64,000 nt of DNA from NCBI GenBank assembly GCA_963719085.1, contig CAVRAL010000004.1, positions 288,001 through 352,000 on the forward strand. The letters are read 5' to 3'. Position 1 is the stretch's first letter, and the number at the start of each line of letters is the position of its first letter. This DNA is from a candidate division FCPU426 bacterium. GTDB taxonomy: Bacteria; Oederibacteriota; Muellerivitia; Muellerivitales; Muellerivitaceae. Of the stretch, positions 1 through 64,000 are shown piece by piece. A model generated the notes under the pieces. That model had not been told where the DNA came from and ran no database searches. It was given only the letters and a program-made list of their open reading frames with translations. The position numbers were made by a program, and so were the translations under genes.

Positions 1-20
1 CTCCACAAAAAATTTAAGAC

Positions 21-221
21 TTAGTCGCGGCTGAACTTCATTTGGCGGCGGCGCGCCTTTTTGCGGGCGGCGGCTTCGCGCTTTTTACGGCGCTCGCTGG
101 GCTTCTCGTAAAACTCACGCTTCTTCATTTCCGAGATTAATCCCGAGTTCTGCACGACCTTTTTGAAACGCTTGAGGGCGTTTTCAATGGGTTCGTTTTC
201 TTCCAATCGTACTTCGACCAC
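21..221 (-). CDS. rpsU: 30S ribosomal protein bS21
   Basis: Contains ALKRFKK and REFYEKPSERRKK motifs. GTG start at 221 follows a GAGGGGAG RBS; the ORF-track N-terminal extension is trimmed. Confidence 0.95.
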   Translation of the reverse strand: MVEVRLEENEPIENALKRFKKVVQNSGLISEMKKREFYEKPSERRKKREAAARKKARRRQMKFSRD

Positions 222-480
222 GTGGTCACTCTCCCCTCTATGGGTGGAATAGGAACCGACCAGGCCCAAAGGCCTATCGGGGAAGGGGAGTTTAAACCTT
301 TCGATAGGGCGAGTCAAGCAATGGAAAAAAGGCTTATTTGCACCAGATTTTCATCGTTTAGGGCTTTTCCCACCGCTGGGGGACAAAAGCCAAAAGCATG
401 CTTCGGCTGGGATGTGCGTAGGCAGAAACCAACACCACTCCCTATTGGCCAACCGGAGGCTGGTGTTTAATGACTGGAAT

Positions 481-825
481 TTAACCCGGCGGCCAACCCA
501 TCGGACGTCCGCCCAAAAGATGCAGATGCAGGTGGGAAATGGTCTGGCCGCCGTTGTGCCCGTTGTTAAAAACAAGCCGGAAGCCGTCTTGGGCGATGCC
601 CAACTGAGCGGCGACCTTCACCGCCCGCTCGGTCAGGATGGAAACAATGGGGTCCCCCGAGGGGATGGCCGAAACGGAATCGATGTGCTTTTTAGGAATG
701 ACGAGCGCGTGAACCGGCGCCTGGGGATGGATATCGTGAAGAACCATGACCTCATTGTCTTCGTAGGCCAGGTTGGGTGTTATTTCTTTACGGGCGAATT
801 TGCAAAAAAGGCAGTCGGTTTCCAT
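481..825 (-). CDS. HIT-family (histidine triad) nucleotide-binding protein
   Basis: DCLFCK N-terminus, DIHPQAPVH, HLHLHLLGGR triad and C-terminal WPPG. Confidence 0.93.
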   Translation of the reverse strand: METDCLFCKFARKEITPNLAYEDNEVMVLHDIHPQAPVHALVIPKKHIDSVSAIPSGDPIVSILTERAVKVAAQLGIAQDGFRLVFNNGHNGGQTISHLHLHLLGGRPMGWPPG

Positions 826-910
826 GGTGTCCCTCCTCCAAACTTTCGACTCGTTAACCTTATCTACTATACACCCGGCATCAACCCTAAAAATTAAACC
901 AACAAAAAAA

Positions 911-1048
911 GCTCACGCAAAGACGCTAAGACGCCAAGAAGGGCGAAAATAGGCTGAAGTTTCCGCTGGAATAATTTGGTTACCTTGGCGTCTCAAGCCG
1001 CATTAAACTTAAATAAAATAAACGGGTCCCTTTAGGGATTGCGTGAGC
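911..1048. repeat. Intergenic imperfect palindrome, CGCCAAG-unit type
   Basis: GCTCACGCAAAGACGCTAAGACGCCAAG ... CTTGGCGTCT ... TTGCGTGAGC. Confidence 0.7.
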
Positions 1049-1062
1049 GGTTGGCTTTGGTT

Positions 1063-1689
1063 CTAGTCATTAAATATGTAAGCCGTGATGTCTCCCGGCA
1101 GATACCCCGAAACCATCTTGTAGTTTCCATCCGACCAGGTCTTCACCCGCCGTTCCAGATCCTTGGGATTGGCGTAGAAAAGCTCCGGGTCCCATTCGCC
1201 TTGTTCCGAGGACAGTAGATTGAACGCCAGTCCCTTGCGGGCTAAAGCTTTCGCGCTCCTGACCATCTGCTCCATCCAAGCCCAGTTATCCCGGACCCGG
1301 TGGTTAAAAATCCCGCTGATCAGCACATAGTCCCATTGCTCCCGCGGAGGGGCGGCCAAAATATCCCGGGCCTCGAAACGCGCCTCAGGAAACCGGGCCT
1401 TGGCTTCCCGGGCCATGGCTTTTAAAAGATCAAAGCCCGTATAGTCTCCGCGCCAATTTCTTTCTTGAAGATAACCGTAAAGACAGCCTAGCCCCGAACC
1501 CAGGTCCAGGATTTTTTGGTCTTGAAGGTCGGCGATTTGGGTCAGGGCCTCGAAACGGCTTTCCTGGTTATGACGGGACTGCCAACCCACTCTTTTTTCC
1601 GGAAGGTCATAACGCCTCAGCTTAATGGCGTAAAAGAGCCAAAAATAAAGCCGGTCATAAAGGCTGAAAGGTGACTTTTGAAAGATCAT
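1063..1689 (-). CDS. Class I SAM-dependent methyltransferase
   Basis: ILDLGSGLG motif I, YTGFDL, DYVLISGIFN. Confidence 0.85.
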   Translation of the reverse strand: MIFQKSPFSLYDRLYFWLFYAIKLRRYDLPEKRVGWQSRHNQESRFEALTQIADLQDQKILDLGSGLGCLYGYLQERNWRGDYTGFDLLKAMAREAKARFPEARFEARDILAAPPREQWDYVLISGIFNHRVRDNWAWMEQMVRSAKALARKGLAFNLLSSEQGEWDPELFYANPKDLERRVKTWSDGNYKMVSGYLPGDITAYIFND

Positions 1690-1702
1690 TCCACTCCCTC
1701 AT

Positions 1703-3058
1703 CTAAAAAAGAGCGGTCAATTGGGCGCCTAAAATGATTCCGCTCAAATCCAGGGACAGGGGCTGGGATCCCGCCGGGGGCGTTGTGCCGTCGGGCACAA
1801 AATTGATCGAGGTGGTCGAGCCGCTTCGCTGGGTTTCCAATTGGCCCGAAACGCTGTTGGCCGAGCCCTTGAACCCGTTCAGGTCCGCCAATTGGTACCC
1901 GACAAAAAAGCCCACCAAAGAATTGGGCAGGGGTTTCCATTCCACCCCCAGCTTAAAAAGCGACCCAAAACCGGTGGTGGAAAAATTACCGTTGGCCGGG
2001 ATGAATCCCCAGGGGGTGGAAGTATCCGAATTCACGACCGACAGGCTGGCGAAATAAACATCGGGGTCGGCTTCCACGAAAAGCCTTATCCGGCCCCGGT
2101 CGAATTTGAGGAACCGGGCCTTCAAACTAATTCCCATGTCCCAAATATCGTAATTGATGGTTCCGTTTTCCTGCGGGCTGGTATTGACCGTGGCCGCTGA
2201 AAATCCTCCCAAGAACACACCCCCAAAATTAAGGCCCGCCTCAATTCCATCGGTCACCTCGAGGAACGGATTTACGTCCGCCGCCAAGGCCACCGCGGGG
2301 GCGTTGGCCGAAAGGGAAAACTGGGTCTTCAAACTTTTGGCGTAATCGGAAAAATCCTTAAGCCCGGCGAGCTGGATATCCGTTCCCAGCCGGATGCCCA
2401 CGCCCGTATAGCGGAAAGGCGGCGGGAAAGGCGGATCCGTGTTCAGTTCCTCCTCGACCCAGGCCTGGTCTTCGGGGATCAACCGGTTTTTAATTTGGTC
2501 GGCGGTCGCTTGAACCCGGGCGTCTTTTTTCTTTTTGGCGTAATAAGCGAAGTTAAGCGCCGCGTAAGCCCGGTCCCCGATCAAATACTCGCTATAGGCC
2601 TGGTAATAAAAAGCGGGCAGGTTTTCCGGATCATCCGCCACGGCTTCTTGAAAAGCCTGGCTGGCGTCCTTGTAACGCTTCTCACTGAAGGCGATCCGGC
2701 CCTGGTCAAAGGGGCCGCCCTTGGAATCCAGCTCGAACCGTAATTTCTCCACGAACTGGGCCAGCGGCGGGTTGTTGGGATAAATTTTGAGCGACAGCCG
2801 GTAATCTTCCATGGCTTTGCTCTTATGTCCCCGGGCGTATTCGCAATTGCCCATGCCGGCGAAGGCCCGGTAGGGGTTGGGATCCAGGTTGGCGGCGCCT
2901 TGGTAGGCGTCAAAAGCGTGGTCGTAATCCTTTTGGGAATAAAACGAGGCGGCTTCCTTGTAATAATCGTCGGCGGTTTCAGCGAAAGCGGCCTGAAGCC
3001 CGCAAACGAATAAAAACAAAACGAGCGCCAATCGTTGGAACATCCCCGCGGGCCTCAA
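1703..3058 (-). CDS. Exported TPR protein with probable C-terminal outer-membrane beta-barrel
   Basis: Signal peptide, TPR-like helical repeats, alternating beta-strand C-terminal half and terminal Phe. Paralogous to 6762..8192. Confidence 0.7.
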   Translation of the reverse strand: MRPAGMFQRLALVLFLFVCGLQAAFAETADDYYKEAASFYSQKDYDHAFDAYQGAANLDPNPYRAFAGMGNCEYARGHKSKAMEDYRLSLKIYPNNPPLAQFVEKLRFELDSKGGPFDQGRIAFSEKRYKDASQAFQEAVADDPENLPAFYYQAYSEYLIGDRAYAALNFAYYAKKKKDARVQATADQIKNRLIPEDQAWVEEELNTDPPFPPPFRYTGVGIRLGTDIQLAGLKDFSDYAKSLKTQFSLSANAPAVALAADVNPFLEVTDGIEAGLNFGGVFLGGFSAATVNTSPQENGTINYDIWDMGISLKARFLKFDRGRIRLFVEADPDVYFASLSVVNSDTSTPWGFIPANGNFSTTGFGSLFKLGVEWKPLPNSLVGFFVGYQLADLNGFKGSANSVSGQLETQRSGSTTSINFVPDGTTPPAGSQPLSLDLSGIILGAQLTALF

Positions 3059-4377
3059 GCGGTTTGAACGGAGCCCAAGGCCCGTCCCCCCTGAAAAGAA
3101 TCCACTTGAACGAGCGCTTCCCGGCCCAATTGGCCTTCGGCCCGGGGAAACAGCACGCGCAGGCCCTGGTCGGTTAACCCGGCGGAATGCGTGTGACTGT
3201 TTTTTTCCACCACCATGCTAAAGATTTGGCCCTTAGCCTTTTCCACCGCGGCTTGGATACAGCCGGATTTTAAGGACAGCAGGGCCTTCATTCTTTCACG
3301 CAAAACCGCCGGATGGACCTTGGGCTCCAGCGCTTCCCCGGGGGTTCCCGCCCGGTCCGAATAGGGAAAGGGATGAAAATCGACGAAACCAAATTCCCGG
3401 ATCCGGTCCAAGGTATTTTGAAAAGCCGCGTCCGTCTCGCCCGGAAAACCCGCCAGAATGTCGCCGGTCAATCCCACCCGGGGCGCCGCTTGCCGGACCT
3501 TTTCAACCGTACGCGCGTAAGCTTCCAGCGAATAGGGCCGGCGCATGGCCTTGAGTGTTTCCGGATCCCCGCTTTGAAGCGGCAGATGCAGGTGCGGGCA
3601 AAGACCCGAATCGGCTTTCCACAAGGGCAAAAGGGCGTCCTCGAAATCGGCCACGGCGTAAGACGAAAGCCGGACCCGTTTGATCCCCGGAATTTTCAAA
3701 AGTTTTTCAATGACCGGCGCCAACCGGGGTTCGGCGGCTTTTCGGCCAAGGTCGCGGCCATAGGAAGACAACTGGATCCCCGCCAAGACCAACTCCCGGA
3801 CGCCGTTTTCGGCCAACCGGGCCGCCTCCAAAAGAATATCCACCTCCGGTCTGGAAATCATTTCCCCGCGCACCCGTGGAATGAGGCAGAAGGAACAGCC
3901 GAAATTACAGCCATCCTGAACCTTGATCGTGGCGCGTTGATGGCCGTCAAAACGGGAAATGCCCGATCCCCAAGGCGAGGCGGGCTGCGGCAAGACGGCG
4001 CCCGCGCGGGCAAAACGCGGCGCTTGATGGATGATTTTCTCGAGCATTTGGGTTTTGTCCCGATTGCCCACCACCAGGTCCACGCCCGGCAGGGCTTTGA
4101 CTTCGTCCGGGCGGTCTTGGGCCAAACACCCGGTCACCACCACGAAAGAATCGGGGTTTTCAGCCTTGGCCCGGCGCACCAGCTGCTTGCCCTCGGCGTC
4201 CGCGGCGGAGGTCACCGTGCAGGTGTTGATGACGTAAATGTCCGCGCCGGCGCCAAAAGGCACCAGCTCAAAGGCCGCCCGCTCCATTTGCTCGCGCAAA
4301 ACCTGGGTGTCATATTGGTTGACCCGGCATCCCAGCGTGGTGAAGGCCACTTTGGTTTTAGTTTTCGTTGATTCCAC
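3055..4377 (-). CDS. mtaB: tRNA t6A37 methylthiotransferase MtaB (radical SAM)
   Basis: TLGCRVNQYD, INTCTVT, VTGC, KVQDGCNFGCSFCLIP. GTG start after a GAGGA RBS. Confidence 0.88.
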   Translation of the reverse strand: MESTKTKTKVAFTTLGCRVNQYDTQVLREQMERAAFELVPFGAGADIYVINTCTVTSAADAEGKQLVRRAKAENPDSFVVVTGCLAQDRPDEVKALPGVDLVVGNRDKTQMLEKIIHQAPRFARAGAVLPQPASPWGSGISRFDGHQRATIKVQDGCNFGCSFCLIPRVRGEMISRPEVDILLEAARLAENGVRELVLAGIQLSSYGRDLGRKAAEPRLAPVIEKLLKIPGIKRVRLSSYAVADFEDALLPLWKADSGLCPHLHLPLQSGDPETLKAMRRPYSLEAYARTVEKVRQAAPRVGLTGDILAGFPGETDAAFQNTLDRIREFGFVDFHPFPYSDRAGTPGEALEPKVHPAVLRERMKALLSLKSGCIQAAVEKAKGQIFSMVVEKNSHTHSAGLTDQGLRVLFPRAEGQLGREALVQVDSFQGGRALGSVQTA

Positions 4378-4402
4378 GGTTTTCCTCGAGCTGATTCTAC
4401 CC

Positions 4403-5530
4403 TTAATTGGCCCCCTGGGGGGCGGAGGCTTGATCCAAGTGAATCGGCACGTCAAAAGGCACGGTGGCCAAGAGCCTCAGTGAGTTGGCCCATGAACCGT
4501 CGATCCAGTGGGACCTAAACTCAAAATCAAAACGCGCGTCCCCCTCGATGGCCACGTTTCGCCGGACTCCCAATTCCTCGTAAGAACGCGAGGACCGGTA
4601 GTAGACGCCGTCGGTCCCCACCGAGTCATAATTGGAATCGCCTTCCTTTGAATAATAGTCCCGTCCCATCCAATAGATACCAAAAAATTCCCAAGCGTTG
4701 TCAGGCGAAAAGGATCCTTTCACGTAAAGACCATAGCCCTGCGCGGGGCCCGGATAACCGGTGAGATCGGTGGTTTTGCTGGTCAAACCGTAGATTTCGA
4801 GGAAATTTTTACCCCAGGTTTCGGGATCGGCTTGGAGTTTAATCCCCAAACCCGCCGCCAGGTTGTTCCAAACCGGAACATTAAATTGAGCGCCGCCCGA
4901 ATGGTACCCATGCAATTGCCCTTCCAAAGCCAGGTCGCCCGAAATCGGGAGGATGGCCGATCCGCCATAATCAAAAAGCTCGCTTTGGCCCGGAGCCAAT
5001 AGTTGCTGCCAATCCAGAAAACTGTCCAAGCGGATAAAATCATCCTTTTGAATCCACTGAAAACCGTACTCGATGGGCCGGGTCAACTCCAGCGTGGTGA
5101 CTTCCATGGGCTCAATCAAACCATGGCGGTTGACCGTCTCCAAGGTACCCAGGATGCCTTCCGAAGTGCCCGTGTGGTAGACGAAAGACAAGATCGGCAA
5201 TACGGGAAAGCCCGTCTGTTGGGCCGCGCGGTGGTCGGCGAAAAGCCCCGCCCAAAAAGCCGTGTCGGCGCCCGCGTCCACCTTTAGGAAGGTTTTAAAC
5301 TGCTGGCCCAAAATGGTTTCCCGGATCCGGTAGGGCTCAAAAAATTCCGTGTTGTCGCCGTAAAAAGTAAAGTCCGTGTGCCAGGTGATGTTTTGAGACG
5401 CAGGCGCGGTCCCCAGAGGGGACGAAGTTCCCGCGGGCGGGACCGCCTGCGCGATCGCGAATCCAGGTCCGTTTAAAGTCAAAAGCGATAGGAGCCACCC
5501 GGCGGTCCATTTTAAAATTCTAAAGCGCAT
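4403..5530 (-). CDS. Exported hypothetical protein, probable outer-membrane beta-barrel
   Basis: Signal peptide and aromatic-rich alternating strands. Paralog of 5520..6650 (shared LE.TRP.EYGFQW, DWQQ, EGD.NY.S.GTD, VPFD). Confidence 0.65.
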   Translation of the reverse strand: MRFRILKWTAGWLLSLLTLNGPGFAIAQAVPPAGTSSPLGTAPASQNITWHTDFTFYGDNTEFFEPYRIRETILGQQFKTFLKVDAGADTAFWAGLFADHRAAQQTGFPVLPILSFVYHTGTSEGILGTLETVNRHGLIEPMEVTTLELTRPIEYGFQWIQKDDFIRLDSFLDWQQLLAPGQSELFDYGGSAILPISGDLALEGQLHGYHSGGAQFNVPVWNNLAAGLGIKLQADPETWGKNFLEIYGLTSKTTDLTGYPGPAQGYGLYVKGSFSPDNAWEFFGIYWMGRDYYSKEGDSNYDSVGTDGVYYRSSRSYEELGVRRNVAIEGDARFDFEFRSHWIDGSWANSLRLLATVPFDVPIHLDQASAPQGAN

Positions 5531-6650
5531 CCGGCACCTCGATTCCAGTATTCGTCTGTCCCTGAGCGGCGGCGGGCTCTTTCGGAGGCGTTTGTCCCTT
5601 GAGGGGCAGGTTTAAATCAAAAGGAACACTGGCGGTCAAATGGAAAGCCCAGCCCCAAAACTCGTCGATCCAAGCGGATTTTATCTGGGCGTCCAATTGG
5701 ATGCCGGAGTCAAAAACCAAGTCCTTCTTCAAGCCCGCCTCCACGTAAAGCCGGCTGGAGCGGTAAAAGGACGGGTCGGTTCCTTGGGAATTATAGTTGG
5801 GGTCGCCTTCCTGGGAGAAAAAGTCTTGGGCGTTCCAATAGAGCCCGTAAAGCTCCACCCAGCTTCCCGGCGTGACCGATCCCCTGACATAAAACCCGCG
5901 GCCCCAATCCGGGCCGATATCAAATTTGCCCTCAAAGTCGCTGCTGGCGACGGCGAAAAGATCAAGCCGGCTCTTTCCCAAGAAACCCAGATCTTCCCCG
6001 ATTTTAAAACCCAGCGCGGGATTATAGTTGTTCACCACCCGGATATTGAAGATCCGGCCGCCCTCATGGTAACCGTGGAACTGCATCTGAAGGGAAGCCT
6101 TGGGGCTTAAAGCCGCGGTTAAGACTCCGCCGTAATCAAAAATCTCATCCTGCCCCGGCTGATCCACCTGCTGCCAATCCAGATAAAGATCGGTATTAAA
6201 TCCCTCGTCCTTTTCCAACCACTGAAATCCATATTCCACCGGCCGGGTAATTTCCAAGGTCTCGTTTTCCAGCGGCGCGATAAAACCGTGGCGGTTTTGG
6301 TTTTCAATCGTTCCCATGATCAGGCGGGTCGTGTCCGTGTGGTACTCAAAAGAAAGGATGGGCTTAAACTCAACCGAGGCGTTGTCCTGATTTTGGTCCT
6401 CCACGAAAAAACCCGCCCGGAAGCCCGTGACTTTCCCCGTGGAAGCGGCCAAGAGGGATGAAAATCGCTCGCCCACCAGGCTCAACCCGGAGCGGAAAGG
6501 CCCGGTAAACACCTCGTTGTCGTCGTAAAAGGACAGTTGGCTTTGGAGGATTGGCGTTGGGGTCTGGGCCTGCGCGCGCGCCGCGCTGGAATTTAAAAAA
6601 AAGAGGGTGAAAAGACCGGCGCTCAAAATTAAAACAAAACGGAAAATCAT
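5520..6650 (-). CDS. Exported hypothetical protein, probable outer-membrane beta-barrel
   Basis: Signal peptide; tandem paralog of 4403..5530. Confidence 0.65.
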   Translation of the reverse strand: MIFRFVLILSAGLFTLFFLNSSAARAQAQTPTPILQSQLSFYDDNEVFTGPFRSGLSLVGERFSSLLAASTGKVTGFRAGFFVEDQNQDNASVEFKPILSFEYHTDTTRLIMGTIENQNRHGFIAPLENETLEITRPVEYGFQWLEKDEGFNTDLYLDWQQVDQPGQDEIFDYGGVLTAALSPKASLQMQFHGYHEGGRIFNIRVVNNYNPALGFKIGEDLGFLGKSRLDLFAVASSDFEGKFDIGPDWGRGFYVRGSVTPGSWVELYGLYWNAQDFFSQEGDPNYNSQGTDPSFYRSSRLYVEAGLKKDLVFDSGIQLDAQIKSAWIDEFWGWAFHLTASVPFDLNLPLKGQTPPKEPAAAQGQTNTGIEVPDAL

Positions 6651-6694
6651 GCGATCCCTTTAAGAAACGAACATCGGAAGTTTACGCGGCCAAT

Positions 6695-6722
6695 AAAAAA
6701 CGGGAGCGTTTCCGCTCCCGTT
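6695..6722 (-). terminator. Rho-independent terminator
   Basis: Minus strand AACGGGAGCG-GAAA-CGCTCCCG-TTTTTT, downstream of 6762..8192. Confidence 0.85.
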
Positions 6723-6761
6723 CAAGTGGCTTTAAATTCCTTCGACTTTTAAACTTCTTAA

Positions 6762-8192
6762 TTAAAAGACTAACGAGAGATTCACTCCGGCCGCGATGCC
6801 GCTCAAATCCATCGTCAGAGGCACGTAGCTGCCTCCGGGTTGAGCCGACGCGGAACCTTGGGAGCTGCCCGGGGTGGTCACGTCACCGCTCTTCGTGTCC
6901 ACCTGCAACTTGTTGTTGTTTGAATCCGTGAAGCTCGAGATGTTCAGGTAACGGAAGCCCACATAGGGTCCCAGAAGTATTTCTTTGGACAGTTTGAAAT
7001 CAACTCCCAAATTCACGTGGCCGCCAAAAGCCATTCCATTGAAATTATCGGAAAAGCCGTTGGTGGTAGGCGTATTTTCGAGGGCTTCTTTCGTGAATCC
7101 CAGGCTGACCGGCGATAATTCGCCGCCTGCCTCAATGTAGGGCACCGTATCCGAGTCCCCTAAATCAAGCCGGAAACCCAATCCCAAGTTCACCATGCTG
7201 ATGTTGTAGGTGTATTGATAGTCGTTGGTATTATCGTATATGTCGAACCATTGGTAGGTCAGGGTTCCCGCCGGCAAATAGGCGAATTCCAAGTTGACCT
7301 CGAAGTTCGGGCTGAATTGATAGTAGGGTTCAAAACCAATCGCCGCGGTCCAGGCGGGAGTTTGACCCGAAATGGAAACTCCGGTTGCCCCGCCGGGGGT
7401 TCCCGGCACCAAGCCGACCTTGGCCCCATCCTCAATCTGGCTCGGATTCGAAAGTATATTGTAAGCGCCGCCCTCGATATGAAAACCAAACCCCGGCGTA
7501 AAGCGGGGCGCGCCGCCGCCCACCATCTCCCCTTGGGAGGATTTACCCAGTTGGTCGCTCACCCACTGTTGATCATCGGAGTTCAAAGAAGCCTTATACC
7601 GGTAAGCCATGGTTTGGATCGAAGCGTTCGGGTATTTCTGATTGGCCAGGCCAAAATAAAGGGCCGCGTTTTTGTTGTCCTGGAGCATGGCGGAGGCGTA
7701 GCCCGCGTAGTAGTAAGGCTTATAGTCGTTGGGCGTATCCTGGATCGCCTGTTGGAAGAACGGCAGGGAGTCGGCGTATTGCCGCTGCTTCATGAGCGAC
7801 AAGCCCTGTTGCAGGGCCGTGGGAGTCACCACCGCGTTCGGCGAGGCTTGGCCGAGTTGAGTCTGAAGATTTTGCACGAATTGGGATAACTGGGCGTTGC
7901 TGGGATTCAAAGCCAAGGCTCTTTGATAGAAAGCCAGGGCGTCCGAGCGGCGGCCCAAAGCGTAAAAGCAATTGCCCAAACCCTGATAAGCCGGCGAGTA
8001 ATTGGGATCGATCTTGGTGGCGGCGCTGTAATACTGCGCGGCTTGAGCGTAATTGCGGGCCCCGTAAAGCTGGTTTCCAGCGGCGTAATATTGCGCGGCG
8101 GAAGCGGCTTGAGCTTGGGAAGGCCGCGGATGGCCAAGCGTGAATAACGTCAACCCGGCTAAGAACCATGCCCCCAATTTCAACCCGTGCAT
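6762..8192 (-). CDS. Exported TPR protein with probable C-terminal outer-membrane beta-barrel
   Basis: GGAGG RBS before the ATG at 8192, signal peptide, TPRs (AYQGLGNCFYALG), beta-rich C-terminus ending in Phe. Confidence 0.72.
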   Translation of the reverse strand: MHGLKLGAWFLAGLTLFTLGHPRPSQAQAASAAQYYAAGNQLYGARNYAQAAQYYSAATKIDPNYSPAYQGLGNCFYALGRRSDALAFYQRALALNPSNAQLSQFVQNLQTQLGQASPNAVVTPTALQQGLSLMKQRQYADSLPFFQQAIQDTPNDYKPYYYAGYASAMLQDNKNAALYFGLANQKYPNASIQTMAYRYKASLNSDDQQWVSDQLGKSSQGEMVGGGAPRFTPGFGFHIEGGAYNILSNPSQIEDGAKVGLVPGTPGGATGVSISGQTPAWTAAIGFEPYYQFSPNFEVNLEFAYLPAGTLTYQWFDIYDNTNDYQYTYNISMVNLGLGFRLDLGDSDTVPYIEAGGELSPVSLGFTKEALENTPTTNGFSDNFNGMAFGGHVNLGVDFKLSKEILLGPYVGFRYLNISSFTDSNNNKLQVDTKSGDVTTPGSSQGSASAQPGGSYVPLTMDLSGIAAGVNLSLVF

Positions 8193-8386
8193 TGACGCCT
8201 CCGAAGTTCTAAGAAAGTGAAAGAATCTCAGACAAAAAATCGTTTTTTGTTTTTGACGAATTCCGCCATTATAAATTGAATTCAAATACCGTCTAGGAAA
8301 AACGGCCTCTCGAAGGCCTCTTTTTCCAAGGTTTTTAACGGCCAACCATCCTTAGAGCGCCTTGAAAAGCCCCCCACCGCCCCTAG

Positions 8387-9592
8387 TTAAACCAACCCTT
8401 GAGTCGAGACCACCGGAGCCACTTCGCGCGCGCCTTCCTGCGGTTCATAAATATAAACCTGCGCGTTAATATTCACCTTCTTTTTATACTCGGCGCGAAC
8501 TTGGTCGGCGAAGGCCTGCGTCTGATCCCCCTTGACGAGACAAACCAAATGACCACCCCAGCCGATGCCGGCCATGCGGGCCCCCAAGCAGCCCGGAAGG
8601 TTTTGCGTGATATTCCACAAAATATCAATTTCCCCGCAGGTCACCTTTAACTTGTCCGCTAAGGACGCGTGGGAGTCGTTCAAAAGCTGCCCAAAGCCTT
8701 CATAATCGCCCCGGGTCAAAATTTCCTTGGCCCGCCTCACCCTTTGATTCTCATAAACCACATGGTCCAGGCGTTTGCGCAAAATGATGTCCACCTTCTT
8801 GCGCGCGTCCTCATAGGCTTCCCCGCTCACGTCCCTTAAAGAAATGACCTTGGGAACATATTTGCGGATCTCGGTGAGCAATTGACCGAAAAGTTCCAGG
8901 CGCTTTTTAAACTCGTCTTCCCGTTCTTTTTTCTTCACCCCGCTGTCCACGATGACCAGCTTGTAGGCCTTGGAATCAAAGGGCATGTACTCGGGTTTGA
9001 AACTGCGCGAGTCCAGCATGACCAATTGGTCTTTTTTCGACATCTTGGCGGCAAAGGGCGAGAAATAATCGCCCCGGGCCCCGATGAACTGGGTTTCCAC
9101 CCTTTGGCAAAGCTTGACCAAAGTGGTGTCGTCCAAGGGGTTGGTGCCCAGGATATTGCAGGCCACGCCGGTGGCCGTCTCGATAGCCGCCGAGACGCCC
9201 AGTCCGATATTTTCCGGGATGTCGCTGACGATGACCATTTGGATGCCCTCGAACTTGCGGCCCGTGCGCTCGTAAAAATATAGCACGCCCTTGGGGAAGT
9301 TGGCCCAGCCGTCCTGACGGTCAAAGCGGAGCGTGGCCAGGTTGATCTTGATTTTCTCGTCATAGCTCAGGGAATGGATGACCGCTTGACGGTCGTTACG
9401 GCGCTGGGCCGCGATCACCACCGAGTGGGATCCGGCCGCCACCAAACTGAAGCCGTCCACGGCTTCGGTATATTCGCCGCCCAAAAGGGTGATCCGGCTT
9501 GGCGCGGTCACCAGGGTCACGTGTTTTCCCACATCGCCGAATTGGTGATGAAAGGTGCTTTGGGCTTTTTTGATCAAATCTTCGAGGGCCAT
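8387..9592 (-). CDS. Galactokinase-like GHMP kinase with divergent active-site motifs
   Basis: APSRITLLGGEYT, WANFPKGV, IPENIGLGVSAA, GARMAGIGWGG. Confidence 0.8.
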   Translation of the reverse strand: MALEDLIKKAQSTFHHQFGDVGKHVTLVTAPSRITLLGGEYTEAVDGFSLVAAGSHSVVIAAQRRNDRQAVIHSLSYDEKIKINLATLRFDRQDGWANFPKGVLYFYERTGRKFEGIQMVIVSDIPENIGLGVSAAIETATGVACNILGTNPLDDTTLVKLCQRVETQFIGARGDYFSPFAAKMSKKDQLVMLDSRSFKPEYMPFDSKAYKLVIVDSGVKKKEREDEFKKRLELFGQLLTEIRKYVPKVISLRDVSGEAYEDARKKVDIILRKRLDHVVYENQRVRRAKEILTRGDYEGFGQLLNDSHASLADKLKVTCGEIDILWNITQNLPGCLGARMAGIGWGGHLVCLVKGDQTQAFADQVRAEYKKKVNINAQVYIYEPQEGAREVAPVVSTQGLV

Positions 9593-9649
9593 GAAACGCT
9601 CCTAAATTATTTTTTTCAAGAACCAGACAAGAGCGTGGGCCTTCCGGTT

Positions 9650-10468
9650 TTAAGGCCGAAGGGTCAGGTAATAAAACAAAACAGGGGCGGTAAAAAGCAA
9701 ACTGTCGATCCGGTCGAAGATCCCGCCGTGACCCGGGAAAAAAGAGCCCGAGTCCTTGGCCGAAAGGCTGCGCTTGATCATGGACTCCACCAAGTCCCCC
9801 AATTGGCCGAACAACGACATTAAAACTGAAAGGATCAAGAGATCCTTCCATCCGAAAATTTCCTGGTAGACGGGGAAAAAGGCCCAGAGCGCCCAAAGAC
9901 CGGCGCCGCACAACAAAAGCCCCCCAAAAGCGCCCTCCCAGGTTTTTTTGGGCGAGACCTGCGGCGTCATTTTATGGTTTCCCAAAAAGCGGCCGGCGAA
10001 ATAGCCGCCCGTGTCATAAGCCCAGGTGGCCACATAAACGAATAATAAAAGCCAGGACCCCCGGGGCAGGTCGCGCAAAAGCAGGAAGTATCCGCCTAAA
10101 AACCCAAAATAAAGCGTGGCGAAAAAGATCAAGCCTACCGAGCGAAGCATGTCCTGGGGAGGCCGGGGGGAAAAAAGAAAAGTCAAGGATAAGGCAAAGA
10201 GGGCGAACACCACCGATTCACGGTCCTTAAAAAACAAGAGCGAAGGGTCAAACGCGGGCGCCAGAATGACCAATAGACAAACATAGGACGCCCACGGTAC
10301 GGCCTTGGCTTTTTTATCCGGGGACATTTGAAACCACTCGTGAAGGGCCAAAATCAGGGCCACCGCCACCAGAATCTTGAAGGCCAGCGGTTGGGGATAG
10401 AAGGTGACGGCTAAAAGCAAGGGCATGGCGATGAGGGCGACTAAAACCCGTTTGGCTAAAGGTCCCAT
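9650..10468 (-). CDS. cdsA: Phosphatidate cytidylyltransferase
   Basis: SPKKTWEG and GDLVESMIKR..KDSG..PGHGGIFDRIDS; follows uppS. Confidence 0.95.
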   Translation of the reverse strand: MGPLAKRVLVALIAMPLLLAVTFYPQPLAFKILVAVALILALHEWFQMSPDKKAKAVPWASYVCLLVILAPAFDPSLLFFKDRESVVFALFALSLTFLFSPRPPQDMLRSVGLIFFATLYFGFLGGYFLLLRDLPRGSWLLLFVYVATWAYDTGGYFAGRFLGNHKMTPQVSPKKTWEGAFGGLLLCGAGLWALWAFFPVYQEIFGWKDLLILSVLMSLFGQLGDLVESMIKRSLSAKDSGSFFPGHGGIFDRIDSLLFTAPVLFYYLTLRP

Positions 10469-11226
10469 GTCACGCTCCCGGACTTATTTTCAACGCCGCC
10501 GAAACGCCGGTCGCGTTTTTGAAATTCCCGCAAGGCACCCACCAGGGCCTTTTTCCTAAAGTCGGGCCAAAGGGTCTTGGTGATATAAAACTCCGAATAA
10601 GCCAGCTCCCACAAAAGGAAATTCGACAACCTTATTTCCCCGCTGGTGCGGATTAAAAGATCCACCGAGGGAAACCCGCCCGTGGATAGCGCGCGGGTGA
10701 TGTCGCCTTCGGTGATTTTCGAGGGCTTCAGCCGGTTTTCTTTCACCCGAGCCGCCAATTTCCGGAAAGCCTCGGCCAGGTCCGCCCGACCGCTATAAGA
10801 AAGCGCCAAAACCAGTTTCAATCCCGTGCAATGGGCGGTGGCCTTCATGGCGTTTTTAAGCTCGGTTTGGATTTCGGCGGGCAGATCCCGGGTGCGGCCG
10901 ATGGTTAAAAGCCTCACGTTATTTTTTAAAAGCTCCGCCACTTCCTGCCGCAAATAGCGCTTCAGTAGAAGCATGAGAAGCCGGACTTCCTGGCGGGGAC
11001 GTTTCCAATTTTCGGTCGAGAAAGCGTAAAGGGTCAAAACTTCCACGCCCACTTCGCCCGAGAGGCGGACCACTTCCCGGACCGATTCCGCCCCGGCCCG
11101 GTGCCCGGCGATTCTCGGGAGCGAGCGCTTTTTAGCCCAACGGCCGTTTCCATCCATGATGATGGCCACATGGCGGGGAATTTGGGGGGTGAGCCTGTAT
11201 TTCTTCAGGAGGGATTCAGTGGCCAT
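10456..11226 (-). CDS. uppS: Undecaprenyl diphosphate synthase
   Basis: HVAIIMDGNGRWA, YAFSTENWKR, DLLIRTSGEIRLSNFLLW. Confidence 0.96.
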   Translation of the reverse strand: MATESLLKKYRLTPQIPRHVAIIMDGNGRWAKKRSLPRIAGHRAGAESVREVVRLSGEVGVEVLTLYAFSTENWKRPRQEVRLLMLLLKRYLRQEVAELLKNNVRLLTIGRTRDLPAEIQTELKNAMKATAHCTGLKLVLALSYSGRADLAEAFRKLAARVKENRLKPSKITEGDITRALSTGGFPSVDLLIRTSGEIRLSNFLLWELAYSEFYITKTLWPDFRKKALVGALREFQKRDRRFGGVENKSGSVTWDL

Positions 11227-11279
11227 GGGGTAGACGGGGCTTGCCTTTCACAGGGTTCGCCGGGGGGCGGAGCCTTCGG

Positions 11280-11837
11280 TCAGAATTCCAAAATTTCCTT
11301 TTCCTTATGCTCGGACAGCTTCTTGATCTCATCGGTGTATTGGTCGGTCATTTTTTGGATCCGGTCCTGGTTCTTTTTGATCTCGTCCTCAGGCATGGAT
11401 TTTTTCAGCTGATCCAGATGCTTGTTCGCGTCTTGGCGCACGCCCCGGACCACGACCCGCCCTTCCTCGGCGTGTTTGTGGACCAACTTGACGAATTCTT
11501 TGCGGCGTTCCTCGGTCAAGGGCGGCATATTGATGCGGATCAGTTTACCGTCATTATTGGGGGTCAGGCCTAAGTCGCTTTTGAGGATGGCTTTTTCAAT
11601 GTCCACCAAGGCCTTCGCGTCCCAGGGCTTTATTTCCAAGGTGCGGGAGTCGGTGGCCGAGATATTGGCGACCTGGTTCAAGGGCACGTAAGAACCGTAA
11701 TATTCCACCTTGATGTTTTCCACCAACGAACCGGTGGCCCGGCCCGTGCGGATCGAGGAAAAATCCCGTTTGGTGGCCTCGATGGCTTTTTTCATCCCGC
11801 CTTCGGCTTCATTTAAAACTTCTTGGATATCGGCCAT
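11280..11837 (-). CDS. frr: Ribosome recycling factor
   Basis: IRTGRA, LGLTPNNDG, PPLTEERRKE; RBS before the ATG at 11837. Confidence 0.96.
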   Translation of the reverse strand: MADIQEVLNEAEGGMKKAIEATKRDFSSIRTGRATGSLVENIKVEYYGSYVPLNQVANISATDSRTLEIKPWDAKALVDIEKAILKSDLGLTPNNDGKLIRINMPPLTEERRKEFVKLVHKHAEEGRVVVRGVRQDANKHLDQLKKSMPEDEIKKNQDRIQKMTDQYTDEIKKLSEHKEKEILEF

Positions 11838-11868
11838 GGCAACTGTCTCCTTCCGAGGACTTGAGGCG

Positions 11869-12609
11869 CTACCGGACCAGCGTTCCAATGGGTTCTCCCC
11901 AAATGACGCGCTTGATGTTTTCTTTTTGCTTCAGGCTGAAAACCACGATCGGCAGCTTGTTTTCCATGCAAAGGGTCAGGGCGGTCGTGTCCATCACCCG
12001 AAGGCGGCGGTTGATGGCTTCCAGATAAGTGAGGGTCTTGAACTTTTTAGCTTTCGGGTCTTTTTTCGGGTCCGCGCTGTAGATGCCGTCCACGTTGGTG
12101 GCCTTCAAGATGGCGTCGGCGCCGATCTCGATGGCGCGAAGCGCCGCGGCCGTATCCGTGGTGAAATAGGGGTTCCCGGTTCCGCCGGCGAAAATCACGA
12201 TGCGGTTTTTTTCCAAGTGGCGCATAGCGCGGCGGCGGATGAAGGGCTCGGCGACCTTGGACATTTCAATGGCGCTTTGCACCCGGGTAAAGGCGCCGAG
12301 TTTTTCCAAGGCGTTTTGAAGGGCCAGCGCGTTGATCAGGGTGGCCAGCATGCCCATGTAGTCGCTGGAGACGCGGTCCATACCCATCTTTTCGCCGTCG
12401 GCACCGCGGTAAATGTTCCCGCCGCCGATGACCAGGGCCACCTTCACCCCGCTTTTGTGGACCCCGTATACGGCCTTGGCGATTTCTTGCACGACGACCG
12501 CGTCGATGCCGTAGCCTTGGCTGCCCGCCAGGGCCTCCCCCGAAATCTTCAACAACACTTTCTTATAGAGAGGCTTCTTTTTGGGCCCCGCGGGGGAAGA
12601 AGCCTTCAT
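11869..12609 (-). CDS. pyrH: UMP kinase
   Basis: [28 protein letters not shown]. Confidence 0.97.
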
Positions 12610-12612
12610 GGC

Positions 12613-13203
12613 TTACTCCCCGACTTGGAGCCGGGCGAACCGGCGAACCACGACGTTTTCGCCGACCTTGGCGGCCACTTCGGTGACGTATTGTTTCACG
12701 GTTTTTTTCGCTTCCCGGATATAGGGCTGTTCCAAAAGGCAAACCTGTTTGTAATAGCTCTCGATTTTGCCCTCGGCGATCTTGGTCTGCACGGCCTCGG
12801 GCTTGCCCGATTGCTTGGCTTCGTTCAGGTAAATCTCGCGTTCTTTTTCAAGCTCGGCGGCCGGGACTTCTTCCCGGGTGACGTACTTGGGGGTCGAGGC
12901 GGCCACCTGCATGGCCAACTCTTTGGCCAGGGCTTGGAAGTCGTCGGTCTTGGCCACGAAATCAGTCTCGCAGTTCAGCTCCACCATCACGCCCAATTTT
13001 CCGGCGTGCACGTAGGTCCCGATCACGCCCTGGGACGCCGCGCGCCCCGCGCGCTTGGCCACTTGGGCCGCCCCGCGCTCGCGCAGGTAGGCCACGGCCT
13101 TTTCCAAATCACCCGACGTCTCCGTCAGGGCTTTTTTACAATCCATCATGCCCGCGCCGGTCTTTTCGCGCAGGTCGCTTACCATCTTGGCGGTCACTTC
13201 CAT
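12613..13203 (-). CDS. tsf: Elongation factor Ts (short form, about 196 aa)
   Basis: [16 protein letters not shown] and [19 protein letters not shown]. Confidence 0.96.
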
Positions 13204-13252
13204 TTTGAACATCCTCCTAATAATTTGGGGGCCAAAAATCTTCAAAGGAATT

Positions 13253-13361
13253 TTTCACCACGAAGGTCGCAAAGTTCACGAAGTTAAAGAAAAACCAGCT
13301 TGTTCTTCAACTTGAAATTCTCGCCGCCTCGCTTCGTGCACTCAGTGAACTTCGTGGTAAA
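13253..13361. repeat. Intergenic imperfect palindrome, CACGAAG-unit type
   Basis: TTTCACCACGAAGGTCGCAAAGTTCACGAAG ... CTTCGTGCACTCAGTGAACTTCGTGGTAAA, between rpsB and tsf. Confidence 0.75.
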
Positions 13362-13372
13362 TATTTTTAAAC

Positions 13373-14335
13373 TTACTCGTCGCGGGTGCGCTTGGTGCGA
13401 ATCCGCTCGACTTTTTGGTTGGCCAATTCATCCGCCAAGGCGGCCACCGTGGTGATATCGCCGGCCAAGTGGCTGACGTCGGACACCAGCAGTTCGGACA
13501 CTTCTTTCTTTTCTTCCGCGACCTCGGCGGCGACTTCCTCAGCCGTTTCACCTTCGGACGGGACGCTGATTTCTTGCGCGGCGGCGGCCAAAAGCTCTTG
13601 GGCCACCTCACTGGTGGCGGAACCGCCCTCGGCGGAAACCTCGCGGCCTTCCAATTCCTTGGAACGGCCTTCCAGAATGGCGCTGGCCATGACCGAGGTC
13701 ATGAGCTTGACGGCGCGGATGGCGTCGTCGTTGCCCGGAACCACCACGTCAATTTCCTCAGGGTCGCAATTGGTGTCGACCACCGCGATGACCTTGATGC
13801 CGAGCTTGCGGGCTTCTTGGACCGCGATGTGTTCTTTCTTGGTGTCGATGACGAAGATGGCGCCCGGCAGTTTGTTCAGATTCTTGATGCCGCCCAAGGA
13901 GCGCTGCAGCTTTTCCTTGTCCTTGCCCAAGATGGCTTGTTCTTTTTTGGAACGCTTGGCCATTTCCAGGTCCGAGATGCTTTCCAATTCTTTCAGGTAG
14001 CCGATGGACTTTTTGATGGTGGCGAAGTTGGTGAGCATGCCGCCCAGCCAGCGGTAGTTGACGTAGTACATGCCGCAACGTTCAGCTTCTTCCTTAATGG
14101 CGTCTTGGGCTTGCTTCTTGGTTCCGACGAAAACAACCGTTTCGCCCGAGGCCGAGAGTTCTTTCACGTACTGATAGGCTTCTTTAAGTTTCTTGACCGT
14201 CTTTTGCAGGTCGATGATGTGGATGCCGTTGCGTTCGCCGAAAATGTAGGCGGCCATCTTGGGATTCCAGCGGCGGGTTTGATGTCCGAAATGGACACCC
14301 GCTTCCAACAATTGCTTCATCGAGACAGACATCAT
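13373..14335 (-). CDS. rpsB: 30S ribosomal protein uS2 with acidic C-terminal extension
   Basis: [36 protein letters not shown]. Confidence 0.98.
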
Positions 14336-14339
14336 GGAC

Positions 14340-14522
14340 AGACTCCTTTTTAGTTAAGCCACCGCTTTTCCATTTCCCCCGCTTCGAGGGAACCCTATCC
14401 ATCCCGCCTTTTAGGCGAAAGACACTCAAGGGCGTTTGAAGTAGCGTGTGAAATAGGCGAAGGCTTACGCCTTCTTACCTTCCCCCTTGACCCTAAGGCG
14501 GGGGGTGCAAGGTTATAGCATG
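14340..14522 (-). promoter_or_regulatory. rpsB extended -10 promoter and long 5' leader (probable S2 autoregulatory leader)
   Basis: Minus strand TGcTATAAC at about 14512-14520, followed by a leader of about 170 nt with hairpins. The regulatory function is inferred from rpsB leaders in other bacteria. Confidence 0.45.
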
Positions 14523-14544
14523 AAATTCACTGATTTCACAATAT

Positions 14545-16773
14545 CTATCGGGGGGGTGAGACCACCAGTGGATCGGGGCCCATTTTCAACAATAAAACAC
14601 CTCCCCGGGTCAGGGTGTCATGGGTTAAATGATAGGATTTTTCAGGAATTCCGTTTAAATCCATGGATTGGATATAAGCGTTCTTAGGCGAATTATTCAG
14701 GGTTTTGACCACTAAGTTATCCCCCGCGTAAAAGGACTTATCAATCTCCACTTCGACCCTTTGAAAAAGCGGGCTTCCCACCTGATAAAGCCCGCTGGCC
14801 GAGCCCAGGGGATAAAAACCCATCGCCGAAAAGACATACCAGGCCGACAGGGTGCCGGACTCGTCATGCCCCGGCAGGCCGTCGGCGTTGGGGCCGTAGT
14901 TTTGGTCCAGCGAGTGCCGGACATATTTCTGCGCCCGCCATTCGCTCCCCGGCACCTCGTCAAAAAGATAGGGATCGGCCATGTCCGCGGGATTACCCGG
15001 GTCATAATCCCCTTGAGTCAGGCCGGTTTCCAAGCGCTTGGTGAATCCCACGTCTCCGCCCAACAATAACTTCAGGCCGTCCAAATCCTGGGGAACATCG
15101 AACAAATACTGCCAGGCCGTGCCTTCATAAAATCCCGGTCCGCCGCTGCCCGGCCAAGTTTGGTCACAACAGGCGGCCTGCGGGTCAAAAGGCTCCAGAT
15201 AGGTTCCGTCCTGGTTCCGGGGCCTCAAGAAACGCGTTTTCGGATCGTAGAGGTTTCGGTAGGCCCCAATCCTGGAAAGCAAGACCTTGGCTTGTTCATC
15301 TTGACCCATCGCTTTGACCCATTGGCTTAAGGCAAAATAGGCTTTGGAATAGTCCAAACTGGCCGACACCGTGCCGGGCGACTTGTCATTCCCCGCCCCA
15401 TCCTGGGGAACAAAACCTTGTTTCAAAAAGAACCGAATGCCCCCGTAAGGGCCGCTGGAATCCCCCCGCAAGCCCTTGTCCATTTCCTCGGTGGCGGCCG
15501 GCGCGTCAAAAGCGGTGAGCCCCTTCAAATAACTGTCCGCGATCACCGCGGCGGCCGGGAATCCAACCCCGACGCCGCTCTCCTCGCCCGCGAACTCAAA
15601 ACGCGGCAAAGCCGATCCCTCTTTTCCCATTTCAACCAAACTTTTCACCATGTCCAGTTCGACTTTGGGATATACCAAGCTGAGCAGGGGATGAAGCGAA
15701 CGCTGGGTGTCCGCCAAGTCAAAAAAGGAATAACGGGTATAGTCCTGCGCGGTTTTCACGCCCGAATGTTGAAATCCCTGGTACTGCCCGTTCACGTCGC
15801 TAAAAACGCAGGGCTGAAGCAGGCAATGATAGAGGGCCGTGTAAAAAATTTTTTGGGCGGCGGGATCGCCCCCGGTAATTTTAATTTTAGAAAGTTCCCC
15901 ATCCCACGCGGCCAGGGCCTGGCGCATGGCCGCCTCAAAATCCCAGTCCGGGATCTCGGTTTCCAGATTCAATTCGGCGTTTTCCACGCTGACATAGGAG
16001 ACCCCCACCTTCACCTCGATCGATTCGCCCGCCGCGGTGGAAAAACTGACGAAGGCCCCGACGTCCGCGCCTTGCTGCTGCGGCTCGGCCGAAAGTTTTC
16101 CGTCTTTCCAAGTCCCCGTCTTTTCAGCGGCCTTGCTGAACCGCGCCACGAAATAAATTTTTTGCCGGTTGCCGGAATCAGGCTTTCCAAAGTCGCCGCT
16201 TTCGCTCACTCCGGAGATTTCTTGGTTGGAAACGATCTTGACGCTGGACTCGGTCGGGTGCCGGGCCCTCACGCTGTCGGTGGCCAACCGCGCGCCCGCG
16301 TCCACCAGGATGTTGGCGTCGCCGTCACAAGCGGGAAAGGTGTAACGGCTAAACCCCGTGTGGCAGGCGGCGGTCATTTCCGCCAAAAGTCCAAAGGTGG
16401 TCAGCCGGGTTTTGTAATACCCCGGGAAGGCGCTCTCGGAATCGTAGGCGCTTTTCCGGGCCTCCGGGTCCATTTGAATTTTTCCCGTGGTGGGCATCAA
16501 TACCACATTCCCCAACCCCGGGGTTTCAGCGCCGCTTAAATGAAGGTGCCCAAATCCATAAAGGAAGGGACGGCCTGAAATGTACCCCGAGGGTGATTGC
16601 AAGTCGTTATGCGGGCTTACGGAGACCATGCCCCAAGGAATCGACGCCCCCGGAAAAGTATTTCCACCATTGGCTGTGCCCACGAAACAATTCACCAGTG
16701 TTACCGGGCCATAAGTTGGCGCCGCGGCGAGGCCCAAGCCATGGAAAAAAAACAGCGTTGTCACGAAAAACAT
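14545..16773 (-). CDS. GH92 family alpha-mannosidase-like protein, exported
   Basis: GNTFPGASIPWGMVSVSP, FYTALYH, FYEGTAWQY, LSAWYVFSAMGFYP. Start codon uncertain. Confidence 0.88.
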   Translation of the reverse strand: MFFVTTLFFFHGLGLAAAPTYGPVTLVNCFVGTANGGNTFPGASIPWGMVSVSPHNDLQSPSGYISGRPFLYGFGHLHLSGAETPGLGNVVLMPTTGKIQMDPEARKSAYDSESAFPGYYKTRLTTFGLLAEMTAACHTGFSRYTFPACDGDANILVDAGARLATDSVRARHPTESSVKIVSNQEISGVSESGDFGKPDSGNRQKIYFVARFSKAAEKTGTWKDGKLSAEPQQQGADVGAFVSFSTAAGESIEVKVGVSYVSVENAELNLETEIPDWDFEAAMRQALAAWDGELSKIKITGGDPAAQKIFYTALYHCLLQPCVFSDVNGQYQGFQHSGVKTAQDYTRYSFFDLADTQRSLHPLLSLVYPKVELDMVKSLVEMGKEGSALPRFEFAGEESGVGVGFPAAAVIADSYLKGLTAFDAPAATEEMDKGLRGDSSGPYGGIRFFLKQGFVPQDGAGNDKSPGTVSASLDYSKAYFALSQWVKAMGQDEQAKVLLSRIGAYRNLYDPKTRFLRPRNQDGTYLEPFDPQAACCDQTWPGSGGPGFYEGTAWQYLFDVPQDLDGLKLLLGGDVGFTKRLETGLTQGDYDPGNPADMADPYLFDEVPGSEWRAQKYVRHSLDQNYGPNADGLPGHDESGTLSAWYVFSAMGFYPLGSASGLYQVGSPLFQRVEVEIDKSFYAGDNLVVKTLNNSPKNAYIQSMDLNGIPEKSYHLTHDTLTRGGVLLLKMGPDPLVVSPPR

Positions 16774-16867
16774 TGAGTGTTGGAATGCCCTTTTCAACTC
16801 TTGGTTTCCACCTTTCGGTTCGGCTGGTAGAATAATCATAAGTGATGAAACTCCACGGGAGCCTTCC

Positions 16868-17884
16868 ATGAACGTCCGACCCCAACTGGCCTCCATTCGC
16901 GCCCGCTACGGCACTCCTTACCACCAATGGATGACCCAGGAATTCGACGAATTAGGCTGGAAGCTGGTCCAAAAAAGTTTACTTCAAAAACGCTTCCATG
17001 ACGTGACTTTGTTGATTGAGGGGCCGGATAAACGCTTCGCCCTGATGAGCAAGCACAGCTATCCCCCCGGCGTTTTTCGCTCCCCCTCGGGCGGCGTGGA
17101 ACCGGGCGAGGACCTGGCCGCGGGGGCTTTAAGGGAAGCGATGGAGGAAACGGGCCTGCCCGTGGATCTTCGCCGCTTCATCCATCACATCACCCTGGAC
17201 ATCGTCTTTGAGAAGGACGTGGCCCGGTGGGATTCCTATATTTTTTACGCCACCACCAAAGAAACCGACCTTAAGCCCCAAGATTTAAAGGAAGTGAGGG
17301 AGGCACAATGGGCCACCCGGTCCCAAATGGAGCTGATGGTGCACCGATTAAGGGATACGGGTAACGGCGGCCTCATTTATCGGGGCAACTTGACCGAAGC
17401 CTCCCTTTGGGCGCTGGACAATCCGGTCCGGATTCGCGAAGCCAAGCTCCAGGACATGCCTGCGATTTCCCGGTCGCTGGTCGCCAACCTGATCGACAAT
17501 ACGGCCATGGACCAAACCTTGTGGTGGGTGGCGGAAGTGAACGGGGTTTGGGCCGGCACGGTGGGCATTATGCCCCAAAGCGATTGCGTGGAGTTGACGG
17601 GTTTGACGGTGGAACCGGCCTACCAAGCCAAGGGGTTGGGCCACGCCCTGGTCGAGTACGCCTGCGACCAATGGAACGACGCGGAAAAAAGAAAAAAACT
17701 CACCGCCGCTCGGAAGGTTTTTCTGAACGACAAGCTCTGGATCTTGACCCCGACACCCGCTTATTTTTTACCGGTCAATTTCGCCCTTACCTCAAGGGAA
17801 TTTCTTCCCGAAAGCCTGAAGAAAAAACTATCGGGCCCCAAGGCCCGCTGGTCCGCCATGCGCTACCAGCTTTATAAGCTGTAG
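16868..17884 (+). CDS. NUDIX hydrolase - GNAT acetyltransferase fusion
   Basis: Nudix box GGVEPGEDLAAGALREAMEETGL; C-terminal GNAT motif A LTVEPAYQAKGLGHALV. Confidence 0.8.
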   Translation: MNVRPQLASIRARYGTPYHQWMTQEFDELGWKLVQKSLLQKRFHDVTLLIEGPDKRFALMSKHSYPPGVFRSPSGGVEPGEDLAAGALREAMEETGLPVDLRRFIHHITLDIVFEKDVARWDSYIFYATTKETDLKPQDLKEVREAQWATRSQMELMVHRLRDTGNGGLIYRGNLTEASLWALDNPVRIREAKLQDMPAISRSLVANLIDNTAMDQTLWWVAEVNGVWAGTVGIMPQSDCVELTGLTVEPAYQAKGLGHALVEYACDQWNDAEKRKKLTAARKVFLNDKLWILTPTPAYFLPVNFALTSREFLPESLKKKLSGPKARWSAMRYQLYKL

Positions 17885-17892
17885 CGAATTTA

Positions 17893-18008
17893 TTTTCACC
17901 GCCAAGAGGCCAAGTTCGCCAAGAACACCTAAACATAGGCGTATGGAAATATTCAAAAAGAAAAAATTTAAAGCACTCAATGTTTTCTTGGCGTCTTGGC
18001 GGTGAAAA
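17893..18008. repeat. Intergenic palindrome, CGCCAAG-unit type
   Basis: TTTTCACCGCCAAGAGGCCAAGTTCGCCAAGAA ... TTCTTGGCGTCTTGGCGGTGAAAA, between convergent genes. Confidence 0.8.
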
Positions 18009-18009
18009 A

Positions 18010-18705
18010 CTATTTAATACTTTTATTCCAGCGGGAAAACCAGTAGGAACCCAGAAGCGCCGTGGCGAAGCTGGCGACAGCCACCGGCAGCACATGGGCC
18101 GTGAGAAGATGGCTACGGGTCCAGCAAGGGCAGCAAACAAAAAGCGCGCCGGACGCCATGAGGAAGGCCGAGGTTCCGGACCAAAGACCGGTCACCGCGG
18201 GGCGGAAGCTGGCGTTTTTTGACAAGGTCAAACCCAGAATCACCCAAGGCAAAAGCCCGATGGCCAAAACCAGCGGGAAACAATAATCATCATCCAAATT
18301 TCCGCTGTCCACATCAGCCGCCGCGGCCGGAAAAAGAAACCAGGGCACCAAAACCAATCCGATCAAGGCCGCCCCTAAAAAGATCTTTTGCCAAAGCGCC
18401 AGGCCCCGTCCCGGGATTCCCGAAAGCACCGCGCCCCAAGCCGAAAACGCCGAAGCCAATAAAATAAAGCCCACGAATAAAACAAACCCGGGATTTTGAA
18501 AATTTTCGGCCATGTCAGGCCGGGGCTTCAGCCCGGCGATAAGGCCTCCCATGATGAGGCCCGTCAACCCCAGCCAGGCCAGCCATTGAACCAAGGGATT
18601 CTGGACGCGCCCAATCGAACCCGCTCCGGATTGGGTCAATTGGTCCACCAAGCTTTGATGCAAGCTGGAAGGGTTTTGTTTTACTTTAGCGGCCGTGCTT
18701 TTCAT
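18010..18705 (-). CDS. NrsF/DUF1109-like membrane anti-sigma factor (copy 1)
   Basis: About six TM segments, conserved Cys (YCF; CCPC) and HVLP; overlaps the ECF sigma stop codon. Confidence 0.75.
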   Translation of the reverse strand: MKSTAAKVKQNPSSLHQSLVDQLTQSGAGSIGRVQNPLVQWLAWLGLTGLIMGGLIAGLKPRPDMAENFQNPGFVLFVGFILLASAFSAWGAVLSGIPGRGLALWQKIFLGAALIGLVLVPWFLFPAAAADVDSGNLDDDYCFPLVLAIGLLPWVILGLTLSKNASFRPAVTGLWSGTSAFLMASGALFVCCPCWTRSHLLTAHVLPVAVASFATALLGSYWFSRWNKSIK

Positions 18706-19310
18706 TTGTGTCTGGTCTCCATCAAACTTTTTCGAAGATAAACATATCCGCGGTGGGCCCTTACCTTGAGCGCCGGCACCGAGATCCCGAGTTTCCGGGA
18801 GGCTTCTTCCAGGGAAAAACCCTGGATTTTTAAAAGTTCCACCGCCTGCCGGTTCATCTTGGGCAGGGCGCGAAGGGCGCGGTAAAGCTCGTCCGTCAGG
18901 CTTTCCGAATCGCCGTTGATTTCAGCCTCGGCCACATCTTGTAATTTTTCCGTCGGGATTTCCCGTTGGGTGACCCGCCGCCGCCGCCCTAAACTGACCA
19001 AAATGGAATTTCGCGCCACTGCAAAAAGCCAGGGCCCCAGCAGCCGCGCCGGGTCATAAGTCGGCAAGGCTTTATGTAAGGTCAAAAGAAGATCTTGGTA
19101 AGCGTCCAAGACTAAATCTTGCTGATAGACCCGCTTGCGGACATAACCCAAAAGAAGCGGGCCGATTTCATCCAAAAAGCGGCGATAGGCTTCCATGTCG
19201 CCCTGCTGGGCCTTTTCCATGAGAACCTGCCACGATTCCCATTGGAGCCGGTTTTCCTCGCTTTGAAAGCCGGAAGACCGGTTGGATTTTGGAACCCTGC
19301 CTGAGGCCAA
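18702..19310 (-). CDS. ECF RNA polymerase sigma factor (copy 1)
   Basis: PWLFAVARN (region 2) and LKVRAHRG (region 4); TTG start after an AGGAGAG RBS. Confidence 0.88.
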   Translation of the reverse strand: MASGRVPKSNRSSGFQSEENRLQWESWQVLMEKAQQGDMEAYRRFLDEIGPLLLGYVRKRVYQQDLVLDAYQDLLLTLHKALPTYDPARLLGPWLFAVARNSILVSLGRRRRVTQREIPTEKLQDVAEAEINGDSESLTDELYRALRALPKMNRQAVELLKIQGFSLEEASRKLGISVPALKVRAHRGYVYLRKSLMETRHK

Positions 19311-19329
19311 GAGTCTCTCCTGAGTAAAT

Positions 19330-19354
19330 ATCGTCGGACGGCCCACAATGTTAC
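19330..19354 (-). promoter_or_regulatory. Candidate ECF promoter GTAACA-N15-CGAT
   Basis: Lies just upstream of the RBS of sigma copy 1 and resembles the SigF/ECF16-type GTAAC promoter. Confidence 0.45.
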
Positions 19355-19485
19355 CGTAAATTAGACGAAATCGCAGGCGCGGAAGGGGCTTTGGGGTAAG
19401 AAACCTTCAAAAAAATAACCGGAATCCAATGAGAAAAACCTGTTTTTGGCGCGCTGAAAAAATTCCTTTTTTCACAAATGGAAAA

Positions 19486-20175
19486 CTACTTTTTCCAGCG
19501 GGAGAACCAAAAAAGACCGGCCCAGCTGGCCAACAGGGTGAACAGGGCCACGGGTAAAAGATGGGCCATCAGGATATGGCCCCATTCGTTATTGGGGCAA
19601 TGCAGTTGAACCGTGGTGGTTCCCAAAAGGAATGCCGACGCCCCGGTCCAGGCCCCGGTCCAGGCCGGTTTAAAAGCGGCGTTGCGGGAAACGATCCAGG
19701 CCAAAAGAATCCAGGGCGGCAAGCCCACCAAAGAGACCACGGTGAAACAACCCCATCCTTGCTTGAGCGTTTCGAGGGGGTTAAAAGCCTGGCTGTTGGC
19801 GGACAAAAATAAAATCGGCAAAGCGAAAAGCCCGGCCAAAACCAGTAAGGCCGTTATTTGATAAAGCTTCCCCGTCTGACGGCCCGGCACGCTGGAAGCG
19901 ATGGCTTCCCAAGCGGCCAGCGCCGCGCCGGCGAAAGCCAAAACCGCGAAAGTCAGCGAGGGCATTTGTCCCAGGGACGCTTCCAACCCCGGTTGAATCT
20001 TAATGACGGCCAAGGCCAGTCCCATCACGATGACCGACGCCGTCAGCCACAAACCCCACTGAGACCAGGCCGACGGGATCGGTTCCACGGCCCGGGTGTC
20101 GGACAAAATGTGACGGACCAAGTTTTTGTGGGCCTGGGTCATGTCTTTGGTTTTTTTGTGGATTCCCGCTCGCAT
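19486..20175 (-). CDS. NrsF/DUF1109-like membrane anti-sigma factor (copy 2)
   Basis: Paralog of 18010..18705; GCF, LHCP, AHLLP and FSRWKK. Confidence 0.78.
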   Translation of the reverse strand: MRAGIHKKTKDMTQAHKNLVRHILSDTRAVEPIPSAWSQWGLWLTASVIVMGLALAVIKIQPGLEASLGQMPSLTFAVLAFAGAALAAWEAIASSVPGRQTGKLYQITALLVLAGLFALPILFLSANSQAFNPLETLKQGWGCFTVVSLVGLPPWILLAWIVSRNAAFKPAWTGAWTGASAFLLGTTTVQLHCPNNEWGHILMAHLLPVALFTLLASWAGLFWFSRWKK

Positions 20176-20756
20176 CAGTTCTTCCCCTTCAAAATTTCAC
20201 GCAGCTGCCGGTAACCCCGATGGGCCCTGACCTTCAAAGCCGCCACCGTGATTTGCAATTGAGCCGCGGCGGCTTCCAGGCTCAGACCCTTTAATTTTAA
20301 AAGCTCAATCGCTTCGCGGTTCAAGGGCGGCAAAGCCTTTAAGGCCTGGTCCAGGTCGTCCCCCAAGCTTCCGTCCATTTCAACGGTTCCCGTTTCGGGC
20401 AATTCCTCAACGGCGATCTCCCGTTCCACGAAACGGCGGTTCTTCGCCAAGGCGTCCAGCATCGAATTGCGGGCCACGGTAAAAAGCCAGGGCCCAAAAG
20501 GACGGCTGGGTTCATAGCTATGGCGGGCCTTGTGGAAGGTCAACAACACTTCCTGGTAAACGTCCTGGACGATTTCGCGGTTAAACACCCGCTTGCGCAC
20601 ATAACCCAAAAGGACCGGTCCCAACTCGTTGAGCAATTGCTCATAAGCGGCCTTGTCGCCCTGTTGGACCTTGACCATCAAAACGGTCCAAGAATCCCAT
20701 TGCGCCGGGTTCCAGGGTTTCGTCTTGGATGAAGAGGAATGCGGCTTTAATTTCAA
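20175..20756 (-). CDS. ECF RNA polymerase sigma factor (copy 2)
   Basis: DVYQEVLL, FGPWLFTVARN, LKVRAHRGY. Confidence 0.9.
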   Translation of the reverse strand: MKLKPHSSSSKTKPWNPAQWDSWTVLMVKVQQGDKAAYEQLLNELGPVLLGYVRKRVFNREIVQDVYQEVLLTFHKARHSYEPSRPFGPWLFTVARNSMLDALAKNRRFVEREIAVEELPETGTVEMDGSLGDDLDQALKALPPLNREAIELLKLKGLSLEAAAAQLQITVAALKVRAHRGYRQLREILKGKN

Positions 20757-20775
20757 GAAGGCCCTTCTTTACACC

Positions 20776-20801
20776 TACGAAATGGGGACAACCAAAGTTA
20801 C
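20776..20801 (-). promoter_or_regulatory. Candidate ECF promoter GTAACT-N16-CGTA
   Basis: Lies 20 nt upstream of sigma copy 2 and matches the GTAACC-N16-CGAA-type consensus of NrsF-linked sigmas. Confidence 0.6.
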
Positions 20802-20803
20802 CC

Positions 20804-21499
20804 TCAGCCTAATAAATCCACCGTCTCGCGCACGCTCATGAGTTTACAGGTATAGATGGGCGTGTCCCGGACCGTATACTTGGACCCTTCGGTTTCCCGA
20901 AGCGCCATCACGAGGTCCAGGAAGTCCTGGGGCTGGTCGCCCTCAAAGGCCACCACGAAATCCTGATCATCCAAACCGAAGGAATAGGTGGTGTTCAGCT
21001 TCACCGACGGATAAAGGTTTCCCACCCGGATATGCTCATCCATGATCCTTTGGCGCTCTTCTTTGGACAATAGATACCACTCGCGGCTCTTCACAAAGGG
21101 ATAAATGAAAATATATTTGCCCCGGCCCGGCACGATGGCCATCCGGTTGCCGTCCTGGCCGTCATGCTGGTGCTTGTCGATGTAAAGACTGCGCTTGGTC
21201 ATGGCCAAGTAAGAAGCGGGCTGGGACAGATAAGGCCCCAATCCGGATTGAAGGATCCGCGAGTCCATGCGCTGAAAGCTATCCAGGTCGTAGCTGATGC
21301 GCCAAAGCATCAGGTCGGTTTCGGCTTTGAATCCCAAGGTGGAATAGGCCAAAAGAATCCCCTCTTTTTCAAAAGCCTCCACCGCTTCCACGAAAGATTT
21401 TTTGGCTTCTTGGCGTTCCGCGGGGGATAGTTTCCGAAAATCTTGGGACACCTTATAAAAAGCGAAACTCACGTATTGTCGTTTCGGGGCCTCGGCCAT
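20804..21499 (-). CDS. chdC: Coproheme decarboxylase (ChdC/HemQ, chlorite dismutase family)
   Basis: YPFVK..WY signature, MDEHI and TTYSFGLDDQDFVVAFE. Confidence 0.75.
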   Translation of the reverse strand: MAEAPKRQYVSFAFYKVSQDFRKLSPAERQEAKKSFVEAVEAFEKEGILLAYSTLGFKAETDLMLWRISYDLDSFQRMDSRILQSGLGPYLSQPASYLAMTKRSLYIDKHQHDGQDGNRMAIVPGRGKYIFIYPFVKSREWYLLSKEERQRIMDEHIRVGNLYPSVKLNTTYSFGLDDQDFVVAFEGDQPQDFLDLVMALRETEGSKYTVRDTPIYTCKLMSVRETVDLLG

Positions 21500-21606
21500 T
21501 CGGATACTCCATTCGGTTGGATGATGACATTCCCCCCGTCTTCGGGGGATTTAAACAGAGGCGTATTCTAGGACGGCTTTTTTAAAAATGCAAAAAAGCC
21601 GTGCTT

Positions 21607-23751
21607 TTAAGATCTCGGCGCCGTGATCTCAATCTCACCCACCGGGGCGAAAGCAGGGTTTTCCGCGGGCATTCGCGCGGGAGTCAGGGAGAAAAAGTCG
21701 CTCGGAAGGTCTTCGGAAGTTTCCGGGGCGTATTGGGTGAAAAAGCCACCGCCGGGTTCTCCCGTGAACTTCTCCAAATCCTGGGCCTCAGCCCGATCAT
21801 AAAAATCGCCGTTAAAATTTTCCAGGCCCTGCCGCGGCTTTTCAACGCCCCTTTGCAAACCCACTACCATCCGGTAATGGCCCGGGGGGAAATCGGACGG
21901 CACAAACAGCGTCCGCTCCTCGCCATACCAAAGCCCTGGGCGCAGTTGACTCCAGGAAAGCCTTCCGCTGAAAGGCGCATGGATGTCATGAAACCACAAA
22001 ACCCCGTCCTTGAGCGGATAGGCGCCTTGGTCATCCACGAAATAAACGACCACTTGTTCCGCTTGGTCGGCTTCGCTAAAGCCGGTCCGCTTCCATTGAT
22101 AAAGAAGCGACAACCGCCCCCCCGCCGCCACGCTGGTTCCCGAGGTTTCTACCGCCATGAGCTGAATCCCTCCCCAAGCCGCCAGGGGCCTCGCCTGAGG
22201 CGGCGCGGGCCTCAACAAGGCGGGAGGTTCTTGGGTAGCTTTTAAAAGCGGGCCCTCGGCTTTGAAATACCAATTGGACGGCAATCCCTCGATCGGCCGG
22301 TTCAAATAAAGCGGCCGCCCCGCGAGCAGGGCGTCCCGTATTTTTTGGCCGACGAGATCATGCCCGTCCTTCCCAGGTTCGAGAATTTCCACATCGGGAC
22401 GCGCGCCGTAAGCGGTCTGATATCCCACCACGGGGAAATATTGGTTCTCCTCCGACGGCACATAGAGGGCTTGAGGCCCCAAGGTTTCCAAAATATTCTT
22501 GGCGTAATCCTGCGCGCCCCTTTCCCGGCCCCGATCCCACTGGCGCCCGACGAGGCCAAACTGGAGCAATACCCAAACCAAAAGCAAAAAGCTCATTCCC
22601 CCCTTCCAAGAAAAAGTTTTTGGCCCCCTAAATTTTCCCAGCCGCTTGAATTCCCAATGGCTGATCCAGGCCAAAAAGACCGCGGCTATAAGCCCGAAAA
22701 AAATCCAAGGGTAGAGGAATTGATGGGACTCAAAGGCCGGATAAGGAACCGTGATGACGAGCAGGGCTTCCAACAGGGCCCAGCCCAATCCCGCCCAAAA
22801 AAACAGCGGCAGTTTTTCTTTTTTCTTGGCCAGGGCCCAAAACCCGCCCGCCAAAAGCAAAAACCCGATGGGAGTCAAATCAATCCAAAGACGCTCGACC
22901 AGCTGACCTAAAACAATCGCGACATTGGAAAAGGAAGTGGCGCCGAGCGACTTCGAGAATTTTAAGGCCAAGACTTGGCGTAAAAACTCCGGCGCGTGGT
23001 CGATGGAGGAAAAGGCGATGGCCGGATGAAGCGCGGAGCGCAAAGGAAAATAAAGCGCCGTGCTCCATCCCAAAAGGAAAAAAGCGAGGAATCTGGGGAT
23101 TTCCCGGCTCCACGAATCCGACCGCCGCCGGTTTTCCCAAGCATAAGCCGCTAAAAGAACCGCCGCCCCGAAATATTGGGTCGGTCTGAAAACCACCGCC
23201 GCGCCCAATACCATAGCCACCGCCATCCACTTTTTAGGACTTTGAACCGAAACCAGCCAAAGCGCGCCCAAGATCAAGGCCACATGCAGGGGATAAACCA
23301 CCACCGTCAGCGAATAGGTCCACCAGGGCAGGCTGAGGCTCCAAGCCAAGGTCAAAAAAACCAGCCATGTCTTTAAACGGGGGGAAAGGGGCTTCGAAGG
23401 CTGGGGCGAAAAACGCTCCGCCAAACGGCAGGCCAAAAGAAAAAACAAACCGGAGGTCAACGAGGAACTAAAAACCGATAAAAGCCCCAGACGGAAAGCC
23501 GGGCTTCCCGCCGGCCACCCTAAAAACAGCTTTCCCAAAAGATGGTAAAGCGCTTGACCCGAGGGATGGGAAATGCCTAAGGCCGCCGTGGCGGCCAACA
23601 ACTCCCCCGAGTCATACCAACCAATAAAGGGGGAAAGCAGAAAGACGTTAACGAGAAAAAGCCCCGTTCCAATCCCGACCGCGGTTTTCCAGCGCGCCCG
23701 CGAAGCGGAAGTCGGAGGTTTTCTTTTACCGGGGGAAGTCTTTGAGATCAA
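21607..23751 (-). CDS. DUF2723/TMEM260-like GT-C membrane glycosyltransferase
   Basis: DSGEL...LGISHPSG..LY N-terminal motif, many TM segments and a periplasmic C-terminal domain. Confidence 0.75.
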   Translation of the reverse strand: MISKTSPGKRKPPTSASRARWKTAVGIGTGLFLVNVFLLSPFIGWYDSGELLAATAALGISHPSGQALYHLLGKLFLGWPAGSPAFRLGLLSVFSSSLTSGLFFLLACRLAERFSPQPSKPLSPRLKTWLVFLTLAWSLSLPWWTYSLTVVVYPLHVALILGALWLVSVQSPKKWMAVAMVLGAAVVFRPTQYFGAAVLLAAYAWENRRRSDSWSREIPRFLAFFLLGWSTALYFPLRSALHPAIAFSSIDHAPEFLRQVLALKFSKSLGATSFSNVAIVLGQLVERLWIDLTPIGFLLLAGGFWALAKKKEKLPLFFWAGLGWALLEALLVITVPYPAFESHQFLYPWIFFGLIAAVFLAWISHWEFKRLGKFRGPKTFSWKGGMSFLLLVWVLLQFGLVGRQWDRGRERGAQDYAKNILETLGPQALYVPSEENQYFPVVGYQTAYGARPDVEILEPGKDGHDLVGQKIRDALLAGRPLYLNRPIEGLPSNWYFKAEGPLLKATQEPPALLRPAPPQARPLAAWGGIQLMAVETSGTSVAAGGRLSLLYQWKRTGFSEADQAEQVVVYFVDDQGAYPLKDGVLWFHDIHAPFSGRLSWSQLRPGLWYGEERTLFVPSDFPPGHYRMVVGLQRGVEKPRQGLENFNGDFYDRAEAQDLEKFTGEPGGGFFTQYAPETSEDLPSDFFSLTPARMPAENPAFAPVGEIEITAPRS

Positions 23752-23753
23752 AT

Positions 23754-25709
23754 TCAGGAAACGGCCTGGAGCCGGTGGATTTCATTTTCAACCAATGGGA
23801 TTTTATCCAATAACCCAACCGCGCGCAGTTTCACTTCCACGTCCCGGTAAACCTGGACGGCTTGGGCGCGCCGCCCCAAGGATTCCAGCGCCTTGGCTTT
23901 TTGAAAATAAGCCTCGAGAAAGTAATTATCGAGGTCAATGGCTTTTTGGGCCACCGGCAAAACCTCGGAGTATTTTCCTTCGGCCATTAAAATTTCCCCT
24001 TCTTCCAAATAATTGGTGGGCAGGTTGGGAAGTTTCTGGGTAAGCGCGGCCTGCAGGTCCAGGGCTTCGTTGAGGCGGCCCCAAAACTCCATCAGTTTCA
24101 CTTGGTTTTCCCGGGGCGTCACCGCCTCCGGCGACATGAGGACGGCTTGATCGAAATCAAACTCGGCCAAGTGGAAGTACGCGGTCCTCACCGCCGACTC
24201 CTTTTGCGTGACCGCCTGCCCGAGCGCGATTGTCCCCAGCGAATTCCAGGCGCCCATTAAACGGGGGCGAAACACCAGGCTTTCATTCAGCGCGTCTTGG
24301 GCCTCTTTTAATTGTCCGCCCGCCTGAAGCCGCTCACCCTTGAGATAATCGAATTGGGCCCCAAAATCCCGCACAGCGCCGATTCCCAAAATATAAAAAA
24401 GCCCGAGAAATAGGATCACGGTCAGGCCTTGGAAGGCCGAAGGTGAAAACTCCAAGTTGATTTCCACGCCGCTCACACGCTCATTGCGCAATGCGAAGGT
24501 CAGAAACCCGACTAAGACCAAAAGAATCGCCCATTCGTGAAAGGTGAAGTCAACCAGGTTGTGCAATAAGGTGTAAATCAAAAACAAAAGCGAGATTTCG
24601 GCCGTCCACGAAGGCGGAGCCAGGGGCTTAAAGGATGAGTTTTTGCGGGCCAACCGCCAAGCGTTCCAAATAAGGGCGGTGGCGAAAAGAAGCACAAGCG
24701 CCAAGGCGGGCCAACCGCATTCGGCCGCGACCTGCAGAAACTCGTTATGCGCGAAAGGCGTGGTCGTGGTCCAAATGTCCGAGGAACGGTAATAAGGATA
24801 AACCGTCTCAAAACTTCCGGGGCCAAAACCAAACAAGGGCTGGTCGCAGGCCATATGAAACGCGCTGGCCCAGACCTCCGGGCGCAAATCGGCGCGGGGA
24901 TCAATCTTATCGGCTTCCAAAAGCCGAATCACCATGGGCACGGAACAAATCAGTATGAAAAGAACGATCCCGGCGAAAATCAGCCACTGCTTGGTTTTAA
25001 AACCCTTAAGCCTCGCCTCGACTTCTGAATAATGGGTGAAAAGATAAAATAGAAGCACAAACGCCAAGGCCAAAAAAGCGCCCCGGCCGCGCGTGCTGCC
25101 CCAAGCGGCGAAAAGAAAAAGTAAAAAAGCCGCCGAACGGGCCGAGCCTTCATGCAGCCACTCCAGCGCGCAAAGGATCAAGGCCATTCCCAAGAAACTG
25201 GCGGTGCCGTTGACATTAGGAAAGGGCCCGGCGAAGGGTTCGAAGTGGCCTAGGCAAAGCCCCACTAAAACCCAGGCCGCCACCAGCAGGGCCGACCAAC
25301 GGAAAAGTTTTTCAAAAAGGGGAAAAAGCCGCGGATTTTTCTTCCAAGTCCGCCTTAACGCGAACCACCAAAGAGCCAGGGCTAGGAAGCTTTTGAAGGC
25401 GCTGAAACTTTCAAACGACTCCGAAGAGTTCCAGGCCGATAAAAGAACCCAGACCAATCCCAAAAGAACCAAAAGATCGAGAAAATCCAACCGCAAGCTT
25501 GACCCGGAACGGCCCTTGGCTTTCGCGAACCCTTCCAGAAGCCCCAGGCTAAAAACAAAGAGCGCGGCCCAACGGACGCCCAAATCCAGGCTTAACCAAA
25601 CGGGGACCGCCGTGGCGGGAATCAGGATGCAAGCGGCTAAGATGCCTAGAAAAACGAGTGCGGTCAAACGGCCAAAAAACGAAGAGGGTAATTTTAAAGA
25701 CTCCACCAT
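23754..25709 (-). CDS. O-antigen ligase (Wzy_C) family protein with C-terminal TPRs
   Basis: PLFGFGPGSF and AHNEFLQVAAECG; TPR tail. Start codon uncertain. Confidence 0.85.
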   Translation of the reverse strand: MVESLKLPSSFFGRLTALVFLGILAACILIPATAVPVWLSLDLGVRWAALFVFSLGLLEGFAKAKGRSGSSLRLDFLDLLVLLGLVWVLLSAWNSSESFESFSAFKSFLALALWWFALRRTWKKNPRLFPLFEKLFRWSALLVAAWVLVGLCLGHFEPFAGPFPNVNGTASFLGMALILCALEWLHEGSARSAAFLLFLFAAWGSTRGRGAFLALAFVLLFYLFTHYSEVEARLKGFKTKQWLIFAGIVLFILICSVPMVIRLLEADKIDPRADLRPEVWASAFHMACDQPLFGFGPGSFETVYPYYRSSDIWTTTTPFAHNEFLQVAAECGWPALALVLLFATALIWNAWRLARKNSSFKPLAPPSWTAEISLLFLIYTLLHNLVDFTFHEWAILLVLVGFLTFALRNERVSGVEINLEFSPSAFQGLTVILFLGLFYILGIGAVRDFGAQFDYLKGERLQAGGQLKEAQDALNESLVFRPRLMGAWNSLGTIALGQAVTQKESAVRTAYFHLAEFDFDQAVLMSPEAVTPRENQVKLMEFWGRLNEALDLQAALTQKLPNLPTNYLEEGEILMAEGKYSEVLPVAQKAIDLDNYFLEAYFQKAKALESLGRRAQAVQVYRDVEVKLRAVGLLDKIPLVENEIHRLQAVS

Positions 25710-25776
25710 GATCGAACCCCATCCCCCGCAAGATGAAAACCGCTTTATCATACACTTTTTAAAAGACTTCCGGCTC

Positions 25777-26922
25777 TTAACCGGACGTCCTCGAGTACAG
25801 TTTCTCGATGGCTTTCAACATCAGCTTGATTTGAAAGGTTCCTTTTAATCCCGACTTGCCCGCGCGGCCCATTTTTTTGGCTAAATCCGGCCGGGTCAAT
25901 ATTGAATACAAGCTTTCCGCCATGGCGGCGGCCGCGTGGGCTGAATGAAGAAATCCGCTGACGCCGTCTTGGACGGCCTCGGGAGTCCCGCTGACCGCGC
26001 TGGCCACCACGGGTTTTCCCGCCGCCATGGCCTGCAAAACCACCCGGGGCAATCCCTCATAAATGGACGTGAGCAGTAAAACGTCCGAGGCCGCCAAAAG
26101 CGCCCCAATTTCATCCCGCCATCCCAACAGATCAAAGTTCGCCTTTAGGTTGGAGGACTCAACGCGCTTTTCAACTTCCGGCAAAAGCGGCCCATCGCCC
26201 GCCCATAAAAAAAGAACATTGGGCAGGCGGGGCGCCAGGATCTCGGCGGTCTTCACCACATCCAACGGCGATTTTTGTTTTTTAAAATTGGACAGGACCA
26301 AAACCGTGGGACGGTTTTGGGTTTTGAAAAGTTGACGCGCCTTCAAGGCCGCCGCCGGGTTCAAAACGTAACGCTTCGGGTCCACACCGCTATGGATGAC
26401 CTCGTACTGCTCGGGCCGTCCGATCCGGGCGGCTAAACCCGCCCTTTTATTTTCCTCACTGACCGTAATCAGTTTCTCCGTAAAGCCCGCGGCCCATCTC
26501 TCTAAAGTTTGGTAAAGCCACTTCACCAGGAAAAATTGGCCGGGATAAAAGCCCCAACCGTGAACCGTATGAAGAATACGCGGGACCCCGGCGCGTTTCG
26601 CCGCCCAGCGGCCCAGAAACCCGGCCTTAGAACTGTGGGTATGGACCAAGTCCACTTTTTCCAGTCTTAAAATTTCCGTGATTCGCCGCAGGGCCAAAAA
26701 ATCCCAGAAAGGGCGGATGGGATGCTTGAGCTCGGAGAGAAAATATTTTCGGCAGCCCTTGATCCACCGGGCCTCTTCGTCCAATTGACCGCCGGTGCCG
26801 CAAATCAGGATGACATCAAATTTTTTACGGTCGTGGTTCTCGCAGCAATACAGGGTGTTTTGCTGGGCGCCGCCCAATTCCAGGCGGGTGATAATATGGG
26901 CGACCTTGAGGCGTTGGGCCAT
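25777..26922 (-). CDS. GT4 family glycosyltransferase
   Basis: GGAQ, HTHSSKAG, HTVHG, EGLPRVVLQAMAAGKPVV. Confidence 0.92.
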   Translation of the reverse strand: MAQRLKVAHIITRLELGGAQQNTLYCCENHDRKKFDVILICGTGGQLDEEARWIKGCRKYFLSELKHPIRPFWDFLALRRITEILRLEKVDLVHTHSSKAGFLGRWAAKRAGVPRILHTVHGWGFYPGQFFLVKWLYQTLERWAAGFTEKLITVSEENKRAGLAARIGRPEQYEVIHSGVDPKRYVLNPAAALKARQLFKTQNRPTVLVLSNFKKQKSPLDVVKTAEILAPRLPNVLFLWAGDGPLLPEVEKRVESSNLKANFDLLGWRDEIGALLAASDVLLLTSIYEGLPRVVLQAMAAGKPVVASAVSGTPEAVQDGVSGFLHSAHAAAAMAESLYSILTRPDLAKKMGRAGKSGLKGTFQIKLMLKAIEKLYSRTSG

Positions 26923-26962
26923 GGAGGATATCCTCGATTTCCAAATCCGGGAAAAACGTTAA

Positions 26963-28120
26963 TTAGGGGTTCGCCTCGTCCAAGCCTGAGTCCGAAGCCG
27001 GAATGTCGGAGCTTATCTCGGAAACGATCTTCCGCTTCGGGGACTTCTTCCCTTTTAGAGACTTCTCTTTGCGCGCGGCTTTCTTCGCGGCTTTTTCATC
27101 GGCCTTGAACTCGGCCAAGGCCGCCTGGTCCACCTCCGTGATGGGTTGGACATTGGCCTTGATGGCCCGTTCCTCATCCTCGTTTTGGACAAACCGGCTC
27201 ATCCATTCCCATTCACGAGCCAAGCCTTCCTTGAGGGAAACCTTGGGTTTAAAACCAAAAAGCTTTTCCAACTTCGCCGTGTCCGCCCGGGTGGAAAAGA
27301 CATCGCCCTTCTGGCGCTCTAAAAAGGTGCGGGGGCATTTGTGCCCGCTCACTTCCTCGAGCGCTTCGATGGCCTGAAGCAGGGTGGCCGGCGATCCGCC
27401 GCCCACATTCACCACTTGGCCCGCCACGTCCGCGCTCAGGGCCGCCGTCACCACGTCGACCACGTCATCCACATAGGTGTAGTCCCGGACCTGCTTCCCG
27501 TCGCCGTAAATGGAAATAGCGGCCTCGTGCAGGATGCTTTGGCAAAAACGGTGGAAAGCCATGTCGGGCCTTTGGCCCGGACCGTAAACCGAGAAAAACC
27601 GCAGGGCCACCGTGGGCATTTTGTGTTCTTGATGATAGATCTGGCAAAGCTGCTCGCCGGCCAGCTTGGTCACGCCATAGGGGCTTTTGGGCTCCAGGCG
27701 CATATCCTCGTTTAGAACCTCGCCCACGTCCCCGTAAACCGAGGAAGAGGAGGCGTAGACGAATCTTTTTAACTTACTGCCTTTAAATTCCTCGAGCAAT
27801 TTTTGAGTGGCCTGAATGTTGTTGGCGACGTACCGGTTGAAAGAAGTTCCCCAGGAGCCGCGGACGCCCGGCTGGCCGGCCAAGTGGACAATGGCCTCCG
27901 TTCCCTTTTGGACCTTGACCAGGGCCATGGTCGTCAAGTTGTCCTCGATCAATTTAAAGTTCGGATGTAAAAGAACCGGCATCAAGTTTTTTTCTTTTTG
28001 CCCGCGGGAATAATAAATATCGAAGGAGTCCACGCCTGTGACTTCATGGCCTTCTTTTAAAAGCCGCGCCACCACGTGGGAGCCGATGAATCCAGCAGCA
28101 CCCGTAACGAGTATTTTCAC
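26963..28120 (-). CDS. NAD-dependent nucleotide-sugar epimerase/dehydratase
   Basis: VTGAAGFIG, ASSSSVYG, YGVTK, YGPGQRPDM; Lys-rich C-terminal tail. Confidence 0.93.
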   Translation of the reverse strand: MKILVTGAAGFIGSHVVARLLKEGHEVTGVDSFDIYYSRGQKEKNLMPVLLHPNFKLIEDNLTTMALVKVQKGTEAIVHLAGQPGVRGSWGTSFNRYVANNIQATQKLLEEFKGSKLKRFVYASSSSVYGDVGEVLNEDMRLEPKSPYGVTKLAGEQLCQIYHQEHKMPTVALRFFSVYGPGQRPDMAFHRFCQSILHEAAISIYGDGKQVRDYTYVDDVVDVVTAALSADVAGQVVNVGGGSPATLLQAIEALEEVSGHKCPRTFLERQKGDVFSTRADTAKLEKLFGFKPKVSLKEGLAREWEWMSRFVQNEDEERAIKANVQPITEVDQAALAEFKADEKAAKKAARKEKSLKGKKSPKRKIVSEISSDIPASDSGLDEANP

Positions 28121-28233
28121 GATTTCACCCCATCATTCAAAATGGACCGGCTTACACGGTTATATCGACATCCGCTAATGCTGCTTAGAAAGGTCGATGT
28201 GAATCCGGCAGCACCGGTTACCAGTACTTTCAT
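28117..28233 (-). CDS. 38-aa ORF that begins with a copy of the epimerase N-terminus (leader peptide or gene remnant)
   Basis: GAGGTG RBS, then ATG MKVLVTGAAGF-TSTF...VKS*. The stop codon overlaps the epimerase GTG (GTGA). Confidence 0.5.
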   Translation of the reverse strand: MKVLVTGAAGFTSTFLSSISGCRYNRVSRSILNDGVKS

Positions 28234-28275
28234 AATTCACCTCAAACCTTAACCGGGATAAAAAATCAAAGGCTA

Positions 28276-28315
28276 TTGGAACAATGATAAACGCAGATGA
28301 ACGCGGATTGTTCAA
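28276..28315. repeat. Truncated ACGCAGATGA-unit repeat element
   Basis: TTGGAACAATGATAAACGCAGATGAACGCGGATTGTTCAA matches one arm of the 34980 and 49276 elements. Confidence 0.7.
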
Positions 28316-28334
28316 AAACAAAATCCTACATTAT

Positions 28335-29528
28335 TTAAAACTCGGCTTCTTGGAGGACCAAGGTTCGCAAATACTCCGTTTCCGGAATCGAAAGAATGAC
28401 CGGATGGTCCGTCGGCTGGGTGAGACGGTCGAGCAATTGAAAGGGCCGGCCTGATTCTTCCACCGCTTCCCGCGTCACGCCTTCCAAGACGGTCCAGGAA
28501 AAGTGATGGGAACAGGAAGCCACGATGAGAAAACCGCCGGGATTAAGCAGATCAAAGGCGTTGCCCAGCATGCGCTTGAGGGCCGCCCGCGCGCCCGGCA
28601 GCTCATGCACGCTTTTTGCCAGGGGCGGCGGATCGAGCAAAATACCGTCGAACATCCGCTCGGTTTTTTTGAGTTCCCGGAAAATTTTAAAACTGTCCTC
28701 GCGGCGGAACTCAATTTTTCCTTCCACCCCGTTGAGCTTGGCGTTCTCCAGCGCGTGGTCCAGCGCGCCTTGGGAGGAGTCCAGCGACAAGATTTCCTTG
28801 GCGCCCCCGAGGGCGGCCTGAACCGCCGCCGCGCCCGTGTAACCAAAGGCGTCCAAAATCGACCGACCTTGGCTCATCTCAAACATTTTTCGGCGGGCTT
28901 CGCGGAAGTCGAGATAAAAACCCGTCTTCTGCCCCGCTTCGGGATGCACCTGAAATTTCGCGCGTCCCTCGGTGAAAACGAAAGGCAAGGGGCCCGGTTC
29001 GGTGCGCCAGCCTTGAAACTCCGCCATGCCTTCTTTTTGGCAGGCTTCTCCCGAGCTTTTCTCGTAAATCCAAGCGTAGCCGTGGGCTTGGAAGGCGCGG
29101 ACGATATCGGGGATGAAGACTTTCATTCCGGCGCTGAAGCAGGACAATACGATGCCTTTTCCAAAAGCGTCCGCGATGACGCCCGGCAATCCATCCGCCT
29201 CGCCGAACAAAACCCGGAACCCGTCGGTGGCGGACTTTTCTTTTAAGACCTCCCGCGACTTCAAGGCCTGCTCCACCCGGCGGCGGATCAAGTCCCCGTC
29301 CAATTCCCGCGCGAAGTCATGGGTCAAGAGGCGCACCAAAATTTTGGACGTGGGATTGGCCACGCCGCGGCCCACGGGCGCGCCCTCGGCGGTAATGACC
29401 TCGACGAAGGCGCCTTGGATTAAAACTTTCGGGATGGTGTCGACCTCATTGGCGAAAACCCAAGGATGACCGGCCAATAGGCGGCCTTCTTCTTTGCGTT
29501 TCAGTTTGACGCGGATATAAGCAGGCAT
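28335..29528 (-). CDS. RlmI-like class I SAM-dependent rRNA methyltransferase
   Basis: PUA-like GHPWVFANE, EADGLPG, GQKTGFYLD, LDPP, SCSHH. Confidence 0.9.
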   Translation of the reverse strand: MPAYIRVKLKRKEEGRLLAGHPWVFANEVDTIPKVLIQGAFVEVITAEGAPVGRGVANPTSKILVRLLTHDFARELDGDLIRRRVEQALKSREVLKEKSATDGFRVLFGEADGLPGVIADAFGKGIVLSCFSAGMKVFIPDIVRAFQAHGYAWIYEKSSGEACQKEGMAEFQGWRTEPGPLPFVFTEGRAKFQVHPEAGQKTGFYLDFREARRKMFEMSQGRSILDAFGYTGAAAVQAALGGAKEILSLDSSQGALDHALENAKLNGVEGKIEFRREDSFKIFRELKKTERMFDGILLDPPPLAKSVHELPGARAALKRMLGNAFDLLNPGGFLIVASCSHHFSWTVLEGVTREAVEESGRPFQLLDRLTQPTDHPVILSIPETEYLRTLVLQEAEF

Positions 29529-29589
29529 GGGAAGACTCTTTCGTCCGCTATAAGGCGCGGCGTTAATTTTTTAGGGAATCGATGGACGG

Positions 29590-30186
29590 CTAGAACTTTA
29601 AGGAAACGACCGAGTAAGTCGGTTGAAAGGCTTTTTGGGTTTTCACCCACGCCGGATCCTGCGCGAAGGCCTGCTGAAAGCGGATATCACGCGCGGCGGC
29701 CAAGCGCGCGGGCAAGGGTCCTTGGGATTCTTGCACTTCATAGTCCCGGGGCATGATCAAGGCCCCCACGCCGATTCCCCCGCATAGCCCTAAGGCCCCG
29801 CCGATAAACATGTCTTGCGTGGTCGCGTTGGTCAGGGTATAGGCCAAGACCAGCCCCGCGCCCAACCCCACGATCCCCGAAGCCACGATCACGACGGTTT
29901 TTTGCCCGTTATTGACTGAGGGCCCATGGTCTTGGTTTTCCAAATCTTTATATTGGGCTTCCTTAGATTCCTTATCCAGTCCGTTGATCCAATCGCTGAG
30001 GAAAAAGCCGGTGGGCCGGTTCACTTTTTCTTTGGGGTCGCTTAAGGAACTATCGTCTTCCCACCAAAGGGCTTGGGCCTTGGGGGTGAACCCGGGGAAA
30101 AGGCCCAACAGCTGCGCCATCAAGGCCAGCGCCAATAAAATTCGGGGAAGTTTCGAAGGCATAAAGGGGATTATACCTTTAAACAA
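29590..30186 (-). CDS. Hypothetical exported/membrane protein with glycine-zipper-like segments
   Basis: Signal-like N-terminus and two Gly-rich hydrophobic helices; occupies an operon position. Confidence 0.6.
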   Translation of the reverse strand: MFKGIIPFMPSKLPRILLALALMAQLLGLFPGFTPKAQALWWEDDSSLSDPKEKVNRPTGFFLSDWINGLDKESKEAQYKDLENQDHGPSVNNGQKTVVIVASGIVGLGAGLVLAYTLTNATTQDMFIGGALGLCGGIGVGALIMPRDYEVQESQGPLPARLAAARDIRFQQAFAQDPAWVKTQKAFQPTYSVVSLKF

Positions 30187-30219
30187 ACGGTTGAAAAGCC
30201 AAAAAGGGTCCGGGGAAAT

Positions 30220-31332
30220 TCAGCGGGGAGCGGGTTTTTGAATGACTCCCCCGCCCACCACAACCTCCCCGTCATAAAAAACCGTGGATTGGCCGGGAGT
30301 GACGGCCCGGGCCGGATCCTTTAAAACCACCCGCACCCGCTTGGGCCCCTCGGGGTAAAGCGTCGCGGGTTGCTCCAAAGACCGGTAGCGGATCTTGGCC
30401 AAGGCTTCCCGCGGCTCAGTCAAGGGCTCCCAGGCCACCCAATTCATTTCAGCCACGGAAAATTCTTTCACGAAAGTATCTTTATCACGGCCCACGATCA
30501 CGGTGGCCGTGTCGGGATTGAGCTCCACCACGAAATAGGGGCCGCCCGAAAGGTTTAAGCCCTTGCGCTGGCCGATGGTGTAACCCGCAATGCCCTCATG
30601 GCGTCCGAGCAAATGACCGTCCACATCCACGATGTTGCCCGGTACAAAAGCGCGGGGCCGGTGGATCTTCACGAAGTCCCGGTAGCTGTTTTGGGTCACA
30701 AAACAAATTTCCATGCTTTCGGGTTTTTCAGCGATGTTAAGCTCCAGCCGGCGGGCGTCCTCGCGGACCTGCGCTTTCACCGTCTCGCCCAAGGGAAAAA
30801 GCAGATGGGACAAAAGCTTTTGGGTGAGCTTATAAAGCACGTAGCTTTGATCTTTGTCCGGATCCATGGCCTTCAAGATACGCCAACGGCCATTCACCGG
30901 GTCTTGATCGATGCGGGCGTAATGGCCCGTCGCCAGTTTTTCACAGCCCAGATTAAGGGCCTGTTGAAGTAAAAGTGGAAGCTTGGCGAAACGGTTGCAT
31001 TCCACGCAAGGGTTGGGGGTGATGCCTCTTTCGTACTCATCCAAAAACCGGTCCACCACATTGGCCTTAAAAACATCCAGGCCCTCATTGACGTAATGGG
31101 GCGCGCCCAGTTTCAACGCCACCGAGCGGGCGTCTTGGATATCCTCGACGGAGCAGCAGCGCTGGCCCTTGGGTTCCACAGTCTTGACCGTCACCGCGCC
31201 GTTCTCGCCGGGCGTGATTTCGCAGGGTAAAATTTTAAGGGTAAGCCCGACCACGTCGTGGCCCTGTTCCTTCAACAGCCCCAAGGCCACGCTGGAATCC
31301 ACTCCCCCGCTCATCGCCACGCCGATCTTCAT
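30220..31332 (-). CDS. mnmA: tRNA 2-thiouridylase MnmA
   Basis: AMSGGVDSS, TPNPCVECN, ATGHYA, KDQSY, EICF, TIGQRKG, TPGQ. Confidence 0.96.
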   Translation of the reverse strand: MKIGVAMSGGVDSSVALGLLKEQGHDVVGLTLKILPCEITPGENGAVTVKTVEPKGQRCCSVEDIQDARSVALKLGAPHYVNEGLDVFKANVVDRFLDEYERGITPNPCVECNRFAKLPLLLQQALNLGCEKLATGHYARIDQDPVNGRWRILKAMDPDKDQSYVLYKLTQKLLSHLLFPLGETVKAQVREDARRLELNIAEKPESMEICFVTQNSYRDFVKIHRPRAFVPGNIVDVDGHLLGRHEGIAGYTIGQRKGLNLSGGPYFVVELNPDTATVIVGRDKDTFVKEFSVAEMNWVAWEPLTEPREALAKIRYRSLEQPATLYPEGPKRVRVVLKDPARAVTPGQSTVFYDGEVVVGGGVIQKPAPR

Positions 31333-31358
31333 CCATCACTCCCAAATTTAAAAATCTT

Positions 31359-32540
31359 TTAACCCTTGGCGATCGCGTTCAACGCCGCCAGCGCTTTTTC
31401 AATTTCTTTCGCCGTATTGTAGTAGCCAAAGCTAAACCGAACGGTTCCCGTCGGGTAGGTGCCGATGGTTCGGTGCGCCAAAGGCGCGCAATGGAGCCCC
31501 ACCCGGCTCATGATGCCGAAACGCTCGTCCAATTCATAGCCTACTTCGGAAGGGTCTTTGCCCTCCACGTTCAAGGAAACCACCGCCACCCGGGCCGTCG
31601 TGCCCTCGCCCGGCAAACCGTAAAGCTTTAGCCCGTTAATTTTTTGAGCCTCTTTTAAAAACTGGCTGGTGAGCGCTTCCTCATGCCGTCTTATTTTTTG
31701 GACGCTGGTTTTTAAGATAAACTCGACCGCCGCCCTTAAACCCGCCAAGCCCCAATAATTTTGGGTGCCGCTCTCGAACTTATCCGGCCATTGGCCGGGC
31801 TGGAATTCCTGGTCGCTGTTGGACCCGGTCCCTCCCTCAATGAAAGAGTCTAAATTTCGTTTGGGAGAAACAATCAATCCCCCCGTTCCCGGCGGGCCCA
31901 TCAATCCTTTGTGGCCCGTGAAGGCGAGAAAATCAATTTTGAGGGCTTCCATATGGATCGGCACCGCGCCGGCGGTTTGGGCCGCGTCCACCAAATAAGC
32001 CACGCCCTTTTTTTCGCAAATTTCCCCCACTTCCGCCACCGGGGTCAGGTTCCCCGTCACGTTGGAGGCGTGGGTCAAGCAGACCAGTTTGGTATTGGGT
32101 TTAAGCGCCTTTTCAAAATCGTAAGGATTTAAACGCCCATGCGCGTTGGCGGGAACAATCGTGTAATCAATCCCCCGGTCAGCCTTGAGCTTATTGAGGG
32201 GCCGGATGACCGCGTTGTGCTCCAGGCTGGACAGCACCACATGGTCGCCCGTCTTTAAAAAACCCTTCAAGGCGGTATTGAGCGCCTCGGTGACATTTTT
32301 GGTGAAAAGAATCCGGTCGGAGCGGGTCACGCCGAATAATTTGGCCAGTGCCGCCCGGGCGCCGTAAACCATCTCATTGGCGGCGATGCCCTTGCCATAG
32401 GCGCCCCGGCCGTGTGACACGCCGATGTCCCCGGCGTAGCTCACCAGGGCCTTCAAAACTTGAGGCGGTTTTTGCCGGCTGGTTGCGGCGGCGTCCAAAT
32501 AAATGGATTTTTGTTTTTTGGTTTTCACTTTAGGTTTCAT
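31359..32540 (-). CDS. Cysteine desulfurase (class V PLP enzyme)
   Basis: YLDAAAT, EHNAV, DAAQ, TGHKGLMGP, RVGLHCA. Confidence 0.92.
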   Translation of the reverse strand: MKPKVKTKKQKSIYLDAAATSRQKPPQVLKALVSYAGDIGVSHGRGAYGKGIAANEMVYGARAALAKLFGVTRSDRILFTKNVTEALNTALKGFLKTGDHVVLSSLEHNAVIRPLNKLKADRGIDYTIVPANAHGRLNPYDFEKALKPNTKLVCLTHASNVTGNLTPVAEVGEICEKKGVAYLVDAAQTAGAVPIHMEALKIDFLAFTGHKGLMGPPGTGGLIVSPKRNLDSFIEGGTGSNSDQEFQPGQWPDKFESGTQNYWGLAGLRAAVEFILKTSVQKIRRHEEALTSQFLKEAQKINGLKLYGLPGEGTTARVAVVSLNVEGKDPSEVGYELDERFGIMSRVGLHCAPLAHRTIGTYPTGTVRFSFGYYNTAKEIEKALAALNAIAKG

Positions 32541-32607
32541 GATCAGCTTTCTAGGATTCATCTTAAGGCGGGGGAATTCAAAAATCAAAAATCTTGGTTT
32601 TTTTCTT

Positions 32608-32629
32608 CCTTGGTGTCTTGGCGGTGAAA
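32608..32629. repeat. Single arm of the CGCCAAG-unit element
   Basis: CCTTGGTGTCTTGGCGGTGAAA is nearly identical to the right arm of 17893..18008. Confidence 0.65.
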
Positions 32630-32647
32630 TCGGTTTTTGAATGCCTT

Positions 32648-33043
32648 CTAGCTCTCTTTGCTCTTGGGCATCTCCACGACTTTGCCTGTGTCTTCCATTT
32701 GGCAGTTGCCCTCAAAAACCGCGCCCTCTTCAATGAGAAGCGAAGGCGTGGAAAGATCGCCTTCCACCCGGGCGGTGGATTGGAATTCCAGGCGCTGATA
32801 AGCCGTCACATTGCCCTTCACCCGGCCGCCGATGACGACCGTTTTGGCCGAAACATTTCCGCGGATAAGTCCCTTGGGCCCGATAATGATACCGTCTTCG
32901 CTCACGACGTTTCCGTAAATCTCGCCGTCCACCCGGATGCTGTGTTTGGAGTTATAGCTTCCGCGCAAGGAAGCGTCATTGCCGATGATGGTGTCCACGC
33001 GCCCGATTCCCTTGGCCGTCGGCCCGAAAGCGAAAATTCCCAT
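32648..33043 (-). CDS. Bactofilin (polymer-forming cytoskeletal protein)
   Basis: Beta-helix repeats IRVDGEIYGNV, GRVKGNV, IEEGAVFEGNCQM; adjacent to an M23 peptidase, a common pairing. Confidence 0.92.
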   Translation of the reverse strand: MGIFAFGPTAKGIGRVDTIIGNDASLRGSYNSKHSIRVDGEIYGNVVSEDGIIIGPKGLIRGNVSAKTVVIGGRVKGNVTAYQRLEFQSTARVEGDLSTPSLLIEEGAVFEGNCQMEDTGKVVEMPKSKES

Positions 33044-33077
33044 AAAAGTTCCTTCGTTCAAAATTTCAAACAATTTT

Positions 33078-33160
33078 TACATTGATGGACGCAGATTAAG
33101 AAAAACAAGATCTCGCCGACTTCATCATCTTCATCCGCGTTCATCTGCGTCCATCATTGC
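33078..33160. repeat. Intergenic palindrome, ACGCAGATGA-unit type
   Basis: ACATTGATGGACGCAGAT ... ATCCGCGTTCATCTGCGTCCATCATTG. Confidence 0.8.
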
Positions 33161-33168
33161 TAATTGCC

Positions 33169-34086
33169 TTAGTCGACTTTGGGAAGATAAGGCATGGGAT
33201 CCACGGGAATTCCATGGATACGCACCTCATAATGACAATGGCTTCCCGTACTCATGCCGGTGGAGCCCATATAGCCGATCACCTGGCCCCGCGTCACCTC
33301 ATCGCCCACCTTCACCTCGACCCGGTTGCAATGACCGTAGCGGGTGCTGAAACCGTAACCGTGCTCGATCACGACCACCCGGCCATAACCGGATTCCCAT
33401 CCGGCGTAGGTCACCAATCCATCGGCGGTGGCGTGGATGGGCGTGTTGACCTCATTGGCGATATCCACCCCCATGTGCCGTCCCGGCTCCCCGGTGAGCG
33501 GGTTCATGCGCTTGCCGAATCCGGAGGTCACCCAACCCTTCACGGGCCAGATGGAAGGCGTGGCGGCCAAAATGGAGCGCTGTTTATCGAGGAAAAAACT
33601 GATCTGCTGGAAGCTGGCTTCCTGCTGGCTGGCTTCCTGGTTGGTTTGTTTTAAATCGGCCTGCACCTTGGTCAGAAGCTGCTCGTTTTTTTCTTCCAGT
33701 AATTTGGAGAACCGGGAAGAATCCTCTTCCGTGGGCCCCCCCATGCCGTCATAGGCGAGAATGGTTTTGCGGTCGCCCAACTTCAATAGTTTGCGGAACT
33801 GGGAATCCACGCCTGCCATGCTGGACAAAAGCTGTCGGTTGGTTTGAAGCTCATCGGTAATTTCATTCATGCTGGAGCGCATGTGCTCGTCATTGAGCCG
33901 GGCCAAATGGTAATCCACGTCCTGTCCGGTCAAGAAAAGGGCCCAAGCCAGCAAAGCGGCCAAACCCAACAAGCCGCCATGAATGACGCATAAATGGGTC
34001 TTGATATGAATGGATTTTTCCCCGTCGTGGGGGATGATCATGAAAGTGATTTTTTTCTTTAAGTAAGAGCGGATGGGATGCGGCAT
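33169..34086 (-). CDS. M23 family metallopeptidase
   Basis: TM segment and coiled coil, PSIWPVKG, HMGVD, YGH, STGSHCHYEV. Start codon uncertain. Confidence 0.92.
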   Translation of the reverse strand: MPHPIRSYLKKKITFMIIPHDGEKSIHIKTHLCVIHGGLLGLAALLAWALFLTGQDVDYHLARLNDEHMRSSMNEITDELQTNRQLLSSMAGVDSQFRKLLKLGDRKTILAYDGMGGPTEEDSSRFSKLLEEKNEQLLTKVQADLKQTNQEASQQEASFQQISFFLDKQRSILAATPSIWPVKGWVTSGFGKRMNPLTGEPGRHMGVDIANEVNTPIHATADGLVTYAGWESGYGRVVVIEHGYGFSTRYGHCNRVEVKVGDEVTRGQVIGYMGSTGMSTGSHCHYEVRIHGIPVDPMPYLPKVD

Positions 34087-34204
34087 GAAGGTTGGAAAGA
34101 CTCCTGGTCGAGGGTTTTGGCTCAACCACCAAAATAAATCGGGATGGTGGGCCTGTCAACGACGAACCCCCCATCCCATGGAAAAGGTTACCCTGAGGAG
34201 GGGT

Positions 34205-34939
34205 TTAAGCCTGGCGCCCGCCCGTTTTGATGAAACGATGGGCCTTTTCAAAAAGAATTTGACGGTCGTAATCCAGGGGGATCACGTGATCGGAGCGGTC
34301 CAGATAAATCAGGTGCTTGAGCTTCGATCCCAAGGCTTGGTAGACCAAGCCGCCATTGAGGGGCGGCACCATGGAATCTTTTCGCCCTTGAAGCACCAAG
34401 GCCGGCGCCGTGACATAAGGCAAATCCTCTTCCACGTGGCGCATCAATTTTTTCAGCTCGTAAAGACTTTTCGTCGCCAAATAGGGATAGGTCTCGTGCT
34501 TCGGCGCCGAAGAGTCCAATACTCCCCCGGCCAAATTAGACGTGCGCCATTGCAGAAACCTGAAAAAGGCGATGCCGTTAAACCGAAAATCAGGAATGCG
34601 GATCGGGGCCGCCATGGAAATCACCCCGGCCACTGGAAAATGCGCCGCCAAATGCAGCGCCTGGTCGGCGCCCATGGAAAGGCCCGCCAAATAAATTTTA
34701 GAGCAGCGGCGCCGTAAAACTTCTAAGGCTTCCCGCGCGCTTTGGGACCAATCCTGCCAGCGGGTCTTCGCCAAGTCTTGAGCCGACGTGCCATGACCCT
34801 TGAGCCAAGGCCCCAGCGTGGAATAACCCTTGGCGGCCAAATAATCGCCCAGCGGTTTTACCTCCGACGGCGCTCCGCTGAGTCCATGGAGCAGCAGAAT
34901 CCCGGTTTTTCCCTTGCGGGCCTCAAATCCAACGCGCAT
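34205..34939 (-). CDS. Carboxylesterase (alpha/beta hydrolase)
   Basis: LLHGLSG, GLSMG nucleophile elbow, QGRKD, SDH. Confidence 0.9.
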   Translation of the reverse strand: MRVGFEARKGKTGILLLHGLSGAPSEVKPLGDYLAAKGYSTLGPWLKGHGTSAQDLAKTRWQDWSQSAREALEVLRRRCSKIYLAGLSMGADQALHLAAHFPVAGVISMAAPIRIPDFRFNGIAFFRFLQWRTSNLAGGVLDSSAPKHETYPYLATKSLYELKKLMRHVEEDLPYVTAPALVLQGRKDSMVPPLNGGLVYQALGSKLKHLIYLDRSDHVIPLDYDRQILFEKAHRFIKTGGRQA

Positions 34940-34979
34940 CGGATGCTCCTTGTCTTAAGAACTGCCAGCAAAACCTTTT

Positions 34980-35066
34980 TACATTGATGGACGCAGATGA
35001 ACGCAGATTTTCCGGAACATTCATTCGAACTTAAATCTGTGTTCATCTGCGTCCATCATTGTTCAA
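34980..35066. repeat. Intergenic palindrome, ACGCAGATGA-unit type
   Basis: ACATTGATGGACGCAGATGAACGCAGATTT ... AAATCTGTGTTCATCTGCGTCCATCATTGTTCAA. Confidence 0.85.
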
Positions 35067-35089
35067 TGAATTTGAGTTTTATTGGGGCC

Positions 35090-35674
35090 TTAGCCTTTCG
35101 CGGCGGCGGCCGCGTCCATTTTCTCGATCTGCTGGATCGTGAATAAAATCTCGTCGTCCGTGGGCCGGTCCTGCGGATTTTGTCCCACGTACTTGAAACG
35201 GATTATTTTGGTGGGATCGATAATGACGACCGCGGGGCGGCTGATGTCTTTCCCATCGTGGCCCTGGGGATGCCGCACGCCGAAGGCGTCGATCAGCTTT
35301 AATTGGGTATCGGCCAAAAGCGGGAAAGGAAACCGCCATTGCTCATTGAAGGCCGCCGCGTCCTCGACCGGATCCACGCTCACGGCCGCGAGGGCCGCAT
35401 GCAGGGTTGAGAATTTCTCGAAATCATCCTTCAGGTTTAAAAGCTGGTTTTGGCAGGCCGAGCACCAATGGCCCCGGTAAAAAACGAGCACCAAATACCA
35501 TCCGGGTTGAAGATCGGTGGATTTAAAGAAACGGCCGTCGCAGTTCTCCAGGGTAAAATCCGGGCATTTTTGCCCCAGCCCCACCACGCCGGCGGTCGAG
35601 GAGACCGAGGAACTGGGGCCGCAACCCGCCAGTAATAGTGAGACCGCCGCCGCGAAAACGAGGGTACGCTTCAT
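35090..35674 (-). CDS. Peroxiredoxin-like (AhpC/TSA) lipoprotein
   Basis: Lipobox LLAGC, FYRGHWCSAC, FPLLAD. Confidence 0.85.
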   Translation of the reverse strand: MKRTLVFAAAVSLLLAGCGPSSSVSSTAGVVGLGQKCPDFTLENCDGRFFKSTDLQPGWYLVLVFYRGHWCSACQNQLLNLKDDFEKFSTLHAALAAVSVDPVEDAAAFNEQWRFPFPLLADTQLKLIDAFGVRHPQGHDGKDISRPAVVIIDPTKIIRFKYVGQNPQDRPTDDEILFTIQQIEKMDAAAAAKG

Positions 35675-35783
35675 AAGGATAAAACCTTTTAAGTCGGGAT
35701 TAAAAACGCGAAAGGATTTGGAAGCCCCGCGCTTTCTTCAAAACCTATTCTATCGCATCCCGGCGTTAAATTTTCAAAATCCG

Positions 35784-35813
35784 TTGACAAACCCCGGAAG
35801 CCCTCCCAATAAT
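35784..35813 (+). promoter_or_regulatory. Sigma70-type promoter TTGACA-N18-AATAAT
   Basis: Upstream of leader ORF 1; same architecture as 40653..40682. Confidence 0.65.
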
Positions 35814-35849
35814 ATTTTTCGTTTCCGATCCGCTTCCAAGGCGCGTGGC

Positions 35850-36137
35850 ATGTTCCGATTCCGAAAAATTTCATTTTTCATCGCCTTGCTGGGCCTCACC
35901 GCCTTCGCGTCCCTTTCGGTGGCCGAAAACTTCCATCACCACGGCGACCTGGAAAGCCACGATGACTGCGCCATGTGCAGCTGGCAACAGGTCGATTCCA
36001 AGGCCACCGTCTCCGCCGCTCCCCCACAACTGATTCCGCTATTCGCGGTTTTGGTTTTAGAGATTGTTTCTTTCCCTTGGTTTTCCTTCCGGATGGTGCA
36101 AGCTTCCGGCAGGTCCCCCCCGGTTTCCATCGCTTAA
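35850..36137 (+). CDS. DUF2946/CruR-like leader protein 1 (95 aa; HHH, CxxC, RSPP)
   Basis: N-terminal hydrophobic segment, ENFHHH, CAMC and C-terminal GRSPP; precedes the TonB-dependent receptor. Confidence 0.75.
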   Translation: MFRFRKISFFIALLGLTAFASLSVAENFHHHGDLESHDDCAMCSWQQVDSKATVSAAPPQLIPLFAVLVLEIVSFPWFSFRMVQASGRSPPVSIA

Positions 36138-36237
36138 ACTTCAATTGAGCGGGAAAACCGGGAACAGGTCTTTTTTAACCCTTTCCGTCTTTTCGTTTTA
36201 AAACCCTTAAAAGCTTGTTCCTGTTTCTTTTCCCCCG

Positions 36238-36281
36238 GAAACCACGCTTGCGCGTGGTTTCTAAATCCCTTTTTAATTTTT
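36238..36281 (+). terminator. Hairpin plus T-rich tract between leader 1 and the receptor gene (candidate attenuator)
   Basis: GAAACCACGC-TTGC-GCGTGGTTTC followed by TAAATCCCTTTTTAATTTTT. Confidence 0.5.
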
Positions 36282-36355
36282 AAATCGACCAAGACCGGCC
36301 TCGAGGTTCAAAAACCTTAAGGTTTGGCCCTAAATCCTATTTGGAGGATATTTCA

Positions 36356-38785
36356 ATGAGATTCGTTTCCCGATGGTTTTGGCTTTTGTTTCTGTGTTGG
36401 GGTTTTAATGTAAGCGTCGCCCGCGCGACAGTTGACGGCGCCATTTCAGGCACCGTTTTGGATGACAAAGGCGTCGCGGTGCCCAACGCGAAGGTGACGA
36501 TTACGGGCAACGGCACTGAAAAGGACGTGGTGTCTTCAGCGACAGGAACTTTCCAGGCCTTTCCCTTAACCCTGGGGGATTACCAGGTTCAAGTTCAAGC
36601 GGACGGCTTTAGCCCCTATCAAGAAACCGTCGCGGTTTCGGGCGGCACCTCGTCCCTGGCGGTGGTCTTGCTGCCATCCGGTGAGATGCAAATGACGGTG
36701 AAAGCCAAACATCTGGTCTCCTCCGCGCCCGACAGCAGCCGGGCGTTAAATAAAGATGATATCGCCCAACTGCCGGGAGGCTCCACGACGAACCTTCCGA
36801 AATTGCTTTATACCACCACAGCCGGATTCGTGGAGGGTGACTTCGGGCAAGTCTTTACCCGGGGCAACCACGCCAACTTGCAATACCAGATCGACGGCAT
36901 CCAATTGCCCGATTCGGTGGGCGGCTCCTTTGGGGAAGCCTTCACCCCGGTCAACATCGACCACATGGAAATTTTAACCGGCGGCCTCCAGCCGGAGTTC
37001 GGTTCCCGCATGGCCGGCGTGGTGAATATCGTCACCAAGTCGGGCGCGATCACTCCCGGCGGTGAAATCGGCCTCAGCTACGGTTCCTACAACCAGACCG
37101 CCGATTACGCCAGCTACGGAGGGTCTGACGCCTCCGGAGCTTTTCATTACTACCTCTCGGCCAATTCCTTTTCCACCGACCGCGGGTTGGACACTCCCGC
37201 GCCGGCCGACATCAACGCCGACCAGAATGGCGGGAGCGAACAGGCGGTCCATGACAAAAGCTACGGCACGGACGCTTTCTTGAAGCTTGATTGGGTGGCG
37301 GACAACTCCAACAAGTTTGACCTGATCGCCTTCAGCGAGGACAAATTTTTCCAAATCCCGGACTATCCCAGTTCCTTTGATCCGGGCGGACCCAACTTCC
37401 AGTATTTCCTCAGTTCGGGGGATATCTACGGGAACGTCGTGAACTACGTTCCTTCCACCACCAACGACACCCAAGCCGAAGCCAACAAGTACATTGAATT
37501 AGCTTGGCGGCATAACTTCGGCGACGATTCTTTCCTTCAAATAGCGCCCTATTGGAAGGAATCCAACATCACCTTCACCAACGATCCGCAGGACGATCTG
37601 GCGGCGGCCTATAACACGCAGATCCAGGATCAGAACTCGGGGACGCCGTTCAGTATTTCCTCTTTCTCCGAGGACCGCACCAGCGACAACTATGGGACGC
37701 AGGCGGATTACACCTGGCACGCGGACGCCAACAACCTGGTCAAGATCGGGGGACAGGCCCTTTTGACGCAATCTTCCGGCCCCGTTTCCGTTACGGAAGC
37801 CAATTTTGACGGAACCCCGGGAGATCCGATCACGGTGGATGGCAGTGGGGATAATTCTACCGATGTGGGTTACCAAGAAGGCCTGTACGTCCAGGACGAA
37901 ATGGATCTGGCCAAGGGGCTGGTCTTAAGCGGGGGCGTGCGCTTTGACGCCATCCAATTTACCTTCCCGGGAGCGAATTCCAACGACAGCATGCTGGAAC
38001 CCCGGGTCGGCCTCAGCCTGCTTCCGGCCGAAGGTACCAAGATCCATTTCTTTTACGGCAAGATGTTCATGCCGGCCCCGCCGGAGGATCTGCGGGACAC
38101 CTTCGTCAATTTGGGCCAAGGGAACAGTTTGACGCCTTACGACCTCAAGGCCGAGAAGGACGATTATTTCGAAACCGGAATCGCCCAGCAGGTGGACAAC
38201 CAACTGTTCACCTTGAACGCTTACTACAAATACGCGTTGAATATGCTGGATGAAAACCAGCTTTTGAACACGGCTATCGCCCAACCCTTCAACTTCGCCT
38301 CCGGCTACGCCTATGGCCTTGAATTTTCCATGCGCGGGGAACTGGCCAAGGACTGGACTGATTTCGCCAATTATTCCTACGAGATCGCTAAGGGGCAGGG
38401 AATCAGCGGCGGTATCTTCGCCTTCCCCCCGGGGACCGATTTCGAACCTGGCGTCTACCAGTTCCTGGACCATTGCCAAATCCACACAGCCAACGCCGGA
38501 TTGACCTATAACCCCGGTGATATTTGGCTCACCGCCGAAGGTCTTTTTGGAGGGGGTTTGAGCACCGGCCCGGACAACACCTTGAGACTGCCGTCCCATT
38601 TCACCATGGACGCCACGGTGGGTTACGCCTTTCAGAAAGACAGCGGCCTATCAGGGATGAAAGCCAGCCTGGACGCGCTGAATCTCTTTGATAACCCCTA
38701 CACCATCTTCGTCGCCAATGGTTACAACGGGAATCATTACGAAAACGGACGGGAATTCATCTTCCGTTTGGCCAAGGTGTTCTAA
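36356..38785 (+). CDS. TonB-dependent receptor with N-terminal carboxypeptidase-regulatory-like domain
   Basis: GGAGGA RBS, signal peptide, plug motifs (YQIDG, GVVNIVTKSG), LEPRVG, NLFD and terminal Phe. Confidence 0.93.
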   Translation: MRFVSRWFWLLFLCWGFNVSVARATVDGAISGTVLDDKGVAVPNAKVTITGNGTEKDVVSSATGTFQAFPLTLGDYQVQVQADGFSPYQETVAVSGGTSSLAVVLLPSGEMQMTVKAKHLVSSAPDSSRALNKDDIAQLPGGSTTNLPKLLYTTTAGFVEGDFGQVFTRGNHANLQYQIDGIQLPDSVGGSFGEAFTPVNIDHMEILTGGLQPEFGSRMAGVVNIVTKSGAITPGGEIGLSYGSYNQTADYASYGGSDASGAFHYYLSANSFSTDRGLDTPAPADINADQNGGSEQAVHDKSYGTDAFLKLDWVADNSNKFDLIAFSEDKFFQIPDYPSSFDPGGPNFQYFLSSGDIYGNVVNYVPSTTNDTQAEANKYIELAWRHNFGDDSFLQIAPYWKESNITFTNDPQDDLAAAYNTQIQDQNSGTPFSISSFSEDRTSDNYGTQADYTWHADANNLVKIGGQALLTQSSGPVSVTEANFDGTPGDPITVDGSGDNSTDVGYQEGLYVQDEMDLAKGLVLSGGVRFDAIQFTFPGANSNDSMLEPRVGLSLLPAEGTKIHFFYGKMFMPAPPEDLRDTFVNLGQGNSLTPYDLKAEKDDYFETGIAQQVDNQLFTLNAYYKYALNMLDENQLLNTAIAQPFNFASGYAYGLEFSMRGELAKDWTDFANYSYEIAKGQGISGGIFAFPPGTDFEPGVYQFLDHCQIHTANAGLTYNPGDIWLTAEGLFGGGLSTGPDNTLRLPSHFTMDATVGYAFQKDSGLSGMKASLDALNLFDNPYTIFVANGYNGNHYENGREFIFRLAKVF

Positions 38786-38811
38786 AGCGAAAGGTTGGGT
38801 TTAAAAGCGAC

Positions 38812-38856
38812 AAGGCAGCGCCGGTTGGGTTCAGAGCCCAACCGGCATCTTGCCCT
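38812..38856 (+). terminator. Strong hairpin after the receptor gene
   Basis: GCCGGTTGGGTT-CAG-AGCCCAACCGGC with an outer GGCA/TGCC extension. No adjacent U tract on the plus strand; an A run follows. Confidence 0.45.
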
Positions 38857-38991
38857 TCTATAAAAAAATAAATTGATAGGCAGGTATCCCTTTAGGGGTT
38901 GCCGTTTTCAAAATCCAGATTCAGCGTCATTTTTGGGTACCACCCATATGACGCCGGATGTGGTTTTTGATAACAATCAAAAGGAAAAGAA

Positions 38992-39627
38992 ATGGAACAG
39001 ATTTTCGACGGTTTTAAATTTATCTTCCGGGGCGGCTTCATGATGCTTCCCCTGCTGGCCTCCTCCCTGATCGCCCTAACGGTCATCATCGATCGTTGGA
39101 AGGTTTTCCAAAAGCAATACAAGACGCCCGAGGGCTTCCTGCTCAGGGTGTTGAAAAAAATAAGGGAAGGCAACGTGGCTGAGGCCCAAAAGGATTGTGA
39201 TGGAAAGGCCTTCCCCGTAGCGGCGGTTTTGAAAGCGGGGATCACAAACCTCAAGAGTCCCGCCGCCGAAATGGAAATCGCCATGAAGAACGAGGCCGAA
39301 AGCTGGATTCCGGTTTTGGAAAAAAGGATTCATGTCCTGGATACCATCATCACCATCGCTCCCCTGATGGGCCTCTTGGGAACTATCCTGGGAATGATGG
39401 GCTCCTTCAAGGTGCTGACCCAAAGCGGGGTGGACGACCCCTATTCGATCACCGGCGGCATCGCCGAGGCCTTGATCGCCACGGCCACCGGCATCATCAT
39501 CGCCGTGCTTTGCGTGATCGCGATGAATTATTTCAACACCCTGGTCAAAAACCTGATTTACGAGATGGAGTCGGCGGCCTCCTACCTGCAGGAAACCCGC
39601 ATGGGCTTTGAACGGGGTAAAAAATAA
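38992..39627 (+). CDS. exbB: ExbB (MotA/TolQ/ExbB family)
   Basis: APLMGLLGTILGMM and GGIAEALIATATG. Confidence 0.92.
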   Translation: MEQIFDGFKFIFRGGFMMLPLLASSLIALTVIIDRWKVFQKQYKTPEGFLLRVLKKIREGNVAEAQKDCDGKAFPVAAVLKAGITNLKSPAAEMEIAMKNEAESWIPVLEKRIHVLDTIITIAPLMGLLGTILGMMGSFKVLTQSGVDDPYSITGGIAEALIATATGIIIAVLCVIAMNYFNTLVKNLIYEMESAASYLQETRMGFERGKK

Positions 39628-40037
39628 TGCAGGTACGGCAAAAACCCATCAAACGAATCCGGATTGAGATCATCCCCATGATCGACGTCATTTTTTTCCT
39701 GTTGGTTTTTTTCATGGTGACTTCCCTGGCCATGACCCGCATCAACAGCATCAAGGTAGTGCTCCCGAAGACTTCAGGAAAAGCGGAAAATCCCCGGCAG
39801 AACGTCATCTTGACGGTGAAAAAAGACGGCTCCCTGCTCATTAACAAAACGCCTGTGACCTTAGACACCTTGGGAAGCCAGTTGGTGAGCGTGATGCAGG
39901 CCGACCCCCAAGGCGTGGTCATCGTGAACGCCGACGAGGGCGCCCCCTATGGCCAAGTCGTTCAAGCCATGCAAAAGGCCAAGGACGCCGGAGTACGGAA
40001 ATTCGCGTTGGCCGCAGAAGCCGGGGAAGGAAAATAA
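39627..40037 (+). CDS. exbD: ExbD
   Basis: IIPMIDVIFFLLVFFMV; ADEGAPYG. Confidence 0.93.
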   Translation: MQVRQKPIKRIRIEIIPMIDVIFFLLVFFMVTSLAMTRINSIKVVLPKTSGKAENPRQNVILTVKKDGSLLINKTPVTLDTLGSQLVSVMQADPQGVVIVNADEGAPYGQVVQAMQKAKDAGVRKFALAAEAGEGK

Positions 40038-40039
40038 CC

Positions 40040-40615
40040 ATGCCGATAATCCGCCTGGATTCAAATACGGAACCTCTCGTCCGGTCAGCCGGACTCGCCA
40101 TCGGCGTGGAATTTCTTTTTTTTCTGGCTCTAGGGCTAGGTCATTTGTCCCTTTTTCATAACCGCTTCGACGACGCGGTGGATGCCCAAATCGTGCAGTT
40201 ATCCGACGCTCATTTGTCCGGAGCCCAAGCCACTAGTCCCGATGATGATGTGGTTTTTAACCCCCGGCACAAACCCAAGCCGGCCAAGAAACCAACCCCT
40301 CCCAAAACCGAGCAAAACCAAGTGGACGCGGGCCCAGACCTGGGGCCCACCCACGGGCCAGTCGCGCTCTACGCGCCCCAACCCGTCATCCCCTCCTATT
40401 TAAGGGATCAAAACCTGAAGACCAGCGTGGTGATTGAATTTTTGGTCACAGCGCAAGGCCAAGTCACTTGCCGGCTTTTGGAATCCAGCGGGAGCGACGA
40501 GCTCGACGCCTTGTCGATCCAAACCGCCGAAAAATGGCGGTTCAAGCCCGCCGCCCAGGACAATGTACCCCTCGATTCCAAAACCCGATTGCGCATTTTA
40601 TTTGAGGTGGATTAA
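40040..40615 (+). CDS. tonB: TonB energy transducer
   Basis: N-terminal TM, Pro/Lys linker and SSG.ELD...KWRFKPA TonB_C domain. Confidence 0.88.
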   Translation: MPIIRLDSNTEPLVRSAGLAIGVEFLFFLALGLGHLSLFHNRFDDAVDAQIVQLSDAHLSGAQATSPDDDVVFNPRHKPKPAKKPTPPKTEQNQVDAGPDLGPTHGPVALYAPQPVIPSYLRDQNLKTSVVIEFLVTAQGQVTCRLLESSGSDELDALSIQTAEKWRFKPAAQDNVPLDSKTRLRILFEVD

Positions 40616-40652
40616 CCCTGTTTTTCACTCAACCCATGGTCCGTCCGCCGGA

Positions 40653-40682
40653 TTGACAGTGCCAGCTCCGCCCTCTAATAAT
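40653..40682 (+). promoter_or_regulatory. Sigma70-type promoter TTGACA-N18-AATAAT
   Basis: Upstream of leader ORF 2; shares GCCCTC just before the -10 with the first promoter. Confidence 0.65.
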
Positions 40683-40710
40683 GGCCCCCATCCAGAACTG
40701 GAAGAGGGCC

Positions 40711-40998
40711 ATGCGCGGTTTCAAACGTTCTTTTTTAAGATGGGGAATTTTATTTTTCCTTCCCTTCCTGATTTCAATCATGACCGTGGAAACATCCCAC
40801 CATCACAGCCCTCTGGAACCCCAGGACAACTGCTCCATTTGTAGTTGCCAGCAAACTGGTTCCCAAGCCGCCACCTTGCCACTGCCGCCGACATTGCTTC
40901 CAACCTTTATCACGGGTTTATTACTTCTAACTTTTTCTTTTATCATTCCCCCGTCCCTCATATCCTCCACGGGCAGGTCCCCGCCCGTCCTCCTGTAA
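40711..40998 (+). CDS. DUF2946/CruR-like leader protein 2 (95 aa; HHH, CxxC, RSPP)
   Basis: GAAGAGG RBS, hydrophobic N-terminus, ETSHHH, CSIC and GRSPP; paralog of 35850..36137. Confidence 0.75.
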   Translation: MRGFKRSFLRWGILFFLPFLISIMTVETSHHHSPLEPQDNCSICSCQQTGSQAATLPLPPTLLPTFITGLLLLTFSFIIPPSLISSTGRSPPVLL

Positions 40999-41037
40999 TT
41001 TTTCGAGCCGTTTTGAAAAAATACACAGGAGGAATTC

Positions 41038-42144
41038 ATGAGAATTCATCGTTTTTATTTTATTTTGGCCTCCCTTTTGGGAGTGGCTTTCGCCGGGGGG
41101 GCCCAGGCCCAAACCCGGTCGATTATCTCCAACTTGGCCAATCCGGCCATCGGCATGAGCGCGTTGTTTTTGGGCCAAGCCGCGCCGAACATCGCCGCCC
41201 CCTACGGCATTAAATTCCAGGAAGCCGAATTGAGCGTCATCTCCACCGTGGATCCTTATTGGACCCTGGCCGCCAATTTGGTGTTTGAGGGCGATCCTAA
41301 AACCGGCATTCCCGACTCGGTGTCGGCGGAAGAAGCCTACGCCACCACCGACGCCATCCCGGGAATCACGTTCAAGATCGGGGAAATCCGGGCGGATTTC
41401 GGAAAACACGGACTGCTTCACACCCACGCTTTTCCCTTCATCCAAGCCCCCATCATCATGGGCAACAGCGTGGGCCAGGAAGGCTTCAAGGACGCGGGCG
41501 TGGAAGGCGCTTGGCTGACGCCCCTGCCTTGGTACTGCGAACTGACCCTGGGCGCCTACGGATCGGTGGCGGCCTCGGGCGACCATCCGCTGAATTTCGC
41601 CGACGCCTCGCACGACAATATTCCCTACCTGATCCATCTCAAAAATCTTTTCGACGTGGATGACGACACCACGATGGAATTAGGCGGATCGGCCCTGACC
41701 GGCATGGGTGACGACGGCCTGCACCACGCCGTTTATGGCGCGGACCTGACTTTCCGCAATGTGCCGCTTCAACAATCCAACCAACGGGGATGGATTCTGC
41801 AGGGCGAGTACATCAAAAAAGTTTCCTTTGATGACAACGCCTATAACCAGGAAGCGGACGGCTGGTATACCTCGTTCCAATATCGCTTGGCCCAGGAATG
41901 GTGGACCGGCATCCGGATGGAAGAGTGCTATAACGCCACACCGGACCTGGATGTGGACTCCACGGAAAATTCACTCGCCGGCAACGTCAAGCGCGCCTCG
42001 TTCAATGTGGCTTGGCTGGCGTCGGAATTTTCGCAGGTGAAGGCCGAATATAGCTACGCCCAAAACGACGCGGGCCAGGGCGATAACCGGGTGATGCTGC
42101 AGTTTAACTATGTGATCGGATTCCATCCGCCCCACTCTTATTAG
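41038..42144 (+). CDS. His-containing outer-membrane porin-like protein of a metal uptake operon
   Basis: AGGAGG RBS, signal peptide, NPAIG, HGLLHTHAFPF, SEFS and C-terminal IGFHPPHSY. Confidence 0.75.
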   Translation: MRIHRFYFILASLLGVAFAGGAQAQTRSIISNLANPAIGMSALFLGQAAPNIAAPYGIKFQEAELSVISTVDPYWTLAANLVFEGDPKTGIPDSVSAEEAYATTDAIPGITFKIGEIRADFGKHGLLHTHAFPFIQAPIIMGNSVGQEGFKDAGVEGAWLTPLPWYCELTLGAYGSVAASGDHPLNFADASHDNIPYLIHLKNLFDVDDDTTMELGGSALTGMGDDGLHHAVYGADLTFRNVPLQQSNQRGWILQGEYIKKVSFDDNAYNQEADGWYTSFQYRLAQEWWTGIRMEECYNATPDLDVDSTENSLAGNVKRASFNVAWLASEFSQVKAEYSYAQNDAGQGDNRVMLQFNYVIGFHPPHSY

Positions 42145-42195
42145 GACGGAGCGGATTCAAAAAATTTGTGGTTTAAAAAATCAAGGAGAAAACTC

Positions 42196-43110
42196 ATGAA
42201 ACGTCTAAGCGCTTTTTTAGTGCTGCTCTTCGGTTGCTTGATCGCCTTGCCGGCTTTCGCGGATTTGAAAGTGGCCACCTCCCTTTCAGATTTGGCGTCG
42301 GTGGCCCAATTCGTGGGAGGCAAACACGTCACGGCCATCAGCCTTTGCAAAGGTTATGAGGACCCGCATTTTGTCCCGGCCAAACCCAGTTTGATGAAGG
42401 CCATCCAGGACGCCGATGTATTCGTGTCCGTGGGGCTGGAGTTGGACGGGGGCTGGCTGCCCTTGGTCATCCCCGGGAGCCGCAATCCCAAAATTCAGCC
42501 GGGCGCCGAAGGCTTCGTTGACGCCTCGGAAGGCATTGATGTTTTGGATAAGCCCGTCGGCACCGTCAGCCGGGCGGAGGGGGACATCCATCCTTTGGGC
42601 AACCCGCATTACTATGGCGACCCGAAAAATCTGGAAATCGTGGCGGATCATTTGACCCAAATTTTTTCGGATTTGGACCCGGCCAACGCGGCGGACTACG
42701 CGGCCAACGATAAGGCCTTCGACGCGAAAATGGACGCGTCGATCAAGGGCTGGGAGGCTCAGCTGGCTCCTTATAAGGGAAATTCGCTCGTGTCCTACCA
42801 CGAGAATTTCAAGTATTTCACCAACCGGTTTGGCTTGAAGGTTTTCGGAACCGTGGAGTCCAAGCCCGGCATTCCGCCGAGCCCCCGATACCTATCGGAC
42901 ACGGCCGACGCGATGAAAACCGCCGGAGTGAAGGTCGTTATCTACCAGCCTTACTATGACGCCGACGAGGCCAAGCAATTAGCGTTGAAAGCCGGGGCCA
43001 CCGCCTATGAGATTCCTAATGAAGTGGGCGGCGTTCCGGAGGCCAAGGACGTTTTCTCGAAATTCGACTTCATCGTGTCGACTTTAGTTCAAGCCTACGG
43101 GGGAAAATAA
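42196..43110 (+). CDS. Zn/Mn-type metal ABC substrate-binding protein (ZnuA family)
   Basis: DPHF, GLELD, HPLGNPHY, YH, ESKPGIPPSP. Confidence 0.92.
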   Translation: MKRLSAFLVLLFGCLIALPAFADLKVATSLSDLASVAQFVGGKHVTAISLCKGYEDPHFVPAKPSLMKAIQDADVFVSVGLELDGGWLPLVIPGSRNPKIQPGAEGFVDASEGIDVLDKPVGTVSRAEGDIHPLGNPHYYGDPKNLEIVADHLTQIFSDLDPANAADYAANDKAFDAKMDASIKGWEAQLAPYKGNSLVSYHENFKYFTNRFGLKVFGTVESKPGIPPSPRYLSDTADAMKTAGVKVVIYQPYYDADEAKQLALKAGATAYEIPNEVGGVPEAKDVFSKFDFIVSTLVQAYGGK

Positions 43111-43115
43111 GCGCC

Positions 43116-43940
43116 ATGTCCAACTTTATCGAGGTGATGGGTCTTCCGATTTTGGCCTGCTTGCTCCTCGGCCTCATCCTGCCCTCCTTGGGCCAGCATG
43201 TGCTGGCCCGGGGAGTCATTTTCGTGGACTTGGCCTTGGCTCAAATAGCGGCGCTGGGACAAAGCGTGGCCTTTTTGTTGGGGGCCGACCCCCATGATCC
43301 GGCCACCTACTATTGGTCCCTGGGATTCACCCTATTGGGCGCGGCCCTTTTTAGTTTTTTGTGGGACCGCAACCATTCGGTTTTTCAGGAGGCCTTTATC
43401 GGAATCGCCTTCTCCCTGGCGACGGCGGCCACCCTGTTGGTCTTGTCCAATTCCCCCCACGGCGCCGAGCACGTGCAGGGAACCTTGAGCGGGGAAAGCC
43501 TGGGCTGGGTCGCTTGGAAAGACGTGGCGCTGATGGCGGTCATTTACGCCCTCGTCGGCCTGTTTCTTTTTTTCAACCGCCAGACCTTGGCGCTTTGTTC
43601 CGCCGACCCCAAAGAGGCCCAAAAGCAGGGACTGTCCCTGAAACTTTGGGATTTCCTTTTTTACGCGGGCTTCGGGCTGGTCGTGACCGACGCGGTTCGG
43701 GTTTCGGGCGTGCTGGCGGTCTTTTCGTTTCTGATCGTGCCGATCGTCTGTTCGACCCTTTTGGGCATGAAAGGAAGACCGCGGCTTTACCTGGCCTGGG
43801 GATTGGCGTGGCTGGCTTCGATCATCGGGTCCGGGTTTTCCTATTGGAAGGACTGGCCCATGGGCGCCACCATCGTGTGCGTATTCGGGCTATCGGTGAT
43901 TGTTATCTCGGCCTTCACAAGAATGAGAAACGTCGAATAG
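43116..43940 (+). CDS. Metal ABC permease (ABC-3/ZnuB family)
   Basis: RGVIFVDLALAQIAALG and GVLAVFSFLIVP. Confidence 0.88.
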   Translation: MSNFIEVMGLPILACLLLGLILPSLGQHVLARGVIFVDLALAQIAALGQSVAFLLGADPHDPATYYWSLGFTLLGAALFSFLWDRNHSVFQEAFIGIAFSLATAATLLVLSNSPHGAEHVQGTLSGESLGWVAWKDVALMAVIYALVGLFLFFNRQTLALCSADPKEAQKQGLSLKLWDFLFYAGFGLVVTDAVRVSGVLAVFSFLIVPIVCSTLLGMKGRPRLYLAWGLAWLASIIGSGFSYWKDWPMGATIVCVFGLSVIVISAFTRMRNVE

Positions 43941-43948
43941 GCAAAAGC

Positions 43949-44094
43949 TTGAAACACAGAGTGACACGGAGTTACACAGGGCGAGGATTAAAATTATTTT
44001 TGATTAAGCCATTAATTTTAAACATTGGGGGAACCTAAAGCTTTGGTTCTCAAAAAGATTTACTCTGTGTAACTTTGTTACCTCCGTGTTTCAA
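43949..44094. repeat. Intergenic palindrome, CACAGAG-unit type
   Basis: TTGAAACACAGAGTGACACGGAGTTACACAGG ... CTCTGTGTAACTTTGTTACCTCCGTGTTTCAA. Confidence 0.8.
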
Positions 44095-44099
44095 AAGCC

Positions 44100-44381
44100 T
44101 TAATATTTTGCCTTCGCCTTGGTCTTCTTCTTTTTGGCCGGCGCTTTTTTGCGACGCTTGGCGGCCTTTTCCGCTTCCGACGGTGGCAGGGCTAACTGCG
44201 GCTTGGCGGTTTCGGGCTTGTCGGCCGCTTTCGGCTCTTCTTTAACGCTTTGGCCGCTGGAAGCCTTTTTAAACTCGTCCATGAACTGGCCGATGGCCTT
44301 GCCCAATCCCGGAAGCTTGTCTTTTCCAAAAAAGAAAAGGGCCACGACCAAAATGAGCAGTATTTCTTCAATGCGTCCCAT
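44100..44381 (-). CDS. tatA: Twin-arginine translocase TatA/TatE subunit
   Basis: EILLILVVALFFFGKDKLPGLGKAIG..EFKKA. Confidence 0.9.
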   Translation of the reverse strand: MGRIEEILLILVVALFFFGKDKLPGLGKAIGQFMDEFKKASSGQSVKEEPKAADKPETAKPQLALPPSEAEKAAKRRKKAPAKKKKTKAKAKY

Positions 44382-44482
44382 GCGAAAAACTCCTGAGTTT
44401 TAAGATGGGGCCATTCTATTCAGTCTTCGGCCACTTCGCCAGTGGAATGGATGTTTCCTTCCCATCCTTTTGACGAAACCTA

Positions 44483-44884
44483 TTAAAGCCCTAAAAATAA
44501 TTTCAATCGACGGCGAATTTCATCTCTTACTTCCTGGAAGCTTTTTAGCTTTTCTTCATCCGTCGTGGCTCCCTTTCCAGGGTCGGGCAGCGGCCAATGA
44601 ATTCTTTCAGCCTTCCCTAAGAAAACTGGACATTCTTCCTCGGCGCAAAGGGTGATAACCGTATCCACCGTCGCCGGGTCGATCTCGGCCACGGACTTGG
44701 AAGTCTGGCCGGAAATATCGATTCCGATTTCGGCCAGGGCCTTGATTGATAAAGGATTCACGAAAGACGGCTTGGAACCGGCGCTTTGAATCAGGCCTTT
44801 ATCGCCCAAAAGATGCTTGGCGATGCCTTCCGCCATCTGGCTGCGGCCCGAATTGGCCACACAAAGAAAAAGAATTTTTTTCAA
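44483..44884 (-). CDS. arsC: Arsenate reductase ArsC (thioredoxin-coupled, LMW-PTP fold)
   Basis: [13 protein letters not shown] (CX5R), [17 protein letters not shown]. Confidence 0.88.
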
Positions 44885-44887
44885 GGC

Positions 44888-45571
44888 CTACTCCTTGTTG
44901 TTTTTCAAGTTGGCGGGCGCCAGCCGGATCGACTCATAAAACAACGCGGCAAGAACCGCCCCAAGACAAGGCCCTACCACATAAATCCACGTCCCATTCA
45001 AATGTCCCTCAAAGACCGCGGGGGCCAGGGACCGTGCCGGATTCATGGAAGCCCCCGTGACCGGCCCACCCACCCAGGCCGCTAGCATGACAGTTCCGCC
45101 AATCGCCGCGCCCGCCATGGTGCCGACCGCGCGGGTATCCGTGGCCACCGCCACAATCACGAACATCAGAAAAAAGGTCAGGATCATTTCCCAGCTCAAA
45201 GCTTGCCCATTCGGCACGGCGGGAATGGTGGCTCCATAAGAAACACCGGATGGAAGAATCATTTTGAGGATGCCGATAGCGGCAAAAGCCCCGATGAGTT
45301 GAGCGGCCCAATAGGCCAAAACCTGCTCAAAGGGAAAGTGGCGGGCTACGGCGAAGGCCAAGGTCACGGCGGGATTGAAGTGGGCTCCCGAAATATGCCC
45401 CACCGCGTAAATCATGACCGCCACCGCCAACCCAAAAATAACCGGTACGACCGCCTGCGAAAGGGTCCCCGGAAACCGCTCCGCGACCATGAGGCTTCCG
45501 CATCCGGCGAAGACGAGGGTAAAGGTCCCCATGGCCTCGGCCAGGGACTTCTTAAGAAGGATATTCTTCAT
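44888..45571 (-). CDS. MIP family aquaporin, NIP-like (probable arsenite channel)
   Basis: GHISGAHFNPAVT and GASMNPARS NPA boxes; VATDTRAVG resembles plant NIPs; adjacent to arsC. Confidence 0.9.
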   Translation of the reverse strand: MKNILLKKSLAEAMGTFTLVFAGCGSLMVAERFPGTLSQAVVPVIFGLAVAVMIYAVGHISGAHFNPAVTLAFAVARHFPFEQVLAYWAAQLIGAFAAIGILKMILPSGVSYGATIPAVPNGQALSWEMILTFFLMFVIVAVATDTRAVGTMAGAAIGGTVMLAAWVGGPVTGASMNPARSLAPAVFEGHLNGTWIYVVGPCLGAVLAALFYESIRLAPANLKNNKE

Positions 45572-45607
45572 CTCCAACTAGCTCGCGTTTGCAAGTTGAT
45601 CCCCCTA

Positions 45608-45982
45608 TTACTTTTTCTTCCCCACCCACTCGCCCAAAACCGACTTCAATTTCTTTTTCATGCCCTGAAGTTCCTGGATTTTCCCCTCAAACTCATCGAT
45701 CTTGGCGGTGAACAAGTCCACCGTCAGGTCGCAACAGGGGCCCAGACCCTTGTCCCCGCAACAGGTGATTTTCTTTATTTCTTTGAGCGTCAGCCCCATG
45801 GCTTGGGCTTTGCGGATGAACTCCAATTGGTCCACCGCTTCCTTGGGATAAATCCGAAAGCCGCCTTCGCTCCGGGAAGGCTCGTTCAGCAGCCCCTCTT
45901 TTTCGTAATAGCGGATCGTATCGATGGACGTCCCGCTTTTTTGGGCCACTTGACCGATTTGAAGGAATGGATTTTTTTTCAT
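45608..45982 (-). CDS. MerR-family transcriptional regulator with CC...CC motif
   Basis: IGQVA..TIRYYEKEGLL..RSEGGFRIY..FIRKAQAMGLTLKEI; TCCGDKGLGPCCD. Confidence 0.92.
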   Translation of the reverse strand: MKKNPFLQIGQVAQKSGTSIDTIRYYEKEGLLNEPSRSEGGFRIYPKEAVDQLEFIRKAQAMGLTLKEIKKITCCGDKGLGPCCDLTVDLFTAKIDEFEGKIQELQGMKKKLKSVLGEWVGKKK

Positions 45983-46000
45983 GGCGTCAGCTCCCAAACG

Positions 46001-46032
46001 AGTATAGACCCTGGAGTATACTCCAGAGTCAA
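46001..46032 (-). promoter_or_regulatory. MerR-type promoter/operator TTGACT-N20-TATACT with dyad
   Basis: Minus strand TTGACT CTGGAGTATACTCCAGGGTC TATACT; perfect 16-bp palindrome CTGGAGTATACTCCAG in the long spacer. Confidence 0.9.
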
Positions 46033-46078
46033 GGACGGTTTTTAACGGGGTTTGTTTTATCGCGGAAGAAACAGCCGG

Positions 46079-46438
46079 TCAGGACTTGCGGTAATGCCGG
46101 ATAAGTTCGACCAGCTGCTGGTTAAAAGCCGCCCGGGGCAAGGCCTGGTCGGCTCCCGCTTCCTTGGCGTCTTGAAGCAGGTCGGCCCTCAGTGAATTGC
46201 CAAAAGCCACCAAAGGAATCTTCGCGGTGGCCGGATTGTGTTTGAGCCGCTCAATCACGGACGGCGCGTCCAGGGTAGCGATGGCCAGATCCACCAGCAA
46301 AAGATCGGGCGTCATTTCCTGCAGGGCGGCGAAGGCCGCGTCCTCGTCGGATAAAAAAAGGCCCTCCCGCCCCTCTTGCCCGGCGGCCTTCTCGATTTGC
46401 TCTTGAAGCGCCGAGTCGGCGGTCAAAACCAGAATCAA
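46079..46438 (-). CDS. Single-domain response regulator receiver (atypical)
   Basis: PDLLLVDL, TAKIPLV, AGAD; the conserved Lys appears to be replaced. Confidence 0.75.
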   Translation of the reverse strand: MILVLTADSALQEQIEKAAGQEGREGLFLSDEDAAFAALQEMTPDLLLVDLAIATLDAPSVIERLKHNPATAKIPLVAFGNSLRADLLQDAKEAGADQALPRAAFNQQLVELIRHYRKS

Positions 46439-49224
46439 TGGGCTTCCAGCCAGTTTTTGCCCACGCCCACATCCACTTTCAAAGGCACCTTGAGCTTCAT
46501 CGCGCCTTCCATCTCCTGCGTGATCAAGTCCCCGGCTTCTTCCACCTCACCCTTGGGCGCCTCAAAGACCAACTCGTCATGCACTTGGAGCAGCATGACG
46601 GTTTCCATTTTTTTCTTTTGGAGCTTCTCCTGCAGCCGCACCATGGCGATCTTTATCAGATCCGCCGCTGATCCCTGGATGGGCGTATTCACCGCCATAT
46701 GCTCGGCGTTGATCCGAAGGCCGACGTTGGAGGATTGAATATCAGGCAATAGGCGCTTACGCCCCAGGATGGTGGAAACGTAGCCGTCCTCCTTAGCCTT
46801 TTCCACCTGCTCGGTGGTGAATTTTTGAATGCCGGGATATTTGGCGAAATAGTCCTCAATAAATTTTTTGGCCTCGGCCATGGACACGCCGTTTTCCCGG
46901 GCCAAGCGCTGGGGACCCATGCCGTAAATGACCCCGAAATTAATGGTCTTGGCTTGGTTGCGCTGGGTGGAGGTGACTTTTTCCATGGGCACCCCGAAGA
47001 TCAGCGACGCGGTCCGGCGGTGGACATCCTCGTCGTTCTTGAAGGTTTGAATGAGATTGGGGTCTTCCGTGATGTGGGCCAAAACGCGGAGCTCAATTTG
47101 GGAATAGTCCGCCGAGATGAGCACATGCTTGGAATCCTTCGGAACGAAGGCGGCCCGGATTCTGCGGCCGAACTCGGAACGAATCGGGATGTTCTGTAAA
47201 TTGGGGTCGGTCGAGGCCAGCCTTCCGGTGGCGGCCGTCACCTGGCTGTAGGAAGTATGGATGCGGTTGTCCTGGGGATGGACCATCTCCGGCAGAACGT
47301 CCAAATAGGTGTTCTTGAGCTTGGAAAGCTGGCGGAAATCCAAAACCAAATCCGCGATAGGGACGCCTTTGAGCGATTCCAGCACATCCACGTCCGTGGC
47401 GTAACCGGTTTTGGTCTTTTTCACCCGGGTTCCGGCGATCTTTTGAACCTGCATCTTCTCGAAAAGAATCTTGCCCAGCTGCAGGGGCGAGCCGATGTTA
47501 AATTCTTCCCCCGCCGCTTTGAAAATCTTCTGGGTGAGTTTTTTGAGCTCCACTCCGGCCTCATCGGACAACTCTTTCAAAAGCCTCACGTCCACGCAGA
47601 TCCCTTTGCGTTCCATTTCTTCCAACACCGACACCAGGGGAAGTTCCACCTCCCGGTAAAGTTTTTCCAGGCCCTCCTTTTTCAAACGCGGGGCGAACAA
47701 ATCGTGGGCCCTCAGGGTAAAGTCCACATCCTCGCAGGCGTATTGGGTGATGGCTTCCAAAGGAACCTGATCCATGGTGATCTGCTTTTTTCCGCTCCCG
47801 ATCAGCGCCTGGGTAGGGATCTTGGTGTAGTTGAAATGCTTCAGCGCGATGGCGTCCAGATTGTGCTGGCGGTAGGAAGAATCCAAAAGGAAGCTTTCCA
47901 GCATGGTGTCAAAAGCGAAGCCTTGGGGATCAATGCCGTGGCTCTTGAAGACCGCCCAGTCATATTTGCTGTTTTGGCCGCCCTTCTCAATTTTCGGATT
48001 TTCGAGGAATGGCTTGATCAACTGAACGACCTTCGCTTGGGGAAGCTGTTGGTTGAAAGGAATAAAAACCGCTTCCTTTTCTTTCCACGCCAATGAAACC
48101 CCCACGATGTCGACCGTCAAGGGATCCAATCCCGTGGTTTCCGTATCCACCGCCACCAACCCGGCTTTCGCCGCCGCCGCGAGCGCCTTCGTAATTTCTT
48201 CCTCGGTCAAAAGGCTTCGGTACTTATCCGAAACTATCTTTACTCTAATTTCCTCGGGAGCCTGTTCCTCGTTCTTTTCTTTTTTAACCTTTTTGGCCTT
48301 AGGCTCGGGAACCGATGGGCTTGAAAGCGAGAACTCTACGCCAAAGGGCTTGGCGTATTCCTCGATTTTGGTCATCATCCGGTTGAATTCCAGCTCCCGG
48401 CAAAGCTCTTGAAGCTCGGCCATGTCGGGCTTGCCGCAGGCCAAGTCCACGGCCTTTTCCTTGATCGGCACTTCGCAATCAATCGTCACCAGTTCCTTGG
48501 ACAAATCGGCCATCGCCTTGTTTTTGATCAAGGATTCTTTGAGCTTGGGCTTTTGGATTTTTTCCAAGTTCTTATAAAGATTATCGAGCGTCCCATATTC
48601 CTGGATCAGGGTGGTGGCGGTCTTTTCCCCCACCCCGGGAACGCCGGGCACGTTGTCCGAGGTGTCGCCCATCAGGGCCAGCACGTCGATGACCTGCTCC
48701 GGCTTCACCCCGAATTTTTCCAGCACGTCATTCTCATCCGCCATCATCCAATCGTTGGGCCATTTGGGCTTGAACATCCGCACCCCCGGCCCGATGAGCT
48801 GCATGAAATCCTTGTCGCCGGACACGATCACGCTGTCGATTTTTTCTTTCGTGGCGCGTTTCACCAAGGTTCCGATCAAATCGTCCGCCTCGAAGCCCGG
48901 CTTGGCCAGCATGGGAATGCTCATGGCCTTGACCATCTGGTGGATATAGGGAAAAGACTTGGCCAGGTCCTCCGGCATTTCTTCCCGGTTGGCTTTGTAT
49001 TCTTTATACATTTTGTGGCGGAAGGTGGGTTCTTGACTGTCAAAAATCACCGCGAAGTATTCGGGTTTTTGTTTTTCCAGGATCATCAAAAGCGTGCTCA
49101 TAAACCCGTAAACCGCCGAGGTGTTCAGGCCTTTCGTGGTCACCCGGGGATCTTTGATGAAACTAAAATAGCCCCGATAGGCCACCGCCGCTCCGTCCAA
49201 TAAAAACAACCTGGGTTTGGCCAT
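46435..49224 (-). CDS. polA: DNA polymerase I
   Basis: 5'-3' exonuclease (EADD, GDTSDNVPG), 3'-5' exonuclease (DTETTG), and polymerase motifs DYSQIELR, AKTINFG, QVHDE. Confidence 0.98.
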   Translation of the reverse strand: MAKPRLFLLDGAAVAYRGYFSFIKDPRVTTKGLNTSAVYGFMSTLLMILEKQKPEYFAVIFDSQEPTFRHKMYKEYKANREEMPEDLAKSFPYIHQMVKAMSIPMLAKPGFEADDLIGTLVKRATKEKIDSVIVSGDKDFMQLIGPGVRMFKPKWPNDWMMADENDVLEKFGVKPEQVIDVLALMGDTSDNVPGVPGVGEKTATTLIQEYGTLDNLYKNLEKIQKPKLKESLIKNKAMADLSKELVTIDCEVPIKEKAVDLACGKPDMAELQELCRELEFNRMMTKIEEYAKPFGVEFSLSSPSVPEPKAKKVKKEKNEEQAPEEIRVKIVSDKYRSLLTEEEITKALAAAAKAGLVAVDTETTGLDPLTVDIVGVSLAWKEKEAVFIPFNQQLPQAKVVQLIKPFLENPKIEKGGQNSKYDWAVFKSHGIDPQGFAFDTMLESFLLDSSYRQHNLDAIALKHFNYTKIPTQALIGSGKKQITMDQVPLEAITQYACEDVDFTLRAHDLFAPRLKKEGLEKLYREVELPLVSVLEEMERKGICVDVRLLKELSDEAGVELKKLTQKIFKAAGEEFNIGSPLQLGKILFEKMQVQKIAGTRVKKTKTGYATDVDVLESLKGVPIADLVLDFRQLSKLKNTYLDVLPEMVHPQDNRIHTSYSQVTAATGRLASTDPNLQNIPIRSEFGRRIRAAFVPKDSKHVLISADYSQIELRVLAHITEDPNLIQTFKNDEDVHRRTASLIFGVPMEKVTSTQRNQAKTINFGVIYGMGPQRLARENGVSMAEAKKFIEDYFAKYPGIQKFTTEQVEKAKEDGYVSTILGRKRLLPDIQSSNVGLRINAEHMAVNTPIQGSAADLIKIAMVRLQEKLQKKKMETVMLLQVHDELVFEAPKGEVEEAGDLITQEMEGAMKLKVPLKVDVGVGKNWLEAH

Positions 49225-49275
49225 AAAAGCCTCTTTTAGAGTTTATTCTTTAAGCTTCACAAAAAAGCCCATGTA

Positions 49276-49365
49276 ACATTGATTAACGCCGATGAACGCT
49301 GATTGGAAAATTCGAAATTTACGCCTAATCAAAATTGCGTTCATCGGCGTCCATCATTGTTCCAA
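49276..49365. repeat. Intergenic palindrome, ACGCAGATGA-unit type
   Basis: ACATTGATTAACGCCGATGAACGCTGATT ... TGCGTTCATCGGCGTCCATCATTGTTCCAA. Confidence 0.8.
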
Positions 49366-49396
49366 ATATTTTAGTTTTTGTTAGATATCCCAAAAC

Positions 49397-49432
49397 AAAA
49401 GCCCCTTCCCGTTTTAACCAGGAAGAGGCTTT
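49397..49432 (-). terminator. Rho-independent terminator
   Basis: Minus strand AAAGCCTCTTCC...GGAAGGGGCTTTT followed by GTTTT. Confidence 0.65.
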
Positions 49433-49500
49433 GAGTTTAACCGAAGCCGAAGTTCTTTCGACCATCAAAAAACGTTTTTAGATTGTTGGAAAATAAAAGC

Positions 49501-49824
49501 CTAAGCGACCGGAATCCCGTACTTTTTCTTGGCTTCCGCCGTCATGTTCTCGATATCTTCCATCAATAAGCGGGCGCGGATGCCGTTGGCTTTGCGAAGC
49601 TCGGCGTCCAGGGTGCCCTTCAAGCGGCCCCGCAGCATGTCCGACACCTTCCGGGGAGCGTAAATATAAACATCCACCCCGTCATTCTTATAATTGGAAT
49701 AATCGATTCGGATCACGGCCAGAGGCGCCAAACGCTTGGCTTCCCCCTCAATCTTCTTCGCGATGATTTCAGGAACGGTTTGAGGCACTGTCGACTCCTT
49801 GCAGGTTAATAAATGGGAGACCAT
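49501..49824 (-). CDS. Hypothetical protein
   Basis: ORF follows parB and is followed by a terminator; no recognisable motif. The start may be the GTG about 12 codons downstream. Confidence 0.6.
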   Translation of the reverse strand: MVSHLLTCKESTVPQTVPEIIAKKIEGEAKRLAPLAVIRIDYSNYKNDGVDVYIYAPRKVSDMLRGRLKGTLDAELRKANGIRARLLMEDIENMTAEAKKKYGIPVA

Positions 49825-49842
49825 TTCCCAAGGTTGAGTATT

Positions 49843-50712
49843 TTATCTCAACCCGGCCTTGCGGAAAAGATTTAAAATTCGGTCCAAGTCATCGAGGGAA
49901 TAATAATCCAAGCAAAGAGTTCCCTTGTGGCGGCCTTGGGTTTTAATGTTCACCTTCGTCCCCAGCCACCGGCGCAAATCCTCTTCCAGTTTCAGCACAT
50001 TCGGGTCCTTGGCGCGCCCCAGGGCCCGGCTCTTTTTAACCGGTCCTTTTTGGCCTTGCAGCCATTTTTCCGCGTCGCGGACCGTCAATCCGTGGCTGAT
50101 GATTTTTTCCGCCAGTTTTTTTTGCTCCACGGGGGAATTCAAGCCCGCCACGACCCGGGCGTGGCTCGCCGAAAGGCGGCCCGAGGCCAAAAGCGCCTTC
50201 ACCTCCGGGGAAAGCCGGGTGAGCCTTAGTGCGTTGGCTACCGTGGCCCGGTCCTTGCCGACTTTTTGGGCGATTTGTTCCTGGATCATCTGAAACTCGT
50301 CGATCAAACGCTGGTAGCCATCGGCCTCTTCCAAAGGCGAAAGGTCCGAGCGCTGCAGGTTTTCAATGAGCGCGATCTCAAGCGACTCCACATCCGAGGC
50401 CGTCACCTCGACCGCCGGAATCGTCAGCAGGCCTAATTTTTGGGCCGCCCGGAAACGGCGCTCCCCCGCGATAATTTCCCAGGTATCGCCCTTGCGGCGG
50501 ACCACGATGGGCTGGAGCACGCCTTTTTCCCTCACCGACGCCACCAGCTCTTGCAGGTCTTCCGCCCGGAATGTTTTTCGGGGCTGATAAGGGTTGGGCC
50601 TAATCTTGGACAAAGGAATCTGCTGGGCTCCGCCCTTGCGTTCCTCAATGGCGGTGATGACTTTTTTGGGGATCAAGGCTTCCAGCCCCCGGCCGAGCGC
50701 TTTTTTAGTCAT
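49843..50712 (-). CDS. parB: Chromosome partitioning protein ParB
   Basis: [30 protein letters not shown] and HTH. Confidence 0.96.
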
Positions 50713-51466
50713 GGTTCAATATCTCCTTCGTCAGGTTCAAATAGGCTTGGGCCCCGCTGGACCTAATGTCGTAAAGGATGATGGGCTTGCCGAAAGACGG
50801 GGATTCGGAAAGCTGAACGTTTCGGGGAACCACCGTATTGTATACCTTGTCCCCGAAAAACTTCTTCACTTCGTCGGCGACTTGGGTGGCCAGCCGGGTG
50901 CGCGAATCCACCATGGTGAGGAGGGCCCCCTCGATTTCCAGCTTCGGATTCAAGCTTTCCCGGACCATCTCGATGGTTTCCATCAGGGAACTCAAACCCT
51001 CCAAGGCGTAATATTCGGTTTGGACCGGGATCAGAACCGAGTCCGCGGCCATGAGCGCGTTCAAGGTCAAAAAGCCCAGGGACGGAGGGCAATCAATCAG
51101 AAAGTAATCATATTCGGATTGGATCGCGGCCAGGGCCTGCTTGAGGCGCCCTTCCCGGTTTTCCATCCCCACCAGTTCCACTTCCGCGCCGATCAAATGG
51201 CTGTTGGAGGGCAGGCAAAAAAGTTTTTCCAATTCGGTCGGCTGGACCGCGTCCCGGATATCCGCCTCGCCCATCAGCACCTGATAGACATTAGGCGTGA
51301 GCTGGGTCTTGTCCAAGCCCACTCCGCTGGAGGCGTTTCCTTGGGGGTCCATGTCGATCAAAAGGGTTTTCTTTTCCACCGCGGCCAGGCAGGCCGAGAG
51401 GTTCACCGTGGTCGTGGTCTTGCCCACGCCCCCCTTTTGATTGGTGATGCAGATAATTTTTCCCAT
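50705..51466 (-). CDS. parA: Chromosome partitioning ATPase ParA/Soj
   Basis: [33 protein letters not shown]. Confidence 0.96.
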
Positions 51467-51608
51467 CGTCAGCCGGTTCCTTGGGTGGCAGCGTTTTTCC
51501 CCGAACCGTCGCCTCAAGCGGCAAAAGCTCATGGGGGCGACACTATAGCACTTGGAAGGAATCCGGACAATGACGCGCGCGCGCCGCCGGATTTAAGGAA
51601 AACGGGGT

Positions 51609-52556
51609 TTAAAAATGGTCTTTAAAACGAATGGGCTTGAGGAAAAAGCAAAGCAGGCACACCAGGGTGAAAAGAACGGTTCCCACGAAAAAAATCAAAA
51701 GCGAAAAAGCCAAGGCCTGCGCCTGGGCCAAACCGATGCACCCGAATAAAACAATGAGGGCGCCTTCCCGGGTCCCCATCCCCAGAAAAGTCAAAAGCGA
51801 GACGATGTTGACCACCGAAAGGGTGAAGGCCAGGAAAAAAAAGTTAATGGAAAGGCCGATGGACTGGGCCATCCAGTAGGAGCCCATGAAGAAAAGAAGA
51901 TAGGAGGTCAGGGATAAAAGGGCCGGAATGATGAGGCGCCAACTGTAAAAAGCTTCCATCCCCCGGTGAAACTCGCCGAAAGCTTGGTTGGCTTTTTCTT
52001 TTAAGGAGGCCCCTAAGACCCTCTGAAAGACCGCCTTGATCAAGACTTCACCGATCCGGCGGTTAAAGACCAAAAAAGAAGCGAAAATTAAAAACGCGAA
52101 AAAAATCCAGACCAGATGCACCAAGGAGGGCGGCAAGCCCAAGGGATAAATCAAAACCCCCAGGCTGCCTAAAATGAGAAGCAGATAAAGATCGAAAACC
52201 CGGTCCACCACCACGCTGGTCATGCCTAAGCCGATGGGAAGCCCCAAGTCTTCCTTCAGGTAAAGCACCTTCATAAAATCACCGGCCCGGCCCGGCGTCA
52301 CATTGCCCCAAAAGAGACTGCCCATGTAGATGAGAAAACAGTTCCAAGTGGAGTAGGCATATCCCTGCATTCTCAAAAGAAAGCTCCAACGCATTCCCTT
52401 GAGATAAACCATGGCCAGAAGCGTCATAAAGGCAGCCACACAAAGCCGCCAATCGGCGGTCTTGAGAAGCGCCCAGGTTTGGGTGAGATTCACCTTGAGA
52501 AGGATGAAAATGAACAAAGCGATCCCGACGAGGATCAAAAGCGATTTCTTGATCAT
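51609..52556 (-). CDS. Lysylphosphatidylglycerol synthase TM (flippase-like) domain protein
   Basis: RW, NVTPGRAGD..K, DRVFD, GMGTREG. Confidence 0.85.
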   Translation of the reverse strand: MIKKSLLILVGIALFIFILLKVNLTQTWALLKTADWRLCVAAFMTLLAMVYLKGMRWSFLLRMQGYAYSTWNCFLIYMGSLFWGNVTPGRAGDFMKVLYLKEDLGLPIGLGMTSVVVDRVFDLYLLLILGSLGVLIYPLGLPPSLVHLVWIFFAFLIFASFLVFNRRIGEVLIKAVFQRVLGASLKEKANQAFGEFHRGMEAFYSWRLIIPALLSLTSYLLFFMGSYWMAQSIGLSINFFFLAFTLSVVNIVSLLTFLGMGTREGALIVLFGCIGLAQAQALAFSLLIFFVGTVLFTLVCLLCFFLKPIRFKDHF

Positions 52557-52607
52557 GAAAGGCCCCGTGAAAATTTTAGGCTGGATCGACGAACAGGCTT
52601 AGAACTT

Positions 52608-52831
52608 CTAACAAAAACCAATTAGCAATGATCAAGGCGGATGAACTCGGATGAACCTGGAAAAAAACAGGACAAAATTCTTTGATTTTTCCCCCATCCG
52701 CGTTTGTGCCGCTTTTCCTTTTATAAAGTTGTGGAAAGCGGTATTACCCCACACTCATTAGAATGATACTTAATAAAGATCTGCGGGGCATCAGCGTCCA
52801 TCATGGTTAATTGCCTTGGGTTTTTGTTAGA
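52608..52831. repeat. Long degenerate intergenic palindrome, ACGCAGATGA-related
   Basis: Outer CTAACAAAAACC/GGTTTTTGTTAG inverted repeat; GCAATGATCAAGGCGGATGAACTCGGATGAA ... ATCAGCGTCCATCATGG. Confidence 0.65.
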
Positions 52832-52836
52832 GCCTC

Positions 52837-54255
52837 TTAGATACGGATCATCTTCAATCCCGCCTTGGCCTTCCGGAAAAAATCCAAGGGCGTGTGGGTA
52901 TAAGACATATTTTTCATCACGATCTTAGGCCGCAGATAAAAAGATTTGTAGGCGAATTTCAAAAGGTCGATCAACTCGTCGCGCTTCATGTGTTCTTCCC
53001 AAAGCTGGGGTTTAAAATCAGGCGTGGGGTTTTTAGCGAAGTCCGCCCAATAATCGTGGTCGAACCGGCCTTCTTCCAAGGCCTTGTAATAAATGGCCGT
53101 GGCCGGAAAAGGCGTCAGCACGGAAAAATGAACGAAGTCCGGATCCAGTTCTTTGGCGAACTCGATGGTATTCAAAGCCATCTCCCGGGTCTCGCCGGGA
53201 TTGCCGATCATGAAATAAGCCAGGGTCTTCATGCCGTGTTTGCGGGTGGCCTTAAAAACCATACGGGCGTGGTCCAGGTCCAGGTCTTTCAACAGGGTCG
53301 CCAAAACCTCGGCGTTCCCGGATTCCACCCCATAATGCACGCGGTCGCAGCCGGCCGAGGCCAGCTCCGCCAGCATCTCCTCGTCCATGCGGTCGGCCCG
53401 GGCGCGGATATCAAAAGCGATTTCCAGTTTGCGTTTTTTAATTTCCCCGCAAATGTCAAACACCCGCTTGCGGTTCACGTTGAAGGTATCGTCATAAATG
53501 AAAAATTCCCGGATACCCAGCTTCACGCAGGCTTCCATCTCATTGACCACGGCCATGGCCGAGTGACTGCGGAAACGGCGGCCCATGGTGGGCCGGTCGC
53601 AGAAAAGACAGCGGTAAGGACAGCCCCGGCTGGTAAACATGGTGGTGATGGGATTGTGCCGGGCGATCAAGGAATAATATTTATGCATGGGGGTCAGTTC
53701 CCGGGCCGGGTAGGGAAGGCTGTCCAAGTCTTCCACCGGCGGCGCCGGCGGGTTGTCCTTAATCTGCCCGGACACGGGATCCCGGTAAGCCAAACCGAAT
53801 ACCTTATCGAAGGTCATAAAACCCTCAAAAGCCGAAAGCAGCTGGCTGAAAGCCAATTCGCCCTCACCCTTAATGGCGAAGTCCACTTCCGGCATCATCA
53901 ACGTTTCCCGGGCGAAGATATGGACATGGGGCCCGCCCATCACGACCTTGCACTTGGGGTTGGCGCGCTTGGCGGCCTGGGCCACCATGCGGGCGTCAAT
54001 GATGGTAAAGGTCAGGGCCTGAATGCCGACCACATCGGGGGCGATGGCCCTGATTTTTTCTTCGACTTGGGCCTGGGAAATTTCCTCGACCTGGCAGTCC
54101 AGCACGTGGATCTCGTGGGAAGTCTTGGCCTTGGCGTAACCGGCCACATAGAGCAGGCCTAAGGGCGGGTTATAACCGCGCTCCTCGTCGATGACCGATG
54201 GGATATTGGTCGTGATCATGTGTTCGGAAGGCGGGTTGATCAGAAGTACTTTCAT
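52837..54255 (-). CDS. Cobalamin-binding radical SAM protein
   Basis: MKVLLINPP, PPLGLLY, GGPH, GEGE, TSRGCPYRCLFC; the ATG overlaps the upstream stop codon. Confidence 0.92.
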   Translation of the reverse strand: MKVLLINPPSEHMITTNIPSVIDEERGYNPPLGLLYVAGYAKAKTSHEIHVLDCQVEEISQAQVEEKIRAIAPDVVGIQALTFTIIDARMVAQAAKRANPKCKVVMGGPHVHIFARETLMMPEVDFAIKGEGELAFSQLLSAFEGFMTFDKVFGLAYRDPVSGQIKDNPPAPPVEDLDSLPYPARELTPMHKYYSLIARHNPITTMFTSRGCPYRCLFCDRPTMGRRFRSHSAMAVVNEMEACVKLGIREFFIYDDTFNVNRKRVFDICGEIKKRKLEIAFDIRARADRMDEEMLAELASAGCDRVHYGVESGNAEVLATLLKDLDLDHARMVFKATRKHGMKTLAYFMIGNPGETREMALNTIEFAKELDPDFVHFSVLTPFPATAIYYKALEEGRFDHDYWADFAKNPTPDFKPQLWEEHMKRDELIDLLKFAYKSFYLRPKIVMKNMSYTHTPLDFFRKAKAGLKMIRI

Positions 54256-55100
54256 TAGCGTCCTCGTTTCACGAGCAAGTCGGCCAAAAGCCCCAAAGCG
54301 GCGACCTGCAAAGCGGCGACCAGCAACAACAGGCTTCCTAATTCGTGCGCCCGCAAAGCGGACGCCACAGCGGCTAAAAATATGATACCGCTCAGGGGGA
54401 TAAAAATCTTTAAAGGTTTGAAATACATCACCACCCTCAAGACCAAGGCAAAAAAGTTGATCGTGTCCCGAAAGGGCCTTATTTTTGACCGTCCCACCCT
54501 CGATTCGTAATGAATCGGCACATATTTGACGATATAGCCATGGCATTCCAGGGCCAAAGTAATGGTGGTGGTAAAAGAAAAGCCGTTGGGAAAGAGACCC
54601 TCATAGCGGGCCATGGCGCTTTTTTTGAAAAGACGCATGCCGGAGTTAAGGTCGGGGATTTTACGTTCCGCCAGGTAATTGGCCCATTGGCCCAAAAACC
54701 ATTTGGGGATCCGGCGCAAAAATGGGATGGCCGCGCCCGCCAGGGTCCGGGCGCCCACCACCATGTCGTTGGTTTCCACGACGTTTAAAAGCAGGGGGAG
54801 TTCTTCCGGCCGGTAAGTTCCATCGGCGTCCAAAATGGCGATCCACTCACCCTGGGCCCTTCGAATGCCGGCCTTGAGCGAGGCCCCGTAACCGCGGTTC
54901 TCGCCCATCAAGACCACCTGGGCCTTGGCTTTTTGCGCACGGCGGGCGGTGGCGTCTTGGCTGCCGTCATCCACCACGATAATTTCATGTTTTATCTTTT
55001 CACGGTTCAGGACCTTCCGGGTTCTTTGGATGATTTTTTCAACGGCCTCTTCCTCGTTATAGGCCGGAATGACCACGGATAAAAACTCGGCGAATTTCAT
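54255..55100 (-). CDS. GT2 family glycosyltransferase (DPM1-like)
   Basis: VIPAYNEE, VDDGSQD, NRGYG, DADG, DLNSG; C-terminal TM segments. Confidence 0.92.
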   Translation of the reverse strand: MKFAEFLSVVIPAYNEEEAVEKIIQRTRKVLNREKIKHEIIVVDDGSQDATARRAQKAKAQVVLMGENRGYGASLKAGIRRAQGEWIAILDADGTYRPEELPLLLNVVETNDMVVGARTLAGAAIPFLRRIPKWFLGQWANYLAERKIPDLNSGMRLFKKSAMARYEGLFPNGFSFTTTITLALECHGYIVKYVPIHYESRVGRSKIRPFRDTINFFALVLRVVMYFKPLKIFIPLSGIIFLAAVASALRAHELGSLLLLVAALQVAALGLLADLLVKRGR

Positions 55101-55459
55101 CGCAGTTCCACCTTCATTTCAGTGTAGCGGTTGGACCCTTGAGCGAAATGCGCGGAGACCCGCACCAAGTAAACTCCCGGATTCACCCAAGGCGAAAAAG
55201 GAATCGCGCCGTAAAAATACCACTCATCCTTCTTTTCATCTTTTCTAAAAATAAGCTCGGGCGAACCCATGACATCCACCGTTCCGATGACGGACAGAGC
55301 GTCCAGGGGGGCGTTAATTTCCGCCAAGGCGGGTTTCCCCCGATAAACCGGCTGGGGCGCGATCTTTAATATAAGAGAGGAATCCATCACACCCAAAGTG
55401 GCGCACCCGCTTAAGCTAAGGCCTATTCCCAAGGCGGATAAAAAAATGAGTTTTCTCAT
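55097..55459 (-). CDS. Hypothetical lipoprotein
   Basis: Signal peptide with lipobox LSGC; stop codon overlaps the GT2 start. Confidence 0.65.
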   Translation of the reverse strand: MRKLIFLSALGIGLSLSGCATLGVMDSSLILKIAPQPVYRGKPALAEINAPLDALSVIGTVDVMGSPELIFRKDEKKDEWYFYGAIPFSPWVNPGVYLVRVSAHFAQGSNRYTEMKVELR

Positions 55460-55566
55460 AGGATGCCTTTGCTTTGAAAAAATTAAGGAGGGCCGCTGAA
55501 GCCCCCGGACGTCCTTCAATCAAGAAAATCCAGGGTCAGCTGGAGGGAGCGACAAGAGGCTGGCGT

Positions 55567-56136
55567 TTACTTGGCGGCCTTCGTTTCCAAGGCGGCCGCG
55601 GCTTTGGCCGCTTCCCGCTTGGCTTTCATCTCGCGGGTCTTTTCGATCAGATAGAGCTTGGCTTTTTTCTCTTTATATTCTTCCCGGACGACCTGATAAA
55701 CGAAAACGTTGGCCTTGAGCAGCATGGTCTCGGACAAATAAGCGCCGACAGAGAAATTGACATAAGCCGGAAGCAGGGCCGAGAGCGAAACCAGGGCCAA
55801 AAGCCACAAGCCTTGCTCCACCTGGGCCGGACCCAGTACGGGGCGTTGGATGACGCCCAAATAAACCAACCAAGCCATGAGCGCGAAAACCACGATCAAA
55901 AAGAAGCCAAGAAGACGGCTGGTTGAGCGGATTTTTTCATGGGTGCGTTGCAAATCGTCCGCGTAGTCCTTGATCGAGACGCCGCTTTGCTCCAAGGTTT
56001 CTTTCCATTGATCGTCCCACAAAAGTATCTTGCGGCGCAGCAGCATGCCGAAAACCACGGCCGCGAAGGTGAGGGACCAGGTCAAAAAAGATAAAAAAAG
56101 ATAACCCAACGCCGGACCCACTGAGTAACTCTCCAT
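55567..56136 (-). CDS. Hypothetical membrane protein
   Basis: About three TM segments and a charged C-terminus; lies within an operon. Confidence 0.65.
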   Translation of the reverse strand: MESYSVGPALGYLFLSFLTWSLTFAAVVFGMLLRRKILLWDDQWKETLEQSGVSIKDYADDLQRTHEKIRSTSRLLGFFLIVVFALMAWLVYLGVIQRPVLGPAQVEQGLWLLALVSLSALLPAYVNFSVGAYLSETMLLKANVFVYQVVREEYKEKKAKLYLIEKTREMKAKREAAKAAAALETKAAK

Positions 56137-56157
56137 GCCGCCCCCCGAAGCCTTAAA

Positions 56158-56808
56158 TTAGGATTTCGTCAATTGAACTGTCGTGTCCAAAAGTTCCAAC
56201 AAGAGTCTTTTCACTTCCAACCAGGGTTCGCCCCCGTCACCCGCTTGGCTGGCCTGCTGCCAGGCGCTCGTCAACTGGGTCAAAAGCTTGTCGCCCTCCG
56301 CCGTGAGGGTCATGCGCGCCGCCATTAGATGGTGGCTTTCTTCCTGCTCTAAATCTTCCTTCAGCCTGGCTAAAAGCTTTTCCTGGCCCTTGCCGCTGGC
56401 CAGTTCGGCCTCGATCGCGGCGCGAAGCTCCGCCTCGACTTTCGGCCGGATGGTGGCTTCCAAAACTTTTAATAGCTCATTTTGGTCCGAGGAGACCGCC
56501 GCCGCCGGGGTTTTCGAGCCCGCAGGGTCGATCGCTTCCCATTCCGCCTCGGAAACCAGTTCAGCCTTAATCCCCCGGTTGCCGCCAAAAATCGTCGGCA
56601 CCAATTCGGTTATCTTATCATGGTAAACTTTTAGGCCCACTTCAATTTCTTTGTTCAGGTCGGGCTTGGGCGAGGCCAAAATCACGTTATATTTGGTGAT
56701 TTCCTTGATCCGGCCTTTTTTCAGGTGATCAAAAAGCCGCGCTTCTTTGACTTGGATCAGTTTGAGGAACGCTTCCCATTGGGTTTGGAGTGCGGGGTCG
56801 ACGGGCAT
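56158..56808 (-). CDS. Hypothetical protein
   Basis: GGAG RBS; helical, charged protein overlapping the 3' end of nnr. Confidence 0.6.
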   Translation of the reverse strand: MPVDPALQTQWEAFLKLIQVKEARLFDHLKKGRIKEITKYNVILASPKPDLNKEIEVGLKVYHDKITELVPTIFGGNRGIKAELVSEAEWEAIDPAGSKTPAAAVSSDQNELLKVLEATIRPKVEAELRAAIEAELASGKGQEKLLARLKEDLEQEESHHLMAARMTLTAEGDKLLTQLTSAWQQASQAGDGGEPWLEVKRLLLELLDTTVQLTKS

Positions 56809-58382
56809 GGTGGCTCCAGGTTTTTTTCCCGGACCTGCCGAAGCAGGCGCGGAAGAATCGGTAATAGATCGGTGGCCAATAATCCATCCGGGCCAAGCCT
56901 TCGGCTGGCTTTTTCGCCGGCCAAACCATGCAGGTAAACTCCCGTGGAGGCGGCGTCAAAAGCCGAAAGGCCTTGGGCCAAAAGTCCGCCCAAGATTCCG
57001 GATAAAATATCCCCCGTGCCGCCCGTGGCCAATCCCCGGTTTCCCGTAGGATTCACGCGCGCGTCGCCTTGAGGGCTGGCAATCACCGTGTGCCGTCCTT
57101 TTAAGACAGCCACCGCATTATACTCAGCGGCGATTTGCCGCGCAACTTTAAGCCGGTTTTGTTCGACCTCGGCGATCGTGGTTTTCATCAGCCGGGCCGC
57201 CTCTCCCGGATGCGGCGTGAGGATGACTGGAACCTGGAGGGCGCGCAGCGCCTTTAAAAGACCCTCCTGCGAGCTCAAAAGATTAAGCGCGTCCGCGTCC
57301 AGCACGAGAGAAGCCGTCAAGTGCGGCAGGATTTGCTGAAACAATTGGCCGGTTTCCTCGTGGCGGCCCAAACCGGGCCCGATCACCAGCGCCTTGGCCT
57401 TGGCCGCCAGCTCCAGGATCCGATCTCCGGCTTTGAAAGAAATAAATCCTCCCCGAACCTCCGCCACCGGCGCGGTCATGCACTCGGTGAGCTTCGCGGC
57501 CAGGATGATATTTAAACTCTCCGCGCAAGCCACCGTCACCAGCCCCGCGCCGATCCGCTGCGCCCCCCAAGCCGCGAGCGCCGCCGCCCCCGTAAGTCCG
57601 GTGGAACCAGCCACGACCAAAACCCGGCCCCGGGTCCCTTTATTGATGTTGTCGTCATAACGGGGGAGCGATTTTCGAACCATGGCGGGATCGGTCATTT
57701 CCACTTTTAAAAAATCCGCGCGCAAAAGTTCTTTCGGTAGTCCCAAATCGTTGACGCTCACTTCCCCGGTATAAGCCGCCGCCGCAGGGGTGTAAAAGCC
57801 AACCTTGGAGAGGCCCAGGGTTACGGTCCACCGGGCTTTCACCGCCTCGCCCAAGGGAACGCCTTGATCGACGGAAAATCCCGAAGGCGTGTCCAGGGCC
57901 AGCACCGGCTTGTTCAAATCATTCATCAATGAAATAAGATCTCGCGTTAGTCCTTCGGCCGGCCGGCTCAATCCGGTCCCCAGCAAAGCGTCGATGAGAA
58001 AATCGCGTTTTCCCAGGGCCGTCCGGGCTAACCGCAGACCGTCTTTCTGATCGACGGCCATGATCGAAACCTTCTCGGCCTTGGCCTTTTGGTATTGGGC
58101 GGCGGCTTCTTTTCCCAGGGCTTGGGGGCCTTGGGCTAAAACCACCATCACGTCGATTTTCATTCTTTTCAAAAGCCGGGCCGCCGCCAACCCGTCACCC
58201 CCGTTGTTGCCTTTTCCGCAAATGACTCCGATCTTTTTTCGGGAGAGCGTCCCCGCCTTCGCCAATAGCGCTTGAACCGCCGCCTCGCCGGCCCTTTGCA
58301 TGAGTTGGGAGGCCGGCAAATTAAACTTTTCGGCCGCCAAGGCGTCGATTTTTTTCAGGTCCTGGGAAAAAGCGAGTTTCAC
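56757..58382 (-). CDS. nnr: Bifunctional NAD(P)H-hydrate epimerase/dehydratase
   Basis: GKGNNGGDG, DALLGTG, DTPSG, GPGLG, DADAL, TPHPGE, GGTGD. Confidence 0.95.
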   Translation of the reverse strand: MKLAFSQDLKKIDALAAEKFNLPASQLMQRAGEAAVQALLAKAGTLSRKKIGVICGKGNNGGDGLAAARLLKRMKIDVMVVLAQGPQALGKEAAAQYQKAKAEKVSIMAVDQKDGLRLARTALGKRDFLIDALLGTGLSRPAEGLTRDLISLMNDLNKPVLALDTPSGFSVDQGVPLGEAVKARWTVTLGLSKVGFYTPAAAAYTGEVSVNDLGLPKELLRADFLKVEMTDPAMVRKSLPRYDDNINKGTRGRVLVVAGSTGLTGAAALAAWGAQRIGAGLVTVACAESLNIILAAKLTECMTAPVAEVRGGFISFKAGDRILELAAKAKALVIGPGLGRHEETGQLFQQILPHLTASLVLDADALNLLSSQEGLLKALRALQVPVILTPHPGEAARLMKTTIAEVEQNRLKVARQIAAEYNAVAVLKGRHTVIASPQGDARVNPTGNRGLATGGTGDILSGILGGLLAQGLSAFDAASTGVYLHGLAGEKASRRLGPDGLLATDLLPILPRLLRQVREKNLEPPCPSTPHSKPNGKRSSN

Positions 58383-58400
58383 GTCATCCGCTCCTCAAAA

Positions 58401-59906
58401 CTAACGGTGGATTTGGTATAGCACGCTTTGGAAATTTTGGGTTTGAAACCGAAAACCCGTGGCCGCCACCCGGTTCTGAACCGAAGGGTCCGCCATGACA
58501 TCGGTTAAAAGGGGCACGACCCAGCTCGGGTTGGTATAAAGAATTTCAGCGTCATGCTTGTCTTTGAGGGTCTGGTCCACGAAACCCAGCCGGGGCGTGT
58601 AAAAAGAGTGAAGCAAAAGATAATCCCCCGCCTGGGGATTAAAGGGCAAAACCAAAAGCTTGACCGGTCGCCCCGCCCAATATTGGGTCTTGGGGAGCTC
58701 ATCCGAATAAATCACCGCGTTGGGCGGGAGGGTTTTCAAAAACTCCCCGGACCGCCGGATGTCCCCAAAGGAATCGGTCTGGTAAGCGATGACCAGCATG
58801 GAAAAGAGGACTTGATATAAAATCCCGAAGGTCAAAAGACCGTTTTTGAGGACCATGGCCCTAAAATCGCCCCTCTTTTTTTTCCATTCCAAAAAGAGGG
58901 TTTCCAATTCGTACCCGGCGCCGACCAGAAAAAGCGGCAGGAAAATTAAAAGATACCGGTCCTGATAAGCCGTGGGGATCAGCCGGGTAATTAAAAGAAG
59001 AAAACAAACCGGGAATAAAATCCTGCGCCAAGCCCGTCCTTCCGGGACCTTCATCCAGCTCATCCGCCAAAGCCCCCCCAAAGCCAGCAAAAATAAAAGG
59101 GGCGTGAAAACATAGGCCGGTTGGGTCATGTAAGCGTAAAGATGTTCCGCTAAATTGCCCAGAGGGTTCCCCAAATGGCCGAGCCCCGCGCTCAATCCCA
59201 ATCCTTCCCGGTAAGCCCAAAGAAGGGTCATCAAATGCGGCGCCAAAAAAATAACCGGCACGGCCCAAACCAAAAGAAGCAGCAGCGGGTTTTTAAATTC
59301 CACCCGGTTTCGAAGGTGCCATCCGGTCCCGAGCAGCCAAGGCAAAAGTAAAAATCCCTCGGGCCGAACCATCGCCGCGCCCGCGCCCCATAAGCTAGCC
59401 TCGACCCAGGCCTTTTCATCTTTTTCGGTATAGGCCGCGCAAAGCCTTTCCAGGCAAGCCCAAAAACAAAGCAACAGCCAGGTATCGGCCATCACCCGAA
59501 GCGACCATTGCCAAAGCAGGGGCGAAAAAAGCGCCATCAGGCAAACCATGCCCGTCATTTCCACCGACATCCAACGGCGGGCCAGCCGCCAAAGAGGCCA
59601 AAGAAAAGCGAGTCCCGCCAAGGCCGCTAAAAGCCGTCCCCAAAGAATCTCATTCAGCCCCAAACGCTGGCCGATCCAAATGAGCATGGGATATCCGGGC
59701 AAAAGGACAAAACGGGGAGTGTCCACCCGCTGGGGCGAGAAATAAGTCAGGTTGAGGATTCCATCGGTATTTTCGGTGGCGTTGTTGGCGAGCAGGGAAA
59801 GCCGGGTGGCCAATCCCAGGACAAGTAAAAAGCTGAACCAGATCCAACCCATTTGCCGATCGGTGAAAACCCGCGGTTTATAAGGCAAAGCCTTTTGAGC
59901 GGCCAT
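58401..59906 (-). CDS. GT-C (PMT/ArnT-like) integral membrane glycosyltransferase
   Basis: Many TM segments, PGYP, RPEG, RY.L.FLP. Confidence 0.65.
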   Translation of the reverse strand: MAAQKALPYKPRVFTDRQMGWIWFSFLLVLGLATRLSLLANNATENTDGILNLTYFSPQRVDTPRFVLLPGYPMLIWIGQRLGLNEILWGRLLAALAGLAFLWPLWRLARRWMSVEMTGMVCLMALFSPLLWQWSLRVMADTWLLLCFWACLERLCAAYTEKDEKAWVEASLWGAGAAMVRPEGFLLLPWLLGTGWHLRNRVEFKNPLLLLLVWAVPVIFLAPHLMTLLWAYREGLGLSAGLGHLGNPLGNLAEHLYAYMTQPAYVFTPLLFLLALGGLWRMSWMKVPEGRAWRRILFPVCFLLLITRLIPTAYQDRYLLIFLPLFLVGAGYELETLFLEWKKKRGDFRAMVLKNGLLTFGILYQVLFSMLVIAYQTDSFGDIRRSGEFLKTLPPNAVIYSDELPKTQYWAGRPVKLLVLPFNPQAGDYLLLHSFYTPRLGFVDQTLKDKHDAEILYTNPSWVVPLLTDVMADPSVQNRVAATGFRFQTQNFQSVLYQIHR

Positions 59907-60287
59907 TTAATTTTTCTCCAGGAGGATGGTCGCCGTGGCGTCCCTTTTACTGTGCGCGATGGAAAGATGGACCGCGTTGATCCCGCGCTCCAAGCGGAGC
60001 TTTTCCAAAATCCCCGTGAGCCGGATCGTGGGCTTCCCGCTCATTTCCCGCACCACCTCGATCTGAACCCATTTCCAGCGCCCCCCAAACCCGTGGCTGA
60101 AAGATTTGATCACCGCCTCTTTGGCGGCAAAACGTCCCGCTAAGGAAGGATAGGGGTCTTTTTTCTTCAGGCAATAGGCGGCTTCTTGCGGCGTAAAAAG
60201 TCTTTTAATAAACCGGTCCCCGTGTTTTTCATGGGCCGCCCTGACGCGGTCAATCTCAATTAAATCCACGCCGGTTCCGACAATCAT
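59907..60287 (-). CDS. acpS: Holo-ACP synthase
   Basis: GTGVDLIEIDR, AGRFAAKEA, SGKP, SIAH. Confidence 0.96.
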   Translation of the reverse strand: MIVGTGVDLIEIDRVRAAHEKHGDRFIKRLFTPQEAAYCLKKKDPYPSLAGRFAAKEAVIKSFSHGFGGRWKWVQIEVVREMSGKPTIRLTGILEKLRLERGINAVHLSIAHSKRDATATILLEKN

Positions 60288-60359
60288 TTTAGGCCTTTGG
60301 GGGGTTGTAGGTGCGGACTTGATTTTACCGCCCTTCGCTCGGAGAAAACAATCAAACCT

Positions 60360-60680
60360 TCAAATTCGGATGAAAACTTTTCCGTTCTCGATCTTCGTCT
60401 CGTAGGTTTTCACCTTCTCATCGGAGATGCCGTCCACAATTCGCCCCGTGGTGAAGTTGTAGGACCAATGATGCAGGGGACAAACGACCGTCTGCCCTTT
60501 CAAGGTCCCCAGCCCCAGAGACCCGCCCAAATGGGTGCAGGCGTTGTCGAGGGCGTAAGCGCGGAAGTTGGAATAAATGAGCGCGATTTTACGGCCCGAA
60601 AGCTCCACCACCATCATTCGATTTTGGGAAAGTTCTTGTTCAGAAGCGGCTTCCTGGAATTCAGGGGAGGGGGAATCCAT
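60360..60680 (-). CDS. Rieske 2Fe-2S ferredoxin
   Basis: CTH ... CPLH. Confidence 0.9.
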   Translation of the reverse strand: MDSPSPEFQEAASEQELSQNRMMVVELSGRKIALIYSNFRAYALDNACTHLGGSLGLGTLKGQTVVCPLHHWSYNFTTGRIVDGISDEKVKTYETKIENGKVFIRI

Positions 60681-60689
60681 TCGCGCCTT

Positions 60690-61109
60690 TTACTGGGAGG
60701 GACCCTTTGATTTTTTCACCGTCGCCAAACGGGCTTGGGCCCGGGCCAGGATCGCCCGAGCGGCGTCTTTCTCCACCGGGTCCTTACTCTTAGCGATTTT
60801 TTCCTGCGCCTTTTTGCGGGCCTTTTCCTCTTGCTCCACGTTGATTTCTTCCACGGGCTCAAATTCCTCGGCCAGAACCGTGGTGGAAGCGGGCGTCACC
60901 TCGATAAAGCCGCCGGACACGAAATAAAATTTCCGCGCTTGCCCTTGGGCCACCAAAAAAGCGCCGGGCTTCAAGATGGAGATCAAGGGCTCGTGCCGGG
61001 CTAAAACCCCGAATTCGCCCGCCGCGCCCGGAACCGTGATAAAAGAAACTTCCTCGGAAAAAATTTCCCGCTCCGGTACGACCACTTCTAATTTAAAAAA
61101 TTTGGCCAT
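60690..61109 (-). CDS. atpC: ATP synthase epsilon subunit
   Basis: GEFGVLARH, VSGGFIEV; follows atpD. Confidence 0.95.
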   Translation of the reverse strand: MAKFFKLEVVVPEREIFSEEVSFITVPGAAGEFGVLARHEPLISILKPGAFLVAQGQARKFYFVSGGFIEVTPASTTVLAEEFEPVEEINVEQEEKARKKAQEKIAKSKDPVEKDAARAILARAQARLATVKKSKGPSQ

Positions 61110-61117
61110 CGCGCGTC

Positions 61118-62653
<1,536 letters not shown>

Positions 62654-62678
62654 AAAAAAAATTAGCTTCTTTTCGTTT

Positions 62679-63560
62679 CTATTTTAAAGCTTCCGCGCCG
62701 CCCACGATCTCCGCCAGTTCCTTGGTGATCATGGCCTGCCGGGCCCGGTTAAATTCCAACGTCAGCCGTCCGATCATCTCGGAGGCGTTCTTCGTGGCCG
62801 ATTCCATGGCGGTCCGTTTGGCGCCCATCTCGGAAGCGAAACTTTCTAAAAGCATCCGCCGCACACGGGAAAACAAATATTGGGACAAAAGCGAGTCCAA
62901 GATCGCCTCTTCCTCCGGCTCAAATAAATAACTCCCGGCCAGGGGCTTTTCATGACCGGCCTTCAAGGCCCGATCGCTTCCCGCGACCTCATCCCATTTC
63001 AAGGGCAAGAGGGTTTCTTGCTTCACCTTCTGGCTCATCACGCCCTTGAATTCGGTATAGATGGCCGTGACGGACTTGATGTCCTCGTGCACATAAAGCG
63101 AGGAGACCGCGTCCCGAATCTGGGCGATGGTCTCGAGCGAAACATCCGGGAAAATTTGGATCCATTCCTGCCGCAGGTCCGCGTGACGGCGGCGGAAAAA
63201 ATCGCGCCCTTTCTTACCCACCACCAAAAGCGAGGATTCGGGGTTTTCTTTCAAAAAAATCTGCGCCCGGCGCAATACATTGCTGTTAAAGCTTCCGCAA
63301 AGTCCCCGGTCCGCCGTTATGACCAGAAGCACGGTTTTGCCTTCGGGCCGCACCTTTAAGAGCGGATGGCTTCCCCCGTTGACTCCCGCCGCCACCCGGC
63401 GGATGACTTCCGTCATCCGGTCCGAATAGGGCCGGGCGTTCAAGATGCGCTGTTGGGCGCGTTTGAGCCTGGCCGAAGCCACCATCTTCATGGCCTTGGT
63501 AATCTGGTGGATGCTGGAAGCGCTCTTGAGGCGCCGTTTAATTTCCCGGATATGCGCCAT
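62679..63560 (-). CDS. atpG: ATP synthase gamma subunit
   Basis: QITKAMKMV, DRGLCGSFN, RQAMITKELAEIVGGA. Confidence 0.98.
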   Translation of the reverse strand: MAHIREIKRRLKSASSIHQITKAMKMVASARLKRAQQRILNARPYSDRMTEVIRRVAAGVNGGSHPLLKVRPEGKTVLLVITADRGLCGSFNSNVLRRAQIFLKENPESSLLVVGKKGRDFFRRRHADLRQEWIQIFPDVSLETIAQIRDAVSSLYVHEDIKSVTAIYTEFKGVMSQKVKQETLLPLKWDEVAGSDRALKAGHEKPLAGSYLFEPEEEAILDSLLSQYLFSRVRRMLLESFASEMGAKRTAMESATKNASEMIGRLTLEFNRARQAMITKELAEIVGGAEALK

Positions 63561-63563
63561 GGT

Positions 63564-64000
63564 TTACTTTTTAAATTCCCTCATGAATTCGCCGATCGCC
63601 GCCACGAGCTTGTTTTTATTCTCATCGGTTAAATCTTTTTTCTCGCGGATTTCAGTGAGGATCCCCGGATGTTTGGCCTTCAAATGGGCCAAAAGCCCGG
63701 CCTCAAAGGGCTTCACCTGTTCCACCGTCAGGTCGTCCAGATAGCCGTTGGTTCCGGCAAAAAGCGAGGCGACCTGGTCTTCCATGACCATGGGGGAATA
63801 TTGGGGTTGTTTCAAAAGTTCCACCATCCGCGCGCCCCGGTTGAGCTGGGCCATGGACACTTTATCCAGTTCCGCGCCGAACTGAGCGAAAGCCGCCAAT
63901 TCGTTATATTGGGCGATATCGAGCCGCAGCTTGCCCGCCACCTTTTTGGTGGCCTTGGTCTGGGCGTTGCCGCCCACGCGGGACACCGAGATGCCCACAT
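63564..64000 (-). CDS. atpA: ATP synthase alpha subunit (3' part; truncated by the window edge)
   Basis: [27 protein letters not shown]. Confidence 0.97.

Follow-up and report, generated by a model that had tools for sequence, protein, structure and literature searches.

CruR (Bp2923) of Bordetella pertussis, 145 aa long, is the prototype of Pfam family DUF2946 (PMC9426467). It is encoded by the small first gene of a TonB-dependent transporter (TBDT) operon, and combines an export signal at its N-terminus with a CxxC pair and, about 45 residues further on and a few residues from the C-terminus, an R-x-P-P motif (RAPP). A long C-rich spacer follows, metal relieves the stall, and the output is via Rho termination. 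The CxxC-to-motif spacing matters experimentally, the signal peptide is not needed, and in vitro the ribosome arrests while Pro3 occupies the P site and Pro4 the A site (PMC12992588). CutF of Rhodobacter capsulatus, also an exported DUF2946-like leader (PMC9973294; bioRxiv 10.1101/2025.02.05.636593), differs in having CxxxC and an EF-P-sensitive PPP motif, in being stalled rather than released by copper and in controlling a detoxifying oxidase, not importers; its stall near the C-terminus allows the ribosome to melt a stem-loop by which the next gene's ribosome binding site (RBS) is shielded. In SecM, ApdA and ApdP (PMC10951233, PMC10987492, as cited in PMC12992588) a C-terminal R-x-P-P/G core blocks peptidyl transfer, the arrest responds to force that pulls on the nascent chain as it is exported, and the result is an unmasked RBS; these peptides monitor Sec or YidC activity and are not known to carry a metal-binding site. 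Copper-sensing arrest leaders of the DUF2946 type are therefore already published, and the two leaders described here, which score below the Pfam threshold and precede genes of apparent zinc type, appear to extend them to a non-proteobacterial host.

The window analysed is a 64,000 nt (64-kb) stretch from a candidate division FCPU426 bacterium of the family Muellerivitaceae, and its relevant features are listed in Table 1. Two 95-aa ORFs, here leaders A and B, had been picked out in a sequence-only reading as probable metal-sensing arrest leaders, an interpretation that is partly supported. Translation and BLASTP bear out both ORFs and indicate that they are homologous (39 % identity over 76 residues, E 8e-13). 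All of the common elements claimed for them were found in both, namely the string E-x2-HHH-x2-LE-x2-D-x-C-x2-C-S-x-QQ, with the HHH triad 11 residues before CxxC, a second hydrophobic stretch and a near-terminal GRSPPV. The second Cys and the Arg are C43/R88 in leader A and C44/R89 in leader B, leaving 44 intervening residues in each, one short of the 45 reported for CruR. Leader A runs from an N-terminal export or anchor helix through HHH, CxxC and a second hydrophobic helix to RSPP, and its AlphaFold2 model (mean pLDDT 84) places helices at residues 2-28, 41-50 and 61-73.

Table 1. Leader ORFs, signals and neighbouring genes in the window
Feature	Position	Strand	Basis or remark
Divergent AhpC/TSA-fold lipoprotein with WCSAC	35090..35674	-	recurrent neighbour of leader family
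Leader A promoter-like site, TTGACA-18-AATAAT (11/12)	35784..35813	+	
Leader A ORF, 95 aa	35850..36137	+	translation, BLASTP, Pfam comparison, motif positions
Leader A parts	HHH 35934-35942; CxxC 35967-35978; RSPP 36111-36122; stop 36135-36137	+	
Hairpin CCGGUU...AACCGG	36119..36162	+	centroid fold
Strong 11-bp hairpin in 218-nt spacer	36237..36262	+	fold; columns 133-164 paired in 3-4/4 sequences
TonB-dependent receptor (TBDR), N-terminal CarboxypepD_reg domain	36356..38785	+	TonB_dep_Rec_b-barrel 8e-27, Plug, CarboxypepD_reg
ExbB 38992-39627, ExbD 39627-40037, TonB 40040-40615	38992..40615	+	
Leader B promoter-like site, TTGACA-18-AATAAT (11/12)	40653..40682	+	
Leader B ORF, 95 aa	40711..40998	+	translation, BLASTP, Pfam comparison, motif positions
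Leader B parts	HHH 40798-40806; CxxC 40831-40842; RSPP 40975-40986; stop 40996-40998	+	
Anti-SD UCCUCCUGU in last codons and stop of leader B	40988..40996	+	fold, conservation in relatives
Shine-Dalgarno (SD) ACAGGAGGA of 41038 gene, pairs with anti-SD	41025..41033	+	
368-aa outer-membrane protein (OMP), signal peptide	41038..42144	+	no Pfam match; porin-like lead
ZnuA-family binding protein 42166-43110 and ABC-3 permease (ZnuB) 43116-43940	42166..43940	+	

DUF2946 was the sole Pfam match for both leaders, which scored 17.5 and 16.2 bits where the cut-off is 23.7, and the alignment covers positions 50-117 of the 117-position model, the C-terminal portion that includes CxxC and RAPP. The predicted relationship is thus seen, at sub-threshold level. 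A profile search yielded 106 cluster representatives, only two of which, and neither leader, reach the DUF2946 gathering score; a DUF2946 match at E<=1 was found for 71 of 95 family members (best 6.9e-8). The distance from CxxC to the motif is 42-47 residues (mode 44-45) in 104/106 representatives, and for 103 the arrest-like motif and the C-terminus are 0-7 residues apart. Among the 104, the motif is RAPP in 51, RSPP in 35, RGPP in seven, RDPP in four and RCPP in one, with a non-Arg residue before [S/G]PP in six. These motifs and this spacing are shown by 56 leader ORFs of related genomes as well. Conservation among relatives thus extends to HHH, CxxC, the spacing and R[SAG]PP, in agreement with the earlier reading, and the recurrence indicates that the shared features exceed chance. 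The description of an RSPP variant with an added His triad held for the DUF2946-like RSPP motif; the triad is not peculiar to the pair, as 84/104 representatives have it, RAPP-bearing ones among them, and mixed Cys/His sites are known for CutF-like clusters (PMC9973294). Similarly, both leaders do use AGG for the Arg of RSPP, but the codon is not kept in relatives (AGG 24, CGG 12, CGT 9, CGC 5, AGA 1, CGA 1). The Arg, Ser/Ala and Pro codons all vary synonymously among the 56 leaders and, hence, selection acts on the peptide. The source genome contains exactly two profile matches, leaders A and B, copies are present in 27/30 genomes of the Muellerivitaceae, often two to six in each, and twin loci are repeated in Syntrophobacteraceae and 'delta proteobacterium' metagenome-assembled genomes. 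On these grounds leaders A and B look like divergent, sub-threshold relatives of DUF2946, the family of CruR and CutF, though shorter than CruR, with RSPP in place of RAPP and with the HHH triad in addition.

The 95-aa products might instead work as proteins in their own right, small and bitopic in the membrane, such as metal chaperones that face the periplasm and serve the transporters, with RSPP not an arrest site and the SD helix serving translational coupling only. The predicted structure, in which a His/Cys loop joins two helices, would suit such a protein, as would conservation over the whole length within subgroups and the recurrence of a thiol-oxidoreductase lipoprotein as a neighbour; the AhpC/TSA lipoprotein is divergently upstream of the leader in 11 related loci, and also in L081, and AhpC_TSA is also given as a DUF2946 neighbour (PMC9426467). 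However, across 95 divergent members only H29, C40, C43 and both Pro are strictly conserved, R88 nearly so, and mean column identity is 22 %, a pattern more readily expected of a sensor-plus-arrest design than of a folded protein. The spacing of motif, CxxC and C-terminus also matches published arrest leaders, and R[AGSD]PP motifs are otherwise avoided in proteomes (PMC12992588). RSPP itself, underrepresented in proteomes, is documented as 'partially permissive' for arrest in ApdA/ApdP (PMC12992588), in line with its earlier reading as an arrest motif variant. We therefore regard the membrane protein explanation as improbable, and leaders A and B as probably regulatory arrest leaders.

As had been claimed from context, leader A heads a TBDR-ExbB-ExbD-TonB operon, as CruR heads a TBDT operon, and leader B heads a porin-like OMP-ZnuA-ZnuB operon. 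The TBDR, for which no specific NCBIfam equivalog was found, probably starts at ATG 36356. The identity of the OMP is a lead only, from language-model features nearest to 'putative Porin' (BBP2 in 33 % of members), and this OMP class is always the first gene behind leaders of the OMP-ZnuA-ZnuB type in related loci. The ZnuA gene is the only one of its family in the source genome, and no ATPase gene was found downstream of the permease. The association with uptake operons holds in many genomes and for three operon types, OMP-ZnuA-ZnuB (20, and a further four in which the OMP had escaped gene calling), TBDR-ExbBD-TonB (14) and a split MacB-type ABC transporter with DUF3299 (about eight). The same kinds of cargo, a ZnuA-type importer, TBDR with TonB system and split MacB-type ABC with an accessory protein, occur in the Zur regulon of Proteobacteria, where ZnuABC, Zn-regulated TBDRs and PA4063-PA4066/ZrgABCDE are co-regulated (PMC11481552), but by a trans-acting repressor at promoters rather than by a cis-acting leader for each operon.

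Each leader has its own promoter-like site, and these two, identical to each other, are the only consensus-like sites in 35500-41200. A similar site about 25 nt before the start was found in relatives at 11/12 in 21/56 and at >=10/12 in 33/56. The leader B site places the transcript start after the upstream ATG at 40681, and the start codon is thus 40711. Most of the control could be exerted on transcription at these promoters by a repressor, Fur-family (Zur-like) or other, with the leaders adding little. The absence of a Zur, Fur or NikR gene noted earlier is true of the 64-kb window, where no Fur-family or NikR gene was found, but not of the genome, which has two Fur-family genes elsewhere, and in several relatives the -35 hexamer is inside a palindrome, TTGACATTGTCAA. 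Neither promoter in the window has this palindrome or an AT-rich Fur/Zur-type inverted repeat, the Fur-family genes adjoin peroxiredoxin- or thioredoxin-like genes and not znu genes, and a repressor leaves the conserved motif spacing and anti-SD helix unexplained. Repressor control as the main mechanism is thus improbable, though the two Fur-family genes could add transcriptional control to that by the leaders.

The anti-SD of leader B is 7-15 nt past the first base of the first Pro codon. The 121-nt region folds at -32.4 kcal/mol (z -4.57), with 0/200 shuffles as stable, and across 19 loci the helix is 85.4 % paired, compared with <=52 % when slid; there is some covariation, pair 33:82 being GC in 10 and UA in four. 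With all sequence 5' of a stalled ribosome's front edge masked, the mean probability of an unpaired SD rose from 0.07 to 0.36 (control 0.04), so wider masking frees this SD only partly, and masking the 28-nt footprint alone left it paired (0.07 to 0.12). For the TBDR class the effect of wider masking was weak (0.12 to 0.26, control 0.18). As most relatives have four residues after PP, a stalled ribosome would cover the anti-SD only in part. We nevertheless think it reasonably likely that leader B acts through this conserved helix by SD unmasking, as in CutF and SecM, and, with its 39-nt spacer, not by Rho termination as in CruR.

Leader A, with its long C-rich spacer, is more like CruR. In the 36119..36162 hairpin the codons just past the first Pro of RSPP pair with the first bases beyond the stop, and a ribosome stalled at RSPP would cover it. 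The post-stop element GCGGGAAAAUCGG is kept in four close relatives. The 36237..36262 hairpin, which has U-rich runs about 9 nt beyond it and lies within a C>G region (GC skew -0.27 to -0.33 over 36160-36340), was not called in a scan for consensus terminators and is not a canonical terminator. The spacer alignment is limited to the four close sequences and has an unfavourable covariation term (+1.31).

The explanation that we consider likely as a whole is that leaders A and B are paralogues that act as upstream regulatory ORFs for metal uptake and belong to the CruR/CutF (DUF2946-like) type. Each would have a strong promoter to itself, probably a constitutive one. The N-terminal helix would target the nascent peptide for export, and HHH-x8-CxxC would be outside the ribosome by the time that Arg-Ser-Pro-Pro, 44 residues on, is reached. 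Elongation would be arrested by RSPP together with the hydrophobic stretch, which by then occupies the exit tunnel, while the P site holds the first Pro codon and the A site the second. In leader B the ribosome stalled on the anti-SD would free the SD, and the porin-ZnuA-ZnuB operon would be translated. In leader A it would cover the 5' arm of the hairpin that starts in the Pro-Val-Ser codons, and may alter folding or Rho accessibility of the conserved 218-nt C-rich spacer and, thereby, permit TBDR-ExbBD-TonB expression. When metal is available it would bind the His/Cys site of the nascent chain, and folding or pulling would release the arrest; the ribosome would then terminate, the helix re-form and uptake be shut off. 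Sensing need not be periplasmic, given that CruR did not need its signal peptide.

The opposite polarity, in which metal binding induces the stall and the operons are on at metal excess, has a precedent in CutF, which also has an RBS-shielding stem-loop and is reported to be stalled by Cu. The genes controlled here are uptake components (TBDR, TonB complex, ZnuA-type importer), whose induction at excess would be counter-productive, and the polarity expected for leaders A and B is that of CruR, itself placed ahead of an uptake TBDT. CutF-type polarity accordingly seems improbable, and that metal relieves the stall is the somewhat favoured direction; the leaders would then probably switch on zinc-type importers under metal scarcity.

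As to which metal is sensed, the best matches of ZnuA are Zn-binding proteins (AztC; PDB 3cx3, 1pq4 and 3gi1), with His aligned at three positions in the alignment with these proteins, though its score against AztC (90 bits) is far below the cut-off of 350. All three operon classes parallel members of the Zur regulon, the MacB/DUF3299 class resembling Zur-regulated PA4063-PA4066. The same mechanism could operate with copper, nickel or cobalt. CxxC is a recognised, classical Cu(I)-binding motif and a response to Cu is shared by the two DUF2946 members characterised, but none of the 55 neighbour proteins scanned belongs to a copper-specific family (PCuAC, YcnI, CopC, PepSY, Sco or multicopper oxidase), and the ZnuA relatives and operon classes argue against any metal other than zinc. 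His-rich CutF-like clusters have been linked to Ni/Co genes (PMC9973294), and in some relatives other metal genes are nearby, with a NicO gene after ZnuB in L039, a NikR gene downstream in L070 and MerC-like and CDF genes within leader operons; the source genome has no NikR_C match, which speaks against nickel. Copper, nickel or cobalt in place of zinc is thus a minority reading that we hold to be rather unlikely. Zn, Ni or Co, and not Cu, is the likely group, and Zn(II) is the most likely single metal, with chances that are about even overall. If the explanation is correct, paired cis-acting leaders control both the outer- and the inner-membrane metal uptake operons.

Translation confirmed the two 95-residue ORFs that had been read as twin leaders, one (leader A) ahead of TBDR-ExbB-ExbD-TonB and the other (leader B) ahead of OMP-ZnuA-ZnuB (Table), and the two proteins share 39 % identity over 76 residues (E 8e-13). 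Both begin with a basic and hydrophobic N-terminal segment and, as claimed, have E-x2-HHH-x2-LE-x2-D-x-C-x2-C-S-x-QQ, a second hydrophobic stretch and GRSPPV in common. The CxxC is C40-x2-C43 in leader A and C41-x2-C44 in leader B, the second Cys and the Arg of RSPP are 45 positions apart in both (i.e. 44 residues lie between them), this Arg is encoded by AGG in both, and RSPP ends 4 residues (leader A) or 3 residues (leader B) from the C-terminus. Each leader is a small protein encoded 5′ of the gene it would regulate, with an R-[AGSD]-P-P core near its C-terminus. Longer frames, of 206 aa from 35517 and 105 aa from 40681, were rejected as the genes, as the family alignment begins at the Met of the 95-aa forms and promoter-like sites end at 35813 and 40682. 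An AlphaFold2 model of the leader based on a 95-sequence alignment (mean pLDDT 84, pTM 0.43) includes helices at residues 2–28, 41–50 (from the CxxC on) and 61–73 and an extended C-terminus. The N-terminus has basic residues, then the hydrophobic helix 2–28, then an SVA/E junction, and the model is consistent with an N-terminal helix acting as signal or anchor, followed by a loop bearing His and Cys and then by a further hydrophobic helix, which the exit tunnel would still hold when the ribosome stalls.

The only Pfam family matched by either leader is DUF2946 (PF11162), aligned at model positions 50–117 of 117. The proposed relationship to DUF2946 held in part, in that both leaders match but score 17.5 bits (leader A) and 16.2 bits (leader B), below the gathering threshold of 23.7 bits; a genome-wide scan gave 16.8 and 14.6 bits, and NCBIfam has no family for either. 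A first homologue search produced 23 candidates, 11 of them close relatives with E≤0.01, and GRSPP was unchanged across all 13 aligned sequences of this set. When a profile of close relatives was compared with 1.84 billion cluster representatives, 106 matches at E≤0.001 were obtained, mostly 85–108 aa long. Just two of these reached the DUF2946 cut-off (33.7 and 23.9 bits), 71 of 95 aligned family members matched DUF2946 at E≤1, and a search from the one representative well over the cut-off returned only itself. With so few representatives over the cut-off and the leaders' own matches sub-threshold, these profile scores place the leader pair in a large clade peripheral to DUF2946 that the Pfam threshold largely misses, and the leaders are best termed DUF2946-like rather than Pfam DUF2946 members.

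The predicted conservation of HHH, CxxC, spacing and R[SAG]PP in relatives was mostly borne out among the 104 representatives that include both motifs; of the other two, one is a 61-aa fragment and one is 80 aa long. At the C-terminus the motif reads RAPP in 51, RSPP in 35, RGPP in 7, RDPP in 4 and RCPP in 1, and six have a residue other than Arg before [S/G]PP. The CxxC and this motif are separated by 42–47 residues (44 in 38 representatives, 45 in 32), the spacing of the six non-Arg representatives being measured one residue short. The His motif is HHH in 84, H-x-H in 16 and HH in 3, with none in 1, and in 63 of the 84 the triad begins 11 residues ahead of the first Cys. Over the 95 aligned members, H29, C40, C43, P90 and P91 are invariant and H31 and R88 nearly so, though the mean column identity is 22 %.

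To our knowledge, metal-sensing arrest leaders (CruR and CutF) were described only in 2022–2025, only for copper and only in Proteobacteria. CruR (Bp2923, 145 aa, DUF2946) heads a TonB-dependent-transporter operon, and its CXXC and RAPP are 45 residues apart (PMC9426467). Downstream expression is lost when RAPP is changed, copper control is lost when CXXC is changed, five additional spacer residues impair control and the signal peptide is dispensable; in the model proposed, copper relieves the arrest and Rho termination then occurs in a 162-nt spacer (PMC9426467). The spacing of 44 in leaders A and B is within one or two residues of the approximately 45 typical of DUF2946 and of the published CruR value. 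In vitro, CruR arrests with the third and fourth RAPP codons in the P and A sites, uORFs with RAPP or RGPP lie upstream of TonB-dependent receptors and copper genes, and, in ApdA/ApdP, RSPP and RDPP can stand in as 'partially permissive' motifs, both being underrepresented in proteomes (PMC12992588). DUF2946 proteins have RAPP about three residues from the end, whereas leaders A and B carry RSPP. CutF is exported, and copper at a periplasmic CxxxC leads to a stall at a C-terminal Pro repeat (bioRxiv 10.1101/2025.02.05.636593); 29 clusters of CutF-like proteins are described, whose sites are of Cys, of His or of both, and Ni/Co genes were linked to some of the clusters that have His alone (PMC9973294). 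While CutF combines CxxxC with an EF-P-sensitive PPP repeat, leaders A and B have CxxC and a PP pair only. In our literature searches no paper connected zinc uptake or ZnuA with an arrest leader, and 'zinc' and 'ZnuA' do not occur in the main texts of PMC9426467, PMC9973294 and PMC12992588 or in part of the supplements of the first two; further supplements such as neighbour tables could bear on the point.

In the genome that includes the window, the profile search found only the two leader copies. In the phylum, 35 of 99 genomes had a match, own genome included; leaders were found in 27 of 30 genomes of the window's own taxonomic family, in 1/1, 1/4 and 5/8 genomes of other families, and in none elsewhere, with up to six copies per genome, often about 5 kb apart. 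Operon structure was surveyed in 40 stretches plus the window piece using crude gene calling (longest ORFs first) and phmmer comparison with the window's proteins, and 56 leader ORFs were recovered, none from the related locus L058 as ORF length was limited to ≤260 aa. The motif in these is RSPP in 29, RAPP in 20 and RGPP in 2, with other forms once each. The leader is followed by the OMP and then ZnuA-ZnuB in 20 loci, and in 4 more where the gene caller skipped the OMP (leader–OMP spacers 15–136 nt, mostly 44–50), and by a TBDR, usually with ExbB-ExbD-TonB, in 14 loci (spacers 98–304 nt except for one miscalled start). A third class of about 8 loci (Table) includes an ABC ATPase, an FtsX/MacB_PCD permease, a protein of about 160 aa without a family and one to three DUF3299 proteins, after spacers of 151–191 nt; the remaining loci were unclassified or miscalled. 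The 162-aa protein of this class has no credible PDB sequence match and the DUF3299 protein matches only a 'hypothetical protein' (4hsp, E 0.0057). A search of the window's own genome for DUF3299 returned no match, but the control likewise matched nowhere and the result does not show that the family is missing.

Three MAG contigs, with Syntrophobacteraceae or 'delta proteobacterium' in their titles, also have the twin arrangement, here with RAPP-type copies. One has leader-OMP-ZnuA-(ATPase)-ZnuB and then leader-TBDR, and another has leader-TBDR-ExbB-ExbD-TonB and then leader-OMP-ZnuA-ZnuB; a metagenome scan added two further loci only. As had been proposed for the window, the leaders head TonB-dependent-transporter or other metal-gene operons; they do so in relatives too, and recurrence of the twin layout in relatives and MAGs indicates a conserved design that is not peculiar to the window. 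At one related locus (L076), identical leaders at 5909–6202 (−) and 6960–7253 (+) face away from one another, and the same 92-aa ORF and a TBDR come after either copy; the pair reflects an inverted duplication or else an error of assembly. At another (L066), a Cas1 gene (12344–13384) lies about 1 kb 3′ of the leader-OMP-ZnuAB operon.

Table. Features in and around the leader-headed operons of the window and of related loci (L0xx, positions within the locus)
Feature	Location	Strand	Remarks
AhpC/TSA-fold lipoprotein, WCSAC motif	35090–35674	−	Divergent to leader A; Pfam
Leader A, 95 residues	35850–36137		
TonB-dependent receptor (TBDR) with CarboxypepD_reg domain	Probable start 36356		After leader A; Pfam
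ExbB, ExbD, TonB	Between TBDR and leader B		Pfam
Leader B, 95 residues	40711–40998		
368-aa exported protein (OMP)			After leader B; no Pfam family; language-model features nearest 'putative porin' clusters, a lead only
ZnuA, then ABC-3 permease (ZnuB)	42166–43940		After 368-aa protein; Pfam
Low-molecular-weight phosphatase/ArsC-like protein	44483–44884	−	
MIP-family channel	44888–45577	−	
MerR-family regulator with C-terminal Cys cluster	45608–45997	−	
MacB/DUF3299-class loci	L066 3072–7331; L070, L073, L065, L068, L069, L072, L054, L077		
NicO	L039 6197–7237		In or near leader-headed operon
NikR, second TBDR, ZnuA-like protein	L070 11754–15228		In or near leader-headed operon
MerC-like and CDF cation-efflux genes	L065 9065–9475, L073 12585–13001, L074 16115–16525, L063 8319–9263, L076 12119–13072		In or near leader operons

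The ZnuA gene of the window is the sole ZnuA-family gene of the 3.04-Mb, 99 %-complete genome. No ATPase gene follows ZnuA-ZnuB, unlike the Syntrophobacteraceae locus L004 where one lies between ZnuA and ZnuB. A search of the window's genome for a ZnuC-like ATPase found generic ABC ATPases only (31–39 % identity), and the best match to the L004 ATPase is 34 % identical and on another contig (G000:C5:98940-99596). The AhpC/TSA-fold lipoprotein is also paired divergently with a leader in at least 12 related loci (11 of them in the operon survey), and may have a role in keeping periplasmic thiols reduced, possibly those of the leader CxxC. An arsenic-type gene cluster (Pfam) occupies 44483–45997 on the minus strand.

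The leaders differ in the length of the spacer that follows them, 39 nt for leader B and 218 nt for leader A. The end of leader B has a stable 121-nt fold (−32.4 kcal/mol, z −4.57, 0 of 200 shuffles as stable), and UCCUCCUGU (40988–40996), an anti-SD within the Val-Leu-Leu-stop codons, pairs with ACAGGAGGA (41025–41033), the SD of the OMP gene at 41038. The same pairing was seen in single-sequence folds of nearly all OMP-class loci and explains the frequent -NLL or -ILL peptide tails. In an alignment of 19 of the 20 OMP-class loci (L045, with a 136-nt spacer, was omitted), 85.4 % of cells in the 9-bp helix are paired, a count lowered by a one-base register shift in some loci, and no more than 52 % are paired when the 3′ side is slid by 1–3 columns. 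Pair 33:82 is GC in 10 loci and UA in 4, and the observed covariation score was reached by 0 of 500 shuffles. Covariation support for the helix is moderate, not decisive, since the loci share ancestry and the SD strand is under functional constraint of its own.

A ribosome covers the mRNA ahead of it to about +12 to +15. If arrest is CruR-like, the P site would be at codon 40981–40983, and the anti-SD, at +7 to +15 from its first base, would fall within the mRNA covered by the stalled ribosome; in silico, leader B has the CutF-type arrangement of a stem-loop masking the ribosome-binding site within reach of the stalled ribosome. In 20 loci of the OMP class, masking of a 28-nt footprint raised the mean unpaired probability of the SD only to 0.12, from 0.07, and in 12 loci of the TBDR class the value was 0.13 without and 0.12 with the mask, the SD being barely opened because other C/U-rich leader segments replace the anti-SD. 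With a wider mask, in which all mRNA 5′ of the ribosome front edge was made unavailable in order to model queued ribosomes and several edges were tried, the value for the OMP class rose from 0.07 to 0.36 at edge +15 (0.04 when the edge was set 30 nt upstream as a control) and that for the TBDR class from 0.12 to 0.26 (control 0.18). In these models, SD unmasking by a stalled ribosome would be partial for the leader B class and weak for the leader A class. A 15-nt inverted repeat at 40681–40712 (87 % complementary, 2-nt gap) extends from the predicted transcript start to the start codon of leader B and covers this leader's own SD (5′-UTR fold −17.9 kcal/mol); the repeat is not conserved in relatives, whose 5′-UTR folds are 0 to −9.6.

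For leader A, one hairpin (36119–36162) includes the codons from the second Pro on and the first bases past the stop, and a strong 11-bp hairpin lies in the spacer at 36237–36262. Both, and a third hairpin, are kept when the region is aligned with that of three close relatives (80 % identity), with compensatory change in just 2 pairs and an unfavourable covariation term. The spacer is C-rich and G-poor (GC skew down to −0.33), resembling in composition the rut region described for CruR. A consensus scan called no intrinsic terminator, the U-runs beginning about 9 nt past the stem. From these hairpins, the C-rich composition and the lack of a canonical terminator, we infer that a stalled ribosome would change the folding of the spacer or the access of Rho to it. 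Other pairings fared less well. A long-range pairing proposed by RNAalifold, between the TBDR SD and the codons after RSPP in leader A, was weak (4 sequences, no net covariation), and a four-segment relay (leader end, CAGGGGGAU, AAAAUCCC and SD), seen in single-sequence folds of a TBDR subgroup with SILL* tails that is not the subgroup of the window's leader A, gained weak support from masking. A tiny ORF within the relay hairpin of the SILL* subgroup was also rejected, its start codon being missing in 2 of 7 loci.

Within 35500–41200, just two sigma-70-like sites were found, and they are identical (TTGACA-N18-AATAAT) and directly upstream of leaders A and B. Since shuffles yield 3.3 sites on average, two is no excess, and it is their placement and identity that matter. 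The two Fur-family genes of the genome adjoin peroxiredoxin- or thioredoxin-like genes and not znu genes, NikR_C has no match in the genome, and neither leader promoter in the window includes a Fur/Zur-like inverted repeat. Upstream of the leaders in six related loci (L044, L045, L046, L049, L050 and L051) the −35 hexamer is inside a palindrome, TTGACATTGTCAA, absent from both window promoters, which from its sequence could be an operator for a transcription factor.

The metal sensed is probably Zn, Ni or Co rather than Cu, and we regard Zn in particular as about an even call. The best NCBIfam match of the window's ZnuA is AztC, at 90 bits and far under the 350 cut-off, and the PDB entries that match it best in sequence are Zn-binding proteins (3cx3, 7lm5-7, 1pq4/2ov1 and 3gi1/3hjt). 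It has His at three aligned positions of the printed PDB alignment, which we take to be the metal ligands of those structures. The leader-headed MacB/DUF3299 operons of relatives resemble the PA4063–PA4066 system, in which PA4066 is presumably a DUF3299 protein. PA4063–PA4066 is a Zur-regulated split MacB system (PMC11481552). No copper-chaperone, PepSY, Sco or multicopper-oxidase family was found among the 55 neighbour proteins scanned (30 + 25). The ZnuA matches, the likeness to PA4063–PA4066 and the lack of copper families among these neighbours support zinc, which is uncertain because NicO, NikR, MerC-like and CDF genes lie near the leaders of some relatives (Table) and because CxxC is a copper motif.

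The sequence-only reading of the pair as metal-import leaders is thus partly borne out, by homology, motif conservation and context and, for leader B, by the conserved helix that sequesters the ribosome-binding site. This kind of leader is already known from CruR and CutF, but from the literature searched the variant appears to be unpublished. It is defined by His3-Cys2 with R[SA]PP, by Zn-type cargo and by twin to sextuple copies, and further by an SD-unmasking output combined with uptake polarity and by hosts outside the Pseudomonadota. We suggest only tentatively, rating it somewhat below an even chance, that the leaders constitute a cis-acting zinc regulon without a dedicated Zur, in which the nascent Cys2-His3 site binds Zn(II) and relieves the RSPP arrest. 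The Cys2-His3 site of the exported nascent peptide would fold around Zn(II) on emerging and pull the chain from the arrest, every uptake operon, of which a genome may have up to six, would read the metal level at its own ribosome, and SD unmasking and spacer remodelling would be two outputs in parallel.

The clade carries a His3-Cys2 site, often with RSPP, and its associations are with importers of ZnuA type, with TonB systems and with MacB/DUF3299 transporters, not with copper genes. Genes for 95-codon leaders that are now a 'hypothetical protein' or uncalled could be better annotated on this reading. If the proposal is correct, nascent-chain metal sensing would be extended to zinc-type uptake, with CruR-like polarity joined to a CutF/SecM-like RNA output, and the leaders would offer two compact switches open to test, with clear predictions for mutants in Arg, Pro-Pro, Cys, His, spacer length and the anti-SD, and for compensatory changes. 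They would then be the first arrest-peptide zinc sensor and a natural counterpart of engineered zinc-finger/SecM force sensors.

Follow-up and report, generated by a model that had tools for sequence, protein, structure and literature searches.

Gene Content of the Locus

The window (the whole 64,000-nucleotide stretch of DNA analyzed here) carries on its minus strand a short arsenic-type operon comprising a merR-like regulator (P0001; positions 45608–45982, ATG at 45982, 124 amino acids) that scores above the Pfam cut-offs for MerR_1, MerR, and MerR-DNA-bind, a NIP-like aquaporin (44888–45577) that scores above the TIGR00861 (MIP) cut-off and has two NPA motifs, and an arsC gene (44483–44884) whose product belongs to the LMW-phosphatase fold (LMWPc) with a C-x5-R P-loop and a C-x4-C redox pair. 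The three genes are co-directional, separated by gaps of 30 nt and then 3 nt, and no ArsR/SmtB gene was found within the window using two profiles. ORF and profile calls thus bear out the initial annotation, which had described co-directional merR-like, aquaporin, and arsC genes with no arsR in the window.

The closest solved structure to the aquaporin is that of the plant channel NIP2-1 (E = 2e-55), with AqpZ a far weaker match (about 1e-28). NIP2-1 carries arsenite, and the sequence suggests that the aquaporin is likely an arsenite channel with an AqpS-like role. The best PDB match of the window ArsC is arsenate reductase 1jl3 (E = 3e-30), with which all three of its catalytic cysteines align, at a spacing two residues shorter. 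Its top NCBIfam family is thioredoxin arsenate reductase, the type of the pI258 family, at 119 bits, under the cut-off of 174, and two further arsC genes of the clade described below also fall under the cut-off (138–140 bits). In another genome of the family (G051), an ArsR-led ars operon encodes an ArsC that shares 79% identity with that of the window.

By the same two profiles, the host genome (G000, 99% complete) has four ArsR-family genes outside the window, none of which has an ars neighbor within the listed 5-kb flanks. As regulators of the ars operon these four were rejected, having zero to two cysteines, no C-V/A-C triad, and neighbors other than ars genes. An ArsR-family protein with a CGDC motif (G000:C5:203311–203622) is encoded divergently from a thioredoxin gene and a quinone oxidoreductase-like gene, and is possibly a redox sensor. 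The exporter gene acr3 was not found in the host genome.

The plus strand of the window at 36341–43940 encodes a TonB-dependent receptor, ExbB, ExbD, TonB, an unclassified exported protein of 368 amino acids, and a ZnuA/ZnuB-like pair, with a small His/Cys ORF (40681–40998) inside it. These genes probably form a locus for the uptake of zinc or manganese, which runs toward the ars operon. We considered its zinc/manganese ABC uptake genes as targets of the regulator and rejected them, as they are convergent with the ars operon and without an operator.

The Regulator Protein

P0001 contains only four cysteines (C74, C75, C83, and C84, in TCCGDKGLGPCCD), has no histidine, and terminates in WVGKKK. 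Arranged as C74-C75-x7-C83-C84 (45731–45763, minus strand), the cysteine cluster spans the hinge between helices 4 and 5 and is the predicted As(III) site. There is no cysteine beyond position 84, and the protein has no metal-binding loop at its C-terminus, so that the sequence agrees with the earlier reading of a CC-x7-CC regulator ending in WVGKKK without this loop.

In Bacillus MerR, Hg is bound through C79, C114′, and C123′ (PMC4551924). HMMER alignment to the Bacillus megaterium structure 4ua1 places C83 at C79, and the helix register places C84 there, with C79 to C114 and C84 to W119 each spanning 35 residues; W119 thereby stands at the position of C114, the second MerR cysteine ligand. 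The N-terminal cysteine of helix 5 found in the Hg-MerR, CadR/PbrR, and ZntR subfamilies is accordingly kept in P0001. One cysteine is therefore canonical, neither loop ligand remains, and C75 and the second vicinal cysteine are new. The initial proposal of a relocated metal site needs amending in this respect: the loop ligands are indeed gone, but one of C83 and C84 is the canonical helix-5 ligand.

All NCBIfam subfamily scores are below cut-off, at 88–91 bits for ZntR (cut-offs 143–168), 89 for CadR/PbrR (151), 89 for MerR, 80 for CueR, and 50 for NmlR (175), with the ZntR, CadR, and MerR profiles scoring highest. The ArsR-family profiles HTH_5 and NF033788 gave no match to P0001. A MerR fold is present in the AlphaFold2 monomer (mean pLDDT 84), comprising a winged helix-turn-helix and a long helix (residues 85–120), with C74 and C75 in helix 66–78 and C83 and C84 just before helix 85–120. 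The three cysteines that are invariant among homologs lie within 10 residues at the hinge, the weak part of the model (pLDDT 66–72). Foldseek assigned a probability of 1.00 to CadR, PbrR, CueR, and MerR, the best matches being CadR and PbrR (6jyw, 5gpe; TM 0.74), which have three-thiolate sites for soft ions. CadR and PbrR carry two loop cysteines, both of which are missing in P0001.

Promoter and Operator

A −35 hexamer (TTGACT, 46027–46032, minus strand) and a −10 hexamer (TATACT, 46001–46006, minus strand) precede the regulator gene at a distance of 20 bp, and the spacer is filled by an inverted repeat conserved in the clade (operator, 46007–46030) with a perfect 16-bp palindromic core (CTGGAGTA/TACTCCAG, 46011–46026). 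This palindrome inside a 20-bp −35/−10 spacer is a trait of canonical MerR activators and is present in all 32 of the loop-less loci listed (see below), each of which has TTGA(C/T)N at the same place. The 32-base promoter (46001–46032, minus strand) matches PzntA, the Escherichia coli zntA promoter, at 27 of 32 bases. A sigma-70 scan with spacers of 16–18 bp returned no promoter here, as expected for a 20-bp spacer; canonical MerR promoters have spacers of 19–20 bp (PMC11672702), and such over-long spacers need activation by distortion (PMC9909328).

Within the window the operator pattern occurs at this site only (two overlapping strand matches, with 0.01 expected by chance), a match that speaks to uniqueness and not to independent discovery, the pattern having been drawn from these same sites. 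A weight matrix built from the 32 clade promoters identified two sites in the 3.04-Mb host genome, one before each of its merR–ars copies and both part of the training set, which scored 48.5 and 43.4 (the first site read in reverse, 24.7; the score after these, 9.4). The predicted regulon therefore consists of the two ars operons only, and in the same scan no metal pump of the host genome has the operator. A search of sequencing runs listed no RNA run with this sequence. The second copy (G000:C4:476417–478351; L007) has its own operator and reads merR (476466, 82% identical)–arsI/cadI–aquaporin–arsC; an ORF judged by eye to be chromate-transporter-like lies ∼1 kb beyond it on the other strand.

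Homologs and Cysteine Conservation

Among the best 120 of 135 homologs found, the C-terminal loop is missing from 92; each of these loop-less proteins has C75, C83, and C84, and 70 of them have C74. The conserved unit is consequently the triad C75/C83/C84 and not the two vicinal pairs that had been annotated. The rest of the 120 comprise three truncated proteins, 22 that combine the helix-5 CC with a C-terminal VCPQ cysteine, and three without such a CC. The triad also occurs in 9 of the 21–22 VCPQ-type relatives listed, 13 being without C75. A profile search of 1.84 billion representatives showed the group to be small: 65 proteins reached E = 1e-30 or better, and the CC types, found at the top, were few. 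The wider profile search contributed three more VCPQ-type relatives with C75, C83, C84, and a C-terminal cysteine, as well as P0126, in which the CC is present but C75 and a tail are not; it may be a truncated protein of the VCPQ type. In plasmids, 853 records matched, all at less than 60% identity (best 47%), and no clade member was among the matches listed.

In a tree of 67 rows using all columns, the loop-less proteins form one branch (support 99/95, with the bootstrap not fully settled) inside a CC group that also holds the VCPQ proteins (100/99). When the cysteine loop and tail were removed and three long outgroup rows dropped, the loop-less branch had an SH-aLRT of 84. The loop-less and VCPQ proteins are each other's closest relatives in the sample. 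As a tree with the VCPQ proteins in a clade of their own was not rejected by an AU test (p = 0.82), we do not claim that the loop-less clade derives from this mer-linked group. On genome contigs both groups were seen in uncultured bacteria only, including Ca. Firestonebacteria and Ca. Omnitrophota, and the system is, in these data, confined to uncultured lineages.

The VCPQ regulators have the helix-5 CC, a tryptophan where MerR has C114, and a single C-terminal cysteine. Their loci (L017, L018, L021, L022, L094, L096, L098, and L099) share the same operator, and none of the eight has ars genes. Instead, their neighbors include merT/merC-like, GDCCVxC, thioredoxin-like, and CopZ-like genes, with merC- or merT-like genes in seven of the eight loci and the contig ending in the eighth; four of these merT/merC-like genes are above the Pfam cut-off and all those tested are below the NCBIfam cut-offs. 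The VCPQ regulators apparently represent a rewired Hg or soft-metal site. Those VCPQ relatives that bear the triad and have genomic context (L017, L018, L021, and L099) adjoin merT/merC-like genes, and the triad alone is therefore no proof of arsenic selectivity.

Gene Neighborhood of the Loop-Less Clade

Loci were collected from genome contigs and metagenome contigs (best 80 each) and from host-phylum genomes, giving at least 32 distinct loop-less loci after seven genome-contig loci that are host-phylum contigs were counted once; L100, which is frameshifted, was kept among the 32, and the truncated L125 was set aside. Within the host phylum the regulator is present in 23 of 99 genomes, including 21 of the 30 others in the family, the one genome of a sister family, and none elsewhere. 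Translated searches (tblastn) showed that in 32 of the 32 loop-less loci listed the regulator gene is followed immediately, on its own strand, by an ars gene, so that the neighbors of the CC homologs, whose tabulation had been suggested as a check of the initial annotation, are uniformly ars-linked in this clade. The loci are mostly from one bacterial family and hence are not independent.

The cargo of the 32 loci listed comprises arsC in 30, aquaporin in 21, acr3 in 10, arsI in 10, and arsM in 5, with arsenite exporters in 31, and the two loci without arsC end at a contig edge. Of these, 4 of the 10 acr3, 2 of the 5 arsM, and 4 of the 10 arsI genes were compared with NCBIfam, and every one of them scored above cut-off. 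Next to other MerR genes no ars gene was found in any of the 118 loci with at least 500 nt downstream, out of 137 more distant controls. An ars-type match was present somewhere near 9 of the 137 control MerR loci (L024, L056, L101, L153, L077, L033, L040, L050, and L081), and four of the six inspected (L024, L056, L101, and L153) have an ArsR-like gene of their own. The link in L077 was rejected because the match looks like a generic methyltransferase, and that in L033 because its acr3 lies upstream and is unlinked in operon order.

Alternation with ArsR

Nine genomes of the family lack the MerR, and six of these (G051, G052, G053, G057, G061, and G064) have an ArsR of the C-V-C type by one query in the host order, compared with none of the 23 MerR-carrying genomes by this single ArsR query; these counts cover the C-V-C type of ArsR and come from genomes that are kin, some of them incomplete (63–99%). 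Weak matches to the query (34–38%) are other ArsR-family proteins. By these queries G058, G059, and G071 have neither the MerR nor the C-V-C ArsR. In four of the MerR-lacking family members (G051, G052, G053, and G057) the C-V-C ArsR heads acr3 operons which, with enough sequence, read arsM–(arsC)–acr3, the contig of G061 being too short. No MerR operator box is present at the ArsR-led loci. The cargo is shared between the two kinds of operon: proteins of the ArsR-led operon of G051 are 70% (ArsM), 91% (Acr3), and 84% and 85% (two ArsC) identical to those of a MerR-led operon. Fifteen acr3 regions of other families (3–8 kb each) include five with an ArsR-like gene and none with a loop-less MerR.

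Taken together with the shared cargo, the alternation speaks more strongly than any other finding for the MerR doing the work of ArsR. The initial annotation had proposed that a subfamily of MerR, rather than ArsR, has control of the ars operon to which it belongs, and this part of the proposal is strongly supported by context, namely the linkage in 32 of 32 loci, the promoter, and the alternation.

Proposed Mechanism and Alternatives

We conclude that the MerR very probably stands in for ArsR as the regulator of ars operons, and consider it likely that P0001 does so as an arsenite-sensing activator, encoded first in its own ars operon behind a promoter with a 20-bp spacer. The genes, promoter, conservation, linkage, and alternation are observed here, and we infer the ligand, the three-cysteine site, and activation. 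The mechanism we favor, as the most probable one, is arsenite sensing by the hinge cysteine triad. Under this mechanism, a MerR dimer would stay on the palindrome between −35 and −10, leaving the over-long promoter nearly silent, while ArsC would reduce arsenate to arsenite. Three thiolates from a single subunit, those of C75 where helix 4 ends and of C83/C84 where helix 5 begins, would then bind As(III), which by bridging C75 to C83/C84 would clamp the hinge, on which the angle of the DNA-binding domain depends, and re-orient the DNA-binding domains. The spacer would thereby be kinked and underwound and merR–aqp–arsC switched on, and arsenite would leave the cell through the NIP-type channel, down its gradient.

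Published work on other regulators makes parts of this scheme plausible. Three As(III)-sensing types of ArsR use three cysteines each, one of them as CCx5C (PMC11672702). In Bacillus MerR, the H4–H5 loop that carries C79 turns from loop to helix upon binding of the metal (Hg), and the two hinges are, as inferred from that account, at opposite ends of the coiled coil, so that the three-cysteine site is predicted to lie within one subunit (PMC4551924). In CueR the signal is reported to run to the hinge loop, and NmlR and AdhR are MerR proteins without a C-terminal sensor that rely on cysteines near the hinge (PMC5001606).

A fuller evolutionary scenario, toward which we lean only slightly, is that a branch of MerR became an arsenite-specific activator by dropping the two-subunit loop and gaining a single-subunit As-S3 site at the hinge, with ArsR displaced family-wide; the variable cysteine may tune the protein to methylarsenite in operons with arsI.

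A broad sensor of soft metals (Hg, Cd, Pb, or Zn) or a promiscuous thiophile sensor, inherited from relatives of the mer type and coupled to ars genes, for which arsenite is a weak inducer or none, appears unlikely. The nearest relatives adjoin merT/merC-like genes, the promoter shares 27 of 32 positions with PzntA, the target of ZntR, and the top profiles (ZntR, CadR, and MerR) and folds (CadR and PbrR) are those of such sensors. However, both C-terminal ligands of these sensors are gone, no metal pump with the operator is present in the host genome, and cargo is swapped only among arsenic genes in the 32 loci listed. Furthermore, the same operator is used in the mer-linked sister group and by distant MerR proteins and therefore reflects the DNA-binding domain, which argues against a soft-metal sensor.

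Vicinal cysteines can form disulfides, and a thiol or redox sensor resembling NmlR/AdhR would sense arsenic indirectly, its hinge cysteines being oxidized or modified under the thiol stress that arsenic causes. We regard such a sensor as rather improbable. NmlR and AdhR (HiNmlR, 5d8c/5d90) likewise have hinge-near cysteines and no C-terminal sensor, but NmlR responds to formaldehyde, binds no metal, and recognizes repeats that flank the −35 element, whereas the operator here is in the long spacer, and its defining helix-3 residue Cys54 (PMC5001606) is missing in P0001, which has no cysteine before position 74. The NmlR profile scores only 50 bits against a cut-off of 175, and aldehyde- or thiol-repair genes were not seen among the first downstream genes. 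The regulator also alternates with an ArsR of the direct As(III)-sensing type.

Two-cysteine ArsRs prefer methylarsenite. It is nevertheless very unlikely that induction is in truth due to methylarsenite or antimonite, held by the vicinal pair C83–C84 with help from C74–C75, in place of inorganic arsenite in a three-thiol site. The genes arsI and arsM are frequent cargo, and arsI is found only with C74 (10 of 21 loci with C74 and 0 of 11 without it; raw Fisher p = 0.006), an association that is not significant on independent pairs (three pairs, p = 0.5–1). Against this ligand, arsC is present in 30 and arsenite exporters in 31 of the 32 loci listed, and C75 is as invariant as C83 and C84. Least credible is an arsenite sensor that works by plain autorepression, dissociating from the DNA and not activating by distorting it. 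This would fit the replacement of a repressor (ArsR) and the loss of the loop at the C-terminus through which CueR and MerR relay the signal, but not the 20-bp spacer kept in 32 of 32 promoters listed, which needs distortion (PMC9909328).

Relation to Known Systems

Several known systems come close to the arsenite-sensing activator that we propose. The Hg(II)-responsive MerR of B. megaterium (4ua1) is the best PDB sequence match (E = 1.6e-21) and has the same fold with the helix-5 cysteine in register, whereas P0001 has a tryptophan at C114, no C123 loop, and the extra C75 and CC pair; its predicted site is in one subunit and its cargo is ars instead of mer. The E. coli ZntR/zntA system has in common with the present one the 20-bp spacer, 27 of 32 promoter bases, and the top NCBIfam score, but the CCx3Hx4C loop of ZntR (PMC11672702) is absent here and the targets are arsenic genes with no P1B ATPase. 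The ArsR of Acidithiobacillus ferrooxidans (CCx5C) likewise has a three-cysteine site with a vicinal pair, in an unrelated fold (PMC11672702), and the arsR–aqpS–arsC operon of Sinorhizobium meliloti has the same aquaporin and ArsC cargo (PMC6205960). ArsR relieves repression by leaving the DNA, whereas the regulator described here is predicted to stay bound when it activates.

Where ars operons are concerned, the direct sensing of As(III) is credited to ArsR/SmtB repressors. Our searches of the MerR and arsenic literature, with most subscription papers outside their reach, did not find an arsenic-sensing MerR, nor did a search by lineage name bring up a relevant paper. No arsenic signal is listed for MerR proteins in the accessible text of two reviews (PMC11672702 and PMC9909328, the latter without arsenic terms), and “MerR” is absent from the text of PMC6205960 and PMC4435449. 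Slr0701 was rejected as a precedent, since it regulates in response to mercury and arsenic terms are absent from the paper's text (PMC6741143).

If the proposed function is correct, arsenic sensing originated independently on an activator scaffold, adding arsenic to the known signals of MerR proteins, and a ligand held at the hinge without a C-terminal loop would be a new allosteric route. The mer-linked sister group, one or two cysteine positions apart, would provide a natural pair for contrasting As(III) and Hg(II) thiol geometry. An activator of this kind could give arsenic biosensors with low background, and genome annotation based on ArsR would miss the regulator of MerR-led ars operons.

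Other Genes near the Operons

Several further genes recur at these loci. Directly after the VCPQ-type merR there is a conserved ORF of 57 amino acids with the motif CPACGACP (L017:1640–1810, L018:6444–6614, L021:6426–6596, and L094:728–898), of which the L017 copy has no Pfam or NCBIfam match. In operons led by MerR as well as in those led by ArsR, the last arsC is followed by a gene of the C_GCAxxG_C_C family (L197, L199, and L249). In L207, L209, L210, L212, L213, and L092, the operon lies just upstream of squalene/phytoene-synthase-like genes, confirmed by Pfam in L213.
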